This document shows, piece after piece, positions 1-64,000 of a stretch of DNA of 64,000 nt (positions are counted from its first letter, which is position 1; each line of letters starts with the position of its first letter). The translations under genes were made by a program, and so were the position numbers. The notes under the pieces are model-generated. The model was not told the DNA's origin. It did no database searches and was given only the letters and a program-made list of their open reading frames with translations. The stretch comes from a bacterium (GTDB lineage: Bacteria; Patescibacteriota; UBA1384; CAILIB01): positions 560,589 through 624,588 of the forward strand of contig JBAXRQ010000001.1 in NCBI GenBank assembly GCA_037131105.1, given 5' to 3'.

Positions 1-567
1 GGCACCGGCGACAACCGGGCCATCGAGGCAGCCCGCACCGCCATTGAGAGCCCGCTACTGGAGCTTTCCATCGACGGAGCCAAGGGTATTCTTTTCAATA
101 TTACCGGCGGCACTGACCTCGGCATGTACGAGATCGACGAGGCAGCCAAGGCCATCACTGAGGCGGCTGACGCTGACGCTAATATCATCTTCGGTGCCAT
201 CATCGATGAGGCCATGCAGGGTGAGGTGAAGATTACCGTCATTGCCACCGGCTTTGAAAGTGAGTCCAACCGTCGTGAACGACGCTTTGGCACTATCAAC
301 ACACATCAGATCGGCCGCATGGGCCAGCCTGAGTACGGACAGCCTGGAGGAACCACCTCTCAGCCGGAGCCGCAGCCTACCCAGCAGTCACAGCAGCCTC
401 AGTCCGCTCCGACCTATGAGCCGCCTGCGAACCCTTATCTTTCAAACCGACAGCAGCCCCAGCCACAACAGCCACAGCAGCCACAACAGCCGCTGTACGA
501 TCCTACCGCTGACAAGGAAGAGGAGGAGCTGGATGTACCTACCTTCATTCGAAGGAAACTCAAATAG
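1..567 (+). CDS. ftsZ: Cell division GTPase FtsZ, 3' portion (5' end outside window); C-terminal Q/P-rich linker and conserved DVPTFIRRK tail
   Basis: Frame 1 reads [11 protein letters not shown]...[12 protein letters not shown]...ITVIATGF (FtsZ core C-terminal region) and ends with the conserved C-terminal peptide [11 protein letters not shown]. Confidence 0.9.
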
Positions 568-577
568 ACAGCAGAAA

Positions 578-601
578 GAGCCCGGGAAACCGGGTTCTTT
601 T
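578..601 (+). terminator. Intrinsic terminator after ftsZ (GC hairpin cccgg-gaaa-ccggg followed by ttctttt)
   Basis: Hairpin plus T-run 10 nt after the ftsZ stop codon. Confidence 0.6.
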
Positions 602-648
602 AGTTAAGGGGGCAATTTGCTAGAATAAGAGCACTCATAACCTCAACT

Positions 649-1767
649 ATGCCAACTTCAAAAAACAGCTCAGGCATCGGACCCCACGATTATGCCGTCA
701 TTATGGCCGGAGGTTCAGGTACCCGGCTCTGGCCAATGAGCCGCCGAAACTCGCCTAAGCAGTTTCAGGCTTTGTTCAGTACCCAGAAGACGATGATCCA
801 GATGATGTACGACCTGCTCAGCGAGCTCTTTCCGCCTGAGCGCATCCTGGTGCAGACCGACAAGAAGTTTGCCCTCTTAGTAAACCAACAGCTGACCGAG
901 GTCCCTGAAGAGAATATCCTCTTAGAGCCAGAGGCCCGCGATACGGCACCTGCTTTCGGTTTTGCTACCGCTACATTGCTCCAGCGCGACCCTGAGGCCC
1001 GCATCGGCATCTTCTACTCAGACCATATCATTAACAGCCGAGCTCCCTTCATTAAGTCAGTGCTGGCTGCCTATCAGTCGGCTGTAGAGTTTCCTGAGTT
1101 TCTGACTATGATCGGGGTAAAGCCCACCTATCCGCATACCGGACTTGGCTACATCAAGATCAGCAAGCAGGCCACCTCACTACCAGACGGCGAGGCCTTT
1201 TACGTAGAGAAGTTCGTAGAGAAGCCCAAGCTCGAGGAAGCTGAAAAGTACGTAAAGTCCTGGGAATACTTCTGGAACACCGGCTACAAGGTCTGTACCG
1301 CAGCCCATTTGTTCAACCTTATCGAGAAGATTGACAGGGACATGGCCACCAAGCTCAAGAAGATTGCAAAACTTATGGGAGATGAGGGCAAGGAAGCTGA
1401 GATCACCACACTTTATAAAGAACTGCCCAAGATCTCATTTGAGTACTTCGTCACCGAGCACACCGAGCGCCTGCTGGTAATCCCTGCCGACATCGAATGG
1501 TCCGACATCGGCGACTGGAAGACATTACACTCCATGCTTGCCGAATTTAACGGACATCATGTAGTCAGCAAAGGCAACCACGTCGGGGTAGGGGACAGCA
1601 ACACCTTGGTCTACAGCGGTGAGCGGCTGATTGCCACCCTGGGGCTTACCGATACTATCATCGTAGACACCGGTGACGTCATCCTGGTAGCTGACAAGAA
1701 CCGGGTACTGGAGATGAAGGAGCTGATAGACGCCCTCAAGGACCAAAACAAGCACAGCTACCTATAA
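649..1767 (+). CDS. Mannose-1-phosphate guanylyltransferase (sugar-phosphate nucleotidyltransferase)
   Basis: N-terminal AVIMAGGSGTRLWPMSR...PKQF nucleotidyltransferase signature; size 372 aa typical of ManC. Confidence 0.75.
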   Translation: MPTSKNSSGIGPHDYAVIMAGGSGTRLWPMSRRNSPKQFQALFSTQKTMIQMMYDLLSELFPPERILVQTDKKFALLVNQQLTEVPEENILLEPEARDTAPAFGFATATLLQRDPEARIGIFYSDHIINSRAPFIKSVLAAYQSAVEFPEFLTMIGVKPTYPHTGLGYIKISKQATSLPDGEAFYVEKFVEKPKLEEAEKYVKSWEYFWNTGYKVCTAAHLFNLIEKIDRDMATKLKKIAKLMGDEGKEAEITTLYKELPKISFEYFVTEHTERLLVIPADIEWSDIGDWKTLHSMLAEFNGHHVVSKGNHVGVGDSNTLVYSGERLIATLGLTDTIIVDTGDVILVADKNRVLEMKELIDALKDQNKHSYL

Positions 1768-2720
1768 TGGAACGCATCCTCATCACCGGCGGCGCCGGAT
1801 TCATAGGTAGCAACGCTTGCAATATTCTTAGTAAAGAAGGCTACGAGGTCATAGCCTTCGACAATCTTTCGCTCGGCCGCAAGCGTAACCTCGAGGAAGG
1901 CGTAACCTTTATCAACGGGGACCTGGCCAATGCCGAGGACCTAGAGCAGGTAGGACAGGTGGACTACGTCATTCATCTGGCCGCCTCGTCCTCAGCCCCC
2001 ATGTTCGTCGACGACCTGATCGGCTCTTTCGAGAACAACATCGTCAACCATATGCGGGTACTCGAGTATGCCCGCACCCACGGCGCCAAGAAGATTATCT
2101 TCGCCTCCACCTCCTCGATCTACGGCAACAACCCGGTACCCCTGACCGAGGACCAGGACGTCACCCCTCCCAACATGTACTCGGTCACCAAGCACGCCCA
2201 GGAGGAGGCCTCCCAGGTCTATGCCGAGATGCACGAGCTGGAGATCATTGCCTTCCGGTTCATGAGCGTCTACGGCCTGCACGAAGAGCACAAGGGACGC
2301 TTTGCCAACCTTATCTCCCAGTTCATGTGGGGAATGGAGCAGGGGAGGCAGCCGACGGTCTACGGGGACGGCCTGCAGACCCGAGACTTCACCAACGTCA
2401 AGGACATCGTCCAGGCCTTTAGGCACGCTATCAAGAAGGAAGGGGGCTTCGGCTTCTCCGTCTATAACGTCGGCACTTCCCAGGCCATCAACATGCATGA
2501 CCTCATGAAGATCCTCAACCACGCCATGGGCACCAAGATCGAGGCAGCCCTGGTAGAGAACCCCATCAAGACCGGCTACGTCAAAAATCAATTAGGCAGC
2601 CTGGAAAAGATCAACCGCGAACTGGGCTACGAGCCCACCGTCAGCCTTGAGGAGGGCGTTAAGGAGATCGTCGAGCATAGGAAGACCGATCCCATCGCAC
2701 CGGCCAGCATGAGCTATTAG
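1767..2720 (+). CDS. NAD-dependent epimerase/dehydratase (SDR family, nucleotide-sugar modifying)
   Basis: ILITGGAGFIGS Rossmann motif, YxxxK catalytic region (YSVTK); start overlaps the stop of the upstream nucleotidyltransferase (ATAATGG), so the two are translationally coupled. Confidence 0.8.
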   Translation: MERILITGGAGFIGSNACNILSKEGYEVIAFDNLSLGRKRNLEEGVTFINGDLANAEDLEQVGQVDYVIHLAASSSAPMFVDDLIGSFENNIVNHMRVLEYARTHGAKKIIFASTSSIYGNNPVPLTEDQDVTPPNMYSVTKHAQEEASQVYAEMHELEIIAFRFMSVYGLHEEHKGRFANLISQFMWGMEQGRQPTVYGDGLQTRDFTNVKDIVQAFRHAIKKEGGFGFSVYNVGTSQAINMHDLMKILNHAMGTKIEAALVENPIKTGYVKNQLGSLEKINRELGYEPTVSLEEGVKEIVEHRKTDPIAPASMSY

Positions 2721-2821
2721 TTTTTTAGAAATATCCTGTAAACGCAGAAGAGGCGCTCCCTGTTAGGGGAACGCCTCTCGCTGATTACGACTCTACTTTC
2801 GAACCAATTCAAACGGGACGA

Positions 2822-3805
2822 CTAGCTACCCGATCGAATCATATTGATAACCGCGCGGAACTTGTCGTTCCCAATGTCATCAATGACTTCGTCGGTCAGC
2901 CGCAGAATCGGGAAGTTCGGGTCGAACTGCCCATTGTTGAAGCTGCAAACTGCCAGACGACCCTCTGCCGTCTCCAACACAATGCCGATGCGGCGGTTGA
3001 GGGCGCTTCCGTTGCGGCTCTCAAGATCAATGAAGCGCAGGCGCTGGTCATCTTCCAGAGAAAGCTCCAGGTCGCTCCGAACAAGACACTCGAGCGAGGC
3101 CGACTGGAACTCGAAGGCCAAACGTACGTCATTCACCGTTCCGACCCCCTCCAATACCATCTTGTCGGGATTGGGCGCAATGGAAGGCGTCGCCTCGACG
3201 ACAGGAATGGGAACTACCTTGTGGGCCTTCTGCCATTCCTGCGCGACATGCTCGTCCAGCCACGGTGTGGGCATGCGATACGAAACGCGCCCCTGCCGGC
3301 CATCGGCGTAATGCACCATCATGCCGATCTCACCGAAGTTTTCAGCAAGGCAATGTTTGACGATGAAGTCGCGGGCGGATTGAGGTATACGCTCGCCCCG
3401 TCCCGCGCCGCCGCCGTCAAAGACACCGTAGGTGCCGGGAGCACCGAGGTCTCGAAAGACAACCGGATGAGCCCGTACAGGCTCCGCGCCCATCTTCTTG
3501 CAGACCTTCTCCCAGATTTTGTCATGGGAGCCGCCGTCAATGGCAAAGTCAACTGACGGGGCGGGAACGGAATAGAACCCGCCGCCATTCACCACACGCA
3601 TCTGGCCGATACGGACGTTTCCGCCCAGACCCAGCGCGAGAGTAATGTCCTGACGAAGGCTACTGTCAGGATTAACCAAATCAAAATTGACCTGGTCGCC
3701 TTTGGGAAGGCTTGAACCTTCTGGGTCCTGCACTTCCAACTTGCTGATTGCAGTGGTTTTGCAGCCACCTACGACTTCAAGATCGACATTTCCGGAGATC
3801 CACAT
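2822..3805 (-). CDS. Conserved hypothetical protein (327 aa, Gly-rich GGGFY / DGGGAGRG motifs); start moved to an internal ATG with a strong SD
   Basis: Long ORF. The ATG at 3805 is preceded by AAGGAGG at 9 nt spacing and by a consensus promoter. The GTG at 3850 given in the ORF track has no SD. Confidence 0.5.
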   Translation of the reverse strand: MWISGNVDLEVVGGCKTTAISKLEVQDPEGSSLPKGDQVNFDLVNPDSSLRQDITLALGLGGNVRIGQMRVVNGGGFYSVPAPSVDFAIDGGSHDKIWEKVCKKMGAEPVRAHPVVFRDLGAPGTYGVFDGGGAGRGERIPQSARDFIVKHCLAENFGEIGMMVHYADGRQGRVSYRMPTPWLDEHVAQEWQKAHKVVPIPVVEATPSIAPNPDKMVLEGVGTVNDVRLAFEFQSASLECLVRSDLELSLEDDQRLRFIDLESRNGSALNRRIGIVLETAEGRLAVCSFNNGQFDPNFPILRLTDEVIDDIGNDKFRAVINMIRSGS

Positions 3806-3873
3806 TAGGCATCTCCTCCTTGTATCAAAGCTCCCCGTTTCCGGGGGCACACGGCCTTTTGGACCGATGCCTG

Positions 3874-3902
3874 TTTATACCATACCTATTTCACTCTGTC
3901 AA
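3874..3902 (-). promoter_or_regulatory. Sigma70 promoter TTGACA-17-TATAAA for the 2822-3805 gene
   Basis: Minus-strand TTGACA (3897-3902) and TATAAA (3874-3879) with 17 nt spacing, about 60 nt upstream of the SD/ATG. Confidence 0.6.
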
Positions 3903-3942
3903 CCTCATATACCGTACAATTACCGAACAATGTTTCAAACTT

Positions 3943-3952
3943 CTGCTATAGT
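3943..3952 (+). promoter_or_regulatory. Extended -10 (TGcTATAGT) ending 7 nt before the helicase ATG; likely leaderless transcript
   Basis: TGnTATAGT at 3944-3952, ATG at 3959, no SD in between. Confidence 0.35.
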
Positions 3953-3958
3953 AGGTAC

Positions 3959-6748
3959 ATGAACAACCCCCTCGCCGGACTCACCCCTGACCAAGCCAAA
4001 GCCGTCACCCACAAGGACGGTCCCTGCCTGGTAGTGGCAGGAGCCGGAACGGGCAAGACCAGCGTCATTACCAAGCGCATTGCCAACCTGATATTGAATG
4101 AAAAGGTTGAGCCCGAGCAGATTTTGGCCCTGACCTTCACTGACAAAGCCGCCGGGGAGATGGAGGAACGCCTGGATGTTCTCTTACCCTATGGCATGTT
4201 CGGCACCACCATCGGTACCTTCCACTCCTTCTGCCGGGAGTTGGTCCGCCGCCACGCCTTTACCATAGGCATTGACCCTAACGCCCGCCTGATCGGCAAG
4301 GCCGAAGAGGTGAGCCTGCTTCGGGCCAACCTTCTCCACCTTCCTCTTAAGCGCTACAAGCCGGCCGCCAACCCAGTCAGCTTCCTGCGCCAGCTGGCAG
4401 GGTTCATTGACCGGGCCAAGGAGGAACGAATCACTCCTGAGCTCCTGGCCGAGCATGGCAGTGAGATAATGGCCGCCGCCGAGAATGATGCCGACAAGGA
4501 AGCAGGCGAGCGCATCCTGGAACTTTCTGAGTGCTACGAAGCCGCCAACCGTCTCTACGCCGAGGCGAACATCCTCACCTACGCAGACCTGATTTCCTTC
4601 AGCCTGAGGATTCTTCAGGAGTCAGCCTTGGCCCGCAAGGAAGAGCAGGACCGGTTCCGCTATGTCCTCATCGATGAGTTCCAGGATACCAACACCGCGC
4701 AGGCGGAGATCTGCTACCTGTTGGCAGGGGAAAGGGAGAACATCTTCGTGGTAGGGGACGACGACCAGGCCATCTATAGGTTCCGGGGTGCCAACGTCGA
4801 CAATATCATCATGTTCAGGGCCCGTTACCCGAAGGCCCCCGTCGTGACACTCAGGGATAACTTCCGCTCTACCCAGCCCATACTTGACGCCGCCTACAGC
4901 CTCATCCAGCACAATAACCCGCACCGCCTGGAGGTGATCGAGAAGATCGATAAGCAGCTTATCGCCCACAGCGAGGCCGAGCCTGCCGCCGTCGAGTCGC
5001 TGCACTTCAGCGCCGGCAGCTATGAGCAGGAGGGAGTGGCCCTGCGCATCCAGGCACTGTTGGACATCGGCTACGAGAGCCAGGATATCGCAATACTTGC
5101 CCGGGGACACGCCCAGCTTGACCCCTTTGAGCGTGAGCTCTCTTCCTGGGGCATCCAGACCCTTCGCCACAAGGACGGATCTTTTTATAGCCTACCGACG
5201 GTGGAGCGGGCACTTTCCTACTTACGCTTCCTGGTCTCGCCACACGACTCATTCAATCTCTTCTTCCTTTTGTCCGAGCCGCCCTTTGCCGTGGAGACCG
5301 TACTCCTGCGTGAGCTCAGCGTTTCCGCCCGCAAGATAAACAATTCCCTCTGGGAAGAATTAGGGAGCAGTAGCGTGGAACTGCCCGAGGACGCCGCTGA
5401 GGCTTTCCGCTACCTGGGACAGAAGCTCACGTCAAAAGTACGCACGCCCACTGATGCCCTGCGCGACTTTATCGGCACTTCCGGCTGGGAGAAGCAGCTT
5501 ACCGAAGCTGATGACAGGGATGCCTTCGCTGCCCTGAACACGCTCTACGCCGAGGCAGGCTCTTTTGAGCGCCTGCACAAGCCAGTGGTCCTTTCCCAAT
5601 ACCTTCTGCACGTGGACCAGCTTATAGCTAGCGGTGAGGATATTAAGGTGGAAAGTGAACTAGGGAAGGAGAAGGAAGGCGTCCAGCTGATGACCATACA
5701 CGGGAGCAAGGGACTGGAGTTTAAGGCGGTGTTCGTGGTCAACATGACCTCAGACCGATTCCCAGGCCCGAACCGCAGTGGGGGACTACCGCTACCTGAA
5801 GAGCTGGTTACCCTCCAGGAAGACAAGGTGAAGTACGAGGAGGAACGCCGCCTAGCCTACGTGGCCATGACGCGGGCCAAGGAACGCCTCTTCCTGACCC
5901 ATTCGCAACGCTACGAGGGTAACAAGCGGGAGAAGAAGCTGTCTCCCTTCTTGTCAGAAGCCTTAGGGCCACAGGATGAGAAGAACTACGCCGATCAGCC
6001 GCTTCGACTTGGACTGTCTCAGGCAGACACCAGCGAGAAGGCTCCTCAGTTCAGCATCCCCACTACCTACTCAGCCTCAGCCCTGGAGGCGTTCGAGGAG
6101 TCGCCTGAGCGCTATCTAATCGAGCAGGTGTACCGACTGCCGCAGCCTGACTCGTCCTACTCCAGCTTCGGTACCTGCGTCCATGAAGTACTGCACGCCG
6201 CCTTCGGAGCCATCCGCTCAGGGAAGCCGCTGACCGACGGGCAGATAGTCGAGCAGTATGAGAAATGCTGGCGGGCTGAAGGTTTCGAGCACAAGCTGCA
6301 AGAAGAGGAGTGGCGCCAGGAGGGCCTGGCCGCTATTCAGGGTTATTTGTCCTCACATGACGGCGACTATGTGCCTGACCGTCTGGAGCACCCCATTGAG
6401 CTGGTACTGCCCAGTGGCATCCGGATTATCGGCAAGGTGGACCGGATAGACAAGCTGTCCGACGGAAGCGTCAAGGTAATCGACTACAAGACTGGCAGAA
6501 AGACGGCTACCCATGCCGACATCAAGAAGAACCTGCCACTGGCCGTCTACGCCGCCGCACTCAGCCAACGCCGAGAACAGGTAGGTTCGGTCTCCTTGCA
6601 TTACCTGATGAACGGTGAGACGGTGGACCTACCCGTAGACGAGGCGTTCCTAGCCCAGACCATAGAGCGGGTGTCTGACATTGTCAGCCGCATCGAGGAT
6701 GCTTACAAAACAAATACCTGGCCTTCGGTAAAGACATATTTTAATTAG
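3959..6748 (+). CDS. UvrD/PcrA-like ATP-dependent DNA helicase fused to a C-terminal PD-(D/E)XK (RecB-family) nuclease domain
   Basis: Walker A GAGTGKTSV, UvrD motifs (VLIDEFQDTN, FVVGDDDQAIYRFRGA, MTIHGSKGLEF), and a C-terminal GKVDRID...VIDYKTG nuclease motif. Confidence 0.85.
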   Translation: MNNPLAGLTPDQAKAVTHKDGPCLVVAGAGTGKTSVITKRIANLILNEKVEPEQILALTFTDKAAGEMEERLDVLLPYGMFGTTIGTFHSFCRELVRRHAFTIGIDPNARLIGKAEEVSLLRANLLHLPLKRYKPAANPVSFLRQLAGFIDRAKEERITPELLAEHGSEIMAAAENDADKEAGERILELSECYEAANRLYAEANILTYADLISFSLRILQESALARKEEQDRFRYVLIDEFQDTNTAQAEICYLLAGERENIFVVGDDDQAIYRFRGANVDNIIMFRARYPKAPVVTLRDNFRSTQPILDAAYSLIQHNNPHRLEVIEKIDKQLIAHSEAEPAAVESLHFSAGSYEQEGVALRIQALLDIGYESQDIAILARGHAQLDPFERELSSWGIQTLRHKDGSFYSLPTVERALSYLRFLVSPHDSFNLFFLLSEPPFAVETVLLRELSVSARKINNSLWEELGSSSVELPEDAAEAFRYLGQKLTSKVRTPTDALRDFIGTSGWEKQLTEADDRDAFAALNTLYAEAGSFERLHKPVVLSQYLLHVDQLIASGEDIKVESELGKEKEGVQLMTIHGSKGLEFKAVFVVNMTSDRFPGPNRSGGLPLPEELVTLQEDKVKYEEERRLAYVAMTRAKERLFLTHSQRYEGNKREKKLSPFLSEALGPQDEKNYADQPLRLGLSQADTSEKAPQFSIPTTYSASALEAFEESPERYLIEQVYRLPQPDSSYSSFGTCVHEVLHAAFGAIRSGKPLTDGQIVEQYEKCWRAEGFEHKLQEEEWRQEGLAAIQGYLSSHDGDYVPDRLEHPIELVLPSGIRIIGKVDRIDKLSDGSVKVIDYKTGRKTATHADIKKNLPLAVYAAALSQRREQVGSVSLHYLMNGETVDLPVDEAFLAQTIERVSDIVSRIEDAYKTNTWPSVKTYFN

Positions 6749-6753
6749 ACCCC

Positions 6754-7821
6754 ATGGAACTACTTCTCATCGCCGTCATCCTTGTACTGGTAGCCCTCGT
6801 GGGCTTCCTTATCTGGCGCCAACAGTCTGCCAGCAATCCGGGCGCTGAGCTGCAGCAGCTTTTGCAGCAGACCACCCAGCAGCAGGGGGCACAGCTTCAG
6901 GAGACCACCCGCCTGCTCCTTCAGCAGCTAAACAGCCAGAAGGAGTCTCAGGACCGCTCGAGCCACATGGTCTCCAGCCGTCTGGACCACGCCACCAAGG
7001 TAGTGGCCGACGTGCAGGGTAAGCTTATGCAGCTAGAGGAGGCCAATAAACGGATATTTGACCTAGGCAAGGGTATTAATGACCTGCAGAACATCCTAAA
7101 GTCACCTAAGCTGCGCGGCGGCATGGGTGAAATCTGGCTTTCTGAGATGCTTTCCCAAATTATCCCGGCCGGACACTTCACCATGCAGTACCGTTTTAAA
7201 AGCGGCGAGATCTGCGACGCGATCATTACCCTCCGGGACGGCCTGCTGCTGCCTATCGACTCAAAGTTCAGCCTAGAGAACTTCGTCAAGATGACCGATG
7301 CCGACGAGGCTGAGAAGCCTGCTTTCAAGCGCCTGTTCAACCAGGACATGAGGAAACGCATCGACGAGATTTCCAAGAAATACATATTGCCTGATGAGGG
7401 GACCATGGAGTTCGCCTTCATGTATGTGCCGGCCGAGAATGTCTATTACCAAGCTTTCATTCAGGATGAGGACAAGTTGAACATGCTGGACTATGCCATG
7501 AAGCAGCGGGTGATCCCCGTGAGTCCCAGCAGCTTCTATGCCTACCTCCAGGTGATTGCCCTGGGTCTGCGTGGCATGGAGATTGAGAAGAGTGCCAAGG
7601 AGATCCAGAAGAACCTAGGCGGCATAAAGGGTGAGCTGGCCAAGTTTCGCCAGGCGTATGATACGCTAGGTGGCCATCTCCGCCATGCCCAACAAAGTTT
7701 TGAGGGGAGCGAAAAGCGCCTAGGAAAAGTTGAGAACAAGTTCACCCAAATAGCCACATCAGAAGACGTTTTGCTTGAGTCAGGAGAAGACAACATACTA
7801 ATTATGCCAGATGAAGAGTAG
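6754..7821 (+). CDS. rmuC: DNA recombination protein RmuC
   Basis: N-terminal transmembrane helix, Q-rich coiled coil, RmuC core (GEIWLSEML..., FAFMYVPAENVYY). Confidence 0.8.
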   Translation: MELLLIAVILVLVALVGFLIWRQQSASNPGAELQQLLQQTTQQQGAQLQETTRLLLQQLNSQKESQDRSSHMVSSRLDHATKVVADVQGKLMQLEEANKRIFDLGKGINDLQNILKSPKLRGGMGEIWLSEMLSQIIPAGHFTMQYRFKSGEICDAIITLRDGLLLPIDSKFSLENFVKMTDADEAEKPAFKRLFNQDMRKRIDEISKKYILPDEGTMEFAFMYVPAENVYYQAFIQDEDKLNMLDYAMKQRVIPVSPSSFYAYLQVIALGLRGMEIEKSAKEIQKNLGGIKGELAKFRQAYDTLGGHLRHAQQSFEGSEKRLGKVENKFTQIATSEDVLLESGEDNILIMPDEE

Positions 7822-8776
7822 CCATACCGTTACGAATGAAGACGCCGGCAAGCGCCTTGACCTGTTTCTTTCCCAGGCAGAGGCCGATTACAGCCGCGGT
7901 TACTTTCAAAAACTGATTGGAGAAGGGCGGGTACTAGTTGGAGAGAAGCCGCCCCGCAAGGCAGGCCAGATCCTTAAAGAGGGTGAAGCCGTGATTGTCG
8001 AACACCCTGACCCAAACCGCCGTCCACAAGGTGAGAATGTGGCTCTCGACATCCTTTACGAGGATGACCAGGTCCTGGCCATTAACAAGCCGGCCGGCAT
8101 GGTCGTGCACCCCCAGGACGTGGAGGAGCAGGGGACAGTGGTGCATGCACTCCTTAACTATCTGCCGGACATCGCCCAGGCCGTGTATGACCCCGAGTCC
8201 CCCATGAGCCAGTTACGCCCCGGCATCGTCCATCGACTAGATAAAGACACTACCGGCGTGCTCCTGATTGGTAAGACCCCTGAGGCGCTCGAAGCACTCT
8301 CAAGCCAGTTCAAGGATCATAGTGTAGAGAAAACCTACCTTGCCCTGGTCTCAGGTACAGCGAAAGAAGAGAGCGTCACTACCGGCATGCAGCGCAAGCC
8401 CTACCGTCGCAACATGATGGGGGTCACCCGTACCGAAGAGGAGGGGAGGGAGGCCATCACTCATTTCAAACCCGTACAAAGCTTTGACTACTTCGGTAAG
8501 CCGCTGACCCTGGTGGAATGCCGCATAGATACCGGCAGGACCCATCAGATCCGGGTACACTGCAAGTTTCGTGCCCACCCCGTACTTGGCGACGACGTCT
8601 ACACTACTCGTACCGCCCAAGACCTTACCAGGCGGCTGCACGTCGACCGCCAGCTACTCCACGCTGCCAGGCTCACCTTCACCAATCCTACGACCGGGAA
8701 GCGCCAGACCGTGGAGGCACCACTGCCGGCTGACTTCATGTCCGTTGTTACTCGGCTCAGCCAGAAGGCGACCTAA
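7811..8776 (+). CDS. rluD: 23S rRNA pseudouridine synthase, RluA/RluD family (S4 domain plus PseudoU_synth_2)
   Basis: HRLDKDTTGVLLIGK catalytic motif; N-terminal S4-like domain; 11-nt overlap with rmuC. Confidence 0.85.
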   Translation: MKSSHTVTNEDAGKRLDLFLSQAEADYSRGYFQKLIGEGRVLVGEKPPRKAGQILKEGEAVIVEHPDPNRRPQGENVALDILYEDDQVLAINKPAGMVVHPQDVEEQGTVVHALLNYLPDIAQAVYDPESPMSQLRPGIVHRLDKDTTGVLLIGKTPEALEALSSQFKDHSVEKTYLALVSGTAKEESVTTGMQRKPYRRNMMGVTRTEEEGREAITHFKPVQSFDYFGKPLTLVECRIDTGRTHQIRVHCKFRAHPVLGDDVYTTRTAQDLTRRLHVDRQLLHAARLTFTNPTTGKRQTVEAPLPADFMSVVTRLSQKAT

Positions 8777-8930
8777 GCCCACTTTGACAAAGGCCGGCCC
8801 ACTTGGTAGCCTGGTAGCTAAGAGGCCGTTTGATAACCTCTTTCGCTGCCACCTTATACAGGAGCAGCTTGTAAGGTGAGTTATCAATCAGTCTCCAAAA
8901 AAGGCTCTACACTGTTTTTCTTTTATTGAT

Positions 8931-9602
8931 ATGGCTATGGGCTCTATTTCCGGCAAAGACCGGGTGCGTGTAACGATATCCCTTTCCAAGGATATCGCCG
9001 ACCAGATCGACGAAACGATCGATGGGGTACGTATACGCAATCGCTCCCACGCCATTGAAACCCTGGTGACCGACAGTCTTGATCTGGTGCAAGTCAAACA
9101 GGCAGTTATTTTGGCTGGGGGACAGCAGGCCCCCAAACGTATTCCGGCGATTAGCCAGATGCTCAGTACCTTGCACCATTACAGTATCTTCAACGTCATT
9201 ATCGCCGTCGGCTACCTCGGTGATAAGATCCGCAACGAGATAGGGACGGGGGAGAAGTTCGGCCTTCAGATCGAATACTCTGAGTCTGAGCTTGGAACCG
9301 GAGGCGCACTGCTCCAGCTAAAGTCCAAACTCAAACGTACTTTTCTCGTGATCAATGTAGACCAACCGGTGGACGTTGATTTGAAGAGCCTACTGAGGTT
9401 CCATAGAGAACACCAGCCGACTGTGACCATAGCCACCCGTTCATTGCGCGAACTCTCGGGAGTATATGTCATAGAACCTAAGATCTTCGCTGCCATTCCC
9501 GAGGGCTTCTGCATGCTAGAGGAGACGGTTTTCCACGACATGACTCGCCAGGGAAAGCTGCTTTCCTACCCCATACTTACCGACATCAAGAAAGATTCCT
9601 AA
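8931..9602 (+). CDS. Fusion protein: N-terminal ribbon-helix-helix (CopG/Arc-like) domain plus sugar-phosphate nucleotidyltransferase domain
   Basis: RVRVTISLSKDIADQIDE...RSHAIETLV matches the RHH pattern; AVILAGGQ...GTGGAL is a nucleotidyltransferase core. Confidence 0.6.
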   Translation: MAMGSISGKDRVRVTISLSKDIADQIDETIDGVRIRNRSHAIETLVTDSLDLVQVKQAVILAGGQQAPKRIPAISQMLSTLHHYSIFNVIIAVGYLGDKIRNEIGTGEKFGLQIEYSESELGTGGALLQLKSKLKRTFLVINVDQPVDVDLKSLLRFHREHQPTVTIATRSLRELSGVYVIEPKIFAAIPEGFCMLEETVFHDMTRQGKLLSYPILTDIKKDS

Positions 9603-9611
9603 CCCCATCCT

Positions 9612-10889
9612 ATGCGCCGACGACTGTGGATCAACTTCGCCCTTATTCTCGTACTTGCTGCAGCTGCCGCATTTATTAGCTTGCCTGCTACTCAAAGCCT
9701 ACGTATAGGTAGTATGTATCGCGACGTCTCACTTAGAGAAGGTCTTGACCTGAAAGGCGGAGCTCATTTGGTCTATGAGGCAGACACCTCGAAGATTGAC
9801 TCTGCAAACGTCGGTGCGGCCATGAACGGGGTGCGGGACGTTATCGAGGCTCGTGTCAACGGCTTAGGTGTCACCGAACCAGATATTAGACTTTCTTCGG
9901 TAGGTAGTAAGCCAGCTATCATCATCGACATGCCAGGAGTGTCAGATATCGAGAAGGCCAAGGGGCTAATCGGCTCCACCGCCAAGCTTGAGTTCAAGGA
10001 TGCGACCGGAAAGGTTCTGATGGAAGGAAGCGATCTAGAACCTCAAGGTGCATCTGCCGCTCCAGCAAACAATTCCACAGCCACTGCTGCCAAGGCCAAC
10101 TCCTGGCAGGTCAATATCACCCTGACCAGTACTGGCAAAGACAAGTTCGCCAAAGCCACTGCTGCAAATATTCAGAAGCAGATCGGAATTTACCTTGACG
10201 ACAAGCTGATCTCCAATCCTACCGTCAACAGTGCCATCACCGACGGCAGCGCCGTCATAAGTGGCAGCTTCACCGCCCAGCAGGCGGCCGACTTCGCACT
10301 CAAACTGAACTACGGCGCCCTTCCCGTTCCTATACACCTGACCCAAGAGCAGACCGTAGGGGCCAGCCTAGGTAGCGATGCCATCCACCAGACTCTCATA
10401 GCCGGTATCATCGGTATTCTACTCATCTTCCTCTTCATCATTGCCTACTACCGCTGGTGCGGTGTTGTAGCCACCCTAGCCCTGGTCGTTTACGCTCTGA
10501 TCAATGTCATGCTCTACAAGCTTCTTCCGGTCACCATGACCTTGGCAGGTATTGCCGGCTTCATTATCTCCATGGGTATTGCCGTGGACACCAACATCCT
10601 GACCTTCGAACGTTTGAAAGAAGAGCTACGCCTCGGCAAAGCTATGCCCGTAGCCATCCAGGAAGCCTTTAAGCGCGCCTGGACCAGCATCCGTGACTCC
10701 CATGTGTCAGGCCTGATCTCGGCAGTGATCATCTTCAGCTTTGCGTCCGGCCCGGTACGTGGATTCGCCCTGGTACTGATCATCGGTACCTTACTCAGCC
10801 TGTTCTCGGCTATCACCGTTACCCGTACCTGGATGCTTCTTATCGCCGGCAGCCGCTTCCAGAAGCTGCTCAATATTGCCAAGGCCTAA
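9612..10889 (+). CDS. secD: Protein translocase subunit SecD
   Basis: N-terminal signal anchor, periplasmic domain, C-terminal 6 transmembrane segments with SecD motifs; followed by secF. Confidence 0.9.
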   Translation: MRRRLWINFALILVLAAAAAFISLPATQSLRIGSMYRDVSLREGLDLKGGAHLVYEADTSKIDSANVGAAMNGVRDVIEARVNGLGVTEPDIRLSSVGSKPAIIIDMPGVSDIEKAKGLIGSTAKLEFKDATGKVLMEGSDLEPQGASAAPANNSTATAAKANSWQVNITLTSTGKDKFAKATAANIQKQIGIYLDDKLISNPTVNSAITDGSAVISGSFTAQQAADFALKLNYGALPVPIHLTQEQTVGASLGSDAIHQTLIAGIIGILLIFLFIIAYYRWCGVVATLALVVYALINVMLYKLLPVTMTLAGIAGFIISMGIAVDTNILTFERLKEELRLGKAMPVAIQEAFKRAWTSIRDSHVSGLISAVIIFSFASGPVRGFALVLIIGTLLSLFSAITVTRTWMLLIAGSRFQKLLNIAKA

Positions 10890-10904
10890 CCAACACATAC
10901 CACC

Positions 10905-11864
10905 ATGTCTAGCCTTCATCGTAACTTCGACATCATTGGTACCCGCACCCGCTGGTACATCCTTTCGTTGGTATTGATCCTACCTGGTATTATTTCACTT
11001 ATCGTCTGGGGTCTGCCCGTAGGCATCGACTTTAAGGGTGGCACCATGCAGGAGCTACATTTTACCGGTACCGCACCGGGAATAGACCAAGTCCGCACCG
11101 AGCTAGCCGGTACTAAGATCAACGGTCTCGGAGTGCAGAGCTCTAGCGGCAATGACCTCATTATCCGCTTCCCAATCACCGACAATGGCCAGGCACGCGA
11201 CGCTGGCAACAAAATCCTTGCCCAGGTAAAGAAAGATCATCCTGGCGCTACCGAGACCTCCTTCCAGAGTATCGGCGGATCAGTGGCAAGCTCCACAACG
11301 ACTAAGGCAGCCGAGGCTGTGGTCATCACCTCTATAGCCATCATCTTCTTTATCGCCTGGTCCTTTGGCTCGGTGCCCAAGCCTGCATCTTCCTGGCGCT
11401 TCGGGGTGACAGCCATCCTGGCCCTGGCCCATGACATCCTATTCATGGTCGGCGCTTTCTCTTTGATCGGACACTTCTTCCCCGGAGTAGAAGTTGACTC
11501 TCTATTTATTACGGCTGTCCTTACTATTCTAGGCTTCTCCACCAACGACACCATCGTGGTATTTGACCGTATCCGTGAAAACCTGCGCCGCAGTCCGGGA
11601 CGCAGTTTTGCTGAGATCGCGAATAGCAGTCTGAACCAGACCCTGGCCCGCTCACTGAACACCTCAATGACCGTGCTGATCGTACTGATCACCCTACTGG
11701 TACTGGGAGGTCCTTCTATCCGGAACTTTATCTTAGCCCTGACCCTCGGTGTAGCCATCGGAACCTATTCGTCGATATTTAACGCCAGCCCGCTGCTGGT
11801 CAGTTGGCAGGAGTTTGCCGATCGCCGGGCTGAAAAAACCGCTGCAGCCGCCAAGAAGAAATAA
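10905..11864 (+). CDS. secF: Protein translocase subunit SecF
   Basis: SecF motifs (GIDFKGGT, VVFDRIRENL), adjacent to secD. Confidence 0.9.
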   Translation: MSSLHRNFDIIGTRTRWYILSLVLILPGIISLIVWGLPVGIDFKGGTMQELHFTGTAPGIDQVRTELAGTKINGLGVQSSSGNDLIIRFPITDNGQARDAGNKILAQVKKDHPGATETSFQSIGGSVASSTTTKAAEAVVITSIAIIFFIAWSFGSVPKPASSWRFGVTAILALAHDILFMVGAFSLIGHFFPGVEVDSLFITAVLTILGFSTNDTIVVFDRIRENLRRSPGRSFAEIANSSLNQTLARSLNTSMTVLIVLITLLVLGGPSIRNFILALTLGVAIGTYSSIFNASPLLVSWQEFADRRAEKTAAAAKKK

Positions 11865-11966
11865 TACGGACCAAAGTCTTCCCGTCTCACTGTCCTCAAA
11901 CCTACATACCCACACGGTACTGCGGAGGCGAGACGATAAAGACCATGGCTCCGTATCCAGGTAGCG

Positions 11967-12548
11967 CTACCCAAGGATACTGAAGTGGGCCTTGATCTTA
12001 TCCAGGGCCTGGCGTAGATCGGCCTCGGTCTCCTCGGCATTGCCGTCATTTCGCACTACAAGGTCCATTAAGGCCCTGTCAGCCTTGTACGGCCTCACTT
12101 GGTTGTCCCACTGGTTATTATAGAGCTCTTCGGTCAGTACAAGGCCTTTGGCGGCATAGCGCTGGACAATAGTCTCGCGAGAGGCCTCAACCCAGATATT
12201 CAGCCCGCCGTGGCGGTGGATGGCCTTAAGGTTGTCTGCTAGCCTGAGTCCCGTGAGCGCCACACCTTCGACTCCCTGGGAACGGGCGTCACGCAAGCTC
12301 AGGTCCAGCCAGATATCAGGTCCGAAGGCATCATGCCCAGCCTTTGAAACCTGGGTGATCGGGCGTCGCACGGCATCCTTACGATCCTCGTCAGACGAAT
12401 CAATCTCATACGTATGCAGGGCGTCCAGCAGCCGGCGAATGGGCAGGGACGTGGGGTAGGAGATGAATTCCGGCAGGCGTCGGGACAGTTCCTCGGCGAT
12501 ATAGTCCTTGCCGGCGCGGAGATCGCCATAGGTGGCCACGATATGCAT
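11967..12548 (-). CDS. P-loop kinase, phage-type deoxynucleoside monophosphate kinase-like
   Basis: N-terminal ATYGDLRAGKDY resembles the GxxRSGKD P-loop of the dNMP kinase family; 193 aa. Confidence 0.45.
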   Translation of the reverse strand: MHIVATYGDLRAGKDYIAEELSRRLPEFISYPTSLPIRRLLDALHTYEIDSSDEDRKDAVRRPITQVSKAGHDAFGPDIWLDLSLRDARSQGVEGVALTGLRLADNLKAIHRHGGLNIWVEASRETIVQRYAAKGLVLTEELYNNQWDNQVRPYKADRALMDLVVRNDGNAEETEADLRQALDKIKAHFSILG

Positions 12549-12745
12549 AAGGCGGGGTTAGTGGAAGGGAGATACTGAGCGCAGTTCAAGGAAAAGACGA
12601 GTATCCGACCGAGACGTACTTGAGGTACGGTGAGAAAGGAACGGAGACTTTGACGCAGAAATACGCCAGTACCTGCCTTCCACCGGAATTGACTGTTTCC
12701 AGATTATAGCTTAGCATAACCTCATACAAAACCTAAGTACCGACC

Positions 12746-13297
12746 ATGGCAGGCAGCATCTACATACTTTCCGGCATCTCAGGTAGTGGTAAGAGCACTA
12801 TCAGTGACCTACTTATAGAGCGGCACCCAAATATTGCCCGGTCCATTACGCTGACCACCCGCAAGCCCCGCGAAGGCGAGCTGTTTGGCTTTCACTATTA
12901 TTTTACCAGCCCGGAGATCTTTAGCTGGCTGCAGGAGACCAACCAGCTGCTTGAGTTCACCCAAGTGTACGGAGATACCTTCTACGGCACTCTGAAGGTC
13001 TCAGTGGAGAAACTAATCACAGCCGGACGCGATGTACTGTTCGTGGTTGATAGTCGTGGAGTCGACCAAGTTACCGAACATTTCCCGAACGCACGTAGTT
13101 TGTTCCTCAAAGCACCTAGTGACGATGAGCAGCGAAAACGTTTGGAAGGGCGGGGTACCACCGGAAATGACCTGGAAATTCGCGTTGCCAAGGCCCACGA
13201 GGAACTTATCTGGGCCGAGAAGAAGGGTCTACCAGTAGTTGTGAACGACAGCCTTCACGTGGCGTTGAGTGAAGTAGAACGAATCTTCTTCGCCTAA
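12746..13297 (+). CDS. gmk: Guanylate kinase
   Basis: GISGSGKST P-loop and the TTRKPREGE..G..YYF guanylate kinase signature. Confidence 0.9.
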   Translation: MAGSIYILSGISGSGKSTISDLLIERHPNIARSITLTTRKPREGELFGFHYYFTSPEIFSWLQETNQLLEFTQVYGDTFYGTLKVSVEKLITAGRDVLFVVDSRGVDQVTEHFPNARSLFLKAPSDDEQRKRLEGRGTTGNDLEIRVAKAHEELIWAEKKGLPVVVNDSLHVALSEVERIFFA

Positions 13298-13324
13298 TAC
13301 AAAAATAGGCTAGGGGAGTACTTA

Positions 13325-13353
13325 TTGACACTCTGATGCAGACCTGGGAGAAT
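13325..13353 (+). promoter_or_regulatory. Putative sigma70 promoter TTGACA-17-GAGAAT upstream of the low-GC ORF
   Basis: Consensus -35, weak -10, followed by GGAGGTGA SD. Confidence 0.35.
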
Positions 13354-13373
13354 GCGCCCAGGAGGTGATTCCT

Positions 13374-13862
13374 GTGTATTTGTACAGCAACTTGGACATT
13401 AATACTTTGCCATTCGCAAGACTGAGTGCAGAGGCGGCAGTCTATGGGGGAAACCTATTCGATACCGCCTGCCATCGCCTAGCATCAATGACTGTTAGCC
13501 TCGAGAACTTCGCGTATACGCCACTGAATTCAACGTCGATATCTGAGCTCCGTTCATATATGCGATGCATACTTTCTGAGTGCTTTATTGTACTTATCTT
13601 AATGGAAGTCCCCGGGCTACATGTACTCGAGCTACTCAGAAACCATGGACTAACTACAGACCAGTGTACCGAAGCCGAACAAGTCATCAAGACGTTTTGG
13701 AGCGTCGTCACATCTGTTGATACTACTCTTGTTCATGAAATTCCCAAGATTATTGAGCAGGGGATAGCACGTGAACTCATAGCTGGACTACATATCATAA
13801 ATGAGTGTAGAGCGTATGGGGAAGACGACTCCAAAGAGCGGCAAGAGGACTCGCATCCTTAG
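13374..13862 (+). CDS. Hypothetical protein in an AT-rich segment (start set at the GTG 8 nt after GGAGG)
   Basis: Only sizeable ORF in the 13.3-14.15 kb AT-rich stretch; good SD; composition differs from neighbours. Confidence 0.3.
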   Translation: MYLYSNLDINTLPFARLSAEAAVYGGNLFDTACHRLASMTVSLENFAYTPLNSTSISELRSYMRCILSECFIVLILMEVPGLHVLELLRNHGLTTDQCTEAEQVIKTFWSVVTSVDTTLVHEIPKIIEQGIARELIAGLHIINECRAYGEDDSKERQEDSHP

Positions 13863-14144
13863 AGGAAATACTTATCAAGGAGGCAATAGCTCGTAACTAG
13901 TAAGAAGACCGAAGGATCGAACATTCAGAATCGCCACGGGCACTCACAATGAGACCCGTGGCAAACACAATTATAATGTCTTACAATGTATGTTCTAAGT
14001 CCTTATAGGTGGCGATTTGGCAACGCAGATATAATTAGACGATGGAGATTACCTGTATGAATATAAGCTCTGATAAATCAAATTATGAATATTTTCGCGC
14101 TATTTCCTGTTAAACCCGCGTAAATCTTATTCTTTCTATACGCC

Positions 14145-17072
14145 CTATTCCTCCCGTGAGTCAGCCGGATCCGGCCCCCACATAGACATCCCCTCGTTCG
14201 CAGTTTGTTCGGGAAGGGCGAGAGGGTCAGGGGACTCAGCTGCGGCTTTTTGGGCAAGCTCCTTGGCCAGGCGTTTTTGCTCAAGCTTCTCCAAAACCTC
14301 TTTTTCAGGCTCGCCTAAGAACCACTTCAGTCCTCCTTTTTGCGACACCTCCTTGTATACCCACTCATCCAAGACCTTCAAGGGCTTTTCTTTGCGTGGC
14401 GGCTTGGGAACTCCCCCACCCTCCTGCTCCATGGGAACTACGAACGGCTCAGCTACTTCAAGCTGAATAATCTCGTTCGGTTTTTGTTCGTATACTACGG
14501 GAGCCGGTATCGGCTCGGTAACCATAGGTAATGGCACAGGCGTCTCTAGGACGGCTACTGGAGCAGGCGCAAGTGTAGCCACTGGTACAGGCTGAGGAAC
14601 AGGTAGAGGCTGCGGAGCAGGCGCTACCGGCTGCACTGGAGGACTCATCGGAGTCCGGATCGCTAATGACTCCCCGCTCTTCAAGATCTCCTGTGCCACG
14701 TTCTTAGCCTCTTCCACCTCACGCTTCTTCTTGTATCCTGCCGTCTCGTCAATAACCAGCTCCACTTCCTCACGAGGACGAGCGTAACGTTCACGAGAAT
14801 ACTGCATGACCAAATCACGGTTCGACTCCCCTATCTCCTTAGGCATCATGGTCTGGGCCGAGAAGGCAGGAGTGGCGATGCCATCCACCAGCAGCTTCAC
14901 ATAGACATGCCCTCTCTGCAGGTTCACCAGGTCGTTGGCATCAAAGACGGGAGCAAACTCTTTGACCAGCACGTCAGCGTCAGGAGCACCTATCCGAAAG
15001 CTTACCATAGTACCAACATTACCAATGACAGCGTCACGCACAGCCTCTGACATCTGGGCGATGTACTGGTGAGCGATGGTTAGTCCCAGGCCGTACTTAC
15101 GGGCTTCAGAAAGAATGGTAGCAAATGACTCGGTGGCAAAGTTCTGGAACTCATCCACGTACAGGAAGCAGTCAGGCCGCTCAGCCGCAGTTACATTTGC
15201 CCGGCTCATAGCCGCAAGCTGCACCTTGGTGATCATCATGGCACCGAGCAGGGCCATGTTGTCTTCACCTATCTTACCCTTTGACAGGTTTACCACCAGG
15301 ATCTTCTGTTCATCCATGATCTGACGTATATCGATGGACGAGGTAGGCTGCCCAACGATATTTCGCATGGTTGAGGTGGACAGGAACTGGCCGACCTTGT
15401 TCAGGATGGATCCAGGAGCTTCCGCCCGCTGTTGTGGCGACATACTCAGCCACTCATTACTCCAGAAGTCCTTAATAACTACATCCTTGATCTGGGCCAC
15501 TATGGACTCCCGGAAGGCATTGTCAGTGAGCATGCGGGGAATACCCAGCATAGTGGGGTTATCTGAGTCCAAGAGAGCGAGTACTGTATTTCTGAGAATG
15601 TATTCAAGGCGAGGACCCCAGGAATCAGAGTAGAGCTTCTTAAAGATGCCGATGAAGCCCGACGCCACCATCCCCTTGTACTCATCCGCTACCTTCTCAA
15701 GAGGGTTGAAGGAGATCGGGAAGTCACGGTCAGAGGGATCAAAGACCACCACGTCCTTTACCCGGTGAGGCGGCACGCTGTCGATGATCTTGTCGGCCAG
15801 TTCTCCGTGCGGATCCACTACCACAACTCCCCTGCCCTCCATCACATCATCGATGATCATATTCTCAAGCAGGGTGGATTTACCCACACCAGACTTACCA
15901 ATGACGTAGATATGGCGCTTTCGGTCGTCTAGCTTGATACCGAACTCTCGTGAGCTGTTACGGAAGTCGGTCTTACCAAGAACGGTAAGTTCCTTAGGCT
16001 CCACCTCATCCTTGAACGGTAGGTTGAACGGAGCTTCGCCCTTCTTAGAGCCGGCCCAGGAGATAGCCGAGGTCTCTACCGCCTTGGTTGGGAAATGGTA
16101 CAGAGAAGCCAGCTCCTCAATGTTCAGGACGCCGCCCTTCTCCTCAAACTGACGGGTGATGTACTTCGTCCAGGAAGCATGGTCATCGACCAGAGTCGAA
16201 ACCCCCCTGAAGCCGTTGAGGTTGGTGGTGTTGTACTGCTTCAGGGCTGCCAGCATAGCCTGGGAGCGTGACTTGGCGGTCTGGGCCTCGTTGGCGATTA
16301 CAACCAGCCTAAATAAGCTTTCAAAACCTAACTTGGTGATCTTGGTCTCAATCCCCTTCAAAGCGGCCTCTTCAGGCGCAGAAAGCTTCGGGGGCTCCTT
16401 AGGACCGCTTCCGGCCGCGTCCCCTACCCCGGATCCCGGCACCACCATCTCCTGCAGTATGCGGGCACCGAAACGGACCACCTTGGCAGCCGCACCTCCC
16501 CCTCCTCCCATGTCTCCGCTTCGTATGGCCTTTACGTGGGCTACTCCGCGATTCTGCCATTCGTCCCCTACCGGCCGCACTACGATTTGCAGCCAGACCT
16601 GTTCACCCTCATTTAGACCAGCCATTACGGCGGTAATACTTGCCAACGGGTCCACCCCTTCGGAAGCCGTTACTGTCTTGATAGGATACACATCCTCCTT
16701 GGTAAGCTCAATCTTGGTAGTACCCACGTGCTTGCCCTCAAGCTCTACCTGCTTGGTATAGTCAGTCACCTGATGGATCTGCAGGTCGGGATACTGGGCA
16801 TAGAGCTGTCCTTCGATGAAGTCCCTCAAATGTAAAGGCGTGAATACATAAAAGATGATCGAGTCCTTCACCGCCACTATCTCAAAGCTTACGTGCTCCT
16901 GGACAATGGGATCCTCTCGGTAGATGCCGTGCAGCGCTGAGAAGAACTGCTCAGCACTGGCGGCAGTCTTCTCGTTTTCCTTGGCCACTTGGATCGCCAG
17001 CACCACAAAGGTCTGGGACTCCAACCACTCTGCTCGGCGTTTCAGATCATTCGGCTTGGACCATAGGGCCAT
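14145..17072 (-). CDS. FtsK/HerA/VirD4-superfamily ATPase A (975 aa): novel ~390-aa N-terminal domain, Walker A GKSGVGKST, VVVDPHGE, Walker B YVDEFQNF, Pro-rich C-terminal tail
   Basis: Motif order matches type IV coupling-protein/HerA ATPases; paralogous to 17655-20270. Confidence 0.7.
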   Translation of the reverse strand: MALWSKPNDLKRRAEWLESQTFVVLAIQVAKENEKTAASAEQFFSALHGIYREDPIVQEHVSFEIVAVKDSIIFYVFTPLHLRDFIEGQLYAQYPDLQIHQVTDYTKQVELEGKHVGTTKIELTKEDVYPIKTVTASEGVDPLASITAVMAGLNEGEQVWLQIVVRPVGDEWQNRGVAHVKAIRSGDMGGGGGAAAKVVRFGARILQEMVVPGSGVGDAAGSGPKEPPKLSAPEEAALKGIETKITKLGFESLFRLVVIANEAQTAKSRSQAMLAALKQYNTTNLNGFRGVSTLVDDHASWTKYITRQFEEKGGVLNIEELASLYHFPTKAVETSAISWAGSKKGEAPFNLPFKDEVEPKELTVLGKTDFRNSSREFGIKLDDRKRHIYVIGKSGVGKSTLLENMIIDDVMEGRGVVVVDPHGELADKIIDSVPPHRVKDVVVFDPSDRDFPISFNPLEKVADEYKGMVASGFIGIFKKLYSDSWGPRLEYILRNTVLALLDSDNPTMLGIPRMLTDNAFRESIVAQIKDVVIKDFWSNEWLSMSPQQRAEAPGSILNKVGQFLSTSTMRNIVGQPTSSIDIRQIMDEQKILVVNLSKGKIGEDNMALLGAMMITKVQLAAMSRANVTAAERPDCFLYVDEFQNFATESFATILSEARKYGLGLTIAHQYIAQMSEAVRDAVIGNVGTMVSFRIGAPDADVLVKEFAPVFDANDLVNLQRGHVYVKLLVDGIATPAFSAQTMMPKEIGESNRDLVMQYSRERYARPREEVELVIDETAGYKKKREVEEAKNVAQEILKSGESLAIRTPMSPPVQPVAPAPQPLPVPQPVPVATLAPAPVAVLETPVPLPMVTEPIPAPVVYEQKPNEIIQLEVAEPFVVPMEQEGGGVPKPPRKEKPLKVLDEWVYKEVSQKGGLKWFLGEPEKEVLEKLEQKRLAKELAQKAAAESPDPLALPEQTANEGMSMWGPDPADSREE

Positions 17073-17085
17073 GGTTTGGGTTCGA

Positions 17086-17613
17086 TTAAAGCATATTGTC
17101 GATCACCGCCCAACGGGAGGGATGATCGGCGGGAATAAGTAGCATAACCTTGTCTCCCAAATGAAGATTAAAGAGTGACATGTAATAAGTCACTGATGCG
17201 GTCAGGATGCTATAGGTGTTGCCGTCCTCAGCATCCACCACATAGTGGTTACCCTCGGCTCGCAGTACACCTGGAATAGTCGAACGCTCGATGGGGCCAA
17301 GCTGCTTGTAGAAGAACTTGCCATCCGGAGTGATATAGAGCTTAAGCGGATCGCCTTCGACTAGCTTGCTTTTGGAGGCGTAGTTTGAGGAAACCTGGTA
17401 TCCCTTGCCGTTATAGTCAACCATCCTCTCGCCGTCAAAGATACCCTCGATCCCGTCGTCAGTACCAGACTGCTCCTGCAGCGCATAGGTAGGCTGGGCA
17501 GCATAACCAGCCGCTCCTACCCCTAATAGCTGCCGCAGATCACGTATATCCTGCTCGATCCGCTCTAACAGTCGCGCCGCCCGCTCAGCATTTCCATCGG
17601 TATTTGTTTCCAT
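17086..17613 (-). CDS. Hypothetical protein (175 aa) between the two ATPase genes
   Basis: Tightly packed within the operon (13-nt and 41-nt gaps); AAAGG SD. Confidence 0.5.
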   Translation of the reverse strand: METNTDGNAERAARLLERIEQDIRDLRQLLGVGAAGYAAQPTYALQEQSGTDDGIEGIFDGERMVDYNGKGYQVSSNYASKSKLVEGDPLKLYITPDGKFFYKQLGPIERSTIPGVLRAEGNHYVVDAEDGNTYSILTASVTYYMSLFNLHLGDKVMLLIPADHPSRWAVIDNML

Positions 17614-17654
17614 ACCTTTATTTAGTTTTTGATCTTAGGATCACTATATTCTTT

Positions 17655-20270
17655 TCAGACCTGGGGAGCAAGCTGAGGGGCAGGAGCTGGGGCCGGTTCA
17701 GGAGTGGCGGCGGGTACCGGTGCGAGTGGCGTTGAAGCCGTTGGAGCCACAGGAGCGACGGGTGCTGAAAGCCCCTTTGAGCGTAGGCGGATCTCGGACT
17801 CCACCAGCTCGCGGTCACGGCCGTACTTGAGGCGGGACAGCTGCTTGATCGCCTCCCCTACCTGGACGTTCTCGTTAGGGTCCGGCGGATAAGCAGCGGC
17901 ATTGAACGGCTTGGACGGACTTCCGTCGATAAGCATCTTGATGTAGTAGTTGTACTTTTCGGTATTGACCATGTCCTCTATCTCCAGTGGATCAAACTCC
18001 TTCTTAAAGAACTCAGCATCCGAGGCACCGATACGCCAGGTAAGCATAGTACCGACGTTACCGATGACGGCATTTCTCGTATCTTCATCAAGCTGTTCGA
18101 CAAACTGGTTGGTGATATTAAGCGACAGCTGGTACTTACGAGCTTCGGAGAGAATGGTGGCAAAAGTCTTGGACGTGAAGTTCTGGAACTCATCCACATA
18201 GAGATAAAATGGTACTCGTTCTGCCTCGGACTGGTTCTGACGTGAGAATGCGGCGATCTGGATCTTACCTGAGATGATCATACCGAGCAGCTGGGCGTTG
18301 ATATCTCCAAGCAGACCCTTCGGCAAGGTCACCAGGAGGATCTTCTTGCTGTCCATGGCCTCCCGAAAGTTGAAGGCGCTGTTCTGCTGGCCGATGATCG
18401 GCCGCATGATGTCATTGGTGGTGAACTGGGTGAGCTTGGAGGTGATGTACGGCACGATATTAGCAAGAGCCGCCTCTCCCCCAGCCTTTTCAGCCTCGTT
18501 CACCCAGAAGTCGATGACCACCTGGTTGCGGGTCTTGGAGAGTTTCAGCTTGCGGAACTCGGCGTCGGCCAGTACCTTTGGGATCTCCATAAGGGTGCTT
18601 CCCGAGTCAGGGTCGTCCATAACCAGCATCATGGCATTTCGCATGTACTGCTCAAACATAGGTCCTCCGGTGGCCTTCAGGTCATACAGCTTGTCGAAGA
18701 TGGAGATCATCTCGTTGATGACCATGGTCTTCTGCTCTGGATAGCGGGGGTCGAACTCAAGTAGGTTGAAGGCCATGGGGCGGGCGGTATCGGAAGGGTC
18801 AAACAGGATGACGTCCTCGGCCCGCTCCTTGGGAATGTGCTTGAGTATCCACTCGACGGCGTCACCGTTAGGATCCATGTAGCAGACCCCGTGCCCAGCC
18901 CGGATGTCCTGCAGTATCATGTTCTGGAACATAACCGTCTTACCTACACCAGTCTTTCCTATCATGTAGAAGTGGCGAGACCGGTCAGGATAGTTCATAT
19001 AGACCGGGATCTCAGTGCCACGGAAGGCGCTGTAGCCCAGCAATAGACCCGACTTCGGGATGTTGTTAGGAGGTGAAAGCCGGCGGGCACCCAGCCAGTG
19101 GATGTTTGGCGTGTCCAGTACCCGGTTTGGGAAATGGAAGATACTGGCCAGCTCCTCTGTGTTCAAGATAAAGCTAGGCTGGTCCTTGGAGAATAGACGC
19201 AGGATGTAGTCATTACGCAGATGCTGGCTACCGACTGCCGCGGTCTTAAACCCGTTCGACTCAGGCGCCTGATACTGAGAGAAAGCTGAGAGCATGGTCT
19301 GGACGTGGTTCTTAGCCTCAATCTCGGTAGCCGCCCAGGCCACGCAGCGGATCTGTACTTTGAAGCCTACCTTGCTGCCCTTCTCCACCATCAGCTTGGC
19401 TTGCTGCTCCTGCATGGCGGTAAGCCTGACATTAGCCTGGGTGGTGTTACCCGCCTCGTTATGAGTAGGTGCATCAGTCTTCTGGCTGGCCACTGCGGAC
19501 TGACCAACTTCCTTGGCAATATTTCCTACCTTCTGCATATTCGTGGTATGGAAGGATTTGCCCTGCTGCACGTTATGGAGCGCCTCCTCTATCTTATGCT
19601 GCCAGGACTGGTCGGTGGGCTGCACCAGGATCTGAATAGCGCCTCTCCCCTGCCCCATCTTGGATAGTGAGTTGGTCAAGCCATTCAGCGGATCATTCTC
19701 CAGGTTCTTATACGTTCTAATAGGAAATATTTGTTGCTTCATCAGCTGGATACCACCAGAGGCTGTAGCACCACCCTCCTTGATAAAGACGTCGTAATCC
19801 GTAGCCTCCTCGATCTGGGCAGCCGGGTATTGGCCATGGATCTGCCGCTCCACCTGATCCACCGTGTCAGAGGGACAGATAACATAAAAGAAAATCTCAC
19901 CATCATGGGCGGCTAGCTCAAAGGAAAAAGTCGGCTGGCCCTTCAGAAACGTATCAAACCAACTCGAGTCATAGAAATGATGCAGCGATGTGAATACCGC
20001 TTCCATGACGCCCATAATCTCCTTGGGATCACGCCGGTCGTCAGGATTGGCGAGCTGTTTAGGCATTGTCACCCGCAGAGCCCGTGTCTTCAAGGCGCGG
20101 TCTTGGTGCTGCTTGGTACGACGCATATAAATGTAGCGTGCCGCCACAGCCAAGCCGATAAGTAGAACAGCCAGTAGAAAGTCAGTCACTAAAAGTGCCG
20201 CCGTGTTGGTAGTACTGCTACCGCCGTCGGTGTAACTGGTGTCGTAGGTGTAGTCGGTGGTGTCTGCCAT
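17655..20270 (-). CDS. FtsK/HerA/VirD4-superfamily ATPase B (871 aa): N-terminal transmembrane helix, same novel domain, Walker A GKTGVGKT, DPNGD, Walker B YVDEFQNF, Pro/Ala-rich tail
   Basis: Clear paralog of ATPase A (shared blocks EELAS.FHFP, FATILSEARKY, AVIGNVGTM). Confidence 0.7.
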   Translation of the reverse strand: MADTTDYTYDTSYTDGGSSTTNTAALLVTDFLLAVLLIGLAVAARYIYMRRTKQHQDRALKTRALRVTMPKQLANPDDRRDPKEIMGVMEAVFTSLHHFYDSSWFDTFLKGQPTFSFELAAHDGEIFFYVICPSDTVDQVERQIHGQYPAAQIEEATDYDVFIKEGGATASGGIQLMKQQIFPIRTYKNLENDPLNGLTNSLSKMGQGRGAIQILVQPTDQSWQHKIEEALHNVQQGKSFHTTNMQKVGNIAKEVGQSAVASQKTDAPTHNEAGNTTQANVRLTAMQEQQAKLMVEKGSKVGFKVQIRCVAWAATEIEAKNHVQTMLSAFSQYQAPESNGFKTAAVGSQHLRNDYILRLFSKDQPSFILNTEELASIFHFPNRVLDTPNIHWLGARRLSPPNNIPKSGLLLGYSAFRGTEIPVYMNYPDRSRHFYMIGKTGVGKTVMFQNMILQDIRAGHGVCYMDPNGDAVEWILKHIPKERAEDVILFDPSDTARPMAFNLLEFDPRYPEQKTMVINEMISIFDKLYDLKATGGPMFEQYMRNAMMLVMDDPDSGSTLMEIPKVLADAEFRKLKLSKTRNQVVIDFWVNEAEKAGGEAALANIVPYITSKLTQFTTNDIMRPIIGQQNSAFNFREAMDSKKILLVTLPKGLLGDINAQLLGMIISGKIQIAAFSRQNQSEAERVPFYLYVDEFQNFTSKTFATILSEARKYQLSLNITNQFVEQLDEDTRNAVIGNVGTMLTWRIGASDAEFFKKEFDPLEIEDMVNTEKYNYYIKMLIDGSPSKPFNAAAYPPDPNENVQVGEAIKQLSRLKYGRDRELVESEIRLRSKGLSAPVAPVAPTASTPLAPVPAATPEPAPAPAPQLAPQV

Positions 20271-20287
20271 GCCCCTCGGTGGCTTTC

Positions 20288-20665
20288 TTAGGAAGTGGGA
20301 GTATCAGGTCCTGGATTCGCATTCTGGGACGCAAGCAACCGCAGGTTCGCCATGAACTGCGCCCTCTGCGAAAGGGGCATCTTCTCAAAATCCTCCGGAA
20401 GTTCGTGCAGGACAGAAACGACTCCAGGAGAACCTGCCCCGGTGTCACTGCCAGCTACGGCCTCAGGACCAGAATCAGGTGCGAGGGTTACCAGCGCAGT
20501 AGCACCCTCTACCGTACTATTAACCCCATCGACAGGACCCTCAACCTGCGCCGGAATCTGTTCTCCACCTGAAAGCACGGCGGCTTCGGGATTCTGCTGG
20601 TCAATCTGTTGAGTCTGGGCATCACGTAGCGACTCGGGAGTATTTGAACCTGGAAGCTCAGGCAT
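20288..20665 (-). CDS. Hypothetical small acidic protein (125 aa), probably disordered
   Basis: ORF fills the gap between the giant membrane protein and ATPase B; no SD. Confidence 0.35.
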   Translation of the reverse strand: MPELPGSNTPESLRDAQTQQIDQQNPEAAVLSGGEQIPAQVEGPVDGVNSTVEGATALVTLAPDSGPEAVAGSDTGAGSPGVVSVLHELPEDFEKMPLSQRAQFMANLRLLASQNANPGPDTPTS

Positions 20666-20721
20666 GGGATATCCGTTACTAGTTCATATTAAGCATACCA
20701 GCCCGGAGGTAAAGTCGAAAG

Positions 20722-23700
20722 CTATGAAGACCCACCCGGGAGCAGTACATCCTGAAGAGCCTCGTTATTGAGAATATTGGCCATGGCGGCTCCGATCAGG
20801 AGAATGCGGTTTTCCAGTGGGCTTCCGTCTGGGAGTTTTTTGTATCTTTCTCTTGTCGGGGCACTGAGTTGCCTTAGGCGAGTCAGCGCCTCCTTACGGC
20901 CGTCTCCTTCGGTCAGGTTAAGAAGCTCCATGACGCTTTCCCTATCCGCAAAGAAGTCCTCTAGGGCGGCATCATCCGCTGGCATCCCGTCCCCACCATT
21001 AATAAGCTCTTCTAGGTTCTTCTTTATACGATCAGAAAATGCCGGATATTTCTTTTCAGCTTCTGGAGGTGCGGCGCTTCTCAGCCTCAGCTGCAGCCTC
21101 CGCAAGCTATCCATAATAGAAGATGGTCGACTTTCTTCAGTAGAAGGAGTCACAGTCACGGCTGGCGGTTCTTCAGCTGGCGCTGCTTCGACTGTACCCG
21201 GATCAGCAACAGGCGGAGCCTCCAAATCACCCTCGTCCGCTACTGCTTCGATAGGGGCGCCTACGGGCTCCGCAGCAGGAGCCTCAGTCCCTGCACCAGC
21301 ATCCGGATCACCGGGAGCAGCTGGCGGCTCAGTAGTAACGGTCTCTGTACGACCCGCTACGGGATCACTATTATTGGCCTCCTTCTGCATGAACTGACCC
21401 TGTCTCCTTATGGTAAGGTCAAAGGAACGGACCGGCATGCAGCCTTCGGTACCATATGACCGGTCGTTGGCTTCGTTAAAGAGATATCTGCTCCAGTTCT
21501 TCACGAGTGGTACGAAATGCAGGGAAAGGGCCGGACGCCATGGACCCCGGGTATCAGTCGTAGCCGGATCCATAAGGGCCTTATAGGACTGCCTCAGAGC
21601 CTCTTGCCTCTCTAGGCTCGACAGCACCTCGTCATCAACCGCCATGAAGAGCTTCACATTTCCATTGAAGCGATCGTTGAAATCCTCAGGTGCGTTCTCA
21701 CCGAAACGCTTGGCACTACCCTGGTAGTCCCAGATCGCTTCCATTTTACCCCTCACCATGGCAGGTGACTGCTCAGGAGTAAAGGCAAGAAGAAATCTCT
21801 GCTCGTCTTTCGGCCAATCACTCAGGGTTTCAGCTGCTAACCTGAACGCGTCCCTGTGCAGCGGATTCCTAAGCTCGTCCCTGAAGTTCTTGGCCCCCGG
21901 ACCCGCGGCAGACCTGAGGCCATTCTTGTATGCCTCCCAGGAACCAAGCTCGGAGATACTGCCCACCCCATCATCCCCGGCACCGCCATCCTCGATGATC
22001 AGCTCAGTTTTTGTTGAGCGTAGCTTATTTTGAATGTAATACTCTTCAAGCTCGCTGACCTCGTATTTTATGCCGCCGTACCCCACGCTCTCCTCATTCC
22101 CCGCAAAGGGACCTTCGATGTTCAATGGCCGAAGGATTGCGGTGTCGGGGTCAGTCTCATAGTCAGCGTTATTGGGTCCGGACACCAAGTACACGTAATC
22201 AAACATAACAAGGTTTCCCTGTGCCGGCGTATCCATCTGGAAGACCGTTCCAGGCTTCTTCATGAGCTCCTGAAATTCGACCCGACGAGTTTCGCGCTCT
22301 GCAGGTGACAGTCCTGGCTCTGGCCGAACAGGAGCCTCTCTGCCTGCCGGAGGTCGTTCGGTAGGAGGTACTGGTGGTGCAGGTGGCACCGGAGCCTGAG
22401 GTCCCTCAGGCCCTCCGGGACGCGGAGGAGTGGGCGGTACTGGTGGAGCAGGTGGCACAGAAGCCGGCGGTGTCGCCGTTGCTGCCTCGGGCGTAGCAGG
22501 AGGAGCAGGCACAACAGACCCTTCTGGCTGCACTTGGCTGGCATTTCCTACCCCGCCTAGTGAAGTCAGCTCCGACTTGCCGCGAGCAGCGTTCAGGCGG
22601 GTCCTATTGGCCTCACCCATGGTGGCAATACCCTCGGACATGGCAGCGCCCGCCCCGAAGAAAGCCGTAAGCGGAACCGTCTGGGCAAGACTGTCCTTCA
22701 GAAAGGCACCGAAGATCTGCAGGCCACCGACCTCTGAATTATGGAAAAGCTGCAGGCCACGGCCAGTAGTTGCGTCATACATCGCCCCTCCCAGCCGTCT
22801 AGCGGCGTCCACCGCGTCTGTAGTTGCACCATTTCCGGGATATATGGCATGCAAGGTGTTCGGCGACACGTTTATCATGTCCTTCCTCTCAAGGACGAAC
22901 CTGGCCACTTTGTCGTGGGCCCCCTGTATCATCTTGGTCAGATGTCCCCTGGTTGAGTCGTGAGCCACGCTCATGCCGTCCAGCCGCACACCGTCGGCAC
23001 CGTACAGTGAGTTCTGCAGCCCATGCCAGTGATTGATGATGTTGTAGAGGCCACCGGTCAGGCTTCCAGCTGCGCCGCCGATCATTCCCGCCTTATTGAT
23101 CTGCTTGTCAGCCTCTTTCCTGGCCTTCATGAACTCACCGAACTTGGCCAGCTTCTCGTCGGCAGGTGGCTCACCAATATTCTTCAGACGGCTGTCGGTC
23201 GAGTCACGCATGCTGCGGGCAACAAAGCGCAGTAGGTCGGCCTTCTGCTCCTGAGTAGCCTCAGGTGCCGCTTCAGGATTCTCAGTAGTATGAATATAGC
23301 GCTGGGCATACTCAGTTGCCTTGCCGACATTCTCAGTCAGCTCCTGGAAGGCCGACCCTCCCAGAGTAGTGCCGTCTTCTTGCTCCTGGTAGAGCTTCTT
23401 CTCCTTGAAGTGGCGCATGATGCTGCGCCCGGCCATGGCACCGGCAAAGCTCAAGGCCGCCAGAGGTACAGCGGTTCCCATGGAAATGGTAGCCAGTCCT
23501 AACGCTGAAAGCCCCATGCCCACGCCGAGGCCGCCGGCAGTGGTCTTGGCGGTCCGCACTCCATCCTTTATGACCCGCTTCACATAACTTGGCTGTTTGA
23601 GGTTGACGTTTATTTCGGACTGAGGATCAATACCTCCCTGCGAGGAGAAGCTTTCGATATCCACACCGAACTGGTCGCAGGCCTCCTGCAGATTTTTGAA

Positions 23701-24240
23701 GCCTAGGCGGTGCACATACATCTCGCCGGCGATAGAGTCCCAGCCGTACTGCACCAGATCCCTAGCAATGAACAGCAGATCCTCCTCGTCAAGCTCCTCT
23801 CGGCGCTTCAGCTTTTCCTTGAAGCGAGTAAGAATAAGTCGACGGACAAGCTGGCGATGGGCGTCGGCGTCCAGCATTTCAGGCTCAGCCGGTACCTCGA
23901 TCGCCGGGGCAGGAGCTTCTTCAGCCGGAGGAGTTTCAACCAGAGGGGCAATGGCAGGCTCGGCCACAGGGTCAGCGGCAGGGACCTCAGGTTCAGGATC
24001 GGAAGCAGGGACTGGTTCCGGAGCGATAGGCTGCTCTTCACCGTTCAAGTAGAGCTCCTTCAATCGGGCCAGGTCATAGCGCTTATACTCACGCTCACGC
24101 TGGGCCAGCAGCCGTTTCTGCTGCTTGGGCTTATGGACGTTCTCCTCCATAAACTCATTCTTGTACTCGTTAACCCTGTCGGCGAGAGTGCCGGCATTGG
24201 TACGTGCGTTCTGCCATCCTTCCCCCCATGCGACAGCCAT
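20722..24240 (-). CDS. Giant membrane protein (1172 aa) with Gly/Ala-rich transmembrane hairpins, Pro-rich linkers and a C-terminal globular region; possible VirB6/TrbL-like channel or scaffold
   Basis: Hydrophobic G/A-rich segments (GGLGVGMGLSALGLATISMGTAVPLAALSFAGAMAG; GMIGGAAGSLTGGLY; VPLTAFFGAGAAMSEG); start 2 nt from the stop of the upstream ORF. Confidence 0.6.
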   Translation of the reverse strand: MAVAWGEGWQNARTNAGTLADRVNEYKNEFMEENVHKPKQQKRLLAQREREYKRYDLARLKELYLNGEEQPIAPEPVPASDPEPEVPAADPVAEPAIAPLVETPPAEEAPAPAIEVPAEPEMLDADAHRQLVRRLILTRFKEKLKRREELDEEDLLFIARDLVQYGWDSIAGEMYVHRLGFKNLQEACDQFGVDIESFSSQGGIDPQSEINVNLKQPSYVKRVIKDGVRTAKTTAGGLGVGMGLSALGLATISMGTAVPLAALSFAGAMAGRSIMRHFKEKKLYQEQEDGTTLGGSAFQELTENVGKATEYAQRYIHTTENPEAAPEATQEQKADLLRFVARSMRDSTDSRLKNIGEPPADEKLAKFGEFMKARKEADKQINKAGMIGGAAGSLTGGLYNIINHWHGLQNSLYGADGVRLDGMSVAHDSTRGHLTKMIQGAHDKVARFVLERKDMINVSPNTLHAIYPGNGATTDAVDAARRLGGAMYDATTGRGLQLFHNSEVGGLQIFGAFLKDSLAQTVPLTAFFGAGAAMSEGIATMGEANRTRLNAARGKSELTSLGGVGNASQVQPEGSVVPAPPATPEAATATPPASVPPAPPVPPTPPRPGGPEGPQAPVPPAPPVPPTERPPAGREAPVRPEPGLSPAERETRRVEFQELMKKPGTVFQMDTPAQGNLVMFDYVYLVSGPNNADYETDPDTAILRPLNIEGPFAGNEESVGYGGIKYEVSELEEYYIQNKLRSTKTELIIEDGGAGDDGVGSISELGSWEAYKNGLRSAAGPGAKNFRDELRNPLHRDAFRLAAETLSDWPKDEQRFLLAFTPEQSPAMVRGKMEAIWDYQGSAKRFGENAPEDFNDRFNGNVKLFMAVDDEVLSSLERQEALRQSYKALMDPATTDTRGPWRPALSLHFVPLVKNWSRYLFNEANDRSYGTEGCMPVRSFDLTIRRQGQFMQKEANNSDPVAGRTETVTTEPPAAPGDPDAGAGTEAPAAEPVGAPIEAVADEGDLEAPPVADPGTVEAAPAEEPPAVTVTPSTEESRPSSIMDSLRRLQLRLRSAAPPEAEKKYPAFSDRIKKNLEELINGGDGMPADDAALEDFFADRESVMELLNLTEGDGRKEALTRLRQLSAPTRERYKKLPDGSPLENRILLIGAAMANILNNEALQDVLLPGGSS

Positions 24241-24242
24241 AC

Positions 24243-24590
24243 TCAGGCCTCCTGTGGGAGGGCAGTTACGGCGATATCCGGGTCAATAGCGGCCTTGAAG
24301 GTAGCGGCCAGCTCAAATCGGTAGCGCATAGCCTCCTCAGTGATAAGGGCGGCCAGGTCTATCCCCTGCGCCTCGATGTAAGGAATCATGTCGTCGGCGG
24401 AAAGCTCGGAGAAATGATGGCGCTGGTCTTCGGGAAGCATCTCGTAGACGGTGAGATATACCCGTCCCTGGACAGTCTGATTCATGGTCTTGAGCAGCTC
24501 TTCCTTCTCATCCTCAGGCAAGCCCTGCAGACCAAGGAGGGTGAAGAAATCCTCTTCGAGAATATCCTGGAGAGTCAGAGAAAACGACAT
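24243..24590 (-). CDS. Hypothetical small acidic protein (116 aa; start set at MSFSL)
   Basis: ORF coupled to the downstream giant gene; no recognisable motif. Confidence 0.45.
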   Translation of the reverse strand: MSFSLTLQDILEEDFFTLLGLQGLPEDEKEELLKTMNQTVQGRVYLTVYEMLPEDQRHHFSELSADDMIPYIEAQGIDLAALITEEAMRYRFELAATFKAAIDPDIAVTALPQEA

Positions 24591-24710
24591 GGGCAGGCTA
24601 TTAGTTTTCCTTATGATACGCCCGGGAGGGAATGAAGCGCAAGTACACAAAACATCCGGCCCTCTTGTGAGGTACCGGATGCAATGGATGTTCTTGTGCA
24701 GTCACGGCGA

Positions 24711-25766
24711 CTATGCTGTCGCTGGAGCTGCTGTGCCCGGAGGCGGCGTAGGAGCCGGCGTCGGGGCGGGAGTTGTGGTGGCCGGTGTGGCCGGGGTGCC
24801 AGTAGCTGGCGTCGCAGTCGCACCGGTTGTAGCCGGTGGTGCCGTGACGGTCGCTGTGGCCGGCTTCTTGAAAAGCCAGGCCAACGCAACCAGTATCAGG
24901 ATGCCGAGCCCTACCAGTCCCCAGTTTATCTGGATGACGCTGTTGACGCCGCTCCGGATGTCGCTGCCCTGGGCCTTGATCTCGGTTGCCTGCTTCTGGA
25001 TGTCGGTCGCCTGATCCCCGATAGTGGCCAGTGAGGTCAGGAAGTCTTTGTCGTCAACCTCCTGCTTGCTGGCTACTCCGTTGATCGTGGTGACAACCGT
25101 TGCCAGTGTGGCAGTGTTGGCGCTCGTTGAGGCCTGAACCGCCTTCACGCCAGTGGCAATCGCGTCGATCTTCTTACCCAGGCCGTCGAACTTGGCGTCG
25201 GTCCGCTTTTCGGAAGCGGCGACCAGGCCTTTTACGGCGACTAGTGTCACGCCAGACTTGCTCACCCTTCCACCAGTTGCCTTGCGGCTTGCGGCGTGGT
25301 GACGGACAGATCCACCGCTGCGGTGGCGGCGAACACCCCCACCGTGATGGCGGTGATGACGGACCGGAGCAGCAGGGGCAGCCGCGGGTGCGGCGGCCGA
25401 ATGCGTGTCCGGCACGACCTCGGGGGCCGGTTTGGTCTCCGGGTCAGGAGCGGGATCTGGCTCGGTGGCAATGCCACTGTCGCCGTCTTCCACGTCATTG
25501 CCTTCGTCCTCTCCAACCCCGTATTCGGGAGCAGGGGCGGCTTCGGGCAATCCTGCCTGCGGGGCAGGCGGGGCCAGTGCCAGCCGTTCTCCACTCTGGC
25601 CTTCAGGGGCCTTCGGGGCGGAAACGGTTGTTTCAAAGCCCGGGTTCGGCGCCGGGGCGCCTATGCTGGCCTGACTTCTTCCAGTCGAGCTGGTGGACGT
25701 CATATGGACCGCCACACCGAGTACCATGCCGATCGCCAATGCGACGATCACAATTCGATTTTTCAT
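24711..25766 (-). CDS. Membrane protein (351 aa): signal/transmembrane N-terminus, acidic Pro/Ala region, His/Arg-rich patch, coiled segment, C-terminal transmembrane helix and Pro/Thr-rich tail
   Basis: Start MKNRIVIVALAIGMVLG is preceded by AGGAGG; it is the first gene of the operon, behind a consensus promoter. Confidence 0.55.
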   Translation of the reverse strand: MKNRIVIVALAIGMVLGVAVHMTSTSSTGRSQASIGAPAPNPGFETTVSAPKAPEGQSGERLALAPPAPQAGLPEAAPAPEYGVGEDEGNDVEDGDSGIATEPDPAPDPETKPAPEVVPDTHSAAAPAAAPAAPVRHHRHHGGGVRRHRSGGSVRHHAASRKATGGRVSKSGVTLVAVKGLVAASEKRTDAKFDGLGKKIDAIATGVKAVQASTSANTATLATVVTTINGVASKQEVDDKDFLTSLATIGDQATDIQKQATEIKAQGSDIRSGVNSVIQINWGLVGLGILILVALAWLFKKPATATVTAPPATTGATATPATGTPATPATTTPAPTPAPTPPPGTAAPATA

Positions 25767-25821
25767 TTCTACCTCCTGTCGTGATTTGGCTCCCCCTTGT
25801 CGGGTAGCGGACAGTGGCCGC

Positions 25822-25850
25822 ATTAAACCACAAAAACAGCCTTTTGTCAA
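25822..25850 (-). promoter_or_regulatory. Sigma70 promoter TTGACA-17-TTTAAT driving the 24711-14145 operon
   Basis: Minus-strand TTGACA (25845-25850) and TTTAAT (25822-25827) with 17 nt spacing; about 55-nt 5'UTR with AGGAGG. Confidence 0.6.
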
Positions 25851-25876
25851 GGCCCTTAGGCTCTCACAGCCTATTA

Positions 25877-27079
25877 CTATAGACCGAAGGCAGCTCTTAG
25901 CAGTGAGGTCTTGCCACATCGTATGGCATTAGCAAGATGCGAGGTCACTAAGGAAAGCACCGCTACATTATGCAAGGTCAGGATCCGATAGCCCAGCATC
26001 TCGTGCTCCTTTATATAATGGTGCAGACTGGCCCGGGTGAATCCAACCAGATCCTTTGGCAGGGGTCCGAAGCCTACCAACGGGTTGGGATCAGCTGCAA
26101 ACCGGGCATTGTTCAGGTTCCAGCGCTCAAAGGCCAGATTGCCCTGTAGCAATGTGTCGGTATCCCCTTCCCAGAAGGCCCTTACCGTACCCTCGTCCCC
26201 TACCGGTATCCAGACCGCCCCGTGCCGGGCCAGGCGGCTGGGAGAGACGCAGTCATACATGTCTACACCTCTGAGAGTAGCCTCTACCAGATCGGTAGGC
26301 TCGCCCAGCCCCATGAAGTAGCGCGGCTTCTCGAGTGGCAACAGGGAGTTAATAGACTCGACAGCCTGCCACATCTCAGCCTTGCCTTCGCCCACGGAAA
26401 GGCCGCCGATGGCATTTCCAGGGAGATCAAGAGCAGCAACCGCCTCTGCCGACGTACGGTGCAGATCGGTATGGATGCCGCCCTGCACAATGCCAAAGAG
26501 AGCCTGCTTTCCAGGTTCGGACTTCTTCCACTCTTCAGCGCTTCGCTCAAGCCAGCGCATGCTCCGCTCCATCGCCTCCTTGGCCGCTAACGGGTCAGAG
26601 AGGCCATAGACCGGCTGGTCGAAGGCCATTATGATGTCGGCACCCAGGTTACGCTGGATGTCTATGCTCTTTTCAGGGGTAAACAGGTGCTTGGAGCCGT
26701 CCAGGTGTGAATGGAAGGTAATCCCCTCCTCTGCCACGCTTCTTAGAGCGGTCTTCTCGGTACCGGCCATCCCCCGCTCCCCGAGGGAAAACACCTGAAA
26801 ACCTCCACTATCGGTAAGAATAGGACCGTCCCACTGCATAAACTGATGCAGTCCGCCCACTTCCTTCACCAACCCATCGCCAGGCCTGAGGTACATATGG
26901 TAGGTATTGGCCAGGATAACCTGGGATCCAACCTGTGAAAGCTCGGCAGGAGATACGGACTTTACCGCCCCGTGCGTGCCCACTGGCATGAACACAGGAG
27001 TGTTGACCACCCCGTGCGGAGTAGTCAACTGACCTGTACGGGCCTCCCCATCGGTAGCGGTGACAGTGAATTCAAACAT
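25877..27079 (-). CDS. tgt: Queuine tRNA-ribosyltransferase (tRNA-guanine transglycosylase)
   Basis: Tgt signature (FMPVGTHGAVK, ILANTYHMYLRPG) and zinc site C..C..C..H near the C-terminus. Confidence 0.9.
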   Translation of the reverse strand: MFEFTVTATDGEARTGQLTTPHGVVNTPVFMPVGTHGAVKSVSPAELSQVGSQVILANTYHMYLRPGDGLVKEVGGLHQFMQWDGPILTDSGGFQVFSLGERGMAGTEKTALRSVAEEGITFHSHLDGSKHLFTPEKSIDIQRNLGADIIMAFDQPVYGLSDPLAAKEAMERSMRWLERSAEEWKKSEPGKQALFGIVQGGIHTDLHRTSAEAVAALDLPGNAIGGLSVGEGKAEMWQAVESINSLLPLEKPRYFMGLGEPTDLVEATLRGVDMYDCVSPSRLARHGAVWIPVGDEGTVRAFWEGDTDTLLQGNLAFERWNLNNARFAADPNPLVGFGPLPKDLVGFTRASLHHYIKEHEMLGYRILTLHNVAVLSLVTSHLANAIRCGKTSLLRAAFGL

Positions 27080-27095
27080 AGGTACAGAGTAGCAC

Positions 27096-27120
27096 CAAAA
27101 AGGCCCCTTGCGGGGCCTTT
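27096..27120 (-). terminator. Intrinsic terminator after rplL (ggcccc-ttgc-ggggcc hairpin flanked by A/T runs; bidirectional)
   Basis: Hairpin plus U-run on the minus strand, 15 nt after the rplL stop. Confidence 0.65.
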
Positions 27121-27136
27121 GAGGGCTTCGATTGAG

Positions 27137-27523
27137 TTACTTCAATTCTACGGTAGCGCCAGCTCCCTCGAGCTTGGCCTTGGCGGCGTCAGCCTCGTCC
27201 TTCTTGACGTTGGCCAGAACCTCCTTAGGAGCACCGTCAACCAGGTCCTTGGCTTCCTTCAGGCCCAGGTCGGCGCGAACTTCGCGTACAGCCTTGATCA
27301 CGTTGATCTTCTGGTCACCAGCGGCAGCCAGGACAACGGTGAAGGAGGTCTTCTCCTCAGCGGCCTCAGCAGGAGCAGCAGCGCCGGCAGGAGCCATCAT
27401 CATAGGAGCGGCAGCGGAAACACCGAACTTCTCTTCAAGTTCCTTTACGAGCTCGGAAAGCTCAAGGACGGTCAGCTTCTCAATCTTCTCAATCAGGTCG
27501 GCAAAGTTTGACTTGTCAGCCAT
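27137..27523 (-). CDS. rplL: 50S ribosomal protein L7/L12
   Basis: Canonical L7/L12 sequence ([35 protein letters not shown]...). Confidence 0.92.
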
Positions 27524-27560
27524 GGTATATAGTTAGCGGCTTTATGTAAGTGGAAACGAA

Positions 27561-28082
27561 TTAGGCGCGAGAATCCCTGATCTGTCCCATGACAGTAACA
27601 AGGCCGCGGATGTTACCCTGCAGAACGTTGACCATACCGGAAATAGGTGCGGCCAAAGTACCAACCAGCTGACCGAGGAGCTGCTCGCGGCTCGGAAGCT
27701 TCGACAACGCAATAACCTGGGCTTGGGACAGATATACTCCGTCCATAATACCGCCCACTACCTCAAGGTTCTCGACTTCCTTCAGGAAGGGAGCGACCAG
27801 CTTGGCGCCGGCTACGGCGTCGTCATAGGAGAACACCAGACCGAGGGGCTGTCCGAGGGCCTCTTCAGGAACCTCGATACCGGCATCGGCTAGGGCCTTC
27901 TTCAGAATGTTATTCTGAGCGATCTGAAGCTGCAGCCCGTCGCTAAAGAGCGAGTCGCGGATGCTTTCCAGATCCCCTACCTTCACACTCTGGACATTGA
28001 CCAGAACGACGGACTGAGAGCGGCTGAGCCGATCTGTGGTCCGAGCCAGAATCGCCTCTTTTTGGACGCGTGTCTTTGGCAT
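27561..28082 (-). CDS. rplJ: 50S ribosomal protein L10
   Basis: L10 family sequence, upstream of rplL. Confidence 0.9.
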   Translation of the reverse strand: MPKTRVQKEAILARTTDRLSRSQSVVLVNVQSVKVGDLESIRDSLFSDGLQLQIAQNNILKKALADAGIEVPEEALGQPLGLVFSYDDAVAGAKLVAPFLKEVENLEVVGGIMDGVYLSQAQVIALSKLPSREQLLGQLVGTLAAPISGMVNVLQGNIRGLVTVMGQIRDSRA

Positions 28083-28230
28083 AGGCGCTTGGGGTTATAC
28101 TTGTAAAATGTGATGGTAATAAAAAACTGGACCATCAGGTAGGTCCAGAGAACGTATATGCAAACCACAAAAAGCGGCTGACATACCTCGGCGGGACTTA
28201 TGGGTGCCTGCTGTCTCTGGTACGTCCTTA

Positions 28231-28259
28231 GTTATACCTGATACCTTAGCTCCTGTCAA
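28231..28259 (-). promoter_or_regulatory. Sigma70 promoter TTGACA-17-TATAAC for rplJ-rplL, followed by a ~150-nt leader (candidate L10 leader)
   Basis: Consensus hexamers with 17 nt spacing on the minus strand, 150 nt upstream of the rplJ ATG. Confidence 0.6.
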
Positions 28260-28324
28260 CAAACCTGACATGCGAAAGGGGGCCGGTTTCCCAGCCCCCT
28301 ACGGAGGTGCCCCTCAAGCACGCT

Positions 28325-29458
28325 CTAACCACTCTTCTTCCGATACGTAGCTAGACGTACCAGCCAGTAACCCACAAACAACACCAAAGCCGCTGCCAAC
28401 AGTGCCAGCAGAACCGGCCAGCTCAGGCCGACAAGCACTGCCAGGGCGGCCCACCATCTCCTTCGGTTCGGAGTCGCACTCCCCTCAACTGCAACTGCCG
28501 TCATCCCAATGAACAGAATAACCGACAGGCCAAGGAGGTAGTTTGACAAAATGTTCAGCCAAACCCGGATCACCACGTTCGGTACGTTGGTCAGGGTCAC
28601 CGATGGCTGGCCCGTATAACCGACATCGCTCCATTCGCGGGACCTTCCCTGTGAGACCATGCCGATCTTCTTCCAAACCAGATCGTTGGTCTGCTGCCAG
28701 GTCCAGTACGAGACCGCGTTATACCCGCGCGTGCGCTTGCCGAACTCCAGCACTTCGCTGGCCTCAGACAAACCATACGTCTGACCAAGGGGCACTATCG
28801 GCTTCTTGATGCCGTTCTCATGCTCCCAGGCCTTCCACTCTCGGTAGGTCCAGTTGACGGTCTCTTTGACGGACCTCCCCATCGTCCTCCAATACATCTG
28901 GGGCTCAATGAAGTCAGTACCGCCTACCAGGACCTGGTAGGGAAGCGCTCGATGCTTGGAAGGAATGGCATAGGGTGCGAATCCGAGCAGCTTCTGGGGA
29001 CACTTAGTCGTCCTGTAGTCAGAAACTTCACTGACAAGCTGCTCAGTCTCCCCCCACTTTGGTTTGGACTCCATCGGCGTCTCCGTGTTGTACACGTAGC
29101 CATCGACATAGTCGCGGGACAGCCAGTCGCAGATCAGGTGGGCCTCCTCATGCGGATGGTTTGCATGGTTGAAGCCCCAGACGAAAACCTTTATCCCTGC
29201 GGACTGCATGGCCCTGGCAATCTCGGGCACCCGGTCAGCCTCCACGTAAAGCTGGATGCCGTCGTGCACCTTCAGGTAGACATGACCGATGCCGGCCGCC
29301 TTGGCCTGGTTGACCATCTCTGCGGGCGTACCGCACTTGCTGGGCTGCCCGATCCAGATACCGACCCCGATCTGCCTGAGCTGGTCGGATACCGGCGCTG
29401 CCTGGACCATCGAAGTCCAAGCACATACAAACAGTGCTACTATCAAAGAACGTTTCAC
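28325..29458 (-). CDS. Secreted/membrane-anchored putative glycoside hydrolase (TIM-barrel, GH25-lysozyme-like pattern) with a C-terminal transmembrane anchor; start moved to the GTG giving signal peptide MKRSLIVALFVCAWTSMVQAAP
   Basis: SD GAGGGAGCAAGA-GTG and its own consensus promoter; GH25-like spacing of GI..G / AKAAGI..YLKVHDG / AGIKVFVWGFNH blocks; C-terminal hydrophobic stretch plus RKKSG. Confidence 0.5.
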   Translation of the reverse strand: MKRSLIVALFVCAWTSMVQAAPVSDQLRQIGVGIWIGQPSKCGTPAEMVNQAKAAGIGHVYLKVHDGIQLYVEADRVPEIARAMQSAGIKVFVWGFNHANHPHEEAHLICDWLSRDYVDGYVYNTETPMESKPKWGETEQLVSEVSDYRTTKCPQKLLGFAPYAIPSKHRALPYQVLVGGTDFIEPQMYWRTMGRSVKETVNWTYREWKAWEHENGIKKPIVPLGQTYGLSEASEVLEFGKRTRGYNAVSYWTWQQTNDLVWKKIGMVSQGRSREWSDVGYTGQPSVTLTNVPNVVIRVWLNILSNYLLGLSVILFIGMTAVAVEGSATPNRRRWWAALAVLVGLSWPVLLALLAAALVLFVGYWLVRLATYRKKSG

Positions 29459-29489
29459 TCTTGCTCCCTCTAAAATGAAGTGACGCCTT

Positions 29490-29518
29490 ACTATAGGCAG
29501 TTTATCGTCTTCTGTCAA
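29490..29518 (-). promoter_or_regulatory. Sigma70 promoter TTGACA-17-TATAGT for the glycoside-hydrolase-like gene
   Basis: Consensus -35 and near-consensus -10 with 17 nt spacing, immediately downstream of the rplA terminator. Confidence 0.65.
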
Positions 29519-29520
29519 TA

Positions 29521-29550
29521 AAAAAGAGCCCCTTAAGGGGCTCTTTTTTA
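29521..29550 (-). terminator. Intrinsic terminator after rplA (agagcccc-ttaa-ggggctct, flanked by A6/T6; bidirectional)
   Basis: Perfect 8-bp GC-rich stem plus a U-run on the minus strand, 15 nt after the rplA stop. Confidence 0.7.
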
Positions 29551-29564
29551 TTGCTTCGGCTACG

Positions 29565-30494
29565 TTACTTAACCGCGATCTCCACCTTCACACCGGGACC
29601 CATGGTAGGGGCAAGGCTGATGGACTCGATTTTGTTTGAGGCAAGAAGCTGTTCCAAGATACGGAAGTTCTCTACCAGCTGTTCGCTCTTGAAGGAAACA
29701 CGGCCGATAGCCAGGTGCACTACGCCGCTCTTGTCAGCCCGGTATTCGATACGGCCGCCACCGATCTCAGTGCGTGCTTTCTCGATATCCTCGGTGACGG
29801 TACCAGCCTTAGGAGACGGCATCAGACCCTTAGGACCCAGCACCTTGGCGTACTTGGCAAGCTTTGGCATCTGGGCAGGAGTAGCCAGCAGGATGTCGAA
29901 GTCAAGCTTACCAGCGGCGATAGCCTCTAAGGTCTCGTCGTCAGCAACGGCTACTTTCTTAGTTTTACCAGTGCCGTGGGGCAGGGTAACCATGCCGCGC
30001 AGACCTTCAGTCTTCACCTTGGCGTGCAGCTCAACAGTGGCGTCAAAGCTGACGTAGGACAGCTGCTTGACCAGCTCAACGGCTTCCTCGATAGGGTAGG
30101 CCTTACTGCGGTCTACCAGAGCGATCTTGGCCCGGTACTTCTTGCCACGCAGACGGAGGGGGTCCAATACTTTGGTAGGGGCCGGTGCAGGAGCGGCTCC
30201 CTTGGCCTCACGGGCGGCGGCAGCCTTCTTGGACTTCTCAGAGGTGCTCTCACGGCCCTTCTTGGCCTCTACGGCCTCCTCGTCAACGATCGCAGCCTCC
30301 TTCTCAAGCTGTGAATAGTCGATCTCGGTCGCCGCATCTGCCTCACGAGCAGTGTCATTGTCGGTGTTCATGGCGGACTCCTCAGCGGGGGTGACTTCGG
30401 CGCTGCCGGTCACCTGCTCGAGCTCTTCCAGTACCATGTCGTTCTCGTCCTGGTTCTGATCCATAGGATCATGCTTGATGGCGTCATCAGCCAT
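29565..30494 (-). CDS. rplA: 50S ribosomal protein L1 with a ~85-aa acidic low-complexity N-terminal extension
   Basis: Residues ~95-309 are a canonical L1 core; N-terminal D/E/A-rich region with no alternative start nearer the core. Confidence 0.85.
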   Translation of the reverse strand: MADDAIKHDPMDQNQDENDMVLEELEQVTGSAEVTPAEESAMNTDNDTAREADAATEIDYSQLEKEAAIVDEEAVEAKKGRESTSEKSKKAAAAREAKGAAPAPAPTKVLDPLRLRGKKYRAKIALVDRSKAYPIEEAVELVKQLSYVSFDATVELHAKVKTEGLRGMVTLPHGTGKTKKVAVADDETLEAIAAGKLDFDILLATPAQMPKLAKYAKVLGPKGLMPSPKAGTVTEDIEKARTEIGGGRIEYRADKSGVVHLAIGRVSFKSEQLVENFRILEQLLASNKIESISLAPTMGPGVKVEIAVK

Positions 30495-30542
30495 ATGTGC
30501 CTTTCTGATGGTGCTAGCGCCGATTTTCGGCTCCCATCTTAC

Positions 30543-30625
30543 ATGTTTTGACTTCGCTTTTACTCACTGTCCTCGTTCTCCCTTGTTACCGACTGCGGAG
30601 GCGAGAAAAAGCGAAGTCAAAACAT
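30543..30625 (-). promoter_or_regulatory. Perfect 19-bp inverted repeat (ATGTTTTGACTTCGCTTTT ... AAAAGCGAAGTCAAAACAT) with a 45-nt spacer in the pth-rplA intergenic leader
   Basis: Exact reverse-complement arms at 30543-30561 and 30607-30625; no U-run follows on the minus strand, so it is not a classical terminator. Confidence 0.45.
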
Positions 30626-30645
30626 TTCTACTAATTAATTGGATC

Positions 30646-31224
30646 TTACGGATGGATGGTCTCCTCCGCAAGAGTGCCTTGCTCGAGCCACTCTACCAGT
30701 TTTGGGACTACTCTGTCAATCGCCTGCTCCACCATCTTGCGCTCATGGGCAGGGAGCGGCTGCAGTACGTACTCGTCGAGCGGCGGCTGGTGCACGCGGT
30801 GCTCAGGATGTTGCTCGTACAGTCCTACTCCAATCTTGACCCGCCAGAACTCATCGGAGCCGGAATGATCCAGGAGCGACTTCAGTCCGTTGTGTCCCCC
30901 ATCCCCGCCTGACTTGCGCACCCGTACCGACCCTGGAGCGATGTATACATCATCAGCAATGACGCAGATGTCCTCAGGAGCCACCCCGAAATACTCTACG
31001 ACTTCGCGTACCGGCCGGCCAGAGGTGTTCATGAACTGAGTTGGCTTAAAAAGCAAAGACTTGGTAGTTCCGCTGCCAATTTCCCAGAGCTCGCCGTCCT
31101 TAAACTGCTTAGCCTTCCCCGCCCCTAGCTTTTTAGCTACAGCATCAAGACAGACGAAACCTATAGTATGACGATCGCGCACGTGCTGTTCCCCGGGATT
31201 TCCCAAACCGATGAGTAGACGCAT
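30646..31224 (-). CDS. pth: Peptidyl-tRNA hydrolase
   Basis: MRLLIGLGNPG...H motif typical of Pth. Confidence 0.9.
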   Translation of the reverse strand: MRLLIGLGNPGEQHVRDRHTIGFVCLDAVAKKLGAGKAKQFKDGELWEIGSGTTKSLLFKPTQFMNTSGRPVREVVEYFGVAPEDICVIADDVYIAPGSVRVRKSGGDGGHNGLKSLLDHSGSDEFWRVKIGVGLYEQHPEHRVHQPPLDEYVLQPLPAHERKMVEQAIDRVVPKLVEWLEQGTLAEETIHP

Positions 31225-31274
31225 AGGTCTCTGATTACGGATAGGTGAAGGATAATGGCCTCTTCCCTCTAAAA

Positions 31275-31592
31275 CTACAAACCCAGACCGGCAGGTAAAT
31301 TAAGATCACCAGCAACTTTCTTCATCTGTTCAGCCGCAACCGCCTGGGCTTTGGAAATAGCCTGGCCGGTCACGTTCATGATCGACTTCTCGAGCTCGCG
31401 GCCCTTGCCTGGCTCCAGCCAGGAGTCGTCGATCTGGATGTCTACCATGCGCTGTTCGCCGTTGAACACCACGGTAATGGTGCCGTCAGCTGACGACGCC
31501 TCGATCTCGGTCTCCTTCAGCTCCTTCTGGATGGCCCGGGCCTTCTTTACCAGCTCATAGGTCTCTTTGCCCTTGGAAAATGGATTACTCAT
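31275..31592 (-). CDS. ybaB: Nucleoid-associated protein YbaB/EbfC
   Basis: 105 aa, YbaB family pattern. Confidence 0.85.
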   Translation of the reverse strand: MSNPFSKGKETYELVKKARAIQKELKETEIEASSADGTITVVFNGEQRMVDIQIDDSWLEPGKGRELEKSIMNVTGQAISKAQAVAAEQMKKVAGDLNLPAGLGL

Positions 31593-31606
31593 GGTGGAAC
31601 GCGAAA

Positions 31607-32731
31607 TTAGGCGGATATATTCGAATCTGACTTTAGGTAGGCCTCGATGAAGCCACTCAGCTCGCCGTCCAGTACTCCCTGCACGTCGCTGGTCTCATAC
31701 TCGGTACGGTGGTCCTTGACCAACTGGTAGGGCTGCATGACGTAGGAACGGATCTGGTTACCCCAGCTGCCTTCCTTGAACTCACCCTTGAGGATAGCAG
31801 TTTCCTCGGCGTCCTGCAGTAAGCGAAGTCGCTCTAGCTTGGAGAGCAGGATCTTCATAGCGGTAGCCTTGTTCTGGTGCTGGCTGCGCTCATTCTGGAC
31901 ACTTACCACCAGGCCGCTGGGAAGGTGGGTCAGGCGTACGGCCGAGTCGGTGGTATTTACCCCCTGTCCTCCTTTGCCGCTCGAGCGAAAGACATCGATG
32001 CGCAGGTCCTTCTCGTCAATGTTTGCAGCCGCGGAGGCGTCCATCTCGGGAATGACCTCGACTAGGGCAAAGCTGGTCTGACGCAAACCCTTAGCATTAA
32101 AAGGCGACATACGCACCAGACGGTGTACTCCGGCCTCGGACTTCAGTAGGCCGAAGGCATTGCTGCCCTGGATCTCAAGTACCGCCCGCTTGAGGCCCGC
32201 CTCCTCTCCCCTAGTCCGCTCGACGATGTCTACCTTCCAATTGTGCCGATCAACTGAGAGTGTACGCTCCTCTGGCTGCTCGGTGCTCCCCTGCTCCACA
32301 TACCGCAAGAACATGCGCTCCAACATCTCGGCGAAATCCTGGGCATCTACGCCTCCGGTGCCGGCGTGAATGGTCAGGATGGCCCCTCTAGCGTCATGAA
32401 CACCTGAAAGCAAGGCCTTCTGCTCAAGCACTGTAAGCTCTTTATCTAGACTAATGAGATCATCCTCAGATAATTCAACCATGCCAAGAAATCCTTCCAG
32501 ATCGTCCCACTGGGAAAGAGTTGCCTGCAGCTCATTAAGCTCGGACATGGTCTTCACTGCCTTCTCCTGGTCCTCCCAGAGGTCGCTGGCCTGGCTAGCC
32601 GCCTCGAGTTCAGGTAAGCGTATTCGCTTTGCCTCAATGCCAAGCTTAGGCCCCAGGGCCTGCAGGCGTTCACCCAGGTTGTCTAGTTCTGTGGCCATTG
32701 ATGAGATTAGTGTCTCCAGAGATACTACCAA
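31607..32731 (-). CDS. prfB: Peptide chain release factor 2 (SPF and GGQ motifs), encoded without the programmed +1 frameshift
   Basis: SPF tripeptide (RMSPFNAKG) and GGQ (SGKGGQGVNTTDSAVR); single uninterrupted ORF. Confidence 0.85.
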   Translation of the reverse strand: MVVSLETLISSMATELDNLGERLQALGPKLGIEAKRIRLPELEAASQASDLWEDQEKAVKTMSELNELQATLSQWDDLEGFLGMVELSEDDLISLDKELTVLEQKALLSGVHDARGAILTIHAGTGGVDAQDFAEMLERMFLRYVEQGSTEQPEERTLSVDRHNWKVDIVERTRGEEAGLKRAVLEIQGSNAFGLLKSEAGVHRLVRMSPFNAKGLRQTSFALVEVIPEMDASAAANIDEKDLRIDVFRSSGKGGQGVNTTDSAVRLTHLPSGLVVSVQNERSQHQNKATAMKILLSKLERLRLLQDAEETAILKGEFKEGSWGNQIRSYVMQPYQLVKDHRTEYETSDVQGVLDGELSGFIEAYLKSDSNISA

Positions 32732-32786
32732 AAAAAGAACCCCGCGGCCATAAGGCTCACGGGGTTTCTTTTGTGCTATCTGGGAG

Positions 32787-34673
32787 TTACCGGATGTCCA
32801 GGTTCTCCAGGCTCTTCTTCAGGGCCTTCTTCAGCTTCAGGTAGCGAGCAAGTCCTGCACCTAGTCCAGAAGTGGTTCCTGCTAGTAGCAGGCCAGCTTC
32901 AGGGCCGGTCTTAGGCAACTGAGGCGGAACCGTGACAACTACGGGAGACGGACTTGGGGTCGGGCTATGCGTAGGAGTCGGGGTAGCGGTAGGAACTGGG
33001 GTCGGAGTAGGAGTCGGACTTGGGGTAGGCGTAGGTGTTGGCGTAGGCTTCGGGGTAGCTGTTGGCGTGGGGGTAGGGGTAGCCGTAGGCTTGGGAGTAG
33101 GAGTCGGGGTGGGCTTTGGCGTAGGTGTAGGCGTGGCCGTAGGGGTAGGCTTCGGAGTCGGGGTTGGGGTCGGCTTCGGGGTAGGAGTCGGAGTAGCCGT
33201 AGGTGTTGGGGCAGGCGTAGGAGTAGGAATGACACAGGCAGGCAGGATAGCCGTAGCAGTGTCGCTCTTCTCTCCGGTTCCGTTGGCCTTGATGAAGGCG
33301 GTGTTCACCGCAGTGGTCTGAGCCACGAGACAACGAACCTGAACCTTCAGGGTAATCGTCTTACCATGACCGGGGTCAAAGGTGGTCAGGATAATACCTC
33401 CCTTGAAGAAGGCGTCCTGTACCGGCTGAGACTGAACCGCGTTGTCGATGGTCAGACTGTTAGGCACATAGGTGGCACCGGTAGGCAGCACGTCACGCAG
33501 GGTAGGATTCACAGCGGTAGTGTTGCCAGTGTTACCGACCAAGATACGGTAGGTCAGGGTCTGGTTAGGGTTAATCAGTCCGATAGAGTCTACGTAGGCA
33601 CCGGTAGCGGGGTTCTGAACGTCCTTTACGACGGTCAGACCGCGGGTGCAGGAAATCAAGGTGGTAGCATCGTCAGAGGCCTTTACAGCGCCCTGGTATA
33701 CGATCTGAGCCTTGTCGACAACGGTTACGTCGGCACCACAGTTCGAAGGCGCAATGGCCTCAAACTGGATACGCTGGTATCCGCCGGTATGAGGCTCCAG
33801 GCTGGAGAACACATAGCCGCCGTTCACGATGGCATTACCCGAGATAGGGGTACCGTTCGTGTTGTTCTGGTTGGTCAAGAGAGCGTTGCCAGCATAGGTG
33901 AACCCAGCAGGCAGCACGTTCTTCAACGAGACATTGTTGGCAGTAGTATTACCGGTGTTCAGGATGGTCATACGATAGGCCACCTTGTCACCAGGAGCGA
34001 TGATAGCAGTAGCGGCATCGTACCAGATATCATAGCCGAGACTCATGTCACGGACCTCATTCTTCACGCTGAATGAGGTTACCGGAGTACCGTACCGGGT
34101 AACGGTATAGGATACCGGATTGGTGACAGCGCTTACCCCGTCAAACGAAGAGGTAGCGGTATTGGTATAGGTAGTCTGGCCAACCGAGAACTGGTCGTCA
34201 GAAGCAAGGCGAGCCTTGAACTGAAGATACAGGGCAGCGTTTGGCTGAGGAGCCATGTCAACGAAGGCCCAGCCAAGGTCATGACCGTTGTTCTTAATGC
34301 TCATGTAGCTATCCGAAAGCGGATAGTCATGGTCCTTGTTATCGCTGCCCTTTACCCGTACGAACGAGCTGTTAGGGGTATAGGTCAGACGAGAGTCAAG
34401 GTGCTCTACGATCTTCGGGTGGGCGCCGTTAGCGTCACCGGTGTTCTCAAGGAGTACGCGGAACGCCAGCGAGTCACCAGGAGTAGCCTGGGCACTGGAA
34501 GCATACTCGGACTGCCCGCCGGACAGCTGTACGGCAAGCCTGGTGTTGATCTGGGGACCAGAGGTCGCAATGACCGACTGCATACCCATGAAGCCAAGGG
34601 CCAGGGCGGAAGCAGCCACCACAAAGCGGGTGCCGAATCGTCCCATGGATGTAAGGAGTGAACTTTGTGTCAT
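32787..34673 (-). CDS. Cell-wall-anchored surface protein: signal peptide, DUF11-type repeat domains, Pro/Thr-rich stalk, LPKTG sortase motif plus hydrophobic segment plus basic tail
   Basis: C-terminal [31 protein letters not shown] is a canonical LPXTG sorting signal; ~100-aa (PTPT/PKPT)n linker. Confidence 0.7.
32932..33235 (-). repeat. Degenerate tandem DNA repeats (GGNGTNGGN-type units) encoding the Pro/Thr-rich stalk of the LPXTG protein
   Basis: Visible periodic gtaggngtnggngt units on the plus strand; explains the Gly/Val shadow ORFs on the opposite strand. Confidence 0.6.
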
Positions 34674-34769
34674 AGAGACTCTGGTTAGATAGTGGTGAGT
34701 ATAGGTCCGCCAGGGATATTTCGGTGTAAGTTGGCTTACATAACCGATAATCCGCAGCAGTAATAGTGT

Positions 34770-34798
34770 GTTTTACCATACTAGAGACTTTTTGTCAA
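34770..34798 (-). promoter_or_regulatory. Putative promoter TTGACA-17-TAAAAC for the LPXTG surface protein gene
   Basis: Consensus -35, weak -10, about 95 nt upstream of the ATG. Confidence 0.35.
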
Positions 34799-34822
34799 TA
34801 GGTAAATAGGCTCTGGGATACG

Positions 34823-34856
34823 AAAAACGACCCCGAGCATTGCTGCTGCGGGGTCG
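34823..34856 (-). terminator. Intrinsic terminator after the 34894-35970 gene (cgaccccg ... cggggtcg 8-9 bp stem, 13-nt loop, U5)
   Basis: Hairpin plus T-run on the minus strand, 40 nt after the stop. Confidence 0.65.
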
Positions 34857-34893
34857 TTTCGTTAGACAGTCGGCGCGGTGGTGGTCGCGCTGA

Positions 34894-35970
34894 CTAGTTG
34901 AATGGAACCTGGACAGGGTTGTCGCCAGGACCAGTTACCGGACCGCCCGGATCCCCCGGTATGGGGTAATTCGGTGGCTCGTCAGGTCCAGTGGGTTGTC
35001 CGGGATTGCCCGGTGTAGGTGGCTTACGGTGATGCCCACCCTGGTGCTGGTGCTGATTCTGAGTCTGCGACTGGCGGATGTCAATCCTGCTTGGCAGGCT
35101 GATGTATCCGCTCTGGGAGCCGGCTGTGACCGTGAAGTCATGGCCATGTGCGCGGCCGGGAGTTCCCAGCTGCACGGGTGGCGCCGGTGTCTCGCGTTCG
35201 ATCACCGTGGTGCCACCGCCGACGATGAGGAAGGTTTGACGCTCCTGCACGACGGTCTTCGGCTGATGCCAGCGCTCGACAATCTTCTCCTTGTACTTGA
35301 TCTTGGTCTTATACTTGACCTTGGTCTTGTACTTGGTGACGGTCCTTGTCTTGCACTTGCACTCGCAGGGAGGCGACGGTGTACCTTTGGAAGGCTGGCC
35401 GTTAGACTCGTTGCCGCAGTATCCGTGCCGCGACATATCGTCCCAGACATGCGTATAGTCCCACGACTTATTCCCATCTTTCCAGGTAACGACCATCGTG
35501 TAACGGTCGTAGTCCTTGACGATGTAGGGGTTAGCCGAAGTACCGTAGCCCGAGACCCACTTGCCGCCGCGAACGAAGGAGTAATTGAACTGGTCGCCCT
35601 TGTTAAGAGTGAACCACTTCTCTCCTGGACCGGGTGCGATGCCCCGCTTGGGGCCTGGAAAATCCAGGCACTCCATGCTGGTATCGACTTTGCCCGGAAC
35701 GGACAGCAGGGCGGTGTTGCGCTGACCTTCGGGCACGTTGGCTGCCCAAGCGCCGTACTTGACCGTCCACTTACGCTCGGGCATGCTGTCGACCTCGCGG
35801 ACGACGTCGTTGCTGTACCCGAGGTGGCGGTTGTAGTCTCGCTTCCACTGTGCCTCGGCCATAAGCCTTGGCATTTCGGACATCGGTGGTTGCCGAAGGT
35901 CGTTCGTCTGGGCGATTACCGGCATTGCTGCCAGCAGAAGCCCAAAAGCCATCAATATGATACGTTTCAT
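34894..35970 (-). CDS. Secreted hypothetical protein (signal peptide MKRIILMAFGLLLAAMPVIAQ; Lys-rich KYKTKVKYKTKIKYKEKI repeat; Pro/Gly-rich C-terminus)
   Basis: Start moved to the ATG preceded by AGGAGAAAAAG; 20 nt after the stop of the upstream gene. Confidence 0.55.
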   Translation of the reverse strand: MKRIILMAFGLLLAAMPVIAQTNDLRQPPMSEMPRLMAEAQWKRDYNRHLGYSNDVVREVDSMPERKWTVKYGAWAANVPEGQRNTALLSVPGKVDTSMECLDFPGPKRGIAPGPGEKWFTLNKGDQFNYSFVRGGKWVSGYGTSANPYIVKDYDRYTMVVTWKDGNKSWDYTHVWDDMSRHGYCGNESNGQPSKGTPSPPCECKCKTRTVTKYKTKVKYKTKIKYKEKIVERWHQPKTVVQERQTFLIVGGGTTVIERETPAPPVQLGTPGRAHGHDFTVTAGSQSGYISLPSRIDIRQSQTQNQHQHQGGHHRKPPTPGNPGQPTGPDEPPNYPIPGDPGGPVTGPGDNPVQVPFN

Positions 35971-35992
35971 CTTTTTCTCCTCATTCCTCTTC

Positions 35993-37042
35993 CTACTGCT
36001 TGCCCAGGAAAGAATCCTGGTTGAAGGCAATGACACCTTCGCCGTACTTCAGATCCCGAAGGGTGAAGAACAGCTCGGTTGTCACCTTCTTTCCGGTGCC
36101 CACTTCCGTAAGAACTTGCCGCTCCACCTGAAAGGTGGTTCCGGCCGGTCCGACGAAGCGGTCATGAAAGTCGACTTTTCGGCCGTCAGAATACTTGTAG
36201 TATCCGACAACTTCATAATCAACTTCGCTCAATGCCCGGAAATCGATGGTGCCGTTAACACCCGTAAGCGGGTATCCTCCACTGAACCGGTTAGCCGGTG
36301 GCGTGGTGGTTACATGCTCGACGGGCTTTTGCGGTGCCAGGGGAGCCACATATACAGGGGCGGCTGCGATTGACGGTGCCGGCGGTCCGGCAATTCCGTT
36401 CAACCGATAGTACTCCTGCCACATCCACGCGATGATGTCGTCCGCGGTGCCATCGGCAACCGGACAGTCCTCACCGATGAATGTGATCGTGGTATCGCTC
36501 CAACCCGGCGGGTGCTTTGCACTGCCACCGAATAAGCCTGCGACGGCATTGCCGGCGACCTGGCCCAGACTTCCTTCCGAAGTTATCCGCAACACCCGGC
36601 TGCTTCCGCAAGCTGGAGTAACGGTTATCTTCTCCTTAAGGTAGTCGGGCTTGTTTTTGTCCTGCCAACTGGGCTGCGCACCGTCCCATCCACGACGAAC
36701 GTGAGCTGTAGTGCGATCCCTATGCTGCATGTCAGGGGCATAGCCGAAAGGCGTGCCTATGACTTCATCGGAAAAGCTCATACCTTTCGGCAGGTTGGTC
36801 GGCACGACCAGGAACGTATTTTCGTTCATCGGTGCGTGCACTATCGACAGCTTGGTACCGACCATTCGAAAAAGGTCAGTGTTCACGCCGGCGGCAGTTT
36901 GGACGGAAGACGAGGTCGGCTTGGTGCCGCTGATGCCAAATCCACCCAATGCCCCAGGCACTCCAGCGTGAGCCGGGAGAGCGTGGGACGACATAACAAG
37001 TAACAGTACAGCCGCAATGGCTGTCTTAAATACGCATTTCAT
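35993..37042 (-). CDS. Secreted hypothetical protein (signal peptide, AHA cleavage site)
   Basis: SD AAGGAGA 8 nt upstream; N-terminal MKCVFKTAIAAVLLLVMSSHALPAHA; first gene of a 2-gene operon. Confidence 0.55.
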   Translation of the reverse strand: MKCVFKTAIAAVLLLVMSSHALPAHAGVPGALGGFGISGTKPTSSSVQTAAGVNTDLFRMVGTKLSIVHAPMNENTFLVVPTNLPKGMSFSDEVIGTPFGYAPDMQHRDRTTAHVRRGWDGAQPSWQDKNKPDYLKEKITVTPACGSSRVLRITSEGSLGQVAGNAVAGLFGGSAKHPPGWSDTTITFIGEDCPVADGTADDIIAWMWQEYYRLNGIAGPPAPSIAAAPVYVAPLAPQKPVEHVTTTPPANRFSGGYPLTGVNGTIDFRALSEVDYEVVGYYKYSDGRKVDFHDRFVGPAGTTFQVERQVLTEVGTGKKVTTELFFTLRDLKYGEGVIAFNQDSFLGKQ

Positions 37043-37156
37043 TCTAATTCTCCTTGGAATCTCATATTGTCAAAGGCGCCCCACCACAGGCATTCCTCTT
37101 AAAACTGTGGGACCTGACTACCGCTGTGCGGCACTGGCATTCGCCAGGAATGTCTC

Positions 37157-37185
37157 TTTATAGCCTAATTCTCTTATTTTGTCAA
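37157..37185 (-). promoter_or_regulatory. Sigma70 promoter TTGACA-17-TATAAA for the secreted-protein operon (37042-34894)
   Basis: Consensus hexamers with 17 nt spacing on the minus strand, ~110 nt upstream of the ATG. Confidence 0.6.
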
Positions 37186-37220
37186 TACCATAGCCTAATA
37201 TTTGTGGGTTACTTCACAGC

Positions 37221-37446
37221 AAAAAACCGGCCTTTCGGTCGGTTTTCCCTCACTCTCTTTTGTTGGGCTGATCTAGCCAGGAAAAGGGCGCGCGCGCAGA
37301 GACAGTCGGTTTATGTGGCATGTAGCCTAAGATCCCGTCTGTGTTGAGTTCTGCGAAGCAATCATCCGCAATTCCCAGCCAGGTCAGCCAAGCAAAATGT
37401 AAAAGTAAAAACAGCCCTTCTACCGTGGTCTAGCGTTGTCCTGTTC
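37221..37446 (-). ncRNA. Candidate ~225-nt small RNA (or structured 3' region of the epimerase transcript), delimited by a consensus promoter and a strong intrinsic terminator; no ORF longer than 16 codons
   Basis: TTGACA-17-TATAGT promoter at 37453-37481 (minus). Terminator aaaaccgacc-gaaa-ggccggtttttt at 37221-37250 (minus). Only 12- and 16-codon ORFs between them. Confidence 0.35.
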
Positions 37447-37452
37447 TGAAGC

Positions 37453-37481
37453 ACTATACAACACGATTATTGGCTTGTCAA
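37453..37481 (-). promoter_or_regulatory. Sigma70 promoter TTGACA-17-TATAGT inside the 3' region downstream of the epimerase gene
   Basis: Perfect -35, near-perfect -10, 17 nt spacing. Confidence 0.55.
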
Positions 37482-37525
37482 GCCCCTTTCATACTTCTGC
37501 ATATATCTGCCCCCGACATCCATGT

Positions 37526-38467
37526 TCAGGACCGATACTGTCGATACCATTCAACAGTCTGTCGTACTCCCTCGGTAAAGTCGACCTGAGGGCTCCAATC
37601 CAGGTTAGAAGCCGCTTTCTCCACTGAAAGGCTCACTGCCATCAACTCACCAGGTCGAAGCGGCTCATATCGTGCCTCTAGGACATACCCTGTTGCCCCG
37701 CTAAGGGTGCGAAATACCTCGTTGGTAGAAGTGCCACGGCCGGTTCCAATATTAAAGGCCTCCCCGTCTCCCTCTCTCAGGGCAGCCGTATTAGCAGCTG
37801 CTACGTCACTGACGAATATATAGTCCCTGAGGGGAGTACCGTCACCAAACACTGTAACCGGCTGACTGTGCAGCATGCGCTCGGTAAAAATAGCGCAAAC
37901 GCCTACCTCACCATGCGGGTCTTGACGAGGACCATAGACATTGCCATATCGCAAAACAGTAGCCCTAAGCCCATATATGTCAGCATACAACCAAACATAA
38001 CGCTCTGCTGTGTATTTAGAAAGACCGTAAGGTGAAGTAGGTGAGGCCGGAGTGTCCTCAAGGGTGGGAAGAGTCTCGGCGACGCCGTACATAGTGCCAC
38101 CGCTCGCCGAATAGATGACCTTGGACTGAGGCGACTCAGTACGAACTGCTTCCAGGATATTTACCGTACCCAGCACATTCAGTGTCAGGTCATCGAGAGG
38201 TCGCATGGAGGATATAGCTACTGAGACTTGGGCGGCATGATGGCTGACCACATCGGGCCGAACCTGAGTCATCACCGACTTGAGAAAGTCTAGGTCACGT
38301 ATGTCTCCTTCTCGAACTGTCAGGCCGACTCGTCCCTCGTTTCCCAGGTTCTCCCGCTTTCCGGTAGAAAAGTCATCGATTACCGTCACCTCATGACCAG
38401 CTTTCAGATAAGCATCCACCACATGTGAACCAATAAATCCAGCTCCTCCAGTAACTACGATCTTCAT
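37526..38467 (-). CDS. NAD-dependent epimerase/dehydratase (UDP-sugar 4-epimerase/decarboxylase family); start set at MKIVVTGGAGFIGSH
   Basis: Rossmann GGAGFIGS and YSASKY-type catalytic motif (YGLSKY). Confidence 0.8.
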   Translation of the reverse strand: MKIVVTGGAGFIGSHVVDAYLKAGHEVTVIDDFSTGKRENLGNEGRVGLTVREGDIRDLDFLKSVMTQVRPDVVSHHAAQVSVAISSMRPLDDLTLNVLGTVNILEAVRTESPQSKVIYSASGGTMYGVAETLPTLEDTPASPTSPYGLSKYTAERYVWLYADIYGLRATVLRYGNVYGPRQDPHGEVGVCAIFTERMLHSQPVTVFGDGTPLRDYIFVSDVAAANTAALREGDGEAFNIGTGRGTSTNEVFRTLSGATGYVLEARYEPLRPGELMAVSLSVEKAASNLDWSPQVDFTEGVRQTVEWYRQYRS

Positions 38468-38477
38468 ATAGTGTAAG

Positions 38478-39872
38478 TTAGAGTGGGTAGACCTGGCCGA
38501 CACCCTCACTGTCGCGCACGGCATAGCCGGCTTTTTCAATCTCAAGGCGAAGCTGGTCGGCTACCTCCCACTCTCTAGCTGTCCGAGCCACATCCCGCTG
38601 TTGGGCTAACTCCCTGACGTTCTCTGGTACAGTCATGCTGGGCGCTTCATACGTACCACCCAGGCCCAGGGACAGAATCGGCTCAAACGACTCAACCACC
38701 ATCCTCTTCCCAGCAGGTTCAAGGTCGGACTGAAATGCTTCCCAGATCACCGCCATAAGCTGTGAGGTGTTAAGGTCGTCGGCAAGGGCGGCACTCCCAC
38801 GCTCAATCAGACTCTCCACATCTGGGCCGGTAGCGCCTTTTTCAGGAAGATCTGCCGTTAGCCGTCTCAGACGTTCTAAACTCTTCTGGGCAGCCTCAAT
38901 AGCCTCCCAGGTGAAGTTAAGCTTGCTTCGATAGCCGGCCGAATAAGTGAAGATACGAAAAGCCAACGGGTCTATCTTTCTTTCTACCAGATCAGCAACG
39001 GTGTAAAAGTTTCCCAGTGACTTACTCATCTTGCCACCGTCAACTAGGAGAAAGTCAGTATGTAGCCATTCCTTGGCCAATGGCTTTCCAGTAAGCGACT
39101 CGCTCTGAGCAATCTCATTGACGTGGTGGACCGGTATATGGTCGGTGCCGCCGCAATGAATGTCGATCTCATCCCCCAGTTGGTCGCGGATAATGGCCGA
39201 GCATTCGATATGCCAACCTGGAAATCCGGTGCCCCAAGGACTCTCCCACTCCATATCGCGTTTTCCGGGCGGCCTTGAGAACTTCCACAGAGCAAAGTCA
39301 GTCACTCTTCGTTTTCCCTCTGCCATCTCGACTCGGGCTCCTGCTTGCAAGCCTTCTAGATCAAGCCTGGCAAGTCGGCCATAATCAGAGACCTTTGAGC
39401 TATCAAAGTAGACACCGTCCTCAATAGTATAGGTGAGCCCTTTCTCTTCCAGCCCCTTGATAAAGGCGACCTGCTGAGTAATGGTGTCAGTGGCTCTGAT
39501 CAGGCGAGTGGGACGCTCTATATGTAGCTGGTCAAGGTCGGCTAGAAAAATTCCCTCATAGCGTTTGGCCACGTCCCAGGCAGTAAGTCCTTCGCGACGT
39601 GCCCCGACCTCCATCTTGTCCTCCCCTTCGTCCTCATCTGAAGTAAGATGCCCCACGTCAGTGATGTTCATCACCCGATCAACCTCGTAGCCAAAAAAGC
39701 GCAAGGTCTTTACCAATACGTCCTCATAGATATAGGTCCGGTAATTTCCAACGTGTTGGTTATTGTACACCGTCGGTCCACAGGTGTAGATGGCGACCCG
39801 ATCTCCAGTAAGTGGTACGAGCGGCTCCACCGAGCGACTCATCGTGTTATAGAGAGAGATAGGCCGCGCCAT
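38478..39872 (-). CDS. cysS: Cysteinyl-tRNA synthetase; HIGH motif reads HVGN, KMSKS intact
   Basis: CGPTVYN..HVGN..., zinc-ligand positions, KMSKSLGN; 464 aa. Confidence 0.9.
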   Translation of the reverse strand: MARPISLYNTMSRSVEPLVPLTGDRVAIYTCGPTVYNNQHVGNYRTYIYEDVLVKTLRFFGYEVDRVMNITDVGHLTSDEDEGEDKMEVGARREGLTAWDVAKRYEGIFLADLDQLHIERPTRLIRATDTITQQVAFIKGLEEKGLTYTIEDGVYFDSSKVSDYGRLARLDLEGLQAGARVEMAEGKRRVTDFALWKFSRPPGKRDMEWESPWGTGFPGWHIECSAIIRDQLGDEIDIHCGGTDHIPVHHVNEIAQSESLTGKPLAKEWLHTDFLLVDGGKMSKSLGNFYTVADLVERKIDPLAFRIFTYSAGYRSKLNFTWEAIEAAQKSLERLRRLTADLPEKGATGPDVESLIERGSAALADDLNTSQLMAVIWEAFQSDLEPAGKRMVVESFEPILSLGLGGTYEAPSMTVPENVRELAQQRDVARTAREWEVADQLRLEIEKAGYAVRDSEGVGQVYPL

Positions 39873-39874
39873 AT

Positions 39875-40141
39875 CTAAATACTACCTGGGTCGAACAGAT
39901 CGTCAGGCTCCAGGTCCTTCTCAATGAGTTGACTGGGCAACATCTTCACCTTGGCTGGCTCTTCCTCAATGATCACCTTCTTTATCTCGCGCTCGATCTC
40001 AGGATCAAGCTCAGGCGTGGCCGGAGTATGGGAAGACTCATCATGCTCCTCGGCGGGGCCCGTCTCCTCAGGGTCTACGTCCAGGGGCATGATCTGCTCA
40101 TCCAGCTGCTCGTCATGCTCGTCGTTCGCTACATCACTCAT
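39875..40141 (-). CDS. Hypothetical small highly acidic protein (88 aa)
   Basis: ORF between recR and cysS with D/E-rich composition; no motif. Confidence 0.4.
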   Translation of the reverse strand: MSDVANDEHDEQLDEQIMPLDVDPEETGPAEEHDESSHTPATPELDPEIEREIKKVIIEEEPAKVKMLPSQLIEKDLEPDDLFDPGSI

Positions 40142-40162
40142 ATGCGGTATATCAGGAAAGGC

Positions 40163-40801
40163 TTATAAAGTTGGCCCCATGCTTTTTCGTCCCTCCATCG
40201 CCCTCTGAAGAGTAGTAGGATCTGCGTACTCCAAATCACTTCCCATAGGCAGCCCGCGGGCGATGCGGGTTACTACTACTGTTCCATCTTCGACGAGCGA
40301 CTGCAAGAGCTGACCGATATACATTGATGTGGCCTCCCCTTCCAAAGAAGGATTCGTGGCAAGGATTACCTCGAGTTTGTGTCCCTCGGATACAGCTAAG
40401 CGTATACGCGTCTCAAGAAGCCCCACCCTTAGCTGGTCAGGACCGATGCCGTCGATAGGTGAAAGCGCTCCACCGAGGACATGGTAGAGGCCATGGAAAC
40501 TACCGGTTCTCTCAAGAGCGATTACATCCAAGGGACCCTCCACTACACAAATGAGGTCAGGGTTGCGCTGACCGTCCTGGCAGACGCTACAGAGATCATG
40601 CTCGGAGATATTTCCACACTGCTTGCAGTCCTGCAGACCGTGCCGAATCCCGTCTAGGGCATCAACGAAGCGTGCCACATCATAGTCCGACTTCTGCAGA
40701 AGATGAAAGGTGAGGCGTGAGGCCATCTTTGATCCTATCCCTGGCAACCGGCCGAAGGTATCGATCAGATTCTGGACTGAAGTCGGGAGCTTTGCGGACA
40801 T
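40163..40801 (-). CDS. recR: Recombination protein RecR
   Basis: HhH motif (LPGIGSKMASRL), C4 zinc finger (CKQCGNISEHDLCSVC), Toprim domain. Confidence 0.9.
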   Translation of the reverse strand: MSAKLPTSVQNLIDTFGRLPGIGSKMASRLTFHLLQKSDYDVARFVDALDGIRHGLQDCKQCGNISEHDLCSVCQDGQRNPDLICVVEGPLDVIALERTGSFHGLYHVLGGALSPIDGIGPDQLRVGLLETRIRLAVSEGHKLEVILATNPSLEGEATSMYIGQLLQSLVEDGTVVVTRIARGLPMGSDLEYADPTTLQRAMEGRKSMGPTL

Positions 40802-40834
40802 GAAAATAGTATACTAGAGCCCATCTCGTAATTA

Positions 40835-42892
40835 CTAGGCTTCCTCAGCGGCAGCTACCGGCGGCGGAAGTTCGGCAAAAGCAGCGAGGGACTGCTCCTT
40901 GAAGGGAAGGACGGTGCCCTCAGCCTCAAGATCCTCAATCTTCTTAGGTAGCTGTTCTTTCTTCCAGACTGCTACCTTGCAATCAGGGTACCCACTACAA
41001 CCGTAGAACATACCACGACGAGCCCGCTTCTCAGTCAGAGCCTTACCACAAAGGGGGCAGATAAGTCCGCTTGGCTCGGCTACACTCAGTGGCAGTGTGG
41101 TCTTGCAGTCTGGAAATTTGGTACAGGCCAGGAACTTACCGAAGCGTCCACGCTTTACTAGCATCTCCGATCCACAAGTAGGACACACCACATCGCTCTT
41201 TTCGGTGGTGTCGACCTTCTCAATCTTGTCCACTTCGGTCTCCACCTGGGCATGGAAAGGTTTCCAGAATTCGGAAAGCACATCGGCATAAGCAGCTTCG
41301 CCGTCAGCAACACTATCAAGCTTCTCTTCCATGCTGGCCGTAAAGGTGACATCCACAATGTCAGGGAAGTGCTTTACCAGCATATCAGTGACCAGGAAAC
41401 CAACTTCCTGTGGTGCCAGGCGACGCTGCTCTGAAAGCACATATCCGCGTTGCATAAGGGTGTCGATAGTGGGGGCGTACGTGGAAGGCCGGCCAATCCC
41501 CTGCTCTTCCAGGGCCTTGATGAGAGATGCTTCCGTATAACGTGGAGGCGGCTCAGTGAAATGCTGTTCAGGCTGCAGTTCCTTTAGATCGACAGCTTGT
41601 CCAGGAGTAAGGGCTGGCAAGATATTTTCATCTTTGTCATCTTTCTCCATTACCGCCATAAATCCGGGAAAGACAATACGCTGACCAGTGGCTCGGAATA
41701 CCGCCTTGCCTGCTTCGATAATCGCCACCGTCTGCTCAAGCTCAGCATCAGTCATCTGACTGGCTAAGGCGCGGCGACGAATCAGGTCATACACCTTCTG
41801 GGTTGCCGGCTCCCCTCCGATATCAGCACCGGTGCGAGTAGGATCGGTAGGACGGATGGCTTCGTGGGCCTCCTGGGCGTTCTTGGACTTCGCCTGGTAT
41901 GTATTAGGCTTGACAGGAAGATATTTGGCACCATACTCATCCTTTATATGGCCCCGTATAGCCTCCAGAGCCGTCTCTGAAAGTGCTACCGAGTCAGTAC
42001 GCATATAGGTGATGTCACCCGCCTCGTAGAGGCGCTGGGCAATCTGCATCACCCGCTTGGCGGAAAGGCCAAGCTTGTTTACCCCATCCTGCTGGAAGCT
42101 GGAGGTAGTATAGGGAGCAGCGGGCTTGCGCTTGGTCGGCTTGCTTTCAACTGAGACTACTGTATAGGTAGCCTTTTCCAAGGACTTCACTATGGTGTCC
42201 ACTTCAGCAGCAGCAGACAAGGTCATCTTCTCAATCTTCTTGCCATCATATACAGAAAGGCCGGCAGTAAACTCAGCCTTCTGTTTAGGCTCATTGAGCA
42301 AAGCCTTTAAGCTCCAATACTCTTCAGGCTTAAAAGCCAGGCGCTCTCGCTCACGATCCACGATGATACGGAGGGCAACAGACTGCACGCGTCCAGCAGA
42401 AAGACCCTTATAGAGCTTCTTCCAAAGCACGGGTGAGAGCGTATACCCAACCAGGCGATCCAGAACGCGCCGGGCCTGCTGGGCGTCAATAAGCTGGAGA
42501 TTCAAAACGCCCGGATGCTCTATGGCCTTCAGAATGGCAGGCTTAGTGATCTCATCAAAGGTGATGCGGGAAACCTTTATGTCCTGCTTCTCCAGGTCAA
42601 GAGCCTGACTGATATGCCATGCAATTGCCTCACCTTCGCGGTCCAAGTCTGTCGCCAGAAAAACGCTCGTCTTACCCTTAAGAGCTTCTTTCAACGCCTT
42701 AAGCGTCTTGCGTGCCTTGGGGGGAATGACATAGCTAGGCACGAAGTTGTCCTCAACATCTACTCCCAGCTTGGAAGCAGGTAGATCGCGAACATGACCC
42801 ATGCTGGCAACGACCTTGTAGTCGGAGCCAAGGTATTTCTCAATTGTACCCGCTTTGGCGGGAGACTCGACGATTACAAGATGCTTTGCCAT
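40835..42892 (-). CDS. topA: DNA topoisomerase I with C-terminal zinc ribbons
   Basis: Toprim (IVESPAKA), catalytic Tyr region (TYMRTDS), C-terminal CPTCG/CPLCG zinc fingers. Confidence 0.9.
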   Translation of the reverse strand: MAKHLVIVESPAKAGTIEKYLGSDYKVVASMGHVRDLPASKLGVDVEDNFVPSYVIPPKARKTLKALKEALKGKTSVFLATDLDREGEAIAWHISQALDLEKQDIKVSRITFDEITKPAILKAIEHPGVLNLQLIDAQQARRVLDRLVGYTLSPVLWKKLYKGLSAGRVQSVALRIIVDRERERLAFKPEEYWSLKALLNEPKQKAEFTAGLSVYDGKKIEKMTLSAAAEVDTIVKSLEKATYTVVSVESKPTKRKPAAPYTTSSFQQDGVNKLGLSAKRVMQIAQRLYEAGDITYMRTDSVALSETALEAIRGHIKDEYGAKYLPVKPNTYQAKSKNAQEAHEAIRPTDPTRTGADIGGEPATQKVYDLIRRRALASQMTDAELEQTVAIIEAGKAVFRATGQRIVFPGFMAVMEKDDKDENILPALTPGQAVDLKELQPEQHFTEPPPRYTEASLIKALEEQGIGRPSTYAPTIDTLMQRGYVLSEQRRLAPQEVGFLVTDMLVKHFPDIVDVTFTASMEEKLDSVADGEAAYADVLSEFWKPFHAQVETEVDKIEKVDTTEKSDVVCPTCGSEMLVKRGRFGKFLACTKFPDCKTTLPLSVAEPSGLICPLCGKALTEKRARRGMFYGCSGYPDCKVAVWKKEQLPKKIEDLEAEGTVLPFKEQSLAAFAELPPPVAAAEEA

Positions 42893-43743
42893 TGGGTGCC
42901 GTTACAGTAGATATATCCGTCCAGTTCCAATACGGAAAGGACGCTGCGCAGTTCGGAGATACTGAGTCCGCTGCGCGCGGAGAGCAGGTTGGCTTCGTTA
43001 CAGCCATGCGAGATCAAATCATACAGAGTTGCAGGCGTACCTGTCAAGGCTGGCTGGAGTCGCAACGGTGTAACCGTGGGCAGTGCCTTGGTATAAAGCT
43101 CCAGAATGTCCTCAACCGATCCTACCGGATGGGCTCCCTGCTTCAATAGACTGAGAATTCCCCGGCTTTGCTCCCGGGTGACATCTCCAGGAACTACACA
43201 GACCTCTCGTCCCGCCTCAAGGGCAAACCGGGCGGTAATGAGGGTGCCCGATTGTTCGCCCGCCTCTATTATAAGGGTCACGGGGCTTAGTGCCGCAACT
43301 ATCCGATTTCGAGCCGGAAAATGATAGCTCTGGGGACCGGTTCCCAGCGGGTATTCACTGAAAGCGCAGCCGCCTGACTCCAGGATCTTACCATACAAGC
43401 CGACATTGCGCTGAGGATACGGTCGGTCAAGGCCGCTCCCCAGTACTACCACACACTTCCCCTCGTTCTGAAGAGCCACCGAATGGGCGTACCCGTCCAC
43501 ACCATATGCCAGGCCAGAGACAATGACCAGCCCGCTACGCACGAGCCCTGGGACCAACTGACGCACCATCCGCTCCCCATAGTCACTCACCCGTCGACTA
43601 CCGATGATACTTATCGAAGGCAGTTCGCATAGTGTAACTTCGCCAGATGCGTAGAGGAGCTTAGGATGCCCCTTGCTTTCCCGTAACAGCACCGGATATC
43701 TCTCGTTTTCAGAGTTAAGGGTATATACGGGGGGATAGAGCAT
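42874..43743 (-). CDS. dprA: DNA processing protein DprA (Smf)
   Basis: Rossmann-like DprA core (IIGSRRVSDYG...VSGLAYGVD), 289 aa; overlaps the topA start. Confidence 0.85.
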   Translation of the reverse strand: MLYPPVYTLNSENERYPVLLRESKGHPKLLYASGEVTLCELPSISIIGSRRVSDYGERMVRQLVPGLVRSGLVIVSGLAYGVDGYAHSVALQNEGKCVVVLGSGLDRPYPQRNVGLYGKILESGGCAFSEYPLGTGPQSYHFPARNRIVAALSPVTLIIEAGEQSGTLITARFALEAGREVCVVPGDVTREQSRGILSLLKQGAHPVGSVEDILELYTKALPTVTPLRLQPALTGTPATLYDLISHGCNEANLLSARSGLSISELRSVLSVLELDGYIYCNGTQWQSIL

Positions 43744-43784
43744 ATATCCGGTATATCCCCTGCCACTCCCATGGGCAACCTAGT

Positions 43785-45713
43785 TTACTCTTCAGAAGAA
43801 TGAAATAGCGGAATATGCAGCCTGCGAGCCTGTCTTCCGATCTCTTCCTGTAACAACTGGCTATACAGCAGCAGCCCTATCGACTCCATGTTGCCGTGCT
43901 GCTCATGACCCAGGATATTGCCACCACCGCGTATCTCAAGGTCCCGCAAGGCAATAGACCAGCCGCTACCCAAGGTATCTGCCTCCATAAGTGCCTCAAG
44001 CCTTCTACGGGCGTTCTCTGTAGTCGTAAGCACCTCAGGTTGCAGCTCATAGCCGGCCCTCTCTACCCCGCCCACCATAAAGTAAGCAAAAGCCTGGGTA
44101 CGGCGGCGGCCTACCCGTCCGCGCAGCTGATACAGGTCGGAAAGGCCGAACCACTCGCTATGGAGTACAACGAGCGTATTGGCACTCGGACTATCTAGTC
44201 CGTATTCAACGATGCTTGAAGCCACCAGCACATCGATTTCACCCGCCAAAAACAGGCTCATCGCCTCAGCCAGGGCGTTTTCCCCCATCTGGCCGTGGGC
44301 CATGCAGATCACTACCTCCCCTTTTGACTTAGTACTGGCCCGGGCGCCGTCGGCAAAGTACGTAGACTTCAATCCCCCGGCAGTAAGGATAGTAGATACA
44401 CGCTCTAACACGAGCGGCAATGACTGTACCCGATTGTGAACCACATAGGTCTGGCCGCCACGTTTGATTTCCGCCAGCATGGCCTTTCCCAACACTTTGT
44501 CCTGGTAGGGACCCACCTCAGTCGTGACCGGGAGGCGGCCCTGGGGAGGCGTACGAAGTATGCTGAGGCTTCTTAGACCCGAAAGACTCATCGAAAGCGT
44601 ACGGGGAATTGGCGTGGCTGACAGCGAAAGCACGTCGATACTTGGGCGAAGCTCCTTAAGACGCTCCTTTTGTCCGACGCCGAACTTCTGCTCCTCATCC
44701 AGGATAAGCAGACCAAGGTCCTTGAACTGGACGTCCTTCCCCAGCAGTCTATGAGTGCCGATGACTAAATCCACACTACCATCAGCAAGCCCAGGCAATA
44801 CCGCCTGGTTTTTAGTCCCCGTGAGTCGTGAGATATGCCCCACCTTCACTGGCAGATCTGCGAATCGCTTTTCCAGAACCACGTAATGCTGCTCAGCCAG
44901 GACCGTAGTAGGTGCGACAAGGGCCACCTGCTTGCCCGAGGCTATGACCTGGGCGGCCGCTCTCAGAGCCAGCTCGGTCTTACCAAAACCGACATCGCCG
45001 CAGATAAGCCTGTCCATAGGAAGCCTTCTGGCAAAATCCTTTTGCATTTCATCCCACGCCCGGGCCTGGTCTTCGGTCAGGTCAAAATCCACTTGGCTTT
45101 CTAGCACGTTCTGCCACTCTTCTGCATGGGGAAACGGTTCACGCTCAGTCAGCTGACGCTGGGCATAGATCTGTAAGAGCTGGCGGGCTATGGCAATCAG
45201 ATCCTTCTGGATACGCTCCTTCGTACGTAGCCAAGCCTTAGAGTACAGCCTGGTCAGTCGTGGGTGCCGACTACCAATATATGGCATCAGTTCCTTATAG
45301 CGATCGTAGGGAAACAGCAGCCGGTCGTTACCAGCGTACTGTAGGGAAACAAAGCGTTTTTCTCCCTCCGCAGACATACGTGTCTCTATCCGTTCAAAAA
45401 TACCTACTCCGTGGAACGGATGAACTACATATTCGCCGGGCCTAATCGTGCCATGCTCGGTCTCAATCTCATTAGCAACAACTTCGGGGGTAAGCTCAGT
45501 AAGATTCCAGTCACCCTCCTCACCTCGCTCCATCTTTTCTAGATCGGCGTCAAAGAAATGAAACCGATATGCCTTCGAAGCAGACACCGGCCACCAGCTG
45601 ACCGTATCTCCGCGCACTACGAAATCACCGGATTGGTGTATCCGGTCTACCTCCTGATATGAGTGCTTCCTTAGAAAAAGCAGTAACTCCGTGTACGATA
45701 GCATCCGGGCCAT
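43785..45713 (-). CDS. mfd: Short Mfd-like transcription-repair coupling factor (CarD/RNAP-interacting domain plus RecG-like helicase; lacks the N-terminal UvrB-homology D1-D2 domains)
   Basis: GEYVVHPFHGVGIF (CarD_TRCF RID), helicase motifs GDVGFGKTE, DEEQKFG, SATPIPRT; 642 aa versus ~1150 for canonical Mfd. Confidence 0.75.
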   Translation of the reverse strand: MARMLSYTELLLFLRKHSYQEVDRIHQSGDFVVRGDTVSWWPVSASKAYRFHFFDADLEKMERGEEGDWNLTELTPEVVANEIETEHGTIRPGEYVVHPFHGVGIFERIETRMSAEGEKRFVSLQYAGNDRLLFPYDRYKELMPYIGSRHPRLTRLYSKAWLRTKERIQKDLIAIARQLLQIYAQRQLTEREPFPHAEEWQNVLESQVDFDLTEDQARAWDEMQKDFARRLPMDRLICGDVGFGKTELALRAAAQVIASGKQVALVAPTTVLAEQHYVVLEKRFADLPVKVGHISRLTGTKNQAVLPGLADGSVDLVIGTHRLLGKDVQFKDLGLLILDEEQKFGVGQKERLKELRPSIDVLSLSATPIPRTLSMSLSGLRSLSILRTPPQGRLPVTTEVGPYQDKVLGKAMLAEIKRGGQTYVVHNRVQSLPLVLERVSTILTAGGLKSTYFADGARASTKSKGEVVICMAHGQMGENALAEAMSLFLAGEIDVLVASSIVEYGLDSPSANTLVVLHSEWFGLSDLYQLRGRVGRRRTQAFAYFMVGGVERAGYELQPEVLTTTENARRRLEALMEADTLGSGWSIALRDLEIRGGGNILGHEQHGNMESIGLLLYSQLLQEEIGRQARRLHIPLFHSSEE

Positions 45714-45806
45714 AGTAGCATTAGATGGTCTTTCCTGAAAGTAGTAAGGGATATTTCCAATTGTATGAATACAGATTAATACTTCATATATATGATTAAA
45801 TATGAG

Positions 45807-45835
45807 TTGACAAGAAAAGTTGGCTATGGTAGTAT
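45807..45835 (+). promoter_or_regulatory. Sigma70 promoter TTGACA-17-TAGTAT on the plus strand, in an otherwise minus-strand region
   Basis: Consensus -35, good -10, AT-rich upstream region. Confidence 0.55.
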
Positions 45836-45841
45836 CAGATC

Positions 45842-45985
45842 ATATTTGAGCGACCAGGTTGTCTATCTATCTACGCAGCCAACGATCTTTGCCCCTCCTT
45901 TGGATCGGGCCCGCAAGGGCCGGCACGTAGATAGATACATCACCTGGTCCAAGCACAAAAACACCGCCTTCAAGCGGTGTTTTTA
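45842..45985 (+). ncRNA. Candidate ~145-nt small RNA: outer 8+13-bp stem enclosing a hairpin with a 15-nt C-rich loop (UUUGCCCCUCCUUUG) and a GCAA-tetraloop hairpin, ending in an intrinsic terminator
   Basis: Transcript bounded by the promoter at 45807-45835 and the terminator at 45957-45985; 64-codon ORF has no SD and unusual composition. Confidence 0.4.
45957..45985. terminator. Bidirectional intrinsic terminator (aaaaa-acaccgcc-ttcaa-ggcggtgt-ttttt) serving the small RNA candidate (plus) and the rplK transcript (minus)
   Basis: 8-bp GC stem flanked by A5 and T5. Confidence 0.7.
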
Positions 45986-46136
45986 GTTGCAAGCGGTAAA
46001 CGTGTCCGGTACAGATCCCGTAAACGTTTTCAGGGAGATGAATTTTGAGGAAGAAGTGAGTATTCGACCGAGGCGTACTGACGTACGTCGAGGAAGAAAC
46101 GGAGCTTCTGACAAAGAAATTCGCTCGCTGAAACGT

Positions 46137-46568
46137 TTACTTTTCGACGTCGACGCCCATGGATCGAGCAGTTCCCGCAATTATCTTAGCCGCCTCCTCA
46201 GGAGTACGTGCGCTAAGGTCCGACATCTTGATCTCAACGATCTTGGCCATCTGGTCCTTGGTAAGGGTACCGATCTTGGTCTTCTTTGGATTGGCGGAAC
46301 CTACCTTGATACCGAGTGCCTGCTTAATTAGTACGGCTGCAGGTGGCTGCTTCAGGATGAAACTGAAGGTACGGTCCTCGTAGATGGTAATTTCGCAAGG
46401 AATGATGGTATCGCCCTTGTCCTTGGTAGCCTCATTGAACTGCTTACAGAAGTCCATGATGTTAATACCTTGAGGACCGAGAACAGTACCTACTGGAGGT
46501 GCAGGCTGTGCCTTACCGGCTGGACACTGCAGCTTGATGATAGTCTTGATTGGCTTTTGAGTGGCCAT
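46137..46568 (-). CDS. rplK: 50S ribosomal protein L11
   Basis: Canonical L11 sequence (KLQCPAGKAQPAPPVGTVLGPQGINIMDFCKQFN...). Confidence 0.92.
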   Translation of the reverse strand: MATQKPIKTIIKLQCPAGKAQPAPPVGTVLGPQGINIMDFCKQFNEATKDKGDTIIPCEITIYEDRTFSFILKQPPAAVLIKQALGIKVGSANPKKTKIGTLTKDQMAKIVEIKMSDLSARTPEEAAKIIAGTARSMGVDVEK

Positions 46569-46571
46569 GGC

Positions 46572-47180
46572 TTAAACCTGAGTTAATTGTAGGTAGTCGA
46601 GTGTGACAGGGGTCTCGCGTCCAAACATAGAGACGAGAACCTTTACCTTGCCCTTCTCGACGTCGATGGAGTCAACCTTGGCCTGGAAGCCCTTCAGAGC
46701 GCCATCGGTGATCTGGACCAGGTCACCGTTCTTGTACTCGATCTTGTACTTAGGCTCCTCGATCTGCATACGGCGGCGAATGGACTCAACCTCAGTGGGA
46801 GACATCGGGGTGGGACGAACTCCGAAACCGATGAAGCCGGTGACGTTCGGGGTATTACGAACGACGAACCACGACTCTTCAGTCACCATCATGTCTACCA
46901 TGACGTAGCCAGGGAAGATCTTCTTCTCGACGGTGCGACGCTTGCCGTTTTTGATTTCAATCTGCTTTTCAACCGGTACCAGCACATCGAAGATCATGTC
47001 ACCCATGTTCAGAGACTCAATACGCTGATGCAGGTTCTGAGCTACCTGATCCTCATATCCGGAGTAGGTGTGGATAACATACCAGTTACGCTCACCGGAC
47101 TGTTTGCCGGTTGTGCGACCAGAAAGACGAGAAACCGTCTCTTCCTGGGCCTGTGGTGACTGCTGCTGTTCGCTCGACAT
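46572..47180 (-). CDS. nusG: Transcription termination/antitermination factor NusG (with ~30-aa N-terminal extension)
   Basis: NGN domain (WYVIHTYSGYE) and KOW domain (GDLVQITDGALKGF). Confidence 0.9.
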   Translation of the reverse strand: MSSEQQQSPQAQEETVSRLSGRTTGKQSGERNWYVIHTYSGYEDQVAQNLHQRIESLNMGDMIFDVLVPVEKQIEIKNGKRRTVEKKIFPGYVMVDMMVTEESWFVVRNTPNVTGFIGFGVRPTPMSPTEVESIRRRMQIEEPKYKIEYKNGDLVQITDGALKGFQAKVDSIDVEKGKVKVLVSMFGRETPVTLDYLQLTQV

Positions 47181-47189
47181 AGAGGCCGG

Positions 47190-47387
47190 TTATTTGTTGA
47201 CGATAAAACCGAGGCCGTGAATGAACACATAGTCCACACCGGCTACAAAAGCAGTGAAGACGACCAGTCCGACCACGACACTCACAAAGTGCTGAAGGAG
47301 CACCGGAAAAGTGGGCCAGACTACTTTACGTAGCTCAGCCTGTACTCCGCGGAAATAGGTGGTCAGCCAGGCTAGTGCCTTTTTCAT
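47190..47387 (-). CDS. secE: Preprotein translocase subunit SecE
   Basis: 65 aa, single C-terminal transmembrane helix, upstream of nusG. Confidence 0.8.
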   Translation of the reverse strand: MKKALAWLTTYFRGVQAELRKVVWPTFPVLLQHFVSVVVGLVVFTAFVAGVDYVFIHGLGFIVNK

Positions 47388-47388
47388 A

Positions 47389-47760
47389 CTAGACGGTCTT
47401 TGCGGTTGCCTTCTTTGGTGCAGCGGCCTTAGGAGCCTTCGTAGCAGAGGTGGAGATAGTAGTAATCTTTACCTGTGTCAGCTGCTGACGGTGACCGAGA
47501 GTGCGACGCTGACGCTTCTTAGGCTTGTACGTCACTACCCTGATCTTTGGTCCCTTGCGCTGGGCAAGAACCTGGGCCACGACAGTAGCCCCCTCGATAA
47601 GAGGGGCTCCAACGATAGGATCTCCATCCTCCTGAACAAGAAGAACCTTGTCAAAGGTGATGTTGTCGCCCTCGTTTCCTTCCAGCTTTTCAACTGAAAT
47701 AACGCTGCCGGAACTTACTCGATATTGTTTGCCACCCGTTTCAATTACCGCGAAGGACAT
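47389..47760 (-). CDS. rplU: 50S ribosomal protein L21 (with Lys/Ala-rich C-terminal tail)
   Basis: MSFAVIETGGKQYRVSSG...KPKKRQRRTLGHRQQLTQVKI matches L21. Confidence 0.8.
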   Translation of the reverse strand: MSFAVIETGGKQYRVSSGSVISVEKLEGNEGDNITFDKVLLVQEDGDPIVGAPLIEGATVVAQVLAQRKGPKIRVVTYKPKKRQRRTLGHRQQLTQVKITTISTSATKAPKAAAPKKATAKTV

Positions 47761-47838
47761 GCCGATTCGTTAGAGTCTGATAGGATTGCGCTGGACAATT
47801 AAAAAAATCCCTAGTGCACTTACTGTACCAGATTAGCC

Positions 47839-48960
47839 TTAGAAGGTCAACCGCTTATACCGAATCACTACTGACTGGACAATTCCCAGGGCCAGCATAT
47901 TGGTGAAAAGAGTGGTGCCGCCGTAACTGAGTAGCGGCAACGGGATACCAGTAACTGGCATTAGACGGATGTTCATCCCAACGTTTACGAGCACCTCGAT
48001 CAGTACCTTGGCAAGCACCCCGATACAGATAAGCATGCCAAAATCATCCTTGGCAATGCGGGCGGCCTGCAGAACCCTATAGAGTAGAAAGAAGTATATT
48101 CCTAGTATCGCCCAGGTTCCCACCAGTCCCCAGGCCTCGGCAATACCAGCAAAAATGAAGTCAGCATATACAACAGGCAAGAAGTTCAGCTCTGACTGAC
48201 TCCCATAGCCTAGTCCTTTTCCGGTCACACCTCCCGAGCCAACCGCGATAACCGACTCCTGCACGTTGTAGCCGGTCTTCAAAGGGTCTCGCGAAGGATC
48301 GATAAAACTGGCCAGCCGGTCCTTCTGGTATTCCTTCAGAATCTTAGAGAAAGGAGCCACTTCTTTAAATGATAACGAGACCACTGTAATCACTAGTACT
48401 AGTCCCGTGATAATCGTAACCAGCTGCCATCTCCTGAGCCGGGCATGCAGAAGTATTACCGTCCCAGTGAATGCTACGACAATAGCGGTACCGAGGTCGG
48501 GCTGAAGCATGATGGCTACAACCGGAAGAAGTATAGCCCCGACTACCATGGCAAAACGTCGGCCCGATACCGCCATACGCGCCCGGCTCAGTAGCGCAGC
48601 CACTACGATGATGATGACCAGCTTCTCTATCTCAGCAGGCTGAAGCTGGAAAAATCCCAGATTGATCCAACGCTGGGCACCGAAGTCACTCTTTCCTATT
48701 GCTGGGATGCGGACCAGTACCAGGCCAATGAGACCGGCCAAATAGATCCAGTTCGCCCAGCTGCGCAAACCACGATAGTCTATAAACGTAGCTGCCAGCA
48801 TAAGGACCACTCCGATAACCCCAAACACGGCCTGATGCTCGTACAGCCCAGGACCACTGGAATCAACAGTAAGGGTGTAGATGAAGACAACGCTTATGGC
48901 CAACAGGATCAACGGCAGCAAATAGAGCCAGGGATCGAAGGTCTTAAAGCGATTCCACAT
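47839..48960 (-). CDS. ftsW: SEDS-family peptidoglycan glycosyltransferase (FtsW/RodA)
   Basis: 10 transmembrane segment pattern and conserved SEDS blocks. Confidence 0.8.
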   Translation of the reverse strand: MWNRFKTFDPWLYLLPLILLAISVVFIYTLTVDSSGPGLYEHQAVFGVIGVVLMLAATFIDYRGLRSWANWIYLAGLIGLVLVRIPAIGKSDFGAQRWINLGFFQLQPAEIEKLVIIIVVAALLSRARMAVSGRRFAMVVGAILLPVVAIMLQPDLGTAIVVAFTGTVILLHARLRRWQLVTIITGLVLVITVVSLSFKEVAPFSKILKEYQKDRLASFIDPSRDPLKTGYNVQESVIAVGSGGVTGKGLGYGSQSELNFLPVVYADFIFAGIAEAWGLVGTWAILGIYFFLLYRVLQAARIAKDDFGMLICIGVLAKVLIEVLVNVGMNIRLMPVTGIPLPLLSYGGTTLFTNMLALGIVQSVVIRYKRLTF

Positions 48961-51818
48961 TAGGACGAGATAAGGTCTATATAGACACTCTCACCACCTA
49001 CTTGTGTCTCCACCGCATCAGTAGGGCGCCAACTATTCTCATCAAGACGTAAGAACGTGTCCGACAGAATATCGGCACGTAGCAACGGTTCCACGAGGTG
49101 CCTACCTGAAGGATCGACCACTAACAGCACCTCCTGACCTGGCTGTAGTCCTCGCTCCTTACGGAGTTGCTGGACGGTGCGCTGGAAGTCACGGGCCAGA
49201 CCGGCTTGTACCAGCTCATCTGTGAGTACAAAGTCCAACTCTACCGAAACGGCCGTTTCAGTGGTCTCGGCTTGGACCTTCAGTACATTCAGCTCTTCAC
49301 CCAGGATAGTAAGCAACTCCTGACGTACAGGGCGCAAGAAGTAAGCAGTCGCCTTGGCTAGGGGCTGGCGAACCTTGACCTTTTCAGACGCCCGGAGAGA
49401 TAGGCCTAGCTCAACGGCGGAACGTACCTCAAGCATTTCCTCATCCAGCTTCTCATCTCTTCCCGACAGCTCTCCTGGCCACTCTTCAAGATGGACCGAC
49501 TGGGGCTGTGAGTCGTGGCGCAGAGTCTGGTAAATCTGCTCACTGAGGAATGGAGTCAGCGGCGCCAGCATCACCGACAGATTCATGAGCACGTCATGAA
49601 GTATTGCGAAGAACGCCTGGTCATCCCGCTTACGGGAACGACGCAGATACCAGGTGGAAAGATCTCCCATATAACCTTCCAAGGTGCGCCCGGCCCGCAT
49701 AAAGTCGTAGGCCTCCATATGAGCGGTCACCTCAGCGCTAATCCGAGACTGCTGAGAAAGTATCCACTGGTCAAGGGCATTCTCCTGATTCTGGCGAGAA
49801 GCCTCGCGGTCCTCGGGGCTGGGTGCCTCAAAGTCGGCCAGATTGGCGTAGGTAACAAAGTAATTGAAGACGTTCCAGTAGAGCATCAGACCGCGACGGA
49901 AGGCTGTCTGAATCTCTTTGTGGCTCATGGCCTTCGACTCGCCTGGAGAGTTGACGGTGAGCAGAAACCAACGGATGGCATCGGCCCCGTGTTTAGCAAA
50001 CATCTCCCAGGGATCAAAGACATTACCCAATGACTTGGACATTTTCTTGCCGTCCTCGTCGACCAGGTGGCCCATGCACATCACCCTCTGGTAGGCGGTA
50101 CCGCGACCAGTAGCCGTACTAATGGCCTGCATGGTATAGAACCATCCCCTTGTCTGGTCCACTGCCTCAGCAATGTAGTCAGCTAGGAACTCACCGGCAG
50201 CCTCACGTCCGGAAGCATAGGGCATGGCCCCTGAGTCGAACCAGACATCGAGCACGAAGGGCTCATGGAAATACTCTTCCCCGTCCTTGACCAGCACTAT
50301 CTCATCCACTGAGGGACGATGCGGGTCAAACTCCTCCCCTACTTGAGAAGGGTCCTTGGCAAGCGATCTGAGCTCCTCAAAGGAACCGACACAGAGACTC
50401 TTTCCTGAAGCAGCCACCCAGATCGGCACCGGACTTCCCCAGAAGCGCTCTCGCGAGACCGCCCAGTCACGGGCCTCCTTAATGAACTCACCGAACCTAC
50501 CGTCCCGGATATGCTCTGGAAACCACTCTACCTGGGAGTTATTGGCTACCAGCTCACCTCTCAGCTTGGACATGGCAATGTACCAGGAATCTTTGGCGTA
50601 ATACAGTAATGCAGTCTTACAGCGCCAGCAGTGCGGATAGCTATGGGTGATGGTCTGCTTGGCGTAGAGCTTCCCCTTGCCGGCCAGGTCCTTGATGATG
50701 TCGATGATGGCATCCTTGGCGTAGCTTCCGGCAAACTCCTTCACATTTGGTAGGAAGTGGCCGTCGGGACCCACCGTATGCATCAGGGCCAAGCCCTCGT
50801 CCTTGGCCATGGTGAAGTCGTCCTCCCCGTACATGGGGGCCTCATGGGCGATACCGGTTCCGTCGGTCGATGTGACAAAATCAGCATGTACCACCACGAA
50901 CTTCCTACCCTCAGCATCAGCCAGAGGCTCTGGATAAAGTGGCTCATAGGAATTCCCTATAAGCTCAGAGCCCTTGAACTCATCAACGATGACATAGTCG
51001 CCCTTGAGTACCTCGAGGCGTTCCTTGGCGACAACGTATTCACGACCTTCCTGGGACACTGCCACATAGTCAATATCCTTACCGACAGCTAGTGCGGTAT
51101 TACCAGGTAGCGTCCATGGGGTGGTGGTCCAAGCCAGTACTAAACGGTTCGGATTGTCTATAAGGGGGAAGGAGACAAAGACCGAGATATCCTTGACGTC
51201 CTGATATTCCATGGCCACTTCGGCAGCAGATAGTCCGGTGCCGCAGCGCGGACAGTAAGGCAGCACTTTGTAACCCTTGTAGACTAGGTCACGGTCCCAG
51301 ATCTGCTTGAAGGTCTCCCAGACCTTTTCCACATACTTCGGCTCATAAGTGATGTAGGGATTCTCAGTGTCCACCCAGTAGCCAGTACGAGGTACGAACT
51401 TGTCCCACTCCTGCTTGAACTCCCAGACGCTGGTCCGGCAGGCATCGTTAAACTGACGCATAGAAGCCGCCTCGTCCCCAGGGACCAGGTTCAATACCTC
51501 CTTTTTCCCAGCCAAACCTAACTTCTTCTCTATTTGTACTTCTACAGGAAGGCCATGTGTATCCCAGCCGGCCTGGCGGCGCACATAGTCACCGCGCATG
51601 GTCCGGTAGCGGCCGACCACATCCTTAAAGGTCATGGGGACCATAGTATGCAGGGGCGGCTTGGCATTGGCTGTGGGCGGCCCGTCGTAGATCACATAAG
51701 GGGTCTTGCCGGCGTTACGCTCGACACTCTTTTGAAATATCTTTTCAGACTGCCAGAAGGAGAGAACCTCCTCTTCCTGGCCCGGAAAGTCAGGCTGGGG
51801 AGCAACAGGTTTGAACAT
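48960..51818 (-). CDS. ileS: Isoleucyl-tRNA synthetase, type 2 (eukaryote/Thermus-like); HIGH position reads PLHT, KMSKS intact
   Basis: YDGPPTAN...RTMRG...GWDTHGLPVE alignment to type 2 IleRS; YCPRCGTGL editing/zinc region; KMSKSLGN. Confidence 0.9.
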   Translation of the reverse strand: MFKPVAPQPDFPGQEEEVLSFWQSEKIFQKSVERNAGKTPYVIYDGPPTANAKPPLHTMVPMTFKDVVGRYRTMRGDYVRRQAGWDTHGLPVEVQIEKKLGLAGKKEVLNLVPGDEAASMRQFNDACRTSVWEFKQEWDKFVPRTGYWVDTENPYITYEPKYVEKVWETFKQIWDRDLVYKGYKVLPYCPRCGTGLSAAEVAMEYQDVKDISVFVSFPLIDNPNRLVLAWTTTPWTLPGNTALAVGKDIDYVAVSQEGREYVVAKERLEVLKGDYVIVDEFKGSELIGNSYEPLYPEPLADAEGRKFVVVHADFVTSTDGTGIAHEAPMYGEDDFTMAKDEGLALMHTVGPDGHFLPNVKEFAGSYAKDAIIDIIKDLAGKGKLYAKQTITHSYPHCWRCKTALLYYAKDSWYIAMSKLRGELVANNSQVEWFPEHIRDGRFGEFIKEARDWAVSRERFWGSPVPIWVAASGKSLCVGSFEELRSLAKDPSQVGEEFDPHRPSVDEIVLVKDGEEYFHEPFVLDVWFDSGAMPYASGREAAGEFLADYIAEAVDQTRGWFYTMQAISTATGRGTAYQRVMCMGHLVDEDGKKMSKSLGNVFDPWEMFAKHGADAIRWFLLTVNSPGESKAMSHKEIQTAFRRGLMLYWNVFNYFVTYANLADFEAPSPEDREASRQNQENALDQWILSQQSRISAEVTAHMEAYDFMRAGRTLEGYMGDLSTWYLRRSRKRDDQAFFAILHDVLMNLSVMLAPLTPFLSEQIYQTLRHDSQPQSVHLEEWPGELSGRDEKLDEEMLEVRSAVELGLSLRASEKVKVRQPLAKATAYFLRPVRQELLTILGEELNVLKVQAETTETAVSVELDFVLTDELVQAGLARDFQRTVQQLRKERGLQPGQEVLLVVDPSGRHLVEPLLRADILSDTFLRLDENSWRPTDAVETQVGGESVYIDLISS

Positions 51819-51830
51819 AATAATGTGAGG

Positions 51831-52244
51831 TTAGAGGACTCCGTCCAGAGCCTGGTTTACCAACTTGTCGGCCAAGGCGTTCTGGGCGCGGCGGACATGG
51901 ACGAACTGGTACGGGATAGTGAGAGCGGACAGCTGCTGGAGAACCTTGGCGTGCAGCGTTTGCAAGAACGGTTCCTTTACCTTGTATTCACGTCGAATTT
52001 GCTTTACTACCAGCTCGCTGTCCAAATTGAAAAGAATAGAAGTTATGCCCTGAAGGGCAATAATCTGAGGCAGCTGCTCAAGTGCGTCAAGCACGCCGGT
52101 ATACTCGGCAACGTTATTGGTAGCGTCCCCTATAGTACGGGCATGCTCCAGATGGAACCCCTCGGCGTCAAAGACCACGCCAACAGCGGACGGACCTGGA
52201 TTGCCGCGAGCGCCTCCGTCGGTGTGAATAGTAAGGGTAGACAT
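51831..52244 (-). CDS. rnhA: Ribonuclease HI
   Basis: IHTDGGARGNPGP...; the ATG at 52244 is preferred over the upstream TTG. Confidence 0.8.
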   Translation of the reverse strand: MSTLTIHTDGGARGNPGPSAVGVVFDAEGFHLEHARTIGDATNNVAEYTGVLDALEQLPQIIALQGITSILFNLDSELVVKQIRREYKVKEPFLQTLHAKVLQQLSALTIPYQFVHVRRAQNALADKLVNQALDGVL

Positions 52245-52350
52245 AGATTCACAGTAGCGCAATTCGAGTCTTTTCTCAATGCGATCCTGGCCTACCTATC
52301 GCTGAAAACTGATCGCAGTCGGAAATTAGATGCGCGCCTTCGGCGCACGC

Positions 52351-53253
52351 TCAAAAGTTTTCAGCGATAGGCAGCCCAGGTACACGACAAATGCCGCGGA
52401 GTTTGGCGGACCTACTGCGCGGATTGGTATTCCTCTCCTCCTCAGTTGCCTCAATCGGCTTCTTGGTCAGGAGCTCAAAACCTCCGGCTGTTACAGCCTC
52501 CCGGAACCGATGCTTTACGATGCGATCCTCAAGAGAATGAAAGGAAATGATAGCCAGACGTCCCTCCGGTGCCAGCAGAGACAGGGCGTCGGCAATCCCC
52601 TGCTCCAGCACATCCAACTCCTGATTCACCGCGATCCGTAGGGCCTGAAAAACCCGGGTGGCCGGATGAGGATGCTTATGGCGTAGATGAGGTGGATATG
52701 CACCTTTGATCATATCGGCCAGATCCATAGTATTGGTAAACGGTCGTTTCTGTCGCCGCTCGAGAATCAGGCGGGCCAGCTTCCGGCCCAGGCGCTCCTC
52801 GCCGTAGGTAAAGAAGATTTCGGAGAGCTTATGCTCGGGCCAGGTATTAAGAATAGACGCTGCTGTCACCCCTCCGCGCTGGTCCATACGCATATCCAGC
52901 GGTCCCTCTTCTTGAAAGGAAAAGCCACGATCTGGAGTATCGATCTGGTAACTGGAAACTCCAAGATCCATCAGTACACCGTCAACTTGGGTGATGTCAC
53001 GCCCCTCGAGAAGAAATTTAAGATCACCAAAATTACCCTGAAGATAGTCGGCCTGCTTCCCCAGTCGTTTCTTAGACTTCAAAATGGCTTCAGCGTCCTG
53101 ATCGATGCCAATGACTCGCAGATTTTTCCCTCCCCTTTCAAGCATGGCAAGGCTATGGCCGCCCAGCCCAAGAGTGGCATCAACAAAAACCCCTCCTCGC
53201 TCGGGAAGTAAAAGCTCTAGCACTTCGTGCTCTAGGACTGGTATATGGGACAT
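52351..53253 (-). CDS. rsmH: 16S rRNA (cytosine1402-N4)-methyltransferase RsmH (MraW)
   Basis: MSHIPVL...DATLGLGGHS SAM-binding signature. Confidence 0.9.
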   Translation of the reverse strand: MSHIPVLEHEVLELLLPERGGVFVDATLGLGGHSLAMLERGGKNLRVIGIDQDAEAILKSKKRLGKQADYLQGNFGDLKFLLEGRDITQVDGVLMDLGVSSYQIDTPDRGFSFQEEGPLDMRMDQRGGVTAASILNTWPEHKLSEIFFTYGEERLGRKLARLILERRQKRPFTNTMDLADMIKGAYPPHLRHKHPHPATRVFQALRIAVNQELDVLEQGIADALSLLAPEGRLAIISFHSLEDRIVKHRFREAVTAGGFELLTKKPIEATEEERNTNPRSRSAKLRGICRVPGLPIAENF

Positions 53254-53262
53254 GGCGTCATC

Positions 53263-54477
53263 TTACTTGATGAAGCCGTCGTCGTCAAAGGCTCCAGAGA
53301 AATCAACTACGCTCTTGCGAGAGCCAGGATTGTGAGGAATACTGAGCAGCAGCTTGCGCTGGACGCCGAAAGCAAACCCTATAGCCTCAACTTTGGTAGA
53401 GCCCGTCTCGATGATCATGTCCGCATGCCGGGCGTCAAGGTTATTGCCCGTTCCGAAATTAGGATCCAACGGAGCCTTAAGGATGAGTACCTGATCTCCT
53501 ACAAGATAGGTCGGCGACTCTGCCACGCTGGCCATAGACTTGGCAATTGCTAGCGCCTTTGCGTTTGACGGTATCTGGACCCGCTGGTGCGAGTCGTCGA
53601 ACTCCAGCTTGTACCAGGTGCCATTAAGAAGTGAACTACTCCACATCAGCTTCAGGGAGGCCTTGCCATCAGAGCGATTCCCAATTGCTGACTCCATCTC
53701 AACCAACATGACCTTGTTAACAGTGTCGGGATAGACGTTATAGTACGGTATCTGAAGTATCAGGAAAGGATTGGAAGCGCTGGGTGCCGCCGGATCGGAT
53801 TGGATGATACCGGAGTTATAAGGCTTCGCATCCCAGACGGCATTATCACTATTGTAAGGCACCTCGCTATCGCTCAAGGTAAACTTCGGGTACGTGTTCA
53901 CACTGTGACCAGGAGTGTCATCCATATGAAGCCGCACAAAGCTGCGCACGGTCATATCATACCCCTGCGAAGAGCATCCCGTAGTAGGTATGGCCACAGG
54001 ATAGCTAGTGTTGCTTTGTGACGAGTTATAACCTGCCATATTATACACATACTTCGACTCGCCGGGCTTGCAGTCTTTGGTCCCGCTATATAGCCGGCGC
54101 AGGGTATACGGAAACGTCGTGCTATCCTGACTTATCGCGGTCCTGGTAGCAGGCACAGGATGCGGAATCGAAGGATCATACGGAGGACCGTACCTTATCC
54201 AAGGATTATGGGTATCATCAGGGGTGCCTATGCCATAAACGGGACCATACAGAGGGTTGGTAGCCAACAGGTCCGTGTTATTTAGAACTAGCGTAGCCTC
54301 CTGAATAGCCGACTGAGCCATATCGGTGGCCACCTTGGCGCTATCAAACTGAGCAACACTTCGAACCGTACCAGCCGAACGCCGAATAGCAAGCAGGGTA
54401 ACTGTTGAAACCACCATCATTACCAATAGGACGGTAAGCAGGGCGGAACCGGGTCTTCGGAAGGATGATATGGTCAT
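53263..54477 (-). CDS. Type IV pilus minor component (PilX-like; N-terminal hydrophobic segment without canonical G-F prepilin site)
   Basis: GSALLTVLLVMMVVSTV N-terminus; last gene of a 4-gene overlapping pseudopilin operon. Confidence 0.5.
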   Translation of the reverse strand: MTISSFRRPGSALLTVLLVMMVVSTVTLLAIRRSAGTVRSVAQFDSAKVATDMAQSAIQEATLVLNNTDLLATNPLYGPVYGIGTPDDTHNPWIRYGPPYDPSIPHPVPATRTAISQDSTTFPYTLRRLYSGTKDCKPGESKYVYNMAGYNSSQSNTSYPVAIPTTGCSSQGYDMTVRSFVRLHMDDTPGHSVNTYPKFTLSDSEVPYNSDNAVWDAKPYNSGIIQSDPAAPSASNPFLILQIPYYNVYPDTVNKVMLVEMESAIGNRSDGKASLKLMWSSSLLNGTWYKLEFDDSHQRVQIPSNAKALAIAKSMASVAESPTYLVGDQVLILKAPLDPNFGTGNNLDARHADMIIETGSTKVEAIGFAFGVQRKLLLSIPHNPGSRKSVVDFSGAFDDDGFIK

Positions 54478-55394
54478 GGTGCTGGTGTTGGGAAAGGAGT
54501 TGCCTGGGGTCCGCTGGAATAATCAGAGTGCCGGTTAGCAATGAACCTGAATGTCATCGGAGTACTGATCAGGGAGTTGTCTCCGGCTCGGCCTGAAAGC
54601 GCCGGCTTGCCGTTAGCAACGTTATATCTGGCAGTCAGCTGGATAGTGACTGCAGCCGGGTCAACGCCAGCGGTCCTGCTCGGGTTTATACTGGTAAGGT
54701 TAGTAAACACCGGAATGAACCGTAGTGAGAGTACCTCCATGGTGGGGGCAGTAACGTAGTCGACCGTTGTCAACATAACACTCCCCCCCTTAAACATGGC
54801 CTGTAGGTCTGAAGCGGTGCAGGATCTTGGCCTACTTAGCTGTGAGCCGTCAGGATCAAAGGAAGGCAACGTCGTAAGAGGCTCTGAGGTAAACCTAGCC
54901 AGGCGCTTCCCGGCAATAGCACTTGCTCCGGGCGTAGGCTCGGGACAGTAGATGCGCTTAATGAACTTACCTGTCCCGGCGCCGGCAGAGTCGAATACCG
55001 GCATTGTCATGACCAGGATATTGTCCGGTTCGTAGCATAGATAGTTTCCATGGGCACAGAAGGCCATCTGGGAATAATCGGACTGGTTAAACTGTACCAC
55101 CTGTATAGCGGCTGCCATCGTCTTGTTAATGCTAGGGGCAAAGGGCCAGTCTAGAGGAGTGCTTCCGGTTGAATCCGAATAATAGTTGATGGACGATTGC
55201 AGGTCAGAGGTAATAGCCTGCATTACCTGCTGGGACTGGGCAGCCAGCTGCTGGGACTGGCTTTCGTTAGCCTGCAGTCTTACCGTGGTCGCTAGCGTAA
55301 CGGTAGCCACGCTTGCGACCAGTACAAAGACTGAGACCGCCACCAACATCTCCAAAAGGGTAAACCCGGGCAGATTAGGATAGTCGTGTTTCAT
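54474..55394 (-). CDS. Type IV minor pilin / pseudopilin (prepilin N-terminal cleavage/methylation motif GFTLLEML)
   Basis: Class III signal peptide; ATGA overlap with neighbours. Confidence 0.6.
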   Translation of the reverse strand: MKHDYPNLPGFTLLEMLVAVSVFVLVASVATVTLATTVRLQANESQSQQLAAQSQQVMQAITSDLQSSINYYSDSTGSTPLDWPFAPSINKTMAAAIQVVQFNQSDYSQMAFCAHGNYLCYEPDNILVMTMPVFDSAGAGTGKFIKRIYCPEPTPGASAIAGKRLARFTSEPLTTLPSFDPDGSQLSRPRSCTASDLQAMFKGGSVMLTTVDYVTAPTMEVLSLRFIPVFTNLTSINPSRTAGVDPAAVTIQLTARYNVANGKPALSGRAGDNSLISTPMTFRFIANRHSDYSSGPQATPFPTPAP

Positions 55395-56329
55395 CGGACC
55401 TTCAAACTAGGGGTATTATCTGTGATGAACACCGTACGGGTAAGCGTAGAGGCCGGCACCAGATAGTTTGAAACCTTGACCGTTACCGCATAGGTGGCGC
55501 TATTCAGGTCCTGAAGGGTAGTAACAGAGCTGAGAGAACTGGTTCGCAAGCCAGCAACCGTCGTCAAGCAGTTGACAGGGGTAGTACCGTTGGCCTTCTT
55601 GCACGGGTTCTGGGTGATAATCACACTACGTATATAGAAATTCCAGTTCTTAGCATTCGCAGCAGAAGCCTGCAGACAAGAAGTAGTGACCCCGAGAAGA
55701 GAGGACCCTGGTATGCCCGTAGCAGGACTGAGAGCACTCAAAACCATAGGATGAGGAACAGCGCCCAGGGGGACAGCTGGTAAAGGAGTCACCCTTGGGT
55801 CAACTGGCATACAGTCAGTCCAACTTTCCTGCTTGCTTTTATAGGTAGCATCTCCCCCATGCAGGTCAATACTGGGATCAACCCGACGAACGGCTACAAG
55901 CTCACCTCCAACGCTGGCATAGGTATCAGAGACGCTGGATCTCCCGAAATTATCGTAATCGACTGGAGTCGATACCACCGGAGCAGTAACGTTCGTGCAA
56001 CTCGTATTCCGCTCACACCACTTGACCATGCCCGTAGCGGTATCAGTATAGAAGCTTCCCTCCACCGTTCCCCCCGAAGTGATACCGAACACGCTAGACA
56101 AGGGAGCCGCACCGGGAGCCTCATACCGCGTATCAGCAAACAGTTGAGCGGCCGAGATAGCCTCGTCGGCAAGGCCTGTCATCTGGGCCCGGTCTGCCGC
56201 CCGGAAGGCCTGGGAAGCCATAGTACGGCTCGCAAGGACAGTACCCCCCAGCACCAAGGTCAGAATAGCCAGGGCGGCCAGGGTCTCTAGCAAGGTGAAA
56301 CCAGATTGTCGACGCAGGGTAATAGTCAT
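55391..56329 (-). CDS. Type IV minor pilin / pseudopilin (GFTLLETL)
   Basis: Class III signal peptide motif. Confidence 0.6.
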   Translation of the reverse strand: MTITLRRQSGFTLLETLAALAILTLVLGGTVLASRTMASQAFRAADRAQMTGLADEAISAAQLFADTRYEAPGAAPLSSVFGITSGGTVEGSFYTDTATGMVKWCERNTSCTNVTAPVVSTPVDYDNFGRSSVSDTYASVGGELVAVRRVDPSIDLHGGDATYKSKQESWTDCMPVDPRVTPLPAVPLGAVPHPMVLSALSPATGIPGSSLLGVTTSCLQASAANAKNWNFYIRSVIITQNPCKKANGTTPVNCLTTVAGLRTSSLSSVTTLQDLNSATYAVTVKVSNYLVPASTLTRTVFITDNTPSLKVR

Positions 56330-57072
56330 TTGTTGAGAGTGAAGATTATCGGTGCACCTAGCGGACCTATAGTGATATCGCCCGAGGTAGGATCACTGGT
56401 ACCGGCAGTAGTTGCGTCAACAAGGGTTATTTTCATTTCAAAGCCCGCGCCCTGGTATTTGCTGCTGCAGTCACTTCCATGGAAAGCATTGGTGAAGTTC
56501 GTCCTGTTAGTATTATAAGGAGGGAAGGGAGGCTGACAGATGATGCGGGGCAGGCCGTGCTCGTTCACCCCGAACAGTATCCGTATAGGCTGCCCGGGAT
56601 CGATGCTATTAGGGGATACGGCGACAGTAGCCCCACCCAGCCGGACTGAGGAAGAGGCGGTCACGCTTCGCAAAGTGGCGACATAGACAGGTCCTGGCAA
56701 AGAGCCACTGCCAGTCTGGCCTCCGGCCAGGTTAGGAGGACGACCGATATAGTCAAGGGACTTGTAAGCGTCAACCACGCAGTAAACCGGTCCGACGTTA
56801 AGCGGAACAGGACTGGTGGCAGTATCAGGAGCAGTGGTAAGAGTGACCGAAACAAAGCCCATTTTCATGCCGTCAGTATCGGTACCTGGAGCTGCAGCCG
56901 TTCGCTGGGCATACTGTATGCAGTCAACGATATCCTGGGCTGAGCCAGCGAACTCCTGCTGTCGAATAAAGCCGTTATACCGTGGAACGGCCACCATAAG
57001 GACCGCAACGCTGATGGCAGCGGCAATGATCAGCTCAATAAGGGTGAAACCGGTAGGGCGTCGAAGGATCAT
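56326..57072 (-). CDS. Type IV minor pilin / pseudopilin (GFTLIELI); start set at MILRRPTGF
   Basis: Class III signal peptide motif; overlaps pilD stop. Confidence 0.6.
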   Translation of the reverse strand: MILRRPTGFTLIELIIAAAISVAVLMVAVPRYNGFIRQQEFAGSAQDIVDCIQYAQRTAAAPGTDTDGMKMGFVSVTLTTAPDTATSPVPLNVGPVYCVVDAYKSLDYIGRPPNLAGGQTGSGSLPGPVYVATLRSVTASSSVRLGGATVAVSPNSIDPGQPIRILFGVNEHGLPRIICQPPFPPYNTNRTNFTNAFHGSDCSSKYQGAGFEMKITLVDATTAGTSDPTSGDITIGPLGAPIIFTLNK

Positions 57073-57851
57073 GGGTATAGTATATACCATCGGAGGAAGG
57101 CTTGTCCCGCTAGTAGCGCAAGGAGTAGGCCAAGATACAAAAATGGACCGAAGGGTATGGCGCTCGCATAGCTTTTTTTCCTCATCAATACCAAGACACT
57201 GCCCAGTATGGCCCCGGAGAAGACTGCCGCCATTAGTCCTACGAATATCATCGGAAAGCCCAGAATGGCCCCCATGGCAGCCGCGATGACCAGGTCACCT
57301 TCCCCCATTCCTTTCTTATGAAACAGCAGCAGCCATCCGTAGAGCACAACCGCCAGGCTTCCTGCGCCCGCCACCGCACCCAATAAGGCGCTCTGCCAGG
57401 TCAGTTGGCCGCTCACTACCATAGTGACTCCCCCTATGATTCCTGCCACCAGTACGTAGTCCACTGGTACCTCCATCAGAGCCAGGTCCACCAGCGTCAC
57501 TGAAAGTAGCACTAGCAAGGAAAGTGCCAAGCCGGCAGCCAGCACCCAGCTCCCCCGTTCTAAAAAACCGTACCAAACTGAGAATATAGCCAGGCAGGCT
57601 GCTAGCAGCTCCACCAGCGGATATCGAGTCGAGATCGCCTTCTTGCAATGCCTGCATCGTCCAGCCTGTACCAGAAAGCTCAGTACCGGCAGCAGCTCAT
57701 ACCAAGCTAGATCATGCTTGCAGTGAGGGCAGTGGGAACGTCCGGTGACTATGCTCCCCCTCTCCCGGTCGCGGAGAGCCACGACATTAAAAAAGGAGCC
57801 GAGGATGAGCCCCAGAATCCCGGCAAGAGTAATATAAAAACCGTTTGTCAT
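57069..57851 (-). CDS. pilD: Prepilin peptidase (A24 family) with N-terminal zinc-binding CxxC pairs
   Basis: CPHC...CRHC tetracysteine, catalytic Asp-containing membrane domain. Confidence 0.85.
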   Translation of the reverse strand: MTNGFYITLAGILGLILGSFFNVVALRDRERGSIVTGRSHCPHCKHDLAWYELLPVLSFLVQAGRCRHCKKAISTRYPLVELLAACLAIFSVWYGFLERGSWVLAAGLALSLLVLLSVTLVDLALMEVPVDYVLVAGIIGGVTMVVSGQLTWQSALLGAVAGAGSLAVVLYGWLLLFHKKGMGEGDLVIAAAMGAILGFPMIFVGLMAAVFSGAILGSVLVLMRKKSYASAIPFGPFLYLGLLLALLAGQAFLRWYILYP

Positions 57852-57874
57852 ACCTCGTAAGTATACGCTATACT
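57845..57874 (+). promoter_or_regulatory. Promoter TTGTCA-18-TATACT placing the TSS on the ATG at 57881 (leaderless ABC transporter mRNA)
   Basis: -10 ends 7 nt before the ATG; no SD. Confidence 0.45.
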
Positions 57875-57880
57875 CGACTC

Positions 57881-58612
57881 ATGCCACAACCGCTCAAGGT
57901 CGAAAAACTTAGCAAATCCTTCTACGGTGAGCCAGCCGTACGAGACCTATCCTTCTCTGTAAAGGCCGGAGAAATGCTTGGCATAGTCGGGCCAAACGGT
58001 GCCGGCAAGACCACCACCATCAAGATGATCCTCGGACTGCTGCGACCTGACAGCGGCAGGGTAAGCCTGTTTGGCAAGGAGATCTCAGATCCCGAGGTAC
58101 GGAGACGTATCGGCTATATGCCGGAAAGCCCTTCATTTTACGCCTATCTAACCGGCCGAGAGCTGTTGCAGTTGGCCGCTGATCTCTTCGACATCCCCAA
58201 AAAGCAGAGCCGGCCCCGCATCCAGGAACTATTGGACCGAGTCGGACTGAAGGATGCGGCTGACCGGGGGCTGGGAGGCTATTCGAAAGGCATGCTCCAG
58301 CGCATCTGCCTGGCCCAAGCCCTGGTAAACAAGCCCGAGCTACTCTTCCTGGACGAACCTCTGGACGGCCTTGATCCCCTCGGACGAGTACGTATGAAAG
58401 AAGTGCTGCTGGAGATCCGCTCCGAAGGCACCGCCATCGTGTTAAACTCCCACATCCTTAGCGACGTGGAGGTCATGAGCGACCGGATAGCCATTGTTGA
58501 CCGCGGCCAGCTTCTTCGGCTCGGCAGTGTCTCCGAGCTGATCCCTATGGGCAAGACACTGGAGCAGGTATTTATCGAAACCATTGAACAGGCCGACGCT
58601 AGCCGCTCTTAA
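57881..58612 (+). CDS. ABC transporter ATP-binding protein (ABC-2 type)
   Basis: Walker A GPNGAGKTT, signature YSKGMLQR, Walker B LLFLDEP. Confidence 0.8.
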   Translation: MPQPLKVEKLSKSFYGEPAVRDLSFSVKAGEMLGIVGPNGAGKTTTIKMILGLLRPDSGRVSLFGKEISDPEVRRRIGYMPESPSFYAYLTGRELLQLAADLFDIPKKQSRPRIQELLDRVGLKDAADRGLGGYSKGMLQRICLAQALVNKPELLFLDEPLDGLDPLGRVRMKEVLLEIRSEGTAIVLNSHILSDVEVMSDRIAIVDRGQLLRLGSVSELIPMGKTLEQVFIETIEQADASRS

Positions 58613-58616
58613 CCCT

Positions 58617-59393
58617 ATGCTCAAAAGCCTCTCCCCCATCCGCACCATCGCTATCACTACCTATAAGGAGCTGATCCGTGACCGGCTGCTCTACGGCATT
58701 CTGGTAGCCGCCCTTCTGGTCACTTCTGCTACCTTTTTTCTCGGCTCCATCTCGCTGGACCAGGACCACCGGGTCATTCAGAATATCGGCCTGGCCTCCA
58801 TCCATATCTTCACCACCTTCATCCTGATCTTCGTGGCTTCCAATGCCATCTTCAGGGACATAGAGCGACGGGCCCTCTATCTGCTCTTGCCCAAGCCTAT
58901 TTCCCGCACCCAGTATGTGCTGGGCAAGTACGTTGGACTATTGCTTCTGCTGCTTACCACCCTCGTGGTATTGGGTGGCTTCTTCATTGCCGGCGGCTTC
59001 TTCATAGACCGCTCTCTTATCCTCGGCACCCTGATGGTACTCCCCTATTCCTTCCTAGAGATCTCGCTCCTGACCGCCCTCTCCATACTGTTTGCCTCCT
59101 TTGCCGCCCCGCTGAACGCTTCCCTCTATACCTTGGCCTTCTTTATCATCGGTCACTCGCTCGGCTCGGTTCGTGCCTATCTTGACCGATTTGGTACTCC
59201 CTTGGCCCAAAATCTGACTGCCGTCTGCTACTATCTGCTTCCCAACCTGGATAAGTTCGACATTCGTCAGGCGGTGCTCTATGGCATGCATATCTCCCCT
59301 GCCCAGGTAGCCTGGAGCCTGCTCTACTGGCTGGTCTATACCGGCCTCATTCTCGGTCTTGCCGTACTGGTCATCCAGAAGCGGGAGGTCTAG
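58617..59393 (+). CDS. ABC-2 family transporter permease
   Basis: 6 transmembrane segment pattern, immediately downstream of the ATPase. Confidence 0.7.
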   Translation: MLKSLSPIRTIAITTYKELIRDRLLYGILVAALLVTSATFFLGSISLDQDHRVIQNIGLASIHIFTTFILIFVASNAIFRDIERRALYLLLPKPISRTQYVLGKYVGLLLLLLTTLVVLGGFFIAGGFFIDRSLILGTLMVLPYSFLEISLLTALSILFASFAAPLNASLYTLAFFIIGHSLGSVRAYLDRFGTPLAQNLTAVCYYLLPNLDKFDIRQAVLYGMHISPAQVAWSLLYWLVYTGLILGLAVLVIQKREV

Positions 59394-60257
59394 GTGGGAA
59401 AGGCCTCCACAAATTTCGGTATCTGGTTCCTGGTCTTTCTGGCCCTAGGCAGCTTGGCATCAAGCCAATACCTCTACGATGCCGGCGCTGACGGCTATAC
59501 CCATCAGCTGAAGGCAGCCATCCTCCACAACGACCATCCCCTCATCCCCTCCCTCCCTATCCTTAGGGCGCTGAGTCTGGGTAATACCTCAATGACCGCC
59601 GATATCCTCTGGCTGCAGACCATCCAGTACTATGGCGGCGGCGATATCTACGGAAAATACGAATCGCTCGGTTCCCTGCTGGACACCATCACCCAGCTCG
59701 ACCCCAAGTTTAACTACGCCTATCAGTTCGCCCTCATCGTATTGCCGTACATGGGACAGGCCGATATGGCGGTTAAGATAGGATTACGGGCCCAGCAGGA
59801 AGGCCTCAATGACGGCCTCATCACCTATTACCTGGCCAGCGTCTACCATTTGAATCTCAAGGAGTACAAGCAGGCCGCCAAGTACTACCAGCTGGCTTCT
59901 ACCCAGTCCGGCTCGCCTACCGCCGCCAAAACACTGGCCGCCACTGCCTTGGATAATGTAAGCGGTAGCCTGGCCGACCGCCTGGTGGCTGCCGACTACT
60001 GGAAGACCGTCTTTGACAATGCCACCGATCCCGACCAGAAGAAGCTGGCCGCCAGCTGGTACCAGCAGATGCAGAATGTCTATAGCATCGAGAAAGCTTC
60101 CCAGGACTTTCATGCCAAACAAGGACGCTTCCCAAACAGCCAGGAAGAGCTGGTGCAATATGGATTGCTGCCAGCCGAACTTGGCTCGCCGGTGGGACGG
60201 GTCATTACTTTAGATCCCAAGAGTGGGAAGGTGGACTTCAGCCAACGAGCTCAGTAA
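59394..60257 (+). CDS. Hypothetical exported/membrane protein with TPR-like helical repeats (GTG start after GGGAGG)
   Basis: N-terminal hydrophobic helix; YYLASVYHLNLKEYKQAAKYYQLA repeat-like helices. Confidence 0.5.
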   Translation: MGKASTNFGIWFLVFLALGSLASSQYLYDAGADGYTHQLKAAILHNDHPLIPSLPILRALSLGNTSMTADILWLQTIQYYGGGDIYGKYESLGSLLDTITQLDPKFNYAYQFALIVLPYMGQADMAVKIGLRAQQEGLNDGLITYYLASVYHLNLKEYKQAAKYYQLASTQSGSPTAAKTLAATALDNVSGSLADRLVAADYWKTVFDNATDPDQKKLAASWYQQMQNVYSIEKASQDFHAKQGRFPNSQEELVQYGLLPAELGSPVGRVITLDPKSGKVDFSQRAQ

Positions 60258-60271
60258 AACGCTCACAAACT

Positions 60272-60301
60272 AAAATAGGACCACAATTGCGGTCCTATTT
60301 T
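60272..60301. terminator. Bidirectional terminator between convergent genes (aaaa-taggacc-acaattgc-ggtccta-tttt)
   Basis: 7-bp stem flanked by A4/T4. Confidence 0.65.
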
Positions 60302-60317
60302 AGTGCTTAGCGGTCGA

Positions 60318-60908
60318 TTAGCAGGCAGGAGTAGCGCTAACAGGAGGAGTTCCCGATACTGTGGTAAACCCAGTGGAGCCATCAGCTGACTCAAAGATAG
60401 AGGCATTGACAGGGATAGAAGTGTCTCCAGAAGAAACAAGGCCAGAGGCCCAGAAGTGATAGCCAGGCTTAGAAGTAGAAGCCACTACTGTACCGTCACT
60501 TCCTAGCCCAGCATGGTCCGTTGAACAGTAGTTGTAAGTAATACCAGAACCAGAAGTTTTGGTAATCCTAGCACCGTACGTACCCTGACCAGTGGCGCTT
60601 AGAATGCCAGTAAAGACTGCTGCAAACCTTGCCGAAGCAGTAGTATTAGTCAAAGTATATGGAGCTTTCAAGGCAGCTAGACCAGCAACAGTCAGGTCAG
60701 TCTGAACAATGCCGCCAGAATTGTTGGCATCGTCGTTCTTGAAGTTCTCGATAGAGTTTCCAGCCGCTTGAACATCGCTCTTAGCACCCGCATTGATAGC
60801 CTTTACCCGAGCATTCTGCAGCTGGGTCAGTACCAAGGTTGCCAAGATGGCGATGATGGCAATAACCACCAACAGTTCGATAAGTGTGAATCCTTTCAAT
60901 CTACGCAT
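60318..60908 (-). CDS. pilA: Type IV major pilin (PilA-like)
   Basis: MRRLKGFTLIELLVVIAIIAILA class III signal peptide; 196 aa; strong promoter and SD. Confidence 0.8.
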   Translation of the reverse strand: MRRLKGFTLIELLVVIAIIAILATLVLTQLQNARVKAINAGAKSDVQAAGNSIENFKNDDANNSGGIVQTDLTVAGLAALKAPYTLTNTTASARFAAVFTGILSATGQGTYGARITKTSGSGITYNYCSTDHAGLGSDGTVVASTSKPGYHFWASGLVSSGDTSIPVNASIFESADGSTGFTTVSGTPPVSATPAC

Positions 60909-60947
60909 ACGTGCCTCCTTTGATTAGTTCGATTAATGCTTGTACTT

Positions 60948-60976
60948 AGTATAGGGTCCTGCCTGTTAGCTCGTCA
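60948..60976 (-). promoter_or_regulatory. Sigma70 promoter TTGACG-17-TATACT for pilA
   Basis: Near-consensus hexamers; 40-nt 5'UTR with AAGGAGG. Confidence 0.55.
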
Positions 60977-61018
60977 ACACTTCAGCTTCATTTCAGCTTC
61001 GTTATCCATCCATAGGCA

Positions 61019-62221
61019 TCAGATTGAAGTGCTGATGGTATAGATTGGAAGCAAGATAGCCTGCACCAGCCATGCGACACCGAGGGCCAGGATGATGATA
61101 ATGACCGGCTCAACCAGGGCAGCGAGGCCCGAGACTTTGGCATCCACCTCGGACTCATAGTACTCAGCCAGCTTGACCATCACCTCATCCATCTTTCCGG
61201 TCTGCTCACCTACCGCCACCATCTGGGAAACCATGGGTGGGAAGAGATGATCCGCAGTGATAGGTACGCTCATGGGGATACCACGCTCTACATCAGCAGC
61301 TACCCTGGCTACGGCGCCCTTCTGCAGTGAGTTGGTAAAGGAATCATCCACCAAGCGCAAAGCGTCTAGCAGAGGCACACCGGAGTTCAGAAGCAGTCCT
61401 AATAAGCGGCCGAAGCGGGCCATACTGGCTTCCTCGATAATAGAACCAAGCACCGGCAGCCTTAAAGAGACTTGGCTATAGAAGCGTACACCGGTAGCCG
61501 TGCGCAGGAATACCCTGACGGCGATCACGATGATCACCAGAGCGAGGATGACAAAGTACCAGTCATTGATAAAGAAGTCGGACATGGCCAGCAGGAAGCG
61601 GGTGGAAGCTGGCAACACCTGGCCGGAACTAAGGAAGACGTCCTTCAGCTGCGGGATAACCTTAACGGTCATCACGATAGCTACACAAACCATGACGAAG
61701 AGCACGAAGGCCGGGTAGATCAGGGCTCCGCGGATCTTGCTGCGGATAGAGACGTCCTTCTCCATGTCATGGGCCAGCTCCTTCAGGACCACTTCCATGC
61801 GGCCGGTAGCCTCACCTGAGCGGACTACGTTGATGAACACCGAGTCGAAGACATCGGGATACTTAGCCAAGGCATTGGAAAAACTGAAGCCATCCTGCAC
61901 GTCATTCAGGACACCGGTCATAACCTTCTGGAAGCGTCCTTGGCCGCCTTGAGCCACCAGCAGGCGCAGAGCCTGGCTCAGAGTAAGACCAGCCTCTACC
62001 ATGGTAGCCAGCTGTCGGGCAAACAAGGTCCGCTGCTTCAGACTTACCTTCCCGATGAATGGAACGTACTCCATCCAGTTTTTAGGCAATGAGATGGTGA
62101 TCGGGGTCAGGTTGTTCTTCTGCAGGATCTTGCGCGCCGACTCAAGGTTAACCGCCTGGATACGTCCAGTAACGATCTTATTGTTCGCGGTGCGGGCCTG
62201 GTAGACGTAGTATTGGACCAT
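61019..62221 (-). CDS. pilC: Type IV pilus assembly platform protein PilC (GspF family)
   Basis: Two GspF repeats, 3 transmembrane segments. Confidence 0.85.
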   Translation of the reverse strand: MVQYYVYQARTANNKIVTGRIQAVNLESARKILQKNNLTPITISLPKNWMEYVPFIGKVSLKQRTLFARQLATMVEAGLTLSQALRLLVAQGGQGRFQKVMTGVLNDVQDGFSFSNALAKYPDVFDSVFINVVRSGEATGRMEVVLKELAHDMEKDVSIRSKIRGALIYPAFVLFVMVCVAIVMTVKVIPQLKDVFLSSGQVLPASTRFLLAMSDFFINDWYFVILALVIIVIAVRVFLRTATGVRFYSQVSLRLPVLGSIIEEASMARFGRLLGLLLNSGVPLLDALRLVDDSFTNSLQKGAVARVAADVERGIPMSVPITADHLFPPMVSQMVAVGEQTGKMDEVMVKLAEYYESEVDAKVSGLAALVEPVIIIILALGVAWLVQAILLPIYTISTSI

Positions 62222-62227
62222 AGGGGG

Positions 62228-63301
62228 CTAGTAAATCATCATCTTTAGACTCTTAGGATCAACAGCCCAGTTCAGCGCCTCGTCAACGGAGATCTCGCCC
62301 TTACTGACCAGCTCGGCTAGCGCCTTCTCCATGGTGATCATGCCTTCAGCGGCGGACGTCTGGATGAGGTTTGGCAGCTGGTGGGTCTTACCCTCACGCA
62401 GGATAGAGCGAACAGCTGGGTTGGCGACCATCACCTCGGAGACCAGTACGCGTCCTCCCTGGACCTTGGGTAGCAGACGCTGTGATACGATACCGATGAG
62501 CATTTCGGAAAGCTGCTGGCGAACCTGATTCTGGCGCTCATTTGGGAACATGCTAATGACGCGCTCAGCAGTCTGGGCAGCCGAGTTGGTGTGCAGTGAT
62601 GTCAGGACCAGGTGACCAGTCTCAGCCATCCGTAGGGCTGACTCAACCGTCTCCAGGTCGCGCATCTCACCAAGCAGCACTACATCCGGATCCTCACGCA
62701 GGGCGGAACGCAGGGCGCTGGCGAACGAGGGAGTGTCCACCCCTACCTCGCGCTGGGAGACCATGCTCTTCTTCTGGCTGAAGAGATACTCTATAGGATC
62801 CTCAATAGTAATGATGTGGCCGCGACGCTGTTCGGAGATATGGGCGACGATGGAGGCCAGCGTAGTGGACTTACCATGGCCGGTGGGACCTGCGACGATG
62901 ATCAGACCCTGATGGTGTTCGGCCATCTGTAGCAGTATGGGAGCGACACCGAGGGTAGCGGGATCCAGTATCTCATTGGCCAGGACACGCAGGCTGGCGG
63001 CAAGTACACCCTTGGTATAGAACACGTTCACACGGAAACGGTGGTCACGGTAGCCGAATGAGAAGTCCAGCTCACGGCGGGTGGTGGAGATCCGCTCAGC
63101 CAAATGCTGGCCGACAAAGTCGCCGATCAGGGCATTGGCCTGGTCAGCGGTAAACGGCGGTTTGTCGAGGCTACGCAGAAGTCCGTCGACCCGGATGGTC
63201 GGCGAGTACTGTTCAGCGATGTGGAGGTCCGATGCGTGGTTGTCGATAGTCTGATCGAGCATCCACGCCATGTCCGGGTTGAGGGAGGTTGATTGGTTCA
63301 T
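62228..63301 (-). CDS. pilT: Type IV pilus retraction ATPase PilT
   Basis: Walker A GPTGHGKSTT, PilT motifs (AALRAAETGHLVLTSLHT-like), 357 aa. Confidence 0.85.
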   Translation of the reverse strand: MNQSTSLNPDMAWMLDQTIDNHASDLHIAEQYSPTIRVDGLLRSLDKPPFTADQANALIGDFVGQHLAERISTTRRELDFSFGYRDHRFRVNVFYTKGVLAASLRVLANEILDPATLGVAPILLQMAEHHQGLIIVAGPTGHGKSTTLASIVAHISEQRRGHIITIEDPIEYLFSQKKSMVSQREVGVDTPSFASALRSALREDPDVVLLGEMRDLETVESALRMAETGHLVLTSLHTNSAAQTAERVISMFPNERQNQVRQQLSEMLIGIVSQRLLPKVQGGRVLVSEVMVANPAVRSILREGKTHQLPNLIQTSAAEGMITMEKALAELVSKGEISVDEALNWAVDPKSLKMMIY

Positions 63302-63313
63302 GTACTTATTCTA

Positions 63314-64000
63314 TCACTTGTTTGATGTCTCACGCAGCACCTCATCTAAGGTGGTGATACCGGAAATGACCTTCAGTAGCCCATCCTGATACATTGTTAT
63401 CATTCCCTCCTTCTGGGCTTCCTCCTGAATGGCAGTGGCAGAGGCATGGGAAAGGGTCAGCTCCTCGATCTTCTCAGACATATTCAGTACCTCGTAGATA
63501 CCAACCCGACCAAGATAGCCTTTGCCATTGCAGAGGTTACATCCCCTACCCTGCGAGAAGTTGATAGGATGGGTAATACGCTTGGCGTCCATAGGACTCA
63601 CCTTGGCCACGGTTTCCAAGTCGCGAGCAATCTGGTCCTTTACTCCCTGTGGCAGACTGATCTCGCTCTTGCAGTTGTGGCAGATCTTACGCACCAGACG
63701 CTGGCCCATGGCCACGTTCAAGGAGGAGGCTATAAGGAACGGCTCGATACCCATATTGGTGAGACGAGGGATGGCGCCGGAGGCATCATTGGTATGCAGG
63801 CTTGAGAGCACCAGATGACCGGTGAGGGCGGCCTGGGTAGCCATAGTGGCGGTCTCCCCGTCCCGGATCTCACCTACCATGATAATGTTCGGGTCCTGGC
63901 GCAGGATGGACCTCAGACCTTCGGCGAAGGTATAGCCGATCTTAGGACGGATCTGGCTCTGATTGATACCCTTCACCTCGTACTCTACCGGGTCCTCCAG
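63314..64000 (-). CDS. pilB: Type IV pilus assembly ATPase PilB (GspE family), C-terminal part; N-terminus beyond window end
   Basis: GspE C-terminal domain with tetracysteine (CHNCK...CNLCNGKGY). Confidence 0.85.

Follow-up and report, generated by a model that had tools for sequence, protein, structure and literature searches.

A predicted membrane-tethered, low-complexity orphan protein in a variable gene slot beside a type-IV-secretion-like ATPase operon of Patescibacteria

TonB and VirB10 carry a Pro-rich segment in which acidic parts are followed by basic parts. In Patescibacteria, a survey of type IV secretion system (T4SS) genes found many VirD4-like ATPases encoded away from virB4 and left their role unresolved (PMC12102498); the VirB2-like pilin arrays of T4SS loci in this phylum are variable, with about 25% identity within arrays (PMC12102498). 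In streptococci, membrane proteins bear extracytoplasmic Ser/Thr-rich disordered regions (PMC12041528). The gene analysed here belongs to an uncultured member of the Patescibacteria and lies in a window of 64,000 nucleotides, the whole stretch of DNA that was studied, where it occupies the slot between tgt and a DUF5663/ATPase operon. Its vicinity to a type-IV-secretion-like ATPase operon was confirmed, and the coding sequence of 351 aa plus stop codon lies on the minus strand exactly where it had been placed. The features of the gene and of its surroundings, in window positions, are as follows.

25822..25850, minus strand: promoter, with a -35 element TTGACA (25850..25845), a 17-nt spacer ending in TGG and a -10 element TTTAAT (25827..25822)
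25772..25777, minus strand: Shine-Dalgarno sequence AGGAGG, 5 nt upstream of the ATG, read from the sequence
24711..25766, minus strand: coding sequence of the slot gene, ORF stop at 24711; 351 aa plus stop codon
25695..25766, minus strand: N-terminal hydrophobic segment, residues 1-24, MKNR followed by a hydrophobic stretch of 18-20 residues, from hydropathy
25365..25694, minus strand: disordered Pro/Ala-rich region, residues 25-134, from composition and AF2
25272..25364, minus strand: His/Arg patch VRHHRHHGGGVRRHRSGGSVRHHAASRKATG, residues 135-165, from composition
24924..25271, minus strand: alpha-helical region, residues 166-281, from AF2 secondary structure and heptad periodicity
24870..24923, minus strand: transmembrane (TM) helix WGLVGLGILILVALAWLF, residues 282-299, from hydropathy
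24714..24869, minus strand: KK and then a Pro/Thr/Ala low-complexity tail, residues 300-351, predicted cytoplasmic
24645..24682, minus strand: intrinsic terminator with a GC-rich hairpin of 13 pairs (24682..24652) and TTTGTGT after it
24613..24642, minus strand: putative promoter-like site of the next unit, TTGCGC, 18 nt, TATCAT, read by eye

The slot ORF is a real gene. Its reading frame is intact, its GC3 of 0.67 is typical of the genes of this genome, and the identical protein is annotated on three public contigs; when strain-level variation was sought in the other public contig copies, both were 100% identical at the DNA level. Of the candidate starts, it is 25766 that has AGGAGG (25777..25772) ahead of it, and this position was chosen because a longer ORF of 402 aa, starting at 25919, would run into the end of tgt and the promoter. 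A near-identical strain is represented by P0125, which is 99% identical to the DUF5663 protein.

All the elements listed in the initial annotation (N-terminus, Pro/Ala region, patch, helical region, TM helix and tail) are present in the translation, and the portrait of a membrane protein that begins with a signal-like N-terminus, contains an unusual basic patch and a coiled segment, and has a TM helix near its C-terminus was supported. The hydrophobic N-terminus spans residues 4-24 of the translation, and residues 1-24 are predicted to be a Sec signal peptide or else an uncleaved signal anchor; as a signal peptide it is atypical, with a long hydrophobic core and GVA↓V or SQA↓S as the sole candidate cleavage sites. 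Residues 25-134 showed no secondary structure in the AF2 model (pLDDT < 50) and include an acidic block at residues 75-121 with a net charge of -14. The patch that follows, PVRHHRHHGGGVRRHRSGGSVRHHAASRK, has a net charge of +10 over residues 135-176, plus 7 His; this density, 7 His and 10 Arg/Lys within ~40 residues, is unique within the window, and no other 30-residue stretch among the 58 window proteins is as rich in His or as basic. About 60% of the whole protein is of low complexity, which is not the case for residues 166-281. Within this helical region, residues 240-281 show significant heptad periodicity, with a best period of 3.5 and an observed power matched by 0.15% of shuffles; their six heptads (a = F/I/I/I/I/V) are continuous with the TM helix, and a tandem period of 21 nt is present in the coding sequence of the region at 24968..25013. 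The single-sequence AF2 model, in which helices were seen at 170-299 and no strands, was of low confidence, and since its pLDDT was 49 only its secondary structure was used.

The topology was derived from hydropathy, flanking charges and simple rules. The tail had been described as extracellular, but signal-peptide logic and the KK right after the TM helix predict that it is cytoplasmic. The middle of the protein would thus lie outside and the tail inside, given that the positional counterparts in related loci have AXA-type signal peptides (AVA↓Q, ASA↓Q, ARA↓Q and AFA↓D) and tails that begin with K or R. With an N-terminal signal peptide, one C-terminal TM helix and basic residues on the predicted cytoplasmic side, the slot protein is predicted to be a Sec-exported type I (C-terminally anchored) membrane protein, which denotes a class and not a family. 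Counting against this topology, a cytoplasmic Pro/Thr tail of 50 residues would be unusual, and the comparable Pro/Thr linker in loci L173 and L004 sits outside, ahead of the TM helix.

The gene had also been regarded as the promoter-proximal member of the operon. This view found no support, with a strong terminator after its stop codon and a separate promoter-like site ahead of the next gene; judged by sequence, the slot gene is its own transcription unit. TTGACA-N13-15-TGnTWnnnT occurs 4 times in the window, where 0.03 occurrences would be expected; the slot-gene promoter is one of these 4, which by pattern match places it in the strongest promoter class of the window; it overlaps a weak terminator-like hairpin 3' of tgt. 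In L004, L165, L167, L169, L171 and L173 the slot gene is likewise preceded by this promoter element. With a consensus -35, an extended -10 and a strong ribosome-binding site, the gene is probably strongly expressed. At its other end, the terminator folds at -34 kcal/mol (z = -3.97; 0/200 shuffles equally stable), and hairpins with a T-run follow the slot gene in L003, L004, L165, L167, L169, L171 and L173. The promoter-like site at 24613..24642 precedes the DUF5663 gene (ATG at 24590), and similar TTGCAT/TTGTTT-17/18-TATACT sites come after the terminators in L165, L169 and L173. GC-rich hairpins are present in every slot-gene 5' UTR; no common structure was seen across them, and an Rfam search of positions 24500..26000 gave no match.

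Word-indexed searches of 5.8 billion proteins returned no match, either for the non-repetitive part of the protein (residues 160-302) or for the whole protein among the 8000 candidates listed, a list that low-complexity words probably filled. An exhaustive HMMER search of residues 160-302 against 1.84 billion representatives gave three matches in all, which were discarded as compositional and spurious, being multi-copy short alignments to phage-fibre-like YATEQWV...SHQSL repeat proteins. As the protein libraries searched did not return the query itself, the lack of close relatives there is not fully informative. Pfam contained no family for this protein at E <= 0.1, and NCBIfam, PHROGs, PADLOC and PDB sequences gave nothing usable; the NCBIfam model IcmG/DotF (NF038218) scored 13.9 bits (E = 0.033) against a curated cut-off of 200 bits, in an alignment restricted to the TM helix and the Pro/Thr tail. 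A Foldseek search of the low-confidence AF2 model against the PDB found generic helical bundles only (E >= 0.8), an uninformative outcome. A VirB8/VirB10-like nature, which had been suggested, found no backing in Pfam, NCBIfam or the fold search, and the low-confidence model consists of helices without strands. For VirB8 (PF04335) or PrgL-like proteins there was no Pfam match at E <= 0.1 and no NCBIfam VirB8 match. For VirB10/TrbI (PF03743) there was no profile match and no predicted beta structure, the C-terminus being a TM helix with a low-complexity tail; a Pro/Ala-rich segment does come after the N-terminal hydrophobic segment, which, set against the Pro-rich segment behind the VirB10/TrbI anchor, concerns composition only. 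As far as these searches can detect relatives, the protein is an orphan.

The slot itself is conserved. It is occupied in eight of nine related Patescibacteria loci, the exception being L164, where it is empty and the operon intact, and synteny extends from rplJL and tgt over the operon through secDF. Two ATPases of the VirB4/TrwB/HerA superfamily, both anchored in the membrane, are products of the operon. An N-terminal signal-like segment together with a C-terminal TM anchor was present in six slot proteins; two were less complete, as the N-terminus is cut in L167 and the C-terminal TM alone passed the hydropathy threshold in L169. The length of the slot proteins ranges from 173 to 360 aa and their content is variable. 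An all-against-all BLAST of seven of them, including that of the window (L173 was not included), revealed no significant similarity, and Pfam had no family for any; in the same genomes the ATPase is 66-68% identical, the 175-aa protein 57-59% and TGT 61-62%, versus none for the window slot protein. An iterated HMM of the neighbouring DUF5663 protein over 80 metagenome loci gathered 5 members only. Distant loci (ATPase 35-46% identical) have other gene contexts and were left out of the slot comparison; the two-TM proteins checked near these distant ATPases proved to be LPxTG surface proteins or unrelated. True LPxTG proteins near related ATPases occur in L132, L138 and L155 and are unlike the slot protein.

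We favour, with roughly even confidence, the explanation that the slot gene is a separate transcription unit encoding an exported, membrane-tethered, very fast-evolving envelope protein that is probably strongly expressed. The N-terminal hydrophobic segment would direct Sec export and then be cleaved or kept as an anchor, leaving about 250 residues outside the membrane: the acidic disordered Pro/Ala block at the free end, the His/Arg block and a helix of ~115 residues. The last six heptads of this helix would run on into the single C-terminal TM helix, a layout that suggests a parallel coiled-coil stalk, hence an oligomer, and the 50-residue Pro/Thr/Ala tail would remain on the cytoplasmic side. 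The blocks of opposite charge most likely make non-specific electrostatic contacts, with anionic wall polymers, host-surface polymers or each other as candidate partners. The slot retains its promoter and terminator, and its product an export signal and a membrane anchor, while the sequence is free to change; we infer that this surface protein is specific to the lineage and does not belong to the core subunits of the ATPase machine. The gene stays next to the operon in 8/9 loci, and a functional link between the two may exist. The absence of relatives, the gene's own promoter and terminator, and the fact that it is not a conserved part of the operon all suggest a fairly ordinary fast-evolving envelope protein, mostly disordered.

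An improbable alternative is that the patch is a specific surface binding site, for a divalent metal (Ni, Zn or Cu via HHxHH) or for nucleic acid; a putative nucleic-acid-binding patch may, for example, catch DNA that a nucleotide-dependent epibiont would then take up. The His-rich, basic composition unique within the window would fit such a site, as would the resemblance of the adjoining ATPases to DNA translocases and the recurrence of basic blocks, with His-containing stretches in L165 (SRHRYRGGSGHR) and L169 (THTADHYYHTNTRTR). The annotation had proposed a search for HHRHH in orthologs, and here the evidence is divided: the motif is absent from the positional counterparts, but a basic block after an acidic block, Arg-rich and sometimes His-containing, is found in 5-6 of 8. 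In L165 the counterpart is SRHRYRGGSGHRTSNSRR after AAAPAAPAAP, and the match with L165 lacks statistical significance (E = 0.53), which also weakens the case for a binding site. Few or no ectodomain His are present in several counterparts, including L003, L171 and L173, neither Pfam nor NCBIfam gave a match to a metal-binding or nucleic-acid-binding family, and a short codon repeat accounts for part of the patch. Since HHRHH is unconserved while the acidic-then-basic order recurs, the patch is better viewed as a compositional feature than as a motif, and it is not a conserved motif, nor is pure drift a clear explanation for it.

The position of the gene, in the same orientation and directly upstream of the operon in 8/9 loci, could instead denote an accessory envelope-spanning subunit of the VirB4/VirD4-like ATPase machine, a VirB10/TonB-like or stalk-like connector whose TM helix and cytoplasmic tail would touch the two membrane-anchored VirB4/TrwB/HerA superfamily ATPases while its Pro-rich ectodomain, acidic then basic as in TonB and VirB10, would span the wall. 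We consider this unlikely: adjacency alone is weak evidence because the whole rplJL-tgt-operon-secDF region is syntenic, a promoter and a strong terminator belong to the gene itself and a separate promoter-like site to the operon, the operon is complete in L164 where the slot is empty, the slot sequence is unconserved versus ATPases 65-76% identical, and neither a beta-barrel or NTF2-like domain nor a VirB8 or TrbI profile match was found. The empty slot, together with the lack of homologues, the ~60% low complexity, the variable content and the length of 173 to 360 aa, would also suit a drifting or recently arisen low-complexity ORF with no specific function, tolerated because it is harmless. 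That reading appears a little less likely still, as genomes whose ATPases have diverged to 65-72% identity retain the promoter, the signal peptide, the anchoring TM helix at the C-terminal end and the terminator, the promoter in the window is of the strongest class found there, and the frame is intact with genome-typical GC3; in reduced genomes of roughly 1 Mb, useless expressed genes are expected to disappear. At the other extreme, the slot might serve epibiotic Patescibacteria as a dedicated cassette site from which a hypervariable protein for host contact or specificity is expressed at a high level, a reading for which we see a slim chance. Disordered arms with charge blocks, carried by the coiled-coil stalk, would then attach to polymers of the host envelope or to extracellular DNA, the slot protein would work with the adjoining Patescibacteria-specific twin VirB4/VirD4-like translocase, and the turnover of sequence would reflect an arms race with hosts or phages.

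Taken alone, the slot gene, in our preferred reading as a fast-evolving envelope protein, would be one more lineage-specific low-complexity envelope protein. What may matter is the pattern, a strongly promoted and cleanly terminated slot beside a conserved VirB4/VirD4-like ATPase operon in genomes of ~1 Mb, of whose product only export and anchoring appear to be preserved. If the protein is an abundant surface protein, it would be a candidate host-contact determinant in an uncultured epibiont lineage and a useful marker of strain-level surface variation.

With the VirB8/PrgL/TraM-type T4SS subunits, the window protein shares a bitopic membrane architecture near T4SS-like ATPases; VirB8-type proteins, however, place their TM at the N-terminus and carry an NTF2-like alpha+beta domain, whereas its folded part is predicted to be helical and strandless, which in a low-confidence model is by itself a weak test. 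VirB10/TonB-type proteins resemble it in having a membrane anchor and a Pro-rich extended segment with acidic and basic parts, and type-IV-secretion-like ATPase genes adjoin the window gene; they differ in their N-terminal TM and conserved globular C-terminal domain (a beta-barrel in VirB10, the TonB C-terminal domain in TonB), in place of which the window protein has a C-terminal anchor and carries its Pro-rich part at the free N-terminal end. VirB2-like pilins are likewise Sec-exported, fast-diverging envelope proteins whose genes adjoin those of conserved secretion ATPases in the same phylum (PMC12102498), but they are small, with two hydrophobic helices and a recognisable profile, while the window protein has 351 aa, is mostly disordered, gave no pilin profile match and belongs to a different ATPase locus. 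In comparison with His-rich metal-binding proteins (Hpn, HypB, SlyD-tail type), its His cluster is unconserved as a motif, with partial His/Arg stretches in L165 and L169. Unlike in the streptococcal disordered regions and the wall-spanning Pro/Thr linkers of Gram-positive surface proteins, its Pro/Thr segment comes after the TM helix and is predicted to be cytoplasmic, and there is no LPXTG sorting signal: no LPXTG-type motif precedes the TM helix, and 50 residues follow it. Both groups nevertheless share with it low-complexity Pro/Thr/Ala sequence on membrane-anchored proteins that a single-membrane bacterium exports, and in the L173 and L004 counterparts linkers of this kind lie on the outside, ahead of the TM helix.

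The gene at 24711..25766 of the minus strand, with its stop end at 24711, is a real gene of unusual composition and of an ordinary kind: it is predicted to encode a lineage-specific, fast-evolving envelope protein. An AGGAGG lies 5 nt ahead of the ATG at 25766. An in-frame ATG further upstream, at 25919, would run into the 3' end of tgt (25877..27079) and into the promoter, and the 351-aa product assigned by the initial annotation is therefore the right one. The elements which that annotation had listed, namely a signal-like N-terminus, an acidic Pro/Ala region, a basic patch, a C-terminal transmembrane (TM) helix and a Pro/Thr tail, were all present in the translation.

Features of the 351-aa protein, from its translation and composition
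Residues 4-24: hydrophobic N-terminus, following MKNR
Residues 75-121, within a Pro/Ala-rich region: 15 acidic residues and 1 basic
Residues 135-176, with the His/Arg patch VRHHRHHGGGVRRHRSGGSVRHHAASRK: 10 Arg/Lys, 7 His and 0 acidic residues
Residues 166-281: region of normal composition
Residues 282-299: TM helix WGLVGLGILILVALAWLF
C-terminal to the TM helix: KK, then a 50-residue Pro/Thr/Ala tail

Among 30-residue stretches of 58 window proteins, the His/Arg patch ranked first both for His and for basic residues. The DNA under the low-complexity parts contained only short two-copy repeats, and the GC3 of the gene (0.67) is typical of the genome. Gene calls on three public contigs, including one of 391 kb, give the identical protein; the neighbouring genes correspond to NCBI WCO52_03150 to WCO52_03170. 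P0125, a DUF5663 protein from a 7.3-kb JGI contig, differed by one residue from the copy in the window, which shows that another metagenome contains a near-identical strain.

Signals and operon around the gene
25850..25822, minus strand: promoter of the gene, read from the sequence as TTGACA, 17 nt ending in TGG, TTTAAT
24682..24652: terminator, a 13-pair GC-rich hairpin followed by TTTGTGT, directly after the stop codon
14145..24590, minus strand: operon downstream on the same strand, in the order DUF5663, 1172-aa protein, 125-aa protein, 871-aa ATPase, 175-aa protein, 975-aa ATPase
Sites of the pattern TTGACA-N13-15-TGnTWnnnT, from a scan:
8784..8812, plus strand
25822..25850, minus strand
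30690..30719, minus strand
45807..45835, plus strand

These four sites compare with 0.03 expected by chance in the window; one of them precedes rplA and another precedes the gene under study. The terminator hairpin (-34 kcal/mol, z = -3.97) was matched by none of 200 shuffles; a bulge kept a consensus scanner from detecting it. Between this terminator and the DUF5663 ATG we found by eye TTGCGC-18-TATCAT, with similar sites in relatives. Since the gene has its own promoter and terminator, and a separate promoter-like site precedes DUF5663, it would by its sequence form a separate transcription unit and not, as initially annotated, the promoter-proximal cistron of the operon.

We gathered nine related Patescibacteria loci spanning tgt to a DUF5663-like gene, through TGT and close ATPase homologues, and compared the interval between tgt and the DUF5663/ATPase operon (the slot).

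Slot occupants
L003: 213 aa
L004: 303 aa, with two extra genes ahead
L165: 266 aa, of which the gene caller retained the last 120 aa only
L167: 173 aa, and a 262-aa protein with one N-terminal TM helix
L169: 252 aa
L171: 242 aa, and a 155-aa protein
L173: 360 aa
L172: C-terminal fragment only, at the contig end
L164: empty, 90 nt from tgt to the DUF5663 gene, whole operon present

In L165 (5313..6203) the full ORF with its signal peptide begins at about 5403, leaving no 590-nt gap after tgt. The same promoter element precedes the slot gene in L004, L165, L167, L169, L171 and L173, and its TTGAC, TG and last T do not vary; in L004 it directly precedes the 303-aa gene and not the two extra ones, which encode a 608-aa coiled-coil protein and a 98-aa protein (11203..13322). 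Behind the slot gene, 7/7 of the relatives that have one carry a similar hairpin and T-run, and no such terminator was present in the empty slot of L164. The full-length counterparts agree in architecture: the N-terminus is signal-like (four show AXA-type sites on visual reading, namely AVA|Q, ASA|Q, ARA|Q and AFA|D), the ectodomain spans 120-300 residues with much low complexity and many helices, and a single C-terminal TM helix is followed by a tail opening with Lys or Arg; the exceptions were L167, with its N-terminus cut, and L169, where only the C-terminal TM helix passed the hydropathy threshold. A Pro/Thr/Ala stretch lies before the TM helix in L173 (3108..4190) and L004 (13502..14413), and after it in the window protein (24714..24869). 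An all-against-all comparison of seven slot proteins, including that of the window and without L173, gave no significant similarity, and Pfam assigned a family to none of the slot proteins. Identities in the same genomes were 66-68% for the ATPase, 57-59% for the 175-aa protein and 61-62% for TGT.

Regarding the basic patch, the HHRHH motif was not conserved among these positional counterparts and so fails the criterion set in the initial annotation, while an acidic block followed by a basic one (20-residue windows) recurred as composition in the window protein, L003, L004, L165 and the 173-aa protein of L167, and weakly in L173. L165 carries AAAPAAPAAP and later SRHRYRGGSGHRTSNSRRATASK, resembling the AAAPAAAPAAP...RHRSGGSVRHHAASRKAT of the window protein, and the BLAST match was not significant (E = 0.53). 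L169 carries THTADHYYHTNTRTR, L003 carries TRPRQIARRQRN, and the L171 protein is extremely Arg-rich. A specific metal- or nucleic-acid-binding patch is weakly suggested and an improbable reading.

Neither the whole protein nor residues 160-302 gave a match in word-indexed searches. Exhaustive HMMER with residues 160-302 against 1.84 billion representatives gave three matches, which we rejected as homologues, all being multiple short matches to YATEQWV...SHQSL-type repeat proteins. The representative library returned no self-match, and an exact-sequence look-up answered "not in the collection" despite the three contigs carrying the protein; since the protein itself is missing, its close relatives may be under-represented in these libraries, which would nevertheless have revealed relatives of less than 50% identity. 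Pfam, PHROGs, PADLOC and PDB sequences gave no match. NCBIfam returned only IcmG/DotF, rejected at 13.9 bits against a cut-off of 200, the alignment being limited to the TM helix and tail. The suspected VirB8/VirB10 likeness found neither a profile nor a fold match: the defining domains of VirB8 and of VirB10/TrbI were absent by profiles, a low-confidence AF2 model and Foldseek, and an LPXTG protein was rejected for want of its motif.

Single-sequence AF2 reached a pLDDT of 49, with helices at residues 2-24, 170-185, 194-211, 218-234 and 240-299 and the remainder disordered; Foldseek on this model retrieved generic helical bundles only (E >= 0.8). The coiled segment described initially was confirmed at residues 240-281, where clean heptads (a = F/I/I/I/I/V, d = L/A/A/G/V) have a best period of 3.5, a power reached by 0.15% of shuffles, and continue directly into the TM helix. 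The N-terminus is positively charged, KK comes right after the second hydrophobic segment, the counterparts carry cleavable signal peptides as read from sequence, and basic residues begin every counterpart tail. Together these place residues 25-281 outside, and the Pro/Thr tail, initially annotated as extracellular, is predicted to be probably cytoplasmic. An outside tail is the less likely reading. Two points speak for it: in L173 and L004 the similar Pro/Thr/Ala linker is outside, ahead of the C-terminal TM helix, and a long cytoplasmic Pro/Thr tail is unusual.

The setting is chromosomal, with rplA, rplJ, rplL, tgt, secDF, tRNA synthetases, topA and a type IV pilus cluster; the closest TGT matches (61-62% identical) come from one Patescibacteria and one Saccharibacteria MAG. 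Among the products of the pilus cluster (53263..63976, minus strand) are a prepilin peptidase, a PilC-like T2SSF protein, a T2SSE ATPase and a pilin-like protein that bears an N-terminal methylation motif. The 628-aa protein encoded at 32787..34673 (minus strand) contains DUF11/CLIPPER-type repeats and is probably exposed at the surface; L171 has a related gene ahead of prfA. Between rplA and rplJ, a 397-aa ORF (28325..29518, minus strand; 377 aa as called) has a hydrophobic N-terminus, weak glycosyl-hydrolase-like matches and C-terminal TM helices. This interval, with no gene in L164, L165 and L171 and one of 237 aa in L167, thus constitutes a second variable slot, in the ribosomal-protein region.

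The operon is conserved, and all close relatives keep it in synteny between tgt and secDF. The DUF5663 protein has 115 aa, and the 1172-aa membrane protein combines Gly-rich hydrophobic segments with a Pro-rich stretch. In both ATPases an N-terminal TM helix and a DUF8128 region accompany a TraD/TrwB-like motor. The first was modelled with AF2 from 43 sequences (pLDDT 82); the model matched full-length TrwK/VirB4 of R388 (E = 2.7e-15), and its motor domain matched TrwB, HerA, Cag-beta and DotL. Relaxase, VirB2, VirB3 and VirB6 profiles had no match at the operon. A survey of Patescibacteria reported about two VirD4-like proteins per genome, mostly not near virB4 and of unknown role (PMC12102498); we infer that this locus is probably one of those cases.

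A core role of the protein in the ATPase machine is argued against by its separate promoter and terminator, by the empty slot of L164 and by its complete lack of conservation beside well-conserved ATPases; an accessory role is unlikely. A functionless ORF, somewhat less likely still, is hard to reconcile with a promoter, signal peptide, anchor and terminator kept in reduced genomes. The simplest account would be an exported envelope protein, strongly expressed and anchored at its C-terminal end, whose membrane-proximal heptad helix may oligomerise, whose acidic and basic blocks, distal and disordered, would work by their charge, and whose sequence would turn over quickly. Such turnover is usual for exposed disordered proteins.

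The locus is mildly interesting as a conserved expression slot with freely changing content beside a conserved VirB4/VirD4-like operon. With VirB10 and TonB the protein shares only a Pro-rich charged spacer, and with Gram-positive surface proteins only composition. The likeness to the VirB2-like pilin arrays of Patescibacteria T4SS loci (PMC12102498) is conceptual and lies in sequence divergence.

Follow-up and report, generated by a model that had tools for sequence, protein, structure and literature searches.

The 64,000-nucleotide stretch of DNA analysed here (the window), from a small-genome bacterium of Patescibacteria type, carries an additional gene, which we call X, between the genes for ribosomal proteins L1 and L10 (rplA and rplJ). 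The locus raises two questions: what does X encode, and what is it doing between ribosomal protein genes? To the first, our best answer, with a probability of about 0.6 and read from sequence and structure prediction, is a glycosidase that is exported and tethered to the membrane, belongs to an unnamed family of TIM barrels and most likely cleaves the glycan strands of peptidoglycan. To the second, the location beside ribosomal genes is probably incidental.

The boundary between rplA and rplJ

The genes and signals of the locus are as follows, in the direction of transcription:

29565-30494, minus strand: rplA (ribosomal protein L1), 309 aa; Pfam Ribosomal_L1, 2.5e-32
29516-29553, minus strand: predicted intrinsic terminator of rplA, a perfect 19+19 nt palindrome, 100% complementary
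29490-29518, minus strand: predicted promoter of gene X, TTGACA-17-TATAGT, 11 of 12 consensus positions
29464-29470, minus strand: ribosome-binding site (RBS) of X, GAGGGAG, 5 nt upstream of GTG, read from the sequence
28325-29458, minus strand: gene X, 377 aa, with signal peptide, (beta/alpha)8 barrel, linker and membrane module, from the ORF, its translation and the structure model
28278-28299, minus strand: GC-rich hairpin 3' of X, followed by UUUC only; the terminator scan gave no call
28231-28259, minus strand: predicted rplJL promoter, TTGACA-17-TATAAC, one mismatch to consensus
28111-28238, minus strand: probable L10 leader (autoregulatory 5' UTR); Rfam RF00557, 34.9 bits (gathering score 44), E 0.0016
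28127-28148, minus strand: attenuator hairpin within the L10 leader and U-run, called by the terminator scan
27561-28082, minus strand: rplJ (L10); Pfam Ribosomal_L10, 2.2e-17
27137-27523, minus strand: rplL (L7/L12); Pfam Ribosomal_L12, 2.8e-26, and Ribosomal_L12_N, 2e-20

The rplA product, which has an acidic N-terminal extension of about 100 aa, is 62-70% identical to L1 from Patescibacteria genomes. From rplA to rplJ the spacer measures 1482 bp and holds X as its single real gene; in the 42 other genomes in which both genes could be placed, the median spacing is about 250 bp and the range 41-974 bp.

The predicted signals show X to have the design of a stand-alone transcription unit, consisting of terminator, promoter, RBS, gene and hairpin. 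The rplA terminator has an RNA folding energy of -26.5 kcal/mol (z = -6.4 relative to shuffles), with U6 after it; its symmetric palindrome could also act bidirectionally. The hairpin after X reaches -33.7 kcal/mol over a 69-nt stretch (z = -2.5) and is predicted to be a weak terminator because only UUUC follows it. The promoters of X and rplJ belong to six sites in the 64 kb with at most one mismatch to TTGACA-N17-TATAAT; 0.13 such sites are expected from shuffles, and six were reached in none of 100. The first-pass annotation had described a four-step interruption of the rplA-rplJ junction (terminator, promoter, gene, rplJ promoter), and all four elements are present where it placed them; the extra gene is independently wired, with its own predicted promoter, RBS and flanking hairpins. 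The gene itself is real, but its extent needed correction: the mechanical ORF begins at TTG 29518, in the promoter, and the actual start is GTG 29458, since GAGGGAG lies upstream of it and it aligns with the MK/MR starts of homologues.

Comparison of predicted signals with relatives shows that the rplJL unit has retained the ancestral promoter and, in all probability, the L10 leader. The RF00557 match spans the full-length model in the expected position, at a score below the gathering threshold; at gathering thresholds Rfam gave no match in the whole 64-kb window. A permissive Rfam scan returned, besides this leader, only matches to sRNA families, which we rejected as terminator-driven chance. 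The same model matches in the relatives L003 (41.6 bits) and L005 (31.7 bits), and the position and sequence of the rplJL promoter are conserved with L005. Because these relatives lack X, the rplJ promoter is ancestral, and the earlier description of it as a fresh promoter does not hold.

The insertion is not conserved in the closest relatives. The gene order prfB-ybaB-pth-rplA-rplJ-rplL is the same in L003, L005 and L006, all without X; a common, conserved neighbour of rplA had been named beforehand as the outcome that would count against an insertion, and X is not one. The closest relatives carry different cargo or none at this spot; rplA-rplJ spacers in relatives measure 473 and 974 bp, against 1482 bp here, and tblastn found no remnant of X in L003-L006. 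Six homologues of X lie in six unrelated contexts, not at rplA-rplJ, and one homologue forms a single-gene island of 0.61 GC inside a contig of 0.42 GC. We therefore picture X as having arrived by a single-gene insertion at an operon boundary that is variable within this clade; since rplA/rplJ is a normal operon boundary, nothing functional was interrupted. No inverted or direct repeats were found at the borders of X, and X is not an outlier in GC (0.576), GC3 (0.725) or codons, its GC and GC3 lying inside the window range, which counts against a recent transfer; border repeats and composition thus neither support nor exclude a mobile-element origin.

The product of gene X and its family

X is identical to the NCBI hypothetical protein WCO52_03195, on a contig of 949,156 bp. 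Its parts are as follows:

29399-29458, minus strand: signal peptide, residues 1-20 (MKRSLIVALFVCAWTSMVQA / AP), with a hydropathy peak at residues 4-24
28640-29386, minus strand: predicted catalytic (beta/alpha)8 barrel, residues ~25-273
29081-29089, minus strand: codons AAC ACG GAG of Asn124-Thr125-Glu126, a [D/N]-x-E motif at the C-terminal end of strand 4
28496-28570, minus strand: transmembrane helix, residues ~297-321, from hydropathy and the model
28343-28456, minus strand: C-terminal hydrophobic segment, residues 335-372, with conserved Trp347-Pro348, then a basic tail, from hydropathy

Hydropathy agrees with the signal-peptide-like N-terminus and C-terminal membrane segments proposed on first pass. 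The N-terminal sequence shows the n, h and c regions of a signal peptide and has V-Q-A ahead of the proposed cut; we infer cleavage after VQA. Before the transmembrane helix lies a disordered linker (residues 275-293, pLDDT <50). Membrane topology is ambiguous by hydropathy, since the loop that follows the first helix is basic and so is the C-terminal tail. The W-P motif of the C-terminus is kept across the subfamily of X, and the combination of export and tether occurs in 17-25 of 105 family representatives. We considered a sortase-like sorting signal (motif, helix and basic tail) for the C-terminus and rejected it as unlikely: a transmembrane helix and a basic loop precede the segment, and what follows W-P in divergent members is not long enough to cross a membrane.

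The LPKTG sortase signal of a neighbouring gene suggests that the envelope has a wall and a single membrane, in keeping with the export and tethering proposed for X.

The family to which X belongs is unnamed and comprises at least 954 clusters at 50% identity. Most of it occurs in Actinobacteria of Solirubrobacterales type, and a rare branch in bacteria with reduced genomes; the subfamily of X itself is very rare, with only four members in a search of 5.8 billion sequences. The partner domains in the 105 representatives are PG_binding_1 (23), PG_binding_3 (7), SH3_3 (4), M23 (1) and CHAP (1). By association, these fusions to peptidoglycan-binding and peptidoglycan-cleaving modules support a link of the family to peptidoglycan, in keeping with the cell-wall role first suggested for X. 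We looked for a conserved functional neighbourhood around the actinobacterial homologues and saw none. A 255-aa family member occurs in an uncultured tailed phage (BFVD; Foldseek E 1.5e-16, TM 0.82). In a test of a phage origin, a pattern scan of IMG/VR found no relative, and neither did tblastn against 50,697 phage genomes; with P0013 as query, it returned matches to peptidoglycan-binding domains only.

Fold, active site and substrate

AlphaFold2 predicts a TIM barrel for X with confidence (mean pLDDT 82.7, mostly >90 in the barrel), and the top fold matches of the model are all glycoside hydrolases, which upholds the fold expected from the first reading. The closest folds are GH18 chitinases and the Clostridioides difficile autolysin Cwp19; with solved GH164, GH191, GH5 and GH153 chains the model shares no more than a generic barrel. 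That the top matches are chitinases rather than lysozymes counts against a peptidoglycan glycosidase. Searches with X against Pfam, NCBIfam and PHROGs gave no usable model match, and phmmer against the PDB gave none. Matches to GDPD (E 0.0096) and GHL6 (E 0.069) were rejected, being far below cut-offs and attributable to chance or generic barrel similarity, and GH113 and DUF4015, both proposed earlier, gave no match.

Within the [D/N]-x-E motif, Glu126 is present in all 105 family representatives and is proposed, from this conservation and its position, to be the catalytic (general) acid. Residue 124 is Asp in 81 of them and Asn in the other 24, and the two alternate even between the closest relatives of X, which fits a role in orienting an acetamido group better than the role of a nucleophile. 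Further conserved residues (K63, D66, W94, E105, H169, Q187, Y189, Q226 and W252) all lie at the C-terminal ends of strands.

The first-pass annotation had called X GH25/lysozyme-like. The remote resemblance is there, with the D-x-E motif aligned, but X has no Pfam GH25 match at E values up to 1. A true GH25 muramidase (Chalaropsis-type lysozyme) would account for several results: weak Glyco_hydro_25 matches (E up to 0.01) in 15 of the 105 representatives, the best at 2.6e-6; matches of the family profile to the GH25 PDB chains 3hmc (E 1.4e-4, D-x-E aligned) and 4kru (0.034); and GH25 phage lysozymes matching part of the X model at E ~1e-3. In addition, comparing the family with a GH25 alignment by hhalign gave 86.3% probability (E 4.8e-6) over ~114 columns, covering strands 2-5 only. 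The motif [D/N]124-x-E126 aligns with D-V-E of 3hmc and D92-Y-E94 of Cpl-1, X itself having N-T-E. Other features speak against membership. Ten individually inspected homologues score at most 23.5 bits, under the PF01183 (Glyco_hydro_25) threshold of 27 bits. The strand-1 Asp of GH25 (Asp10 of Cpl-1, in the 'DVS' motif) has no counterpart, as the X family has G-x-G-x-W-[IV] in strand 1 and conserves no acid there; the hhalign match begins after the DVS motif, which the GH25 alignment itself shows. Solved GH25 structures have an irregular (beta/alpha)5(beta)3 barrel, and the X model is a full eight-helix barrel. We regard a GH25 muramidase as distinctly unlikely.

Somewhat less unlikely, though still doubtful, is a GH18-like chitinase or endo-N-acetylglucosaminidase, whose substrate would be chitin, chito-oligosaccharides, PNAG or a secondary wall polymer and not peptidoglycan. 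X shares the (beta/alpha)8 barrel, and [D/N]-x-E aligns with the end of the GH18 motif DxxDxDxE. The family profile matches GH18 chitinase PDB chains at E 0.035-0.58, with the DG..D.E and PQ.Y motifs both aligned at 0.035. Within DxxDxDxE, however, the X family has the first Asp in 75 of 105 representatives and Val or Ile in place of the middle Asp in 97; the third position (124) is Asp or Asn as given above, and the Glu is invariant. Pfam PF00704 (Glyco_hydro_18) gave no match for X and is absent from the 25 most frequent Pfam families listed for the 105 representatives. Identity to GH18 structures is 10-16%, and the partner domains are peptidoglycan-binding or -cleaving, none chitin-binding.

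In GH18 enzymes, Asn for Asp beside the catalytic Glu lowers activity. X has Asn at 124, beside its presumed catalytic Glu, and this counts against our main reading. It would also suit a catalytically inactive, lectin-like protein or a decaying passenger gene with no current function, as would the absence of the gene from the nearest relatives and the rarity of the subfamily. Set against this, the reading frame, RBS and consensus promoter are intact, every family-invariant residue is retained, and Asn is natural in the 24 representatives noted above, alternating with Asp in close relatives; we think an inactive X very improbable.

The remote similarities to GH25 and GH18, the peptidoglycan-related partner domains and the family member in a tailed phage count for our main reading, and the shortness of the GH25 match (~114 columns) against it. 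If X is a peptidoglycan glycosidase, as we favour, the barrel would lie outside the membrane on a linker of ~25 residues, held by one transmembrane helix and the W-P-containing C-terminal segment, the latter probably at the cytoplasmic face. Asn124 (mostly Asp in relatives) may position the 2-acetamido group of the substrate, which would give either a substrate-assisted mechanism like that of GH18, GH25 and GH85 enzymes or the chemistry of a lytic transglycosylase. Being apparently tethered, the enzyme would work on the cell's own wall, whether for growth, to separate cells or to clear space for envelope machines. Host or own peptidoglycan had both been suggested as targets, and a tether to the cell's own membrane argues against the host's.

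A different use of the same activity would be as the wall-opening helper (the VirB1 role) of a nearby type IV secretion or pilus apparatus, or as an effector opening the wall of a putative host bacterium at a contact site. The stretch 14145-20270, ~8 kb downstream, contains two genes resembling those of type IV coupling proteins. According to a survey of Patescibacteria type IV secretion systems (T4SS), many lack a VirB1 homologue and may use other glycosidases in its place; it also reports that Ca. Southlakia epibionticum cannot grow epibiotically without a lysozyme homologue encoded beside virB4 (PMC12102498). Here, though, rplJ, rplL, tgt and three unrelated ORFs separate X from the coupling-protein-like genes, X has its own predicted promoter and flanking terminators, T4SS genes occur in none of six homologue contexts, and a tether on a ~25-residue linker restricts the reach of a host-wall effector. 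We consider this role improbable.

Should our assignment be true, X represents an uncharacterised wall-cutting enzyme family and a candidate new CAZy family. Patescibacteria wall remodelling enzymes are poorly known, and X would be a concrete autolysin candidate; the conserved W-P tail is a hint that the cell might control a hydrolase outside the membrane from the cytoplasm. More tentatively, as a possibility that we would not yet bet on, X could belong to a widespread unnamed GH family between GH25 and GH18, whose Patescibacteria-type branch swapped a wall-binding domain for a transmembrane helix and a cytoplasmic-face W-P element, allowing an external wall cutter to be controlled or localised from inside. 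Its gene would then move between small genomes as a single-gene cassette into operon boundaries like rplA/rplJ.

Comparison with known systems

Among characterised enzymes, GH25 muramidases (Cpl-1, the PlyB/LambdaBa04 lysin and the Cellosyl type) resemble the X family in their cell-wall context and frequent fusion to wall-binding modules. They differ in that the C-terminal half of the X family does not align with them, and in that they are soluble lysins whereas X is predicted to be membrane-anchored. From GH18 chitinases and endo-beta-N-acetylglucosaminidases, including the spore-cortex enzyme SleL, the family is set apart by its low identity, its lack of the middle Asp and partner domains that indicate peptidoglycan. 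Cwp19 of C. difficile is a peptidoglycan hydrolase/lytic transglycosylase of family GHL10 (PMC5765458, PMC6016235). It is held by CWB2 wall-binding repeats, X by a membrane anchor, and the catalytic residues proposed for it, Asp196 and Arg132, differ from those proposed for X; the GHL10 model (PF02638) matched neither X nor the 105 representatives, the nearest being the chance-level GHL6 match mentioned above.

At the level of the locus, the canonical rplKA/rplJL boundary of E. coli and Bacillus has the same parts as are predicted here: an rplA terminator, and an rplJL unit with its own promoter and an L10-binding leader with attenuator. Two things differ, a 1.1-kb unrelated gene with its own promoter in the spacer and, in this clade, pth rather than rplK upstream of rplA. 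The ribosomal operons retain their own signals, so the arrangement embodies no new regulatory principle; what it shows, usefully for annotation, is that in this clade cargo can settle at the rplA/rplJ boundary and be tolerated there.

The rplA-rplJ spacer

The interval 28083-29564 coincides exactly with the 1482-bp rplA-rplJ spacer of the window and contains gene X, whose product of 377 aa is identical to the NCBI 'hypothetical protein' WCO52_03195 (949,156-bp contig). The first-pass annotation had proposed a separately wired gene at this position, and its terminator, promoter, ORF and second promoter are all present at the site.

Genes and signals around the spacer (window coordinates)
31607-32731, minus strand, prfB
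31275-31592, minus strand, ybaB-like gene
30646-31224, minus strand, pth
29565-30494, minus strand, rplA, product 309 aa
29516-29553, minus strand, predicted rplA terminator, a perfect 19+19 nt palindrome straight after the stop codon
29518-29490, minus strand, predicted gene X promoter, TTGACA-17-TATAGT, 11/12 positions, abutting the palindrome
28325-29458, minus strand, gene X, GTG start
28299-28278, minus strand, GC-rich hairpin past the gene X stop codon
28259-28231, minus strand, predicted rplJ promoter, TTGACA-17-TATAAC
28111-28238, minus strand, L10 leader candidate (RF00557, full-length, 34.9 bits, below the gathering score of 44)
28127-28148, minus strand, attenuator hairpin inside the leader
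27561-28082, minus strand, rplJ
27137-27523, minus strand, rplL
25877-27079, minus strand, tgt

For the rplA terminator, the RNA fold has an energy of -26.5 kcal/mol (z = -6.4), with a U-run behind it. Downstream of the gene X promoter, a GAGGGAG ribosome-binding site precedes the GTG at 29458. The mechanical ORF begins at TTG 29518, within the promoter; because homologues have their MK/MR starts at the GTG position, GTG 29458 is assigned as the true start. Read-through beyond gene X is possible, since only UUUC stands behind its hairpin. Six sites in the 64 kb have at most one mismatch to TTGACA-N17-TATAAT, including the gene X and rplJ promoters, against 0.13 expected from shuffles. The other four near-consensus sigma-70 promoters, also with 17-nt spacers, lie at 3874-3902, 25822-25850, 37157-37185 and 37453-37481; the minus strand carries all six.

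Related loci were retrieved with L1 as the query, taking one genome per species. In the four closest (L003-L006), L1 identity is 62-70% and the labels are Patescibacteria, Saccharibacteria or Berkelbacteria. The upstream order prfB-ybaB-pth-rplA is common to the window, L003, L005 and L006, and continues as rplA-rplJ-rplL in L003 and L005; the L006 contig stops before rplJ, and rplA of L004 lies at a contig end. This clade keeps prfB, the ybaB-like gene and pth ahead of rplA rather than the usual secE-nusG-rplK. L1 itself has an acidic, low-complexity N-terminal extension of ~70-100 aa, shared by the window (29565-30494) and its close relatives L003 (924-1808), L005 (4758-5690) and L006 (4839-5687), and the Pfam L1 match is restricted to the C-terminal part.

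Content downstream of rplA (coordinates of each locus)
Window, 1482 bp, gene X inside
L003, 1808-2281, 473 bp, geneless, two hairpins
L005, 5690-6667, 974 bp, ~730 bp flanked by a terminator on each side, two ORFs (152 and 113 aa) without a Pfam match
L006, 5789-6439, ORF of 216 aa without a Pfam match, contig ending before rplJ

The content differs in each relative, and the spacer has a median of ~250 bp and a maximum of 974 bp across the 42 genomes with both genes placed. Using tblastn, we found neither gene X nor a remnant in L003-L006, so it is not a common neighbour of rplA. The rplJ promoter had been regarded as fresh; its alignment, leader included, with those of L005 and L003 marks it as ancestral. 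Gene X entered between the rplA terminator and the rplJ promoter, and the ribosomal signals were left intact: the junction does hold an extra gene, but describing it as interrupted goes too far for an ordinary operon boundary. No repeats were found at the insertion borders. Gene X is no compositional outlier (GC 0.576, GC3 0.725), and its codon distance is at the upper end of the range, yet inside it.

The gene X protein and its family

The general idea of an exported TIM-barrel glycosidase holds, with a putative signal peptide, transmembrane segments and a predicted barrel. Hydropathy reveals three hydrophobic regions. The first (residues 4-24) is laid out as MKR, a hydrophobic core and VQA-AP, which would fit a cleaved signal peptide; the others are a transmembrane helix (residues ~297-321) and a C-terminal stretch of 38 residues (335-372; 28343-28456) ending in a basic tail. 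The AlphaFold2 model, built from a 56-sequence alignment, has a mean pLDDT of 82.7, mostly >90 over residues 50-250. In it, eight strand-helix units are followed by a disordered linker (275-293) and a pair of long helices at the C-terminus.

The protein has no match among the Pfam, NCBIfam and PHROGs models. A word-indexed search returned 13 relatives. Two of them, the closest at 47% and 38% identity, have the same full architecture; the remainder are ~400-600 aa with a C-terminal PG_binding_1, mostly labelled Solirubrobacterales. Exhaustive search of 1.84 billion cluster representatives matched 954 at E <=1e-3, 295 at <=1e-10 and 18 at <=1e-30. Among 105 aligned representatives (gene X numbering), Glu126, Trp94, Pro186 and Tyr189 are invariant, Lys63, Asp66, Glu105, His169, Gln187 and Gln226 nearly so, and position 124 is always Asp (81) or Asn (24). 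In the model, every one of these conserved residues maps to a C-terminal strand end of the barrel, the usual place of a TIM-barrel active site.

Partner domains in this set are PG_binding_1 (23), PG_binding_3 (7), SH3_3 (4), M23 (1) and CHAP (1). About a quarter (25/105) carry C-terminal hydrophobic segments instead, 17 of them with a conserved W-P near the end, as in gene X; no family model matches the W-P-bearing segment. The W-P element is probably at the cytoplasmic face, because the stretch after it is too short or too amphipathic in divergent members to cross the membrane, and because the preceding loop and the tail of the gene X product are both basic. It might bind a partner. What emerges is a glycosidase family that has no name yet and includes an unusual membrane-anchored form, here at a variable operon boundary.

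Proposed function, neighbours and mobility

The protein is probably wall-active. The barrel would be exported and tethered on a ~25-residue linker at the outer face of the cytoplasmic membrane, with Glu126 as the putative general acid and Asn/Asp124 orienting the 2-acetamido group of MurNAc or GlcNAc. Asp and Asn alternate freely at position 124, closest relatives included, which fits an orienting role and not a nucleophile. GH85 enzymes have Asn at the acetamido-orienting position, and GH18 and GH20 have Asp. Hydrolysis and lytic transglycosylation are indistinguishable from this sequence.

The membrane tether speaks for an enzyme that works on the wall of its own cell; the suggested connection with ribosome genes or with host attack is not supported. 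The neighbouring DUF11-repeat surface protein (628 aa, 32787-34673) contains a long linker of Pro/Thr repeats, and its C-terminus combines LPKTG, a hydrophobic helix and a basic tail. This sortase-type wall-anchoring signal points to an envelope with a wall and a single membrane.

The window has, 8 kb downstream, two adjacent genes for large proteins (14145-17072 and 17655-20270) with matches to TrwB and TraG/VirD4, coupling proteins of type IV secretion, and a survey indicates that unrelated glycosidases may stand in for VirB1 in Patescibacteria (PMC12102498). However, gene X has its own transcription signals and several unrelated genes lie in between, which makes a link unlikely. Downstream of tgt are two ORFs without a family match, one of 1172 aa (20722-24240) and one encoding a proline-rich membrane protein of 402 aa (24711-25919). 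In the mechanical ORF list, the latter's start overlaps the tgt 3' end by 43 nt (25877-25919); translation may in fact begin at a later codon.

For six homologues from the membrane-anchored branch the contexts are unrelated, and none has ribosomal genes next to it: they adjoin a methyltransferase, TerC and PrsW, a formyltransferase or a DUF4337 gene, lie in a dnaK/dnaJ neighbourhood, or share a short contig (L083) with two unannotated ORFs. The homologue at locus L090 forms a sharp 0.61-GC island in a contig of 0.42 GC, a good indication of recent transfer as a single gene within the branch. That contig has two single-ORF islands of ~0.60 GC (3770-5155 and 6732-7379), one being the homologue and the other a 215-aa ORF. 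Actinobacterial homologues are solitary, amid housekeeping genes.

Relation to GH25, GH18 and Cwp19

The GH25/lysozyme-like label is not supported by closer comparison. Glyco_hydro_25 matches 15 of the 105 representatives below threshold, the best of ten inspected scoring 23.5 bits, where 27 is the cut-off, and spanning model positions 13-115 of 180. The family profile aligns with the GH25 prophage lysin 3hmc (E 1.4e-4; D-V-E against [D/N]-x-E) and more weakly with GH18 chitinases (E 0.035; DG..D.E and PQ.Y both aligned). Against a GH25 alignment of seven phage endolysins from annotated records around Cpl-1, hhalign gave 86.3% probability (E 4.8e-6) over 114 columns (strands 2-5), with D-x-E in register. 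Foldseek matched generic glycoside-hydrolase barrels alone in the PDB (E ~1e-6) and, among viral models, one clear family member (255 aa, uncultured tailed phage; E 1.5e-16, TM 0.82); GH25 phage lysozymes matched only in part.

Unlike GH25, the family lacks the strand-1 Asp; unlike GH18, it lacks the middle Asp of the motif; and it falls under both model thresholds. On these sequence and structure comparisons, we class it as a distant GH25 relative whose barrel is complete and GH18/Cwp19-like, and place it in neither family. Cwp19 has been characterised as both a peptidoglycan hydrolase and a lytic transglycosylase, and wall-binding repeats keep it at the surface (PMC5765458; PMC6016235).

Follow-up and report, generated by a model that had tools for sequence, protein, structure and literature searches.

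The L1-interacting RNA and a detached rplA gene

The L1-interacting RNA was described by Fu et al. in 2013 as a small RNA bound by ribosomal protein L1 and built as a stem of 6–12 bp with an internal bulge (PMC3616713). The motif precedes rplA in Cyanobacteria, Actinobacteria and Chloroflexi, rplK in Proteobacteria, and both genes in Firmicutes, where a Kd of 25–50 nM was measured (PMC3616713). In Methanococcus vannielii it is found before an rplA gene that is detached from rplK, and binding and repression by L1 have been shown for the members of Escherichia coli, Geobacillus kaustophilus and M. vannielii (PMC3616713).

The window studied here, meaning the whole stretch of 64,000 nucleotides (64 kb) that was analysed, belongs to a member of the Patescibacteria (CPR), a group outside that survey. 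The rplA gene (29565–30494, minus strand, with its ATG at 30494–30492) encodes an L1 of 309 aa and follows pth (30646–31224, minus strand), an open reading frame for peptidyl-tRNA hydrolase recognised by the Pfam domain Pept_tRNA_hydro. After rplA come an ORF of 397 aa and then rplJ and rplL, whereas rplK (46137–46568, minus strand) sits 16 kb away, immediately after nusG. An earlier note on this DNA had inferred the same gene order and, because rplA is split from rplK, had expected an L1 site just before rplA; the order and the detachment of the two genes are both borne out. The arrangement recalls that of M. vannielii, with rplA away from rplK and the likely L1 site directly before rplA. The nearest L1 relatives are Patescibacteria (CPR) MAGs with 59–72% identity in L1, and nine of them, all with the pth-rplA arrangement, were used for comparison (L003–L006, L083, L084 and L163–L165).

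Some other features of the neighbourhood can be mentioned. The N-terminus of the L1 protein (29565–30494, minus strand) is prolonged by an acidic stretch of ~100 aa not present in ordinary bacterial L1, and the alignment with Bacillus L1 begins near residue 116 of the 309; the extension is common to the whole clade, whose L1 proteins have ~290–330 aa. The 397-aa ORF (28325–29518, minus strand) has no Pfam domain, shows predicted membrane segments and is preceded by a strong promoter-like site of its own, TTGACA-17-TATAGT, with 11 of 12 matches. In the relative L163 rplJ comes directly after rplA, and other relatives carry different small ORFs in the rplA-rplJ spacer, which for this variable content appears to be an insertion hot spot. 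Farther upstream, at 32787–34673 (minus strand), a surface protein of 628 aa with weak matches to CLIPPER domains combines a long Pro/Thr-rich repeat with a C-terminal sorting signal of the sortase type, LPKTG.

The L1 element itself is a stem-loop of 33 nt at 30506–30538 of the minus strand (GAUGGGAGCCGAAAAUCGGCGCUAGCACCAUCA), with the sequence GAUGGGAG-CCGAAAAUCGG-CGCUAGCACCAUC. It is composed of an outer helix P1 (AUGG/CCAU), a conserved GAG, the P2 hairpin GCCG-AAAAU-CGGC and then CGCUAGCA. It ends 11 nt before the AUG and adjoins a Shine-Dalgarno-like GAAAGG read from the sequence (30500–30505, minus strand), which directly follows it and stands 5 nt before the AUG; in the relatives, an AGGAG is found 1–4 nt after the ACCAC. 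It shares with the L1-interacting RNA of the published survey a short helix that is broken by the conserved GGGAG/ACC core and capped by a variable hairpin, a likeness to 23S rRNA, and a place directly ahead of rplA, beside the ribosome-binding site. It differs from the family in that its P1 is AUGG/CCAU and not GUGG/CCAC, in that its gene follows pth and appears to be monocistronic (with a promoter inside pth and a terminator after rplA), and in having an unrelated hairpin of 88 nt next to it.

A pattern of GUGGGAG, a short variable hairpin and CGYUnnnACCAC occurs 7–14 nt before the rplA start in the nine relatives and in the window. The motif was also found before rplA in other CPR lineages and before rplA, rplK or both in Bacilli and Erysipelotrichia, for ~55 loci upstream of either gene. 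A covariance model built from 18 instances of the motif (R1) scores the operator at 32.5 bits, and a leave-one-out model built without the window sequence (R2) still gives it 24.6 bits (E = 0.0018), as the sole match on both strands of the window (128 kb searched). With R1, 32 leaders (28 of them distinct) were recovered in which every cell is paired (100%) and changes on both sides affect 3 of the 7 pairs; none of 500 shuffles reached this covariation score, although the alignment was fitted to the model and the counts consequently lean towards structure. Moreover, the window copy itself carries a compensatory G-C to A-U change in P1. A weak second match of R1 at 60222–60286 (E = 0.85) was not recovered by R2 and was taken as chance, and a search of the whole window against Rfam at gathering thresholds returned no matches, the operator included.

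The likeness to the L1 stalk of 23S rRNA (H76–H78) can be followed in E. coli, where GGUGGGAGGC...GACCUUGAAAUACCACC (also GGUGGGAGGC...GCCGACCUUGAAAUACCACCC) shows the same GUGGGAG...ACCAC frame as the operator, a mimicry of H77/H78 that was judged against the E. coli 23S rRNA and the family consensus. From the covariance-model matches, the covariation and the position, the stem-loop at 30506–30538 is likely to be the L1 feedback operator of the known L1-interacting RNA family, and we infer its binding of L1 from that membership. An rRNA mimic directly upstream of rplA, as the earlier note had proposed, is present within the interval that was flagged, but it is this small element and neither the long inverted repeat nor its spacer. 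In the minimum free energy fold (30487–30510, minus strand), the sequence CAUCAG, made of the end of the operator 3′ strand and the first bases beyond it, pairs with CUGAUG in codons 2–4 of rplA; such a pairing encloses both the Shine-Dalgarno and the start codon in a loop, and might form in place of the P1 helix.

A promoter-like site was detected by consensus scan within the 3′ end of pth (30690–30719, minus strand), with TTGACA, a spacer of 18 nt and a TG-extended TAGAGT (10 of 12 matches, with the TG). The arrangement TTGACA-N15-TGnTAnnnT is kept in all ten orthologous loci, and across them the codon within the −10 sequence varies, specifying E, G, N, R, Q, H, K or Y; in the same region of pth, Ile is always ATA, Val always GTA and Leu always CTG in the ten genomes. 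Such invariance of codons at the nucleotide level suggests that the 3′ end of pth is under a dual constraint, as coding sequence and as promoter. We regard this site as the predicted promoter of an rplA transcript that would start near 30683. On the other side of the gene, a perfect palindrome of 19+19 nt (AAAAAAGAGCCCCUU/AAGGGGCUCUUUUUU, 29516–29553) is a two-way intrinsic terminator directly after rplA, which for this reason appears monocistronic here.

The leader would read, in order, the tail of pth, the long hairpin (in this species only), the operator, the Shine-Dalgarno and the AUG. By analogy with the characterised members of the family, L1 in excess of free 23S rRNA would bind the operator and, once there, would hinder the binding of ribosomes at the adjoining Shine-Dalgarno, blocking the initiation of translation of its own mRNA. 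Since the terminator follows rplA, this control should be exerted on rplA alone.

A palindrome next to the probable operator

The leader of rplA probably contains two unrelated RNA structures, the operator of the L1-interacting RNA family and, 4 nt upstream of it, a young palindromic insertion of ~88 nt that is specific to this species. The sequence ATGTTTTGACTTCGCTTTT at 30543–30561 of the plus strand has its exact reverse complement at 30607–30625, giving 19 perfect base pairs. This inverted repeat, which the earlier note had reported and which was confirmed exactly, is far beyond chance; no further copy of ATGTTTTGACTTCGCTTTT with up to 3 mismatches was found within the 64-kb window, nor in 100 shuffles. 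With one mismatch, the arms reach 23 nt (30543–30565 and 30603–30625) around a loop of 37 nt. The inverted-repeat search and folding define in this way a long hairpin at 30543–30625 of the minus strand, with a stem of 23 bp (19 perfect, one mismatch and no G-U pairs), which begins 20 nt after the stop codon of pth and leaves 48 nt up to the start codon of rplA. In the minus strand, which is that of the mRNA, the loop has the sequence GCCUCCGCAGUCGGUAACAAGGGAGAACGAGGACAGU and contains CGCAGUCGGUAACAAGGGAGAACGAGGAC, as had been described for the spacer.

An RNA of 91 nt comprising the hairpin folds with −38.1 kcal/mol (z = −6.9 against shuffles), and the whole rplA leader with z = −5.05. In the latter fold the hairpin is self-contained and the L1 operator is left free. 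Both strands of the hairpin fold about equally (z = −6.9 and −6.6), which, together with a perfect stem free of G-U pairs, argues for a palindrome at the DNA level and not for a stem selected as RNA.

The comparison with other genomes points in the same direction. The hairpin is absent from all nine closest relatives despite their common pth-rplA arrangement, and the repeat structure is thus not conserved among them. The gap between pth and rplA measures 151 nt here against 54–56 nt in L163–L165, and the distance from TTGACA to the operator 182 nt against 83–93 nt in the nine relatives. In a MAFFT alignment of the leaders, a single block of 88 nt (ATGTTTTGAC...AAAACATGTAAG) is opposite a gap in 9 of 9 relatives and both flanks align; this block of ~88 nt corresponds to the hairpin plus 5 nt (GUAAG, 30538–30542). 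The missing hairpin, the different gap lengths and the single gapped block altogether indicate that the inverted repeat is a species-specific insertion. The immediate flanks of the hairpin show no clear target-site duplication, GTAGAA and GTAAGA being only similar, and GTAAGAT, present both at the stop codon of pth and beyond the hairpin, was rejected as such a duplication because the intervening 20 nt align to the spacer of the relatives.

Judged from these sequence comparisons, in which the closest relatives share 72% L1 identity, the hairpin is most probably a palindrome inserted at the DNA level, young in evolutionary terms and devoid of a conserved regulatory role. Its action would be at most that of an element of processing or stability in the 5′-UTR through double-stranded RNA, of the RNase III type. 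The reading as a young insertion is supported by a second species-specific hairpin in the same window (52286–52380), with arms of 25 nt and a loop of 45 nt, at the very 3′ end of rsmH and before rnhA. Neither of the relatives L169 and L170 has it. In this genome it took the place of the final ~5 codons of RsmH, so that an ending in ...RGIEKLP before the stop codon became ...RGICRVPGLPIAENF.

Alternative readings of the long hairpin

It is unlikely, but deserves to be considered before any other alternative, that the hairpin is a functional RNA element gained by this species, either an RNase III site or a stabiliser that sets the 5′ end and the half-life of the rplA mRNA, for example uncoupling it from read-through of pth. 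Substrates of RNase III are near-perfect double-stranded RNAs of ~20 bp or more, a size class to which the near-perfect helix of 23 bp belongs, and in this regard the stem would be long enough for a substrate, as are the RNase III-processed leader hairpins of E. coli rnc and pnp. It is located within the predicted 5′-UTR, downstream of the conserved promoter, it folds alone with the operator undisturbed, and the second hairpin at 52286–52380 likewise occurs between two genes of the same strand. Moreover, the maintenance of a 23-bp helix 4 nt from the operator in a streamlined genome of ~0.95 Mb could mean that a function has been acquired. The relatives, however, manage without the hairpin, which for want of conservation shows no sign of selection, and the second hairpin damaged the 3′ end of a coding sequence and looks accidental.

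Somewhat more doubtful is the possibility that the hairpin is a copy of a mobile palindromic family (MITE-, REP- or PATE-like) to which the hairpin at 52286–52380 would also belong. As in REP/BIME, MITEs and PATEs, we find a near-perfect hairpin of ~90 nt that is species-specific and placed between genes of the same strand, and two such species-specific hairpins within 64 kb, with arms of 23–25 bp and loops of 37–45 nt, would fit a family. The two have in common an exact 9-mer, CGCAGTCGG, with no other copy in the window; in each hairpin it lies 3–5 nt after the 5′ arm, at the same relative position and on opposite genomic strands. On the contrary, the arms of the two hairpins share no sequence, their local alignment lacks significance, its score being reached by 60 of 500 shuffles, and no further copies were found in the 64 kb of the window, out of a genome of ~949 kb. 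A BLAST of the hairpin against plasmid and phage collections gave no match either. In contrast with the known elements, then, the hairpin of the rplA leader comes with no demonstrable repeat family, no shared terminal repeats and no clear target-site duplication.

A more speculative proposal, to which we give little credit, is that the hairpins of the rplA leader and rsmH both belong to a hitherto undescribed Patescibacteria class of insertion elements that form hairpins. The members of such a class would differ in their arms and conserve a short loop motif, CGCAGUCGG, directly behind the 5′ arm; they could insert at the 3′ ends of genes in either orientation, and might be recognised by structure rather than by sequence, like integron attC sites or the ends of IS200/IS605.

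Several particular identities were also considered for the hairpin and rejected. An integron attC site would carry the R′/R″ cores (GTTRRRY / RYYYAAC), which are absent from the hairpin ends. The sequence GCAGUCGGUA is reminiscent of a D-loop, but a tRNA-like element lacks here its T-arm and any match to tRNAs or Rfam. A promoter brought by the insertion was discarded, with no acceptable −10 following the TTGACT of the 5′ arm, and an ORF of 17 codons with a GUG start, which extends from the loop across the operator and is confined to this species, was judged a chance occurrence and not a leader peptide.

The proposal of the earlier note, that the long inverted repeat would be, via its spacer, a relocated L1 autoregulatory site, is now very improbable. 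The hairpin does lie in the rplA leader and its loop has GGGAG, the first half of the L1 core, but it offers no ACC partner for the GG/CC helix, and every position of the hairpin scores 0 bits or less with the L1 covariance model run with filters off, in comparison with 32.5 bits for the adjacent operator; the similarity to the L1 site that was looked for in the repeat is therefore nil by this model. The nine relatives devoid of the hairpin still keep the small operator. Furthermore, H76 of 23S rRNA encloses H77/H78, whereas the long hairpin stands beside the L1 motif, has no sequence similarity to the stalk and is no equivalent of H76.

An equally slight chance is left to a U-less terminator or attenuator that would end the transcription of pth, as might be suggested by a strong hairpin 20 nt past its stop codon. 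The bases after the stem (GUAAGAUGGGAG / GUAAGAUGGG) form no U-run and the terminator scan makes no call, in agreement with the earlier note, which had already dismissed a terminator; canonical terminators of hairpin plus U-run are used elsewhere in this genome, and the relatives have no terminator between pth and rplA. Moreover, termination at the hairpin would silence rplA, because the rplA promoter lies upstream of it. Least credible of all is an assembly artefact in the form of a fold-back chimera, since, even if perfect palindromes can come from amplification or assembly errors, the leader is identical in two assemblies, one from ENA (L001) and one from Logan made with a different run (L002), and its flanks align cleanly to the relatives.

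A third hairpin and the reach of the probable L1 operator

The window holds a third long hairpin (45852–45949), which is not an insertion, as it is conserved in six relatives (L166, L167, L168, L171, L172 and L173). Its locus (45807–45990, plus strand), flanked by rplK and a gene for an mfd-like helicase, is convergent with rplK and keeps the same position in those relatives. On the strand opposite rplK, it is accompanied by a promoter, TTGACA-17-TAGTAT, and by a terminator, and only on that strand does it show stable tetraloops (GCAA, GGAA, GAAA and UUCG-type). The resulting candidate is a small RNA of ~110–140 nt with a long stem, a three-way junction and an invariant core, GCCAACGAUCUUUGCCCCUCCUUUGGAUCG; 11 of its 35 predicted pairs have compensatory changes. 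The loop of one of its stem-loops, UUUGCCCCUCCUUUG, is rich in C, invariant and complementary to Shine-Dalgarno sequences, and another stem-loop covaries and ends in loops of the GNRA or UNCG type. Rfam offered no family for it, and SRP did not appear even at E values up to 10; this result and the three-way junction led us to reject an SRP (4.5S) RNA. Its sequence and predicted fold suggest a small RNA not described before, one of whose loops is complementary to the Shine-Dalgarno. Permissive Rfam searches with each of the three long hairpins of the window, with E values up to 10, yielded nothing but miRNA families, matched as generic hairpins, and local alignments among the three are no better than those of shuffles.

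With regard to the two structures of the rplA leader, the family of the operator is already known and the hairpin is specific to this species. The latter would be of wider importance only if a family of such hairpins were found across the genome, and its function is probably minor. There is, in any case, a lesson for annotation in the fact that a conspicuous perfect palindrome can distract from an adjoining, much smaller and true regulatory RNA. The small operator extends the known distribution of L1 operators, and indicates that this ancient feedback element stays with rplA even in a streamlined CPR genome where the gene has parted from rplK and comes after pth.

Follow-up and report, generated by a model that had tools for sequence, protein, structure and literature searches.

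Three open reading frames, designated A, B, and C, lie on the minus strand between prfB (31607-32731) and an epimerase gene (37526-38545) in the window, by which we mean the whole 64-kb stretch of DNA that was analyzed. Genes, coordinates, and flanks were all found as the preliminary description had given them. Gene A (35993-37042) encodes a 349-aa secreted protein, gene B (34894-35970) a protein of 358 aa, and gene C (32787-34673) a protein of 628 aa carrying a signal peptide, three DUF11/CLIPPER domains, a Pro/Thr stalk, and an LPKTG motif. The window is part of a 949-kb contig and also contains type IV pilus genes and VirD4-like ATPases; judged from genome size and gene content, the organism is probably a small-genome bacterium of the CPR/Patescibacteria type. 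The gene peculiar to this genome is the epimerase, not the cassette.

Predicted transcription units and an upstream structured RNA

By predicted sites, the cassette comprises two adjacent transcription units, A-B and C, both on the minus strand. The promoter-like site of the A-B operon (37157-37185, TTGACA-17-TATAAA) had been called a consensus promoter; it agrees at 11 of 12 positions, but the conserved last T of the −10 hexamer is an A, for which reason the promoter scanner did not list it. A 10-nt direct repeat, ATTAGGCTAT, occurs just upstream of the −35 element (37190-37199) and again overlapping the −10 element (37160-37169), the two exact copies being 30 nt apart and the only ones in the window. 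B is followed by a terminator-like hairpin with a T-run (34821-34855), which was read by eye since its 13-nt loop exceeds the 8-nt limit of the scanner. Gene C had been credited with a promoter and a terminator of its own, and candidate sites were found for both: a promoter-like site at 34770-34798 (TTGACA, 17-nt spacer, TAAAAC), whose spacer ends in TGG and so provides a TGn extended −10, and an intrinsic terminator listed by the scanner at 32737-32758. The same promoter layout is present in front of C at two related loci (L002 and L003).

Directly upstream of the A-B operon, the minus strand encodes a conserved, rod-like structured RNA (37261-37395), preceded by a promoter-like site (37453-37481, TTGACA-17-TATAGT, 11 of 12 positions) and ended, upstream of A, by a terminator-like hairpin and T-run that the scanner reported (37225-37240). 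The TTGACA...TAtAgT pair is aligned in eight of nine loci, and at the ninth (L014) the TTGACA sits further downstream than in the others. The predicted RNA structure is supported by covariation: RNAalifold analysis of the nine-locus alignment yielded 43 pairs, 17 of them with compensatory changes, and 94.6% of cells were paired, versus 84% in shuffles (none of 500 reached the observed value) and about 40% with slid partners. The covariance model scored 134 bits in the window and found one copy per locus, and a search of Rfam gave no match.

Domain architecture of C

The preliminary description gave C a DUF11 assignment and, beyond a long PT stalk, an LPXTG-type signal, both of which are supported. 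C matched the Pfam DUF11 family (PF01345) over three stretches with 70.3 bits (cutoff, 24.6; E value, 2.3e-19) and TIGR01451 with 89 bits (E value, 1.1e-25). Its signal peptide (34566-34673; residues 1 to 36, ending in SVIA before TSG) contains a hydrophobic segment and was modeled as disordered. In the AlphaFold2 model, built with 19 homologues, residues 40 to 480 have a pLDDT mostly above 90 and form three beta-sandwich domains, followed by a disordered stalk and a terminal helix. Domain 1 (34089-34556; residues ~40 to 195) has a pLDDT above 90, domain 2 (33645-34088) covers residues ~196 to 343, and domain 3 (33234-33644) covers residues ~344 to 480 and includes the best Pfam stretch, 367 to 464.

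CLIPPER is an isopeptide domain, demonstrated experimentally, of fibrillar-adhesin stalks (Costa et al. 2025, PMC12617251; PDB 9IFR). Across the family, the Lys/Asp/Asn triad, which an internal isopeptide bond requires, is kept in all three domains, whereas C of the window keeps it in domain 3 only (Lys350-Asp394-Asn457), with the spacing of Lys715, Asp748, and Asn806 of the solved domain (PMC12617251). Domain 1 has Leu in place of the isopeptide Lys and keeps Asp93 and Asn185, and in domain 2 none of the three residues is retained (K to N, D to N, and N to D). Thus, C resembles the CLIPPER system in its triad spacing and in Pfam and TIGR01451 scores far above threshold, but it differs in having only three domains, two of them without the triad, no recognizable adhesive head, a long PT stalk, a conserved 19-residue tail, and an origin in a small-genome uncultured lineage.

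In Foldseek, the best PDB matches of C were Ig-like domains from the stalks of adhesins that Gram-positive bacteria anchor to their wall (PrgB, 8beg; antigen I/II C123, 3qe5 and 7l0o; and 3lso). With such LPXTG adhesins, of which PrgB and antigen I/II C123 are its best structural matches, C shares a common plan of signal peptide, Ig-like stalk, wall-spanning Pro-rich region, LPXTG, hydrophobic segment, and basic tail. Unlike them, it has a tail two to three times the classical length and an anchor that is borderline by the profile model (18.0 versus 20 bits), and its sequence identity to them is only 11 to 13%. In combining CLIPPER/DUF11 domains with LPKTG, C belongs to a familiar class of surface proteins.

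The Pro/Thr(/Lys) stalk (32934-33233) is ~99 residues long, is predicted to be disordered, and is reported by Tandem Repeats Finder as repetitive, with period lengths between 12 and 54 nt. It is the longest stalk in the family, the others having 0 to 34 residues. In relatives, stalk and anchor sit on gene D, and the long protein of most of them has no LPXTG at all; here they are on C. Furthermore, C is missing the distal N-terminal domain of ~190 aa found in most relatives, which leaves it with no obvious ligand-binding module.

Divergence of A and B in a conserved gene order

A and B had been described as two signal-peptide proteins, and both are indeed predicted to be secreted from a separate two-gene unit, with no function assigned. 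The start of B is better placed at ATG 35970 than at GTG 36036; with this start, both genes are preceded by AAGGAG/GAGGAG ribosome-binding sites, and both products begin with classical signal peptides (A, residues 1 to 26, ending in AHA before G; B, ending in VIA before Q), each being the sole hydrophobic segment of its protein. The globular part of B ends in C-x-N and is followed by the K-rich repeat and the Pro/Gly-rich C terminus noted earlier, the repeat consisting of a 6-aa K-rich unit, KYKTKVKYKTKIKYKEKI (35290-35335). Codon-usage scores were 0.17 bits per codon for A and 0.20 for B, the best of the six frames in each case, compared with 0.16 for the epimerase.

Homologue searches with A and B returned only self-hits; A had no match in Pfam, NCBIfam, PHROGs, or PDB, and B matched no family. 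An A-like gene, nevertheless, occupies the matching position at every syntenic locus, and in most loci A and B either share 4 nt or are spaced by a few nucleotides. A profile built from four positional orthologues retrieved B of the window (E value, 3e-4), and the C-x-N motif occurs once per protein and in the same place in all 10 B-like proteins, every one of which has a P/G-rich tail. Chains of weak similarity join six of the nine separate A-like proteins, and also the B-like proteins; the A-like protein of L012 is fused and links weakly to the others. Comparison of A of the window with the other A-like proteins gave E values above 1, and its structure model reached a pLDDT of 35. B is therefore tied to its counterparts by the profile match and the invariant C-x-N, and A by position only. 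On this evidence, we regard A and B as fast-diverging positional orthologues in spite of their ORFan-like appearance.

Like the cassette, the genes of the Pam pili (PamA/PamB, bioRxiv 10.64898/2026.03.03.709456) are of the CPR type, specify surface appendages, and diverge too quickly to be traced by sequence searches. The products of both include secreted proteins that have an Ig fold and a signal peptide, and the A-like proteins have a similar rough layout of N-terminal domain, linker, and ~90-aa C-terminal domain. The pam operon differs in adjoining ATP-synthase genes and in encoding PapD-like membrane chaperones (bioRxiv 10.64898/2026.03.03.709456).

The gene order cysS, structured RNA, A-like gene, B-like gene, C, sometimes D, and prfB was found in all eight relatives whose contig includes the upstream region (L002, L003, L007, L009, L010, L012, L014, and L015), and two cut contigs (L016 and L013) agree over the part present. 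The CysRS proteins of relatives sharing the cysS...prfB slot are only 52 to 65% identical, and the constancy of the slot despite this divergence argues for ancestry and vertical inheritance. Codon usage of the cassette is native, and a search for phage or plasmid relatives found none. The term "island" in the preliminary description thus has to be dropped; judged by gene order and composition, the cassette is an ancestral, vertically inherited, conserved, and fast-evolving part of the genome of the lineage and not a mobile island.

The reading that we favor, and to which we give rather better than even chances, is that a sortase-type wall-anchored CLIPPER protein and two co-inherited secreted partners form a lineage-specific cell-surface gene set. 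What suggests a functional link between A-B and C is their conserved adjacency, and it is conceivable, though unlikely, that A and B are independent secreted proteins, unrelated to C, in a stable gene neighborhood. Independence would fit the separate promoters and terminators, the DNA-alkylation-repair gene located between B and C in L014, and the lack of sequence or structural evidence of an A/B-C interaction among the analyses run; against it, A-B-C adjacency is kept at every locus with the upstream region, even where CysRS is about 55% identical, and other insertions, the epimerase here among them, leave the A-B pair intact.

The fixation of the cassette in a housekeeping neighborhood across deep divergence, the strong promoter-like site of C, its missing distal binding domain, and the occurrence of DUF11 proteins in archaeal surface layers and cell aggregates (PMC12617251) would also suit a structural part of the envelope. 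C (C and D in relatives) would then be a surface layer, sheath, or spacer rather than an adhesin, with A and B as further envelope proteins. We hold this, too, to be unlikely, since known CLIPPER proteins are mostly fibrillar-adhesin stalks (PMC12617251), the nearest structures of C are adhesin stalks, and the great speed at which A and B diverge is easier to reconcile with a changing partner than with a role that is purely structural. The structural and adhesive readings are not mutually exclusive.

Sorting signal and surface role

The sorting signal of C, with the stop codon, occupies 32787-32918 and consists of LPKTG (residues 586 to 590; 32904-32918), a weakly hydrophobic segment of 19 residues, and a basic tail of 19 residues. 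In all 10 family proteins, [LI]PxTG is strictly kept at a constant distance from the C terminus and is followed by a hydrophobic segment, of 19 residues except in two proteins (18 to 20), and then by a tail, of 19 residues except in one protein (20), which has the pattern R[YF]..LK.KL.K....[LI]D[IV] and is predicted to be helical. The signal of the window scored 18.0 bits against PF00746 (cutoff, 20) and did not match TIGR01167, both of which count against the sortase reading, whereas that of a paralogue in L009 passed the latter LPXTG-anchor model with 21.1 bits (cutoff, 15.9). The hydrophobic stretch of C is Gly/Ala/Thr-rich, with a mean Kyte-Doolittle value of about 0.9 (calculated by hand) and no 19-residue window reaching 1.4, a weakness expected of a transient stop-transfer signal. 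Peptidoglycan machinery is present (FtsW/RodA, MraW, and LytR_C), and a search for sortase genes in the window and the 10 kb to its left (~74 kb in total) gave none.

A tail of fixed size and pattern is unusual for a segment discarded after cleavage and suggests a function of its own. Together with the absence of a sortase from the ~74 kb, the predicted helix, and the C-terminal membrane helices that hold other CPR surface components (bioRxiv 10.64898/2026.03.03.709456), it raises the distinctly unlikely alternative that C is never cut: its hydrophobic segment and amphipathic basic tail would hold it in the membrane permanently, as do the helices of PamC, PamD, and PamR, and the PT stalk would span the wall. 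Such an anchor fits poorly with the strict conservation of [LI]PxTG, the paralogue that passes the anchor model, and the weak hydrophobic stretch; moreover, sortases are common in CPR bacteria, being encoded by more than half of their genomes (PMC6744442). That C is a subunit of a sortase-polymerized pilus of the Gram-positive Spa/Fim type is most improbable: its LPXTG signal and its Ig-like domains of the isopeptide type would suit such a role, and the source annotation of two close homologues, P0002 and P0003, reads "isopeptide-forming domain-containing fimbrial protein," but no pilus-specific (class C) sortase adjoins the locus in any of the genomes compared, the long protein of most relatives has no LPXTG, and the sole HPK-type lysine of C (K87) is not conserved in the family, leaving C without a pilin-motif lysine.

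Under the favored reading of a sortase-anchored CLIPPER protein with two secreted partners, C would be exported by Sec and fold into three tandem Ig-like CLIPPER (DUF11, CnaA-type) domains, the isopeptide triad being left only in the domain nearest the cell. The extended Pro/Thr stalk would keep these domains away from the cell, and LPKTG, the weakly hydrophobic 19-mer, and the basic tail would keep C in the membrane until a sortase encoded elsewhere in the genome cuts the Thr/Gly bond and joins the protein covalently to peptidoglycan. A and B, presumably co-translated from the bicistronic operon immediately upstream of C, would be secreted as soluble proteins with no membrane anchor and may cooperate with C at the surface, for instance as variable partners in binding or docking. 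Taken together, A, B, and C could plausibly act on the surface of a small-genome organism, and the most likely role of the ensemble would be adhesion to another cell, which may include attachment to a host.

Gene C, its CLIPPER domains and its sorting signal

The three ORFs, their coordinates and their flanks are confirmed as first described: genes A, B and C lie between prfB (31607-32731) and a gene for a NAD-dependent epimerase (37526-38545). Gene C (32787-34673, minus strand) encodes a protein of 628 amino acids (aa) and is separated from gene B by a spacer of 220 nt. In profile HMM searches, the protein matched PF01345 (DUF11) in three stretches with 70.3 bits (cut-off, 24.6) and TIGR01451 with 89.4 bits (cut-off, 24). 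DUF11 presently bears the name CLIPPER; its crystal structure is that of an Ig-like domain of the CnaA type in which Lys and Asn form an isopeptide bond, and stalks of fibrillar adhesins are its typical setting (PMC12617251). The bond involves a catalytic Asp and is not universal in the family.

An AlphaFold2 model of C, built with 19 homologues, contains three all-beta sandwich domains, with most of residues 40-480 at pLDDT >90, followed by a disordered region (residues ~481-600) and a terminal helix (604-621). When this model was compared with the PDB by Foldseek, the matches were Ig-like adhesin stalk domains (E down to 7e-16), the top ones being wall-anchored Gram-positive adhesins (PrgB, antigen I/II C123, and 3lso). 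Across the family alignment, the Lys-Asp-Asn triad for the internal isopeptide bond is conserved in each of the three domains. Judged by sequence, the protein in the window has an intact triad only in domain 3 (K350/D394/N457); the triad is lost in domain 1, where Leu occupies the Lys position, and in domain 2, which has N/N/D where the family has K/D/N. By inspection, an N-terminal Sec signal peptide was assigned to residues 1-36, in which a basic n-region precedes a hydrophobic core of 15 residues and a cleavage site between VIA and T. The preliminary description of surface proteins holds, as does its naming of C as an LPXTG-type DUF11 protein. C is a further example of a known protein type, with some unusual features.

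The P/T/K-repeat stalk of C has ~99 residues versus 0-34 residues in the nine other anchored family proteins, indicating that the stalk of the window genome is expanded. The protein then ends with LPKTG, 19 hydrophobic residues, and a 19-residue tail with 6 Lys and 2 Arg. Ten family proteins have this layout in common: [LI]PxTG precedes a hydrophobic segment that spans 19 residues (18-20 in two proteins), after which a basic tail of 19 residues (20 in one) has the pattern R[YF]..LK.KL.K....[LI]D[IV]. The tail is two to three times as long as that of classical LPXTG signals. The sorting signal of the window scored 18.0 bits on PF00746 (Gram_pos_anchor), just below the cut-off of 20, and did not match TIGR01167, on which the paralogous signal of a related locus (L009) scored 21.1 bits (cut-off, 15.9). 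As far as can be read from the residues, the C-terminal anatomy of C is that of a sortase substrate, despite the long tail.

No sortase was found in the 64-kb window or in its 10-kb left flank, out of a contig of 949 kb, in a search with the TLxTC motif, phmmer with Staphylococcus aureus SrtA (an approximate query sequence) on six-frame ORFs, and Pfam scans (PF04203) of nearly all sizeable window ORFs and the flank. Likewise, none of the genomes examined showed a sortase gene at up to 10 kb from the locus. The majority of CPR genomes have a sortase gene (PMC6744442), and peptidoglycan machinery is encoded in the window. The result of the sortase search in the window and the flank, together with the long conserved tail, would suit a protein kept by a permanent membrane anchor rather than cleaved by a sortase, but the LPxTG motif is strictly conserved and the hydrophobic segment is weak, and we regard such an anchor as unlikely. 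If a sortase were absent, the fixed C-terminal signal of 5+19+19 residues (motif, hydrophobic segment, and tail) would point to another anchoring route.

The cassette in related genomes

About 19 true homologues of C were found among 5.8 billion proteins. For all of those with readable contigs, the gene order is topA, recR, cysS, a structured RNA, A-like, B-like, C, sometimes gene D (a second, shorter CLIPPER gene), prfB, ybaB, pth, and rplA, and in one locus (L014) a DNA-repair gene lies between B and C. These relatives are far apart, with identities of 52-65% for CysRS and 28-67% for C. Scanning of genome contigs with the family alignment of C yielded two distant DUF11 proteins only; of two metagenome-contig scans, the first yielded none and the second one locus, L012. 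In the window, ribosomal protein L1 (29565-30494, minus strand; 309 aa) carries an acidic low-complexity N-terminal extension of ~90 residues and is labeled hypothetical by NCBI.

The epimerase gene (37526-38545, minus strand) is an insertion between cysS and the RNA that is specific to the window genome; in every relative for which the upstream region is available, cysS is directly followed by the RNA and gene A. A second epimerase gene and a sugar nucleotidyltransferase gene are present in the window at 649-2720.

The locus had been called an island at first, and this term has to be given up. In every relative examined, the cassette is found at the same site, neither an integrase nor a tRNA is present, and no phage or plasmid relatives of the cassette were found, matches being obtained only with the low-complexity PT repeat. 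A horizontally acquired genomic island was rejected because codon usage is native and synteny is conserved.

Most relatives carry two CLIPPER genes, C and D. Their C proteins have an extra N-terminal domain of ~190 aa and three CLIPPER domains, lack an anchor, and end with ..RRPxLP. Gene D (L007, 11921-13102; L009, 12031-13305; L010, 12089-13282; L013, 2401-3600; L014, 8095-9294; L012, 8018-9271) encodes a protein that shares this N-terminal domain and has a single CLIPPER domain, followed by a short PT stalk and an LPXTG anchor. A single anchored CLIPPER gene and no D is found in the window, L002, L003, L016, and for P0012 (a related C protein), and in the window, L016 and P0012 the N-terminal domain is absent as well. 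Being single, anchored and without the N-terminal domain, C of the window looks like a C/D fusion stripped of its distal domain. Its closest relative is the unanchored C of L010 (51%), and proteins with an anchor are not one another's nearest relatives, so fusion or fission probably occurred more than once.

Genes A and B and the structured RNA

Gene A (35993-37042, minus strand; 349 aa) and gene B (34894-35970, minus strand; 358 aa) are 22 nt apart, and both have good Shine-Dalgarno sequences. Each encodes a signal peptide of the classical type, MKCVFKTAIAAVLLLVMSSHALPAHA followed by G in A and MKRIILMAFGLLLAAMPVIA followed by Q in B, beyond which neither protein has a hydrophobic segment. 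The ATG at 35970 is also the B start of the public gene call. For A, the shorter NCBI version (333 aa), which would lose the signal peptide, appears less likely than the longer start since the latter is preceded by an AAGGAG site. With a codon-usage score trained on 17 confident window genes, the annotated frames gave the best log-odds (A, 0.17; B, 0.20), near that of the epimerase gene (0.16), and the long ORF antisense to B gave 0.0. Therefore, A and B are real genes of native composition. Two antisense ORFs on the plus strand (34996-36024 and 32967-34076) were rejected as genes on account of their low coding scores.

A word-seeded search of 5.8 billion proteins returned only self-matches for A and B, as did a full phmmer search of 1.84 billion representatives for A, and nothing was found for either protein in Pfam, NCBIfam, PHROGs or PDB sequences. 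In relatives, the genes at the corresponding positions encode proteins of 329-480 aa (A-like) and 280-397 aa (B-like). The A-like proteins consist of a signal peptide (..AQ or similar), an N-terminal part of ~200 aa, a Pro-rich/charged linker, and a C-terminal part of ~90 aa that often starts with CPF. The B-like proteins have a signal peptide, a globular part closing with C-x-N (once per protein in all 10 examined), a short beta-type repeat (KYKTKV... in the window) and a Pro/Gly-rich tail. The tail of the L016 B-like protein (1521-2708) is a long, true G-X-Y collagen-like run (GAPGTPGAPGPPGQTGSPG...). B of the window was rejected as a collagen-like protein, its tail being short and irregularly P/G-rich with no continuous G-X-Y repeat. 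In L012, A-like and B-like parts are found in a single ORF of 704 aa (3652-5766), the N-terminal part of which matches A of L010 and the C terminus of which has C-x-N and a P-rich tail.

Links by phmmer were obtained among A-like proteins (L007-L014, 5e-10; L003-L007, 8e-5; L012-L010, 2e-5) and among B-like proteins (L007-L014, 1e-16; L015-L016, 5e-9). A profile of four B-like proteins found B of the window at an E value of 3e-4, and no sequence link was found between A of the window and other A-like proteins. Mean global identity is 23-24% for A-like or B-like proteins and ~20% for shuffled controls, versus 42% for C and 57% for CysRS. Thus, within a set that is inherited vertically, A and B evolve the fastest. 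That they look like ORFans is also due in part to thin sampling of the lineage, and seeming ORFans of sparsely sampled lineages can be assigned to families by synteny.

Directly upstream of A lies a structured RNA of ~135 nt (core, 37261-37395; with its flanking signals, 37225-37481; minus strand), with a promoter-like site at 37481-37453 (11/12 matches) and a terminator at 37240-37225 found by terminator scan, both on the minus strand. The RNA is conserved in each of the nine loci with sequence for this region, and it remains by A-B even where the epimerase gene separates it from cysS. It may be either an operon leader or a separate small RNA. The structure given by RNAalifold is rod-like and has 43 pairs, of which 17 show compensatory changes. 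Paired cells made up 94.6% of the alignment versus 84% in shuffles (none of 500 reached 94.6%) and ~40% when the partners were slid. A covariance model found exactly one copy per locus, and Rfam gave no match, whether gathering thresholds or E values up to 10 were applied.

On the minus strand, the 220-nt spacer between B and C contains a hairpin plus T-run, seen in the sequence, and a promoter-like site for C (TTGACA, a 17-nt spacer ending with TGG as a TGn extended -10, and TAAAAC); the terminator scan placed a terminator 3' of C. A 10-nt exact direct repeat, ATTAGGCTAT, occurs at 37160-37169 and 37190-37199 (minus strand, 30 nt apart), the only exact copies in the window, one immediately 5' of the -35 hexamer in the promoter-like site of A-B and the other overlapping its -10 hexamer. 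The 8-mer TTAGGCTA is also present in the apical hairpin of the structured RNA. Conservation of the repeat does not extend to L003 or L009.

Proposed role of the cassette

We propose that C would be exported, fold as three Ig-like domains and be held in the membrane by its sorting signal, from where a sortase encoded elsewhere in the genome would most likely transfer it to peptidoglycan. The PT stalk would carry the CLIPPER domains through the wall and beyond, and the sole retained triad sits in the stalk-adjacent domain, where mechanical load would pass. A and B would be secreted from their own operon and probably act with C at the surface, given that they remain its neighbors despite deep divergence. 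Their rate of divergence is in keeping with proteins whose partner changes, for example a host surface, a phage or an antagonist. Host-cell adhesion would be plausible for a genome of ~0.95 Mb with type IV pili and VirD4-like ATPases. A structural role in the envelope, instead of adhesion, is compatible with most of the data as well. The alternative that A and B have nothing to do with C is hard to reconcile with their conserved adjacency. A pilus polymerized by sortase, of the Spa/Fim type, is rejected, since there is neither a conserved pilin lysine (K87 of the HPK motif is not conserved in the family alignment of C) nor, in the 10 kb around the locus, a class C sortase, and the long subunit of most relatives lacks LPXTG.

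The window also contains two genes for VirD4/TraG-like coupling-protein ATPases (975 and 871 aa; 14145-24240, minus strand), adjoining a 1172-aa protein and small ORFs that match no family; this region resembles genes reported in Patescibacteria for type IV secretion of the conjugation type. At 53263-63976, genes for a type IV pilus are clustered. They encode a prepilin peptidase, PilC (T2SSF), part of a PilB ATPase, and three or four pilin-like proteins that bear N-terminal methylation motifs.

The Pam pili of CPR bacteria are built of pilins with two domains and a donor strand; their operon includes genes for PapD-like membrane-anchored chaperones and lies among ATP-synthase genes (bioRxiv 10.64898/2026.03.03.709456). 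In contrast, the cassette of the window lies in a cysS...prfB neighborhood, has no chaperone-like gene, and encodes no C-terminal membrane helix in A or B; the single-sequence AlphaFold2 model of A, with a pLDDT of 35, was too poor for its fold to be judged. A conserved cassette with two hyper-divergent secreted proteins and a structured RNA is undescribed, but its members are linked only circumstantially.

How ultra-small, host-dependent bacteria recognize and hold their partners is little known beyond type IV pili and Pam pili. The locus provides a compact, conserved candidate, comprising a putatively wall-anchored CLIPPER stalk, two putative partner proteins and a conserved structured RNA, and the divergence of A and B, about as fast as proteins can diverge, is the pattern expected of specificity determinants or antigens. 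A bolder reading, to which we give only a small chance, is that the RNA, A-B and the CLIPPER protein(s) form a clade-specific host-recognition module, in which C, or C plus D, as a mechanically stable stalk anchored in the wall, would display or join two extremely fast-evolving secreted proteins that specify the partner, under the control of a deeply retained, undescribed structured RNA. If true, ultra-small bacteria would possess a surface system of a new type, along with a new RNA family.
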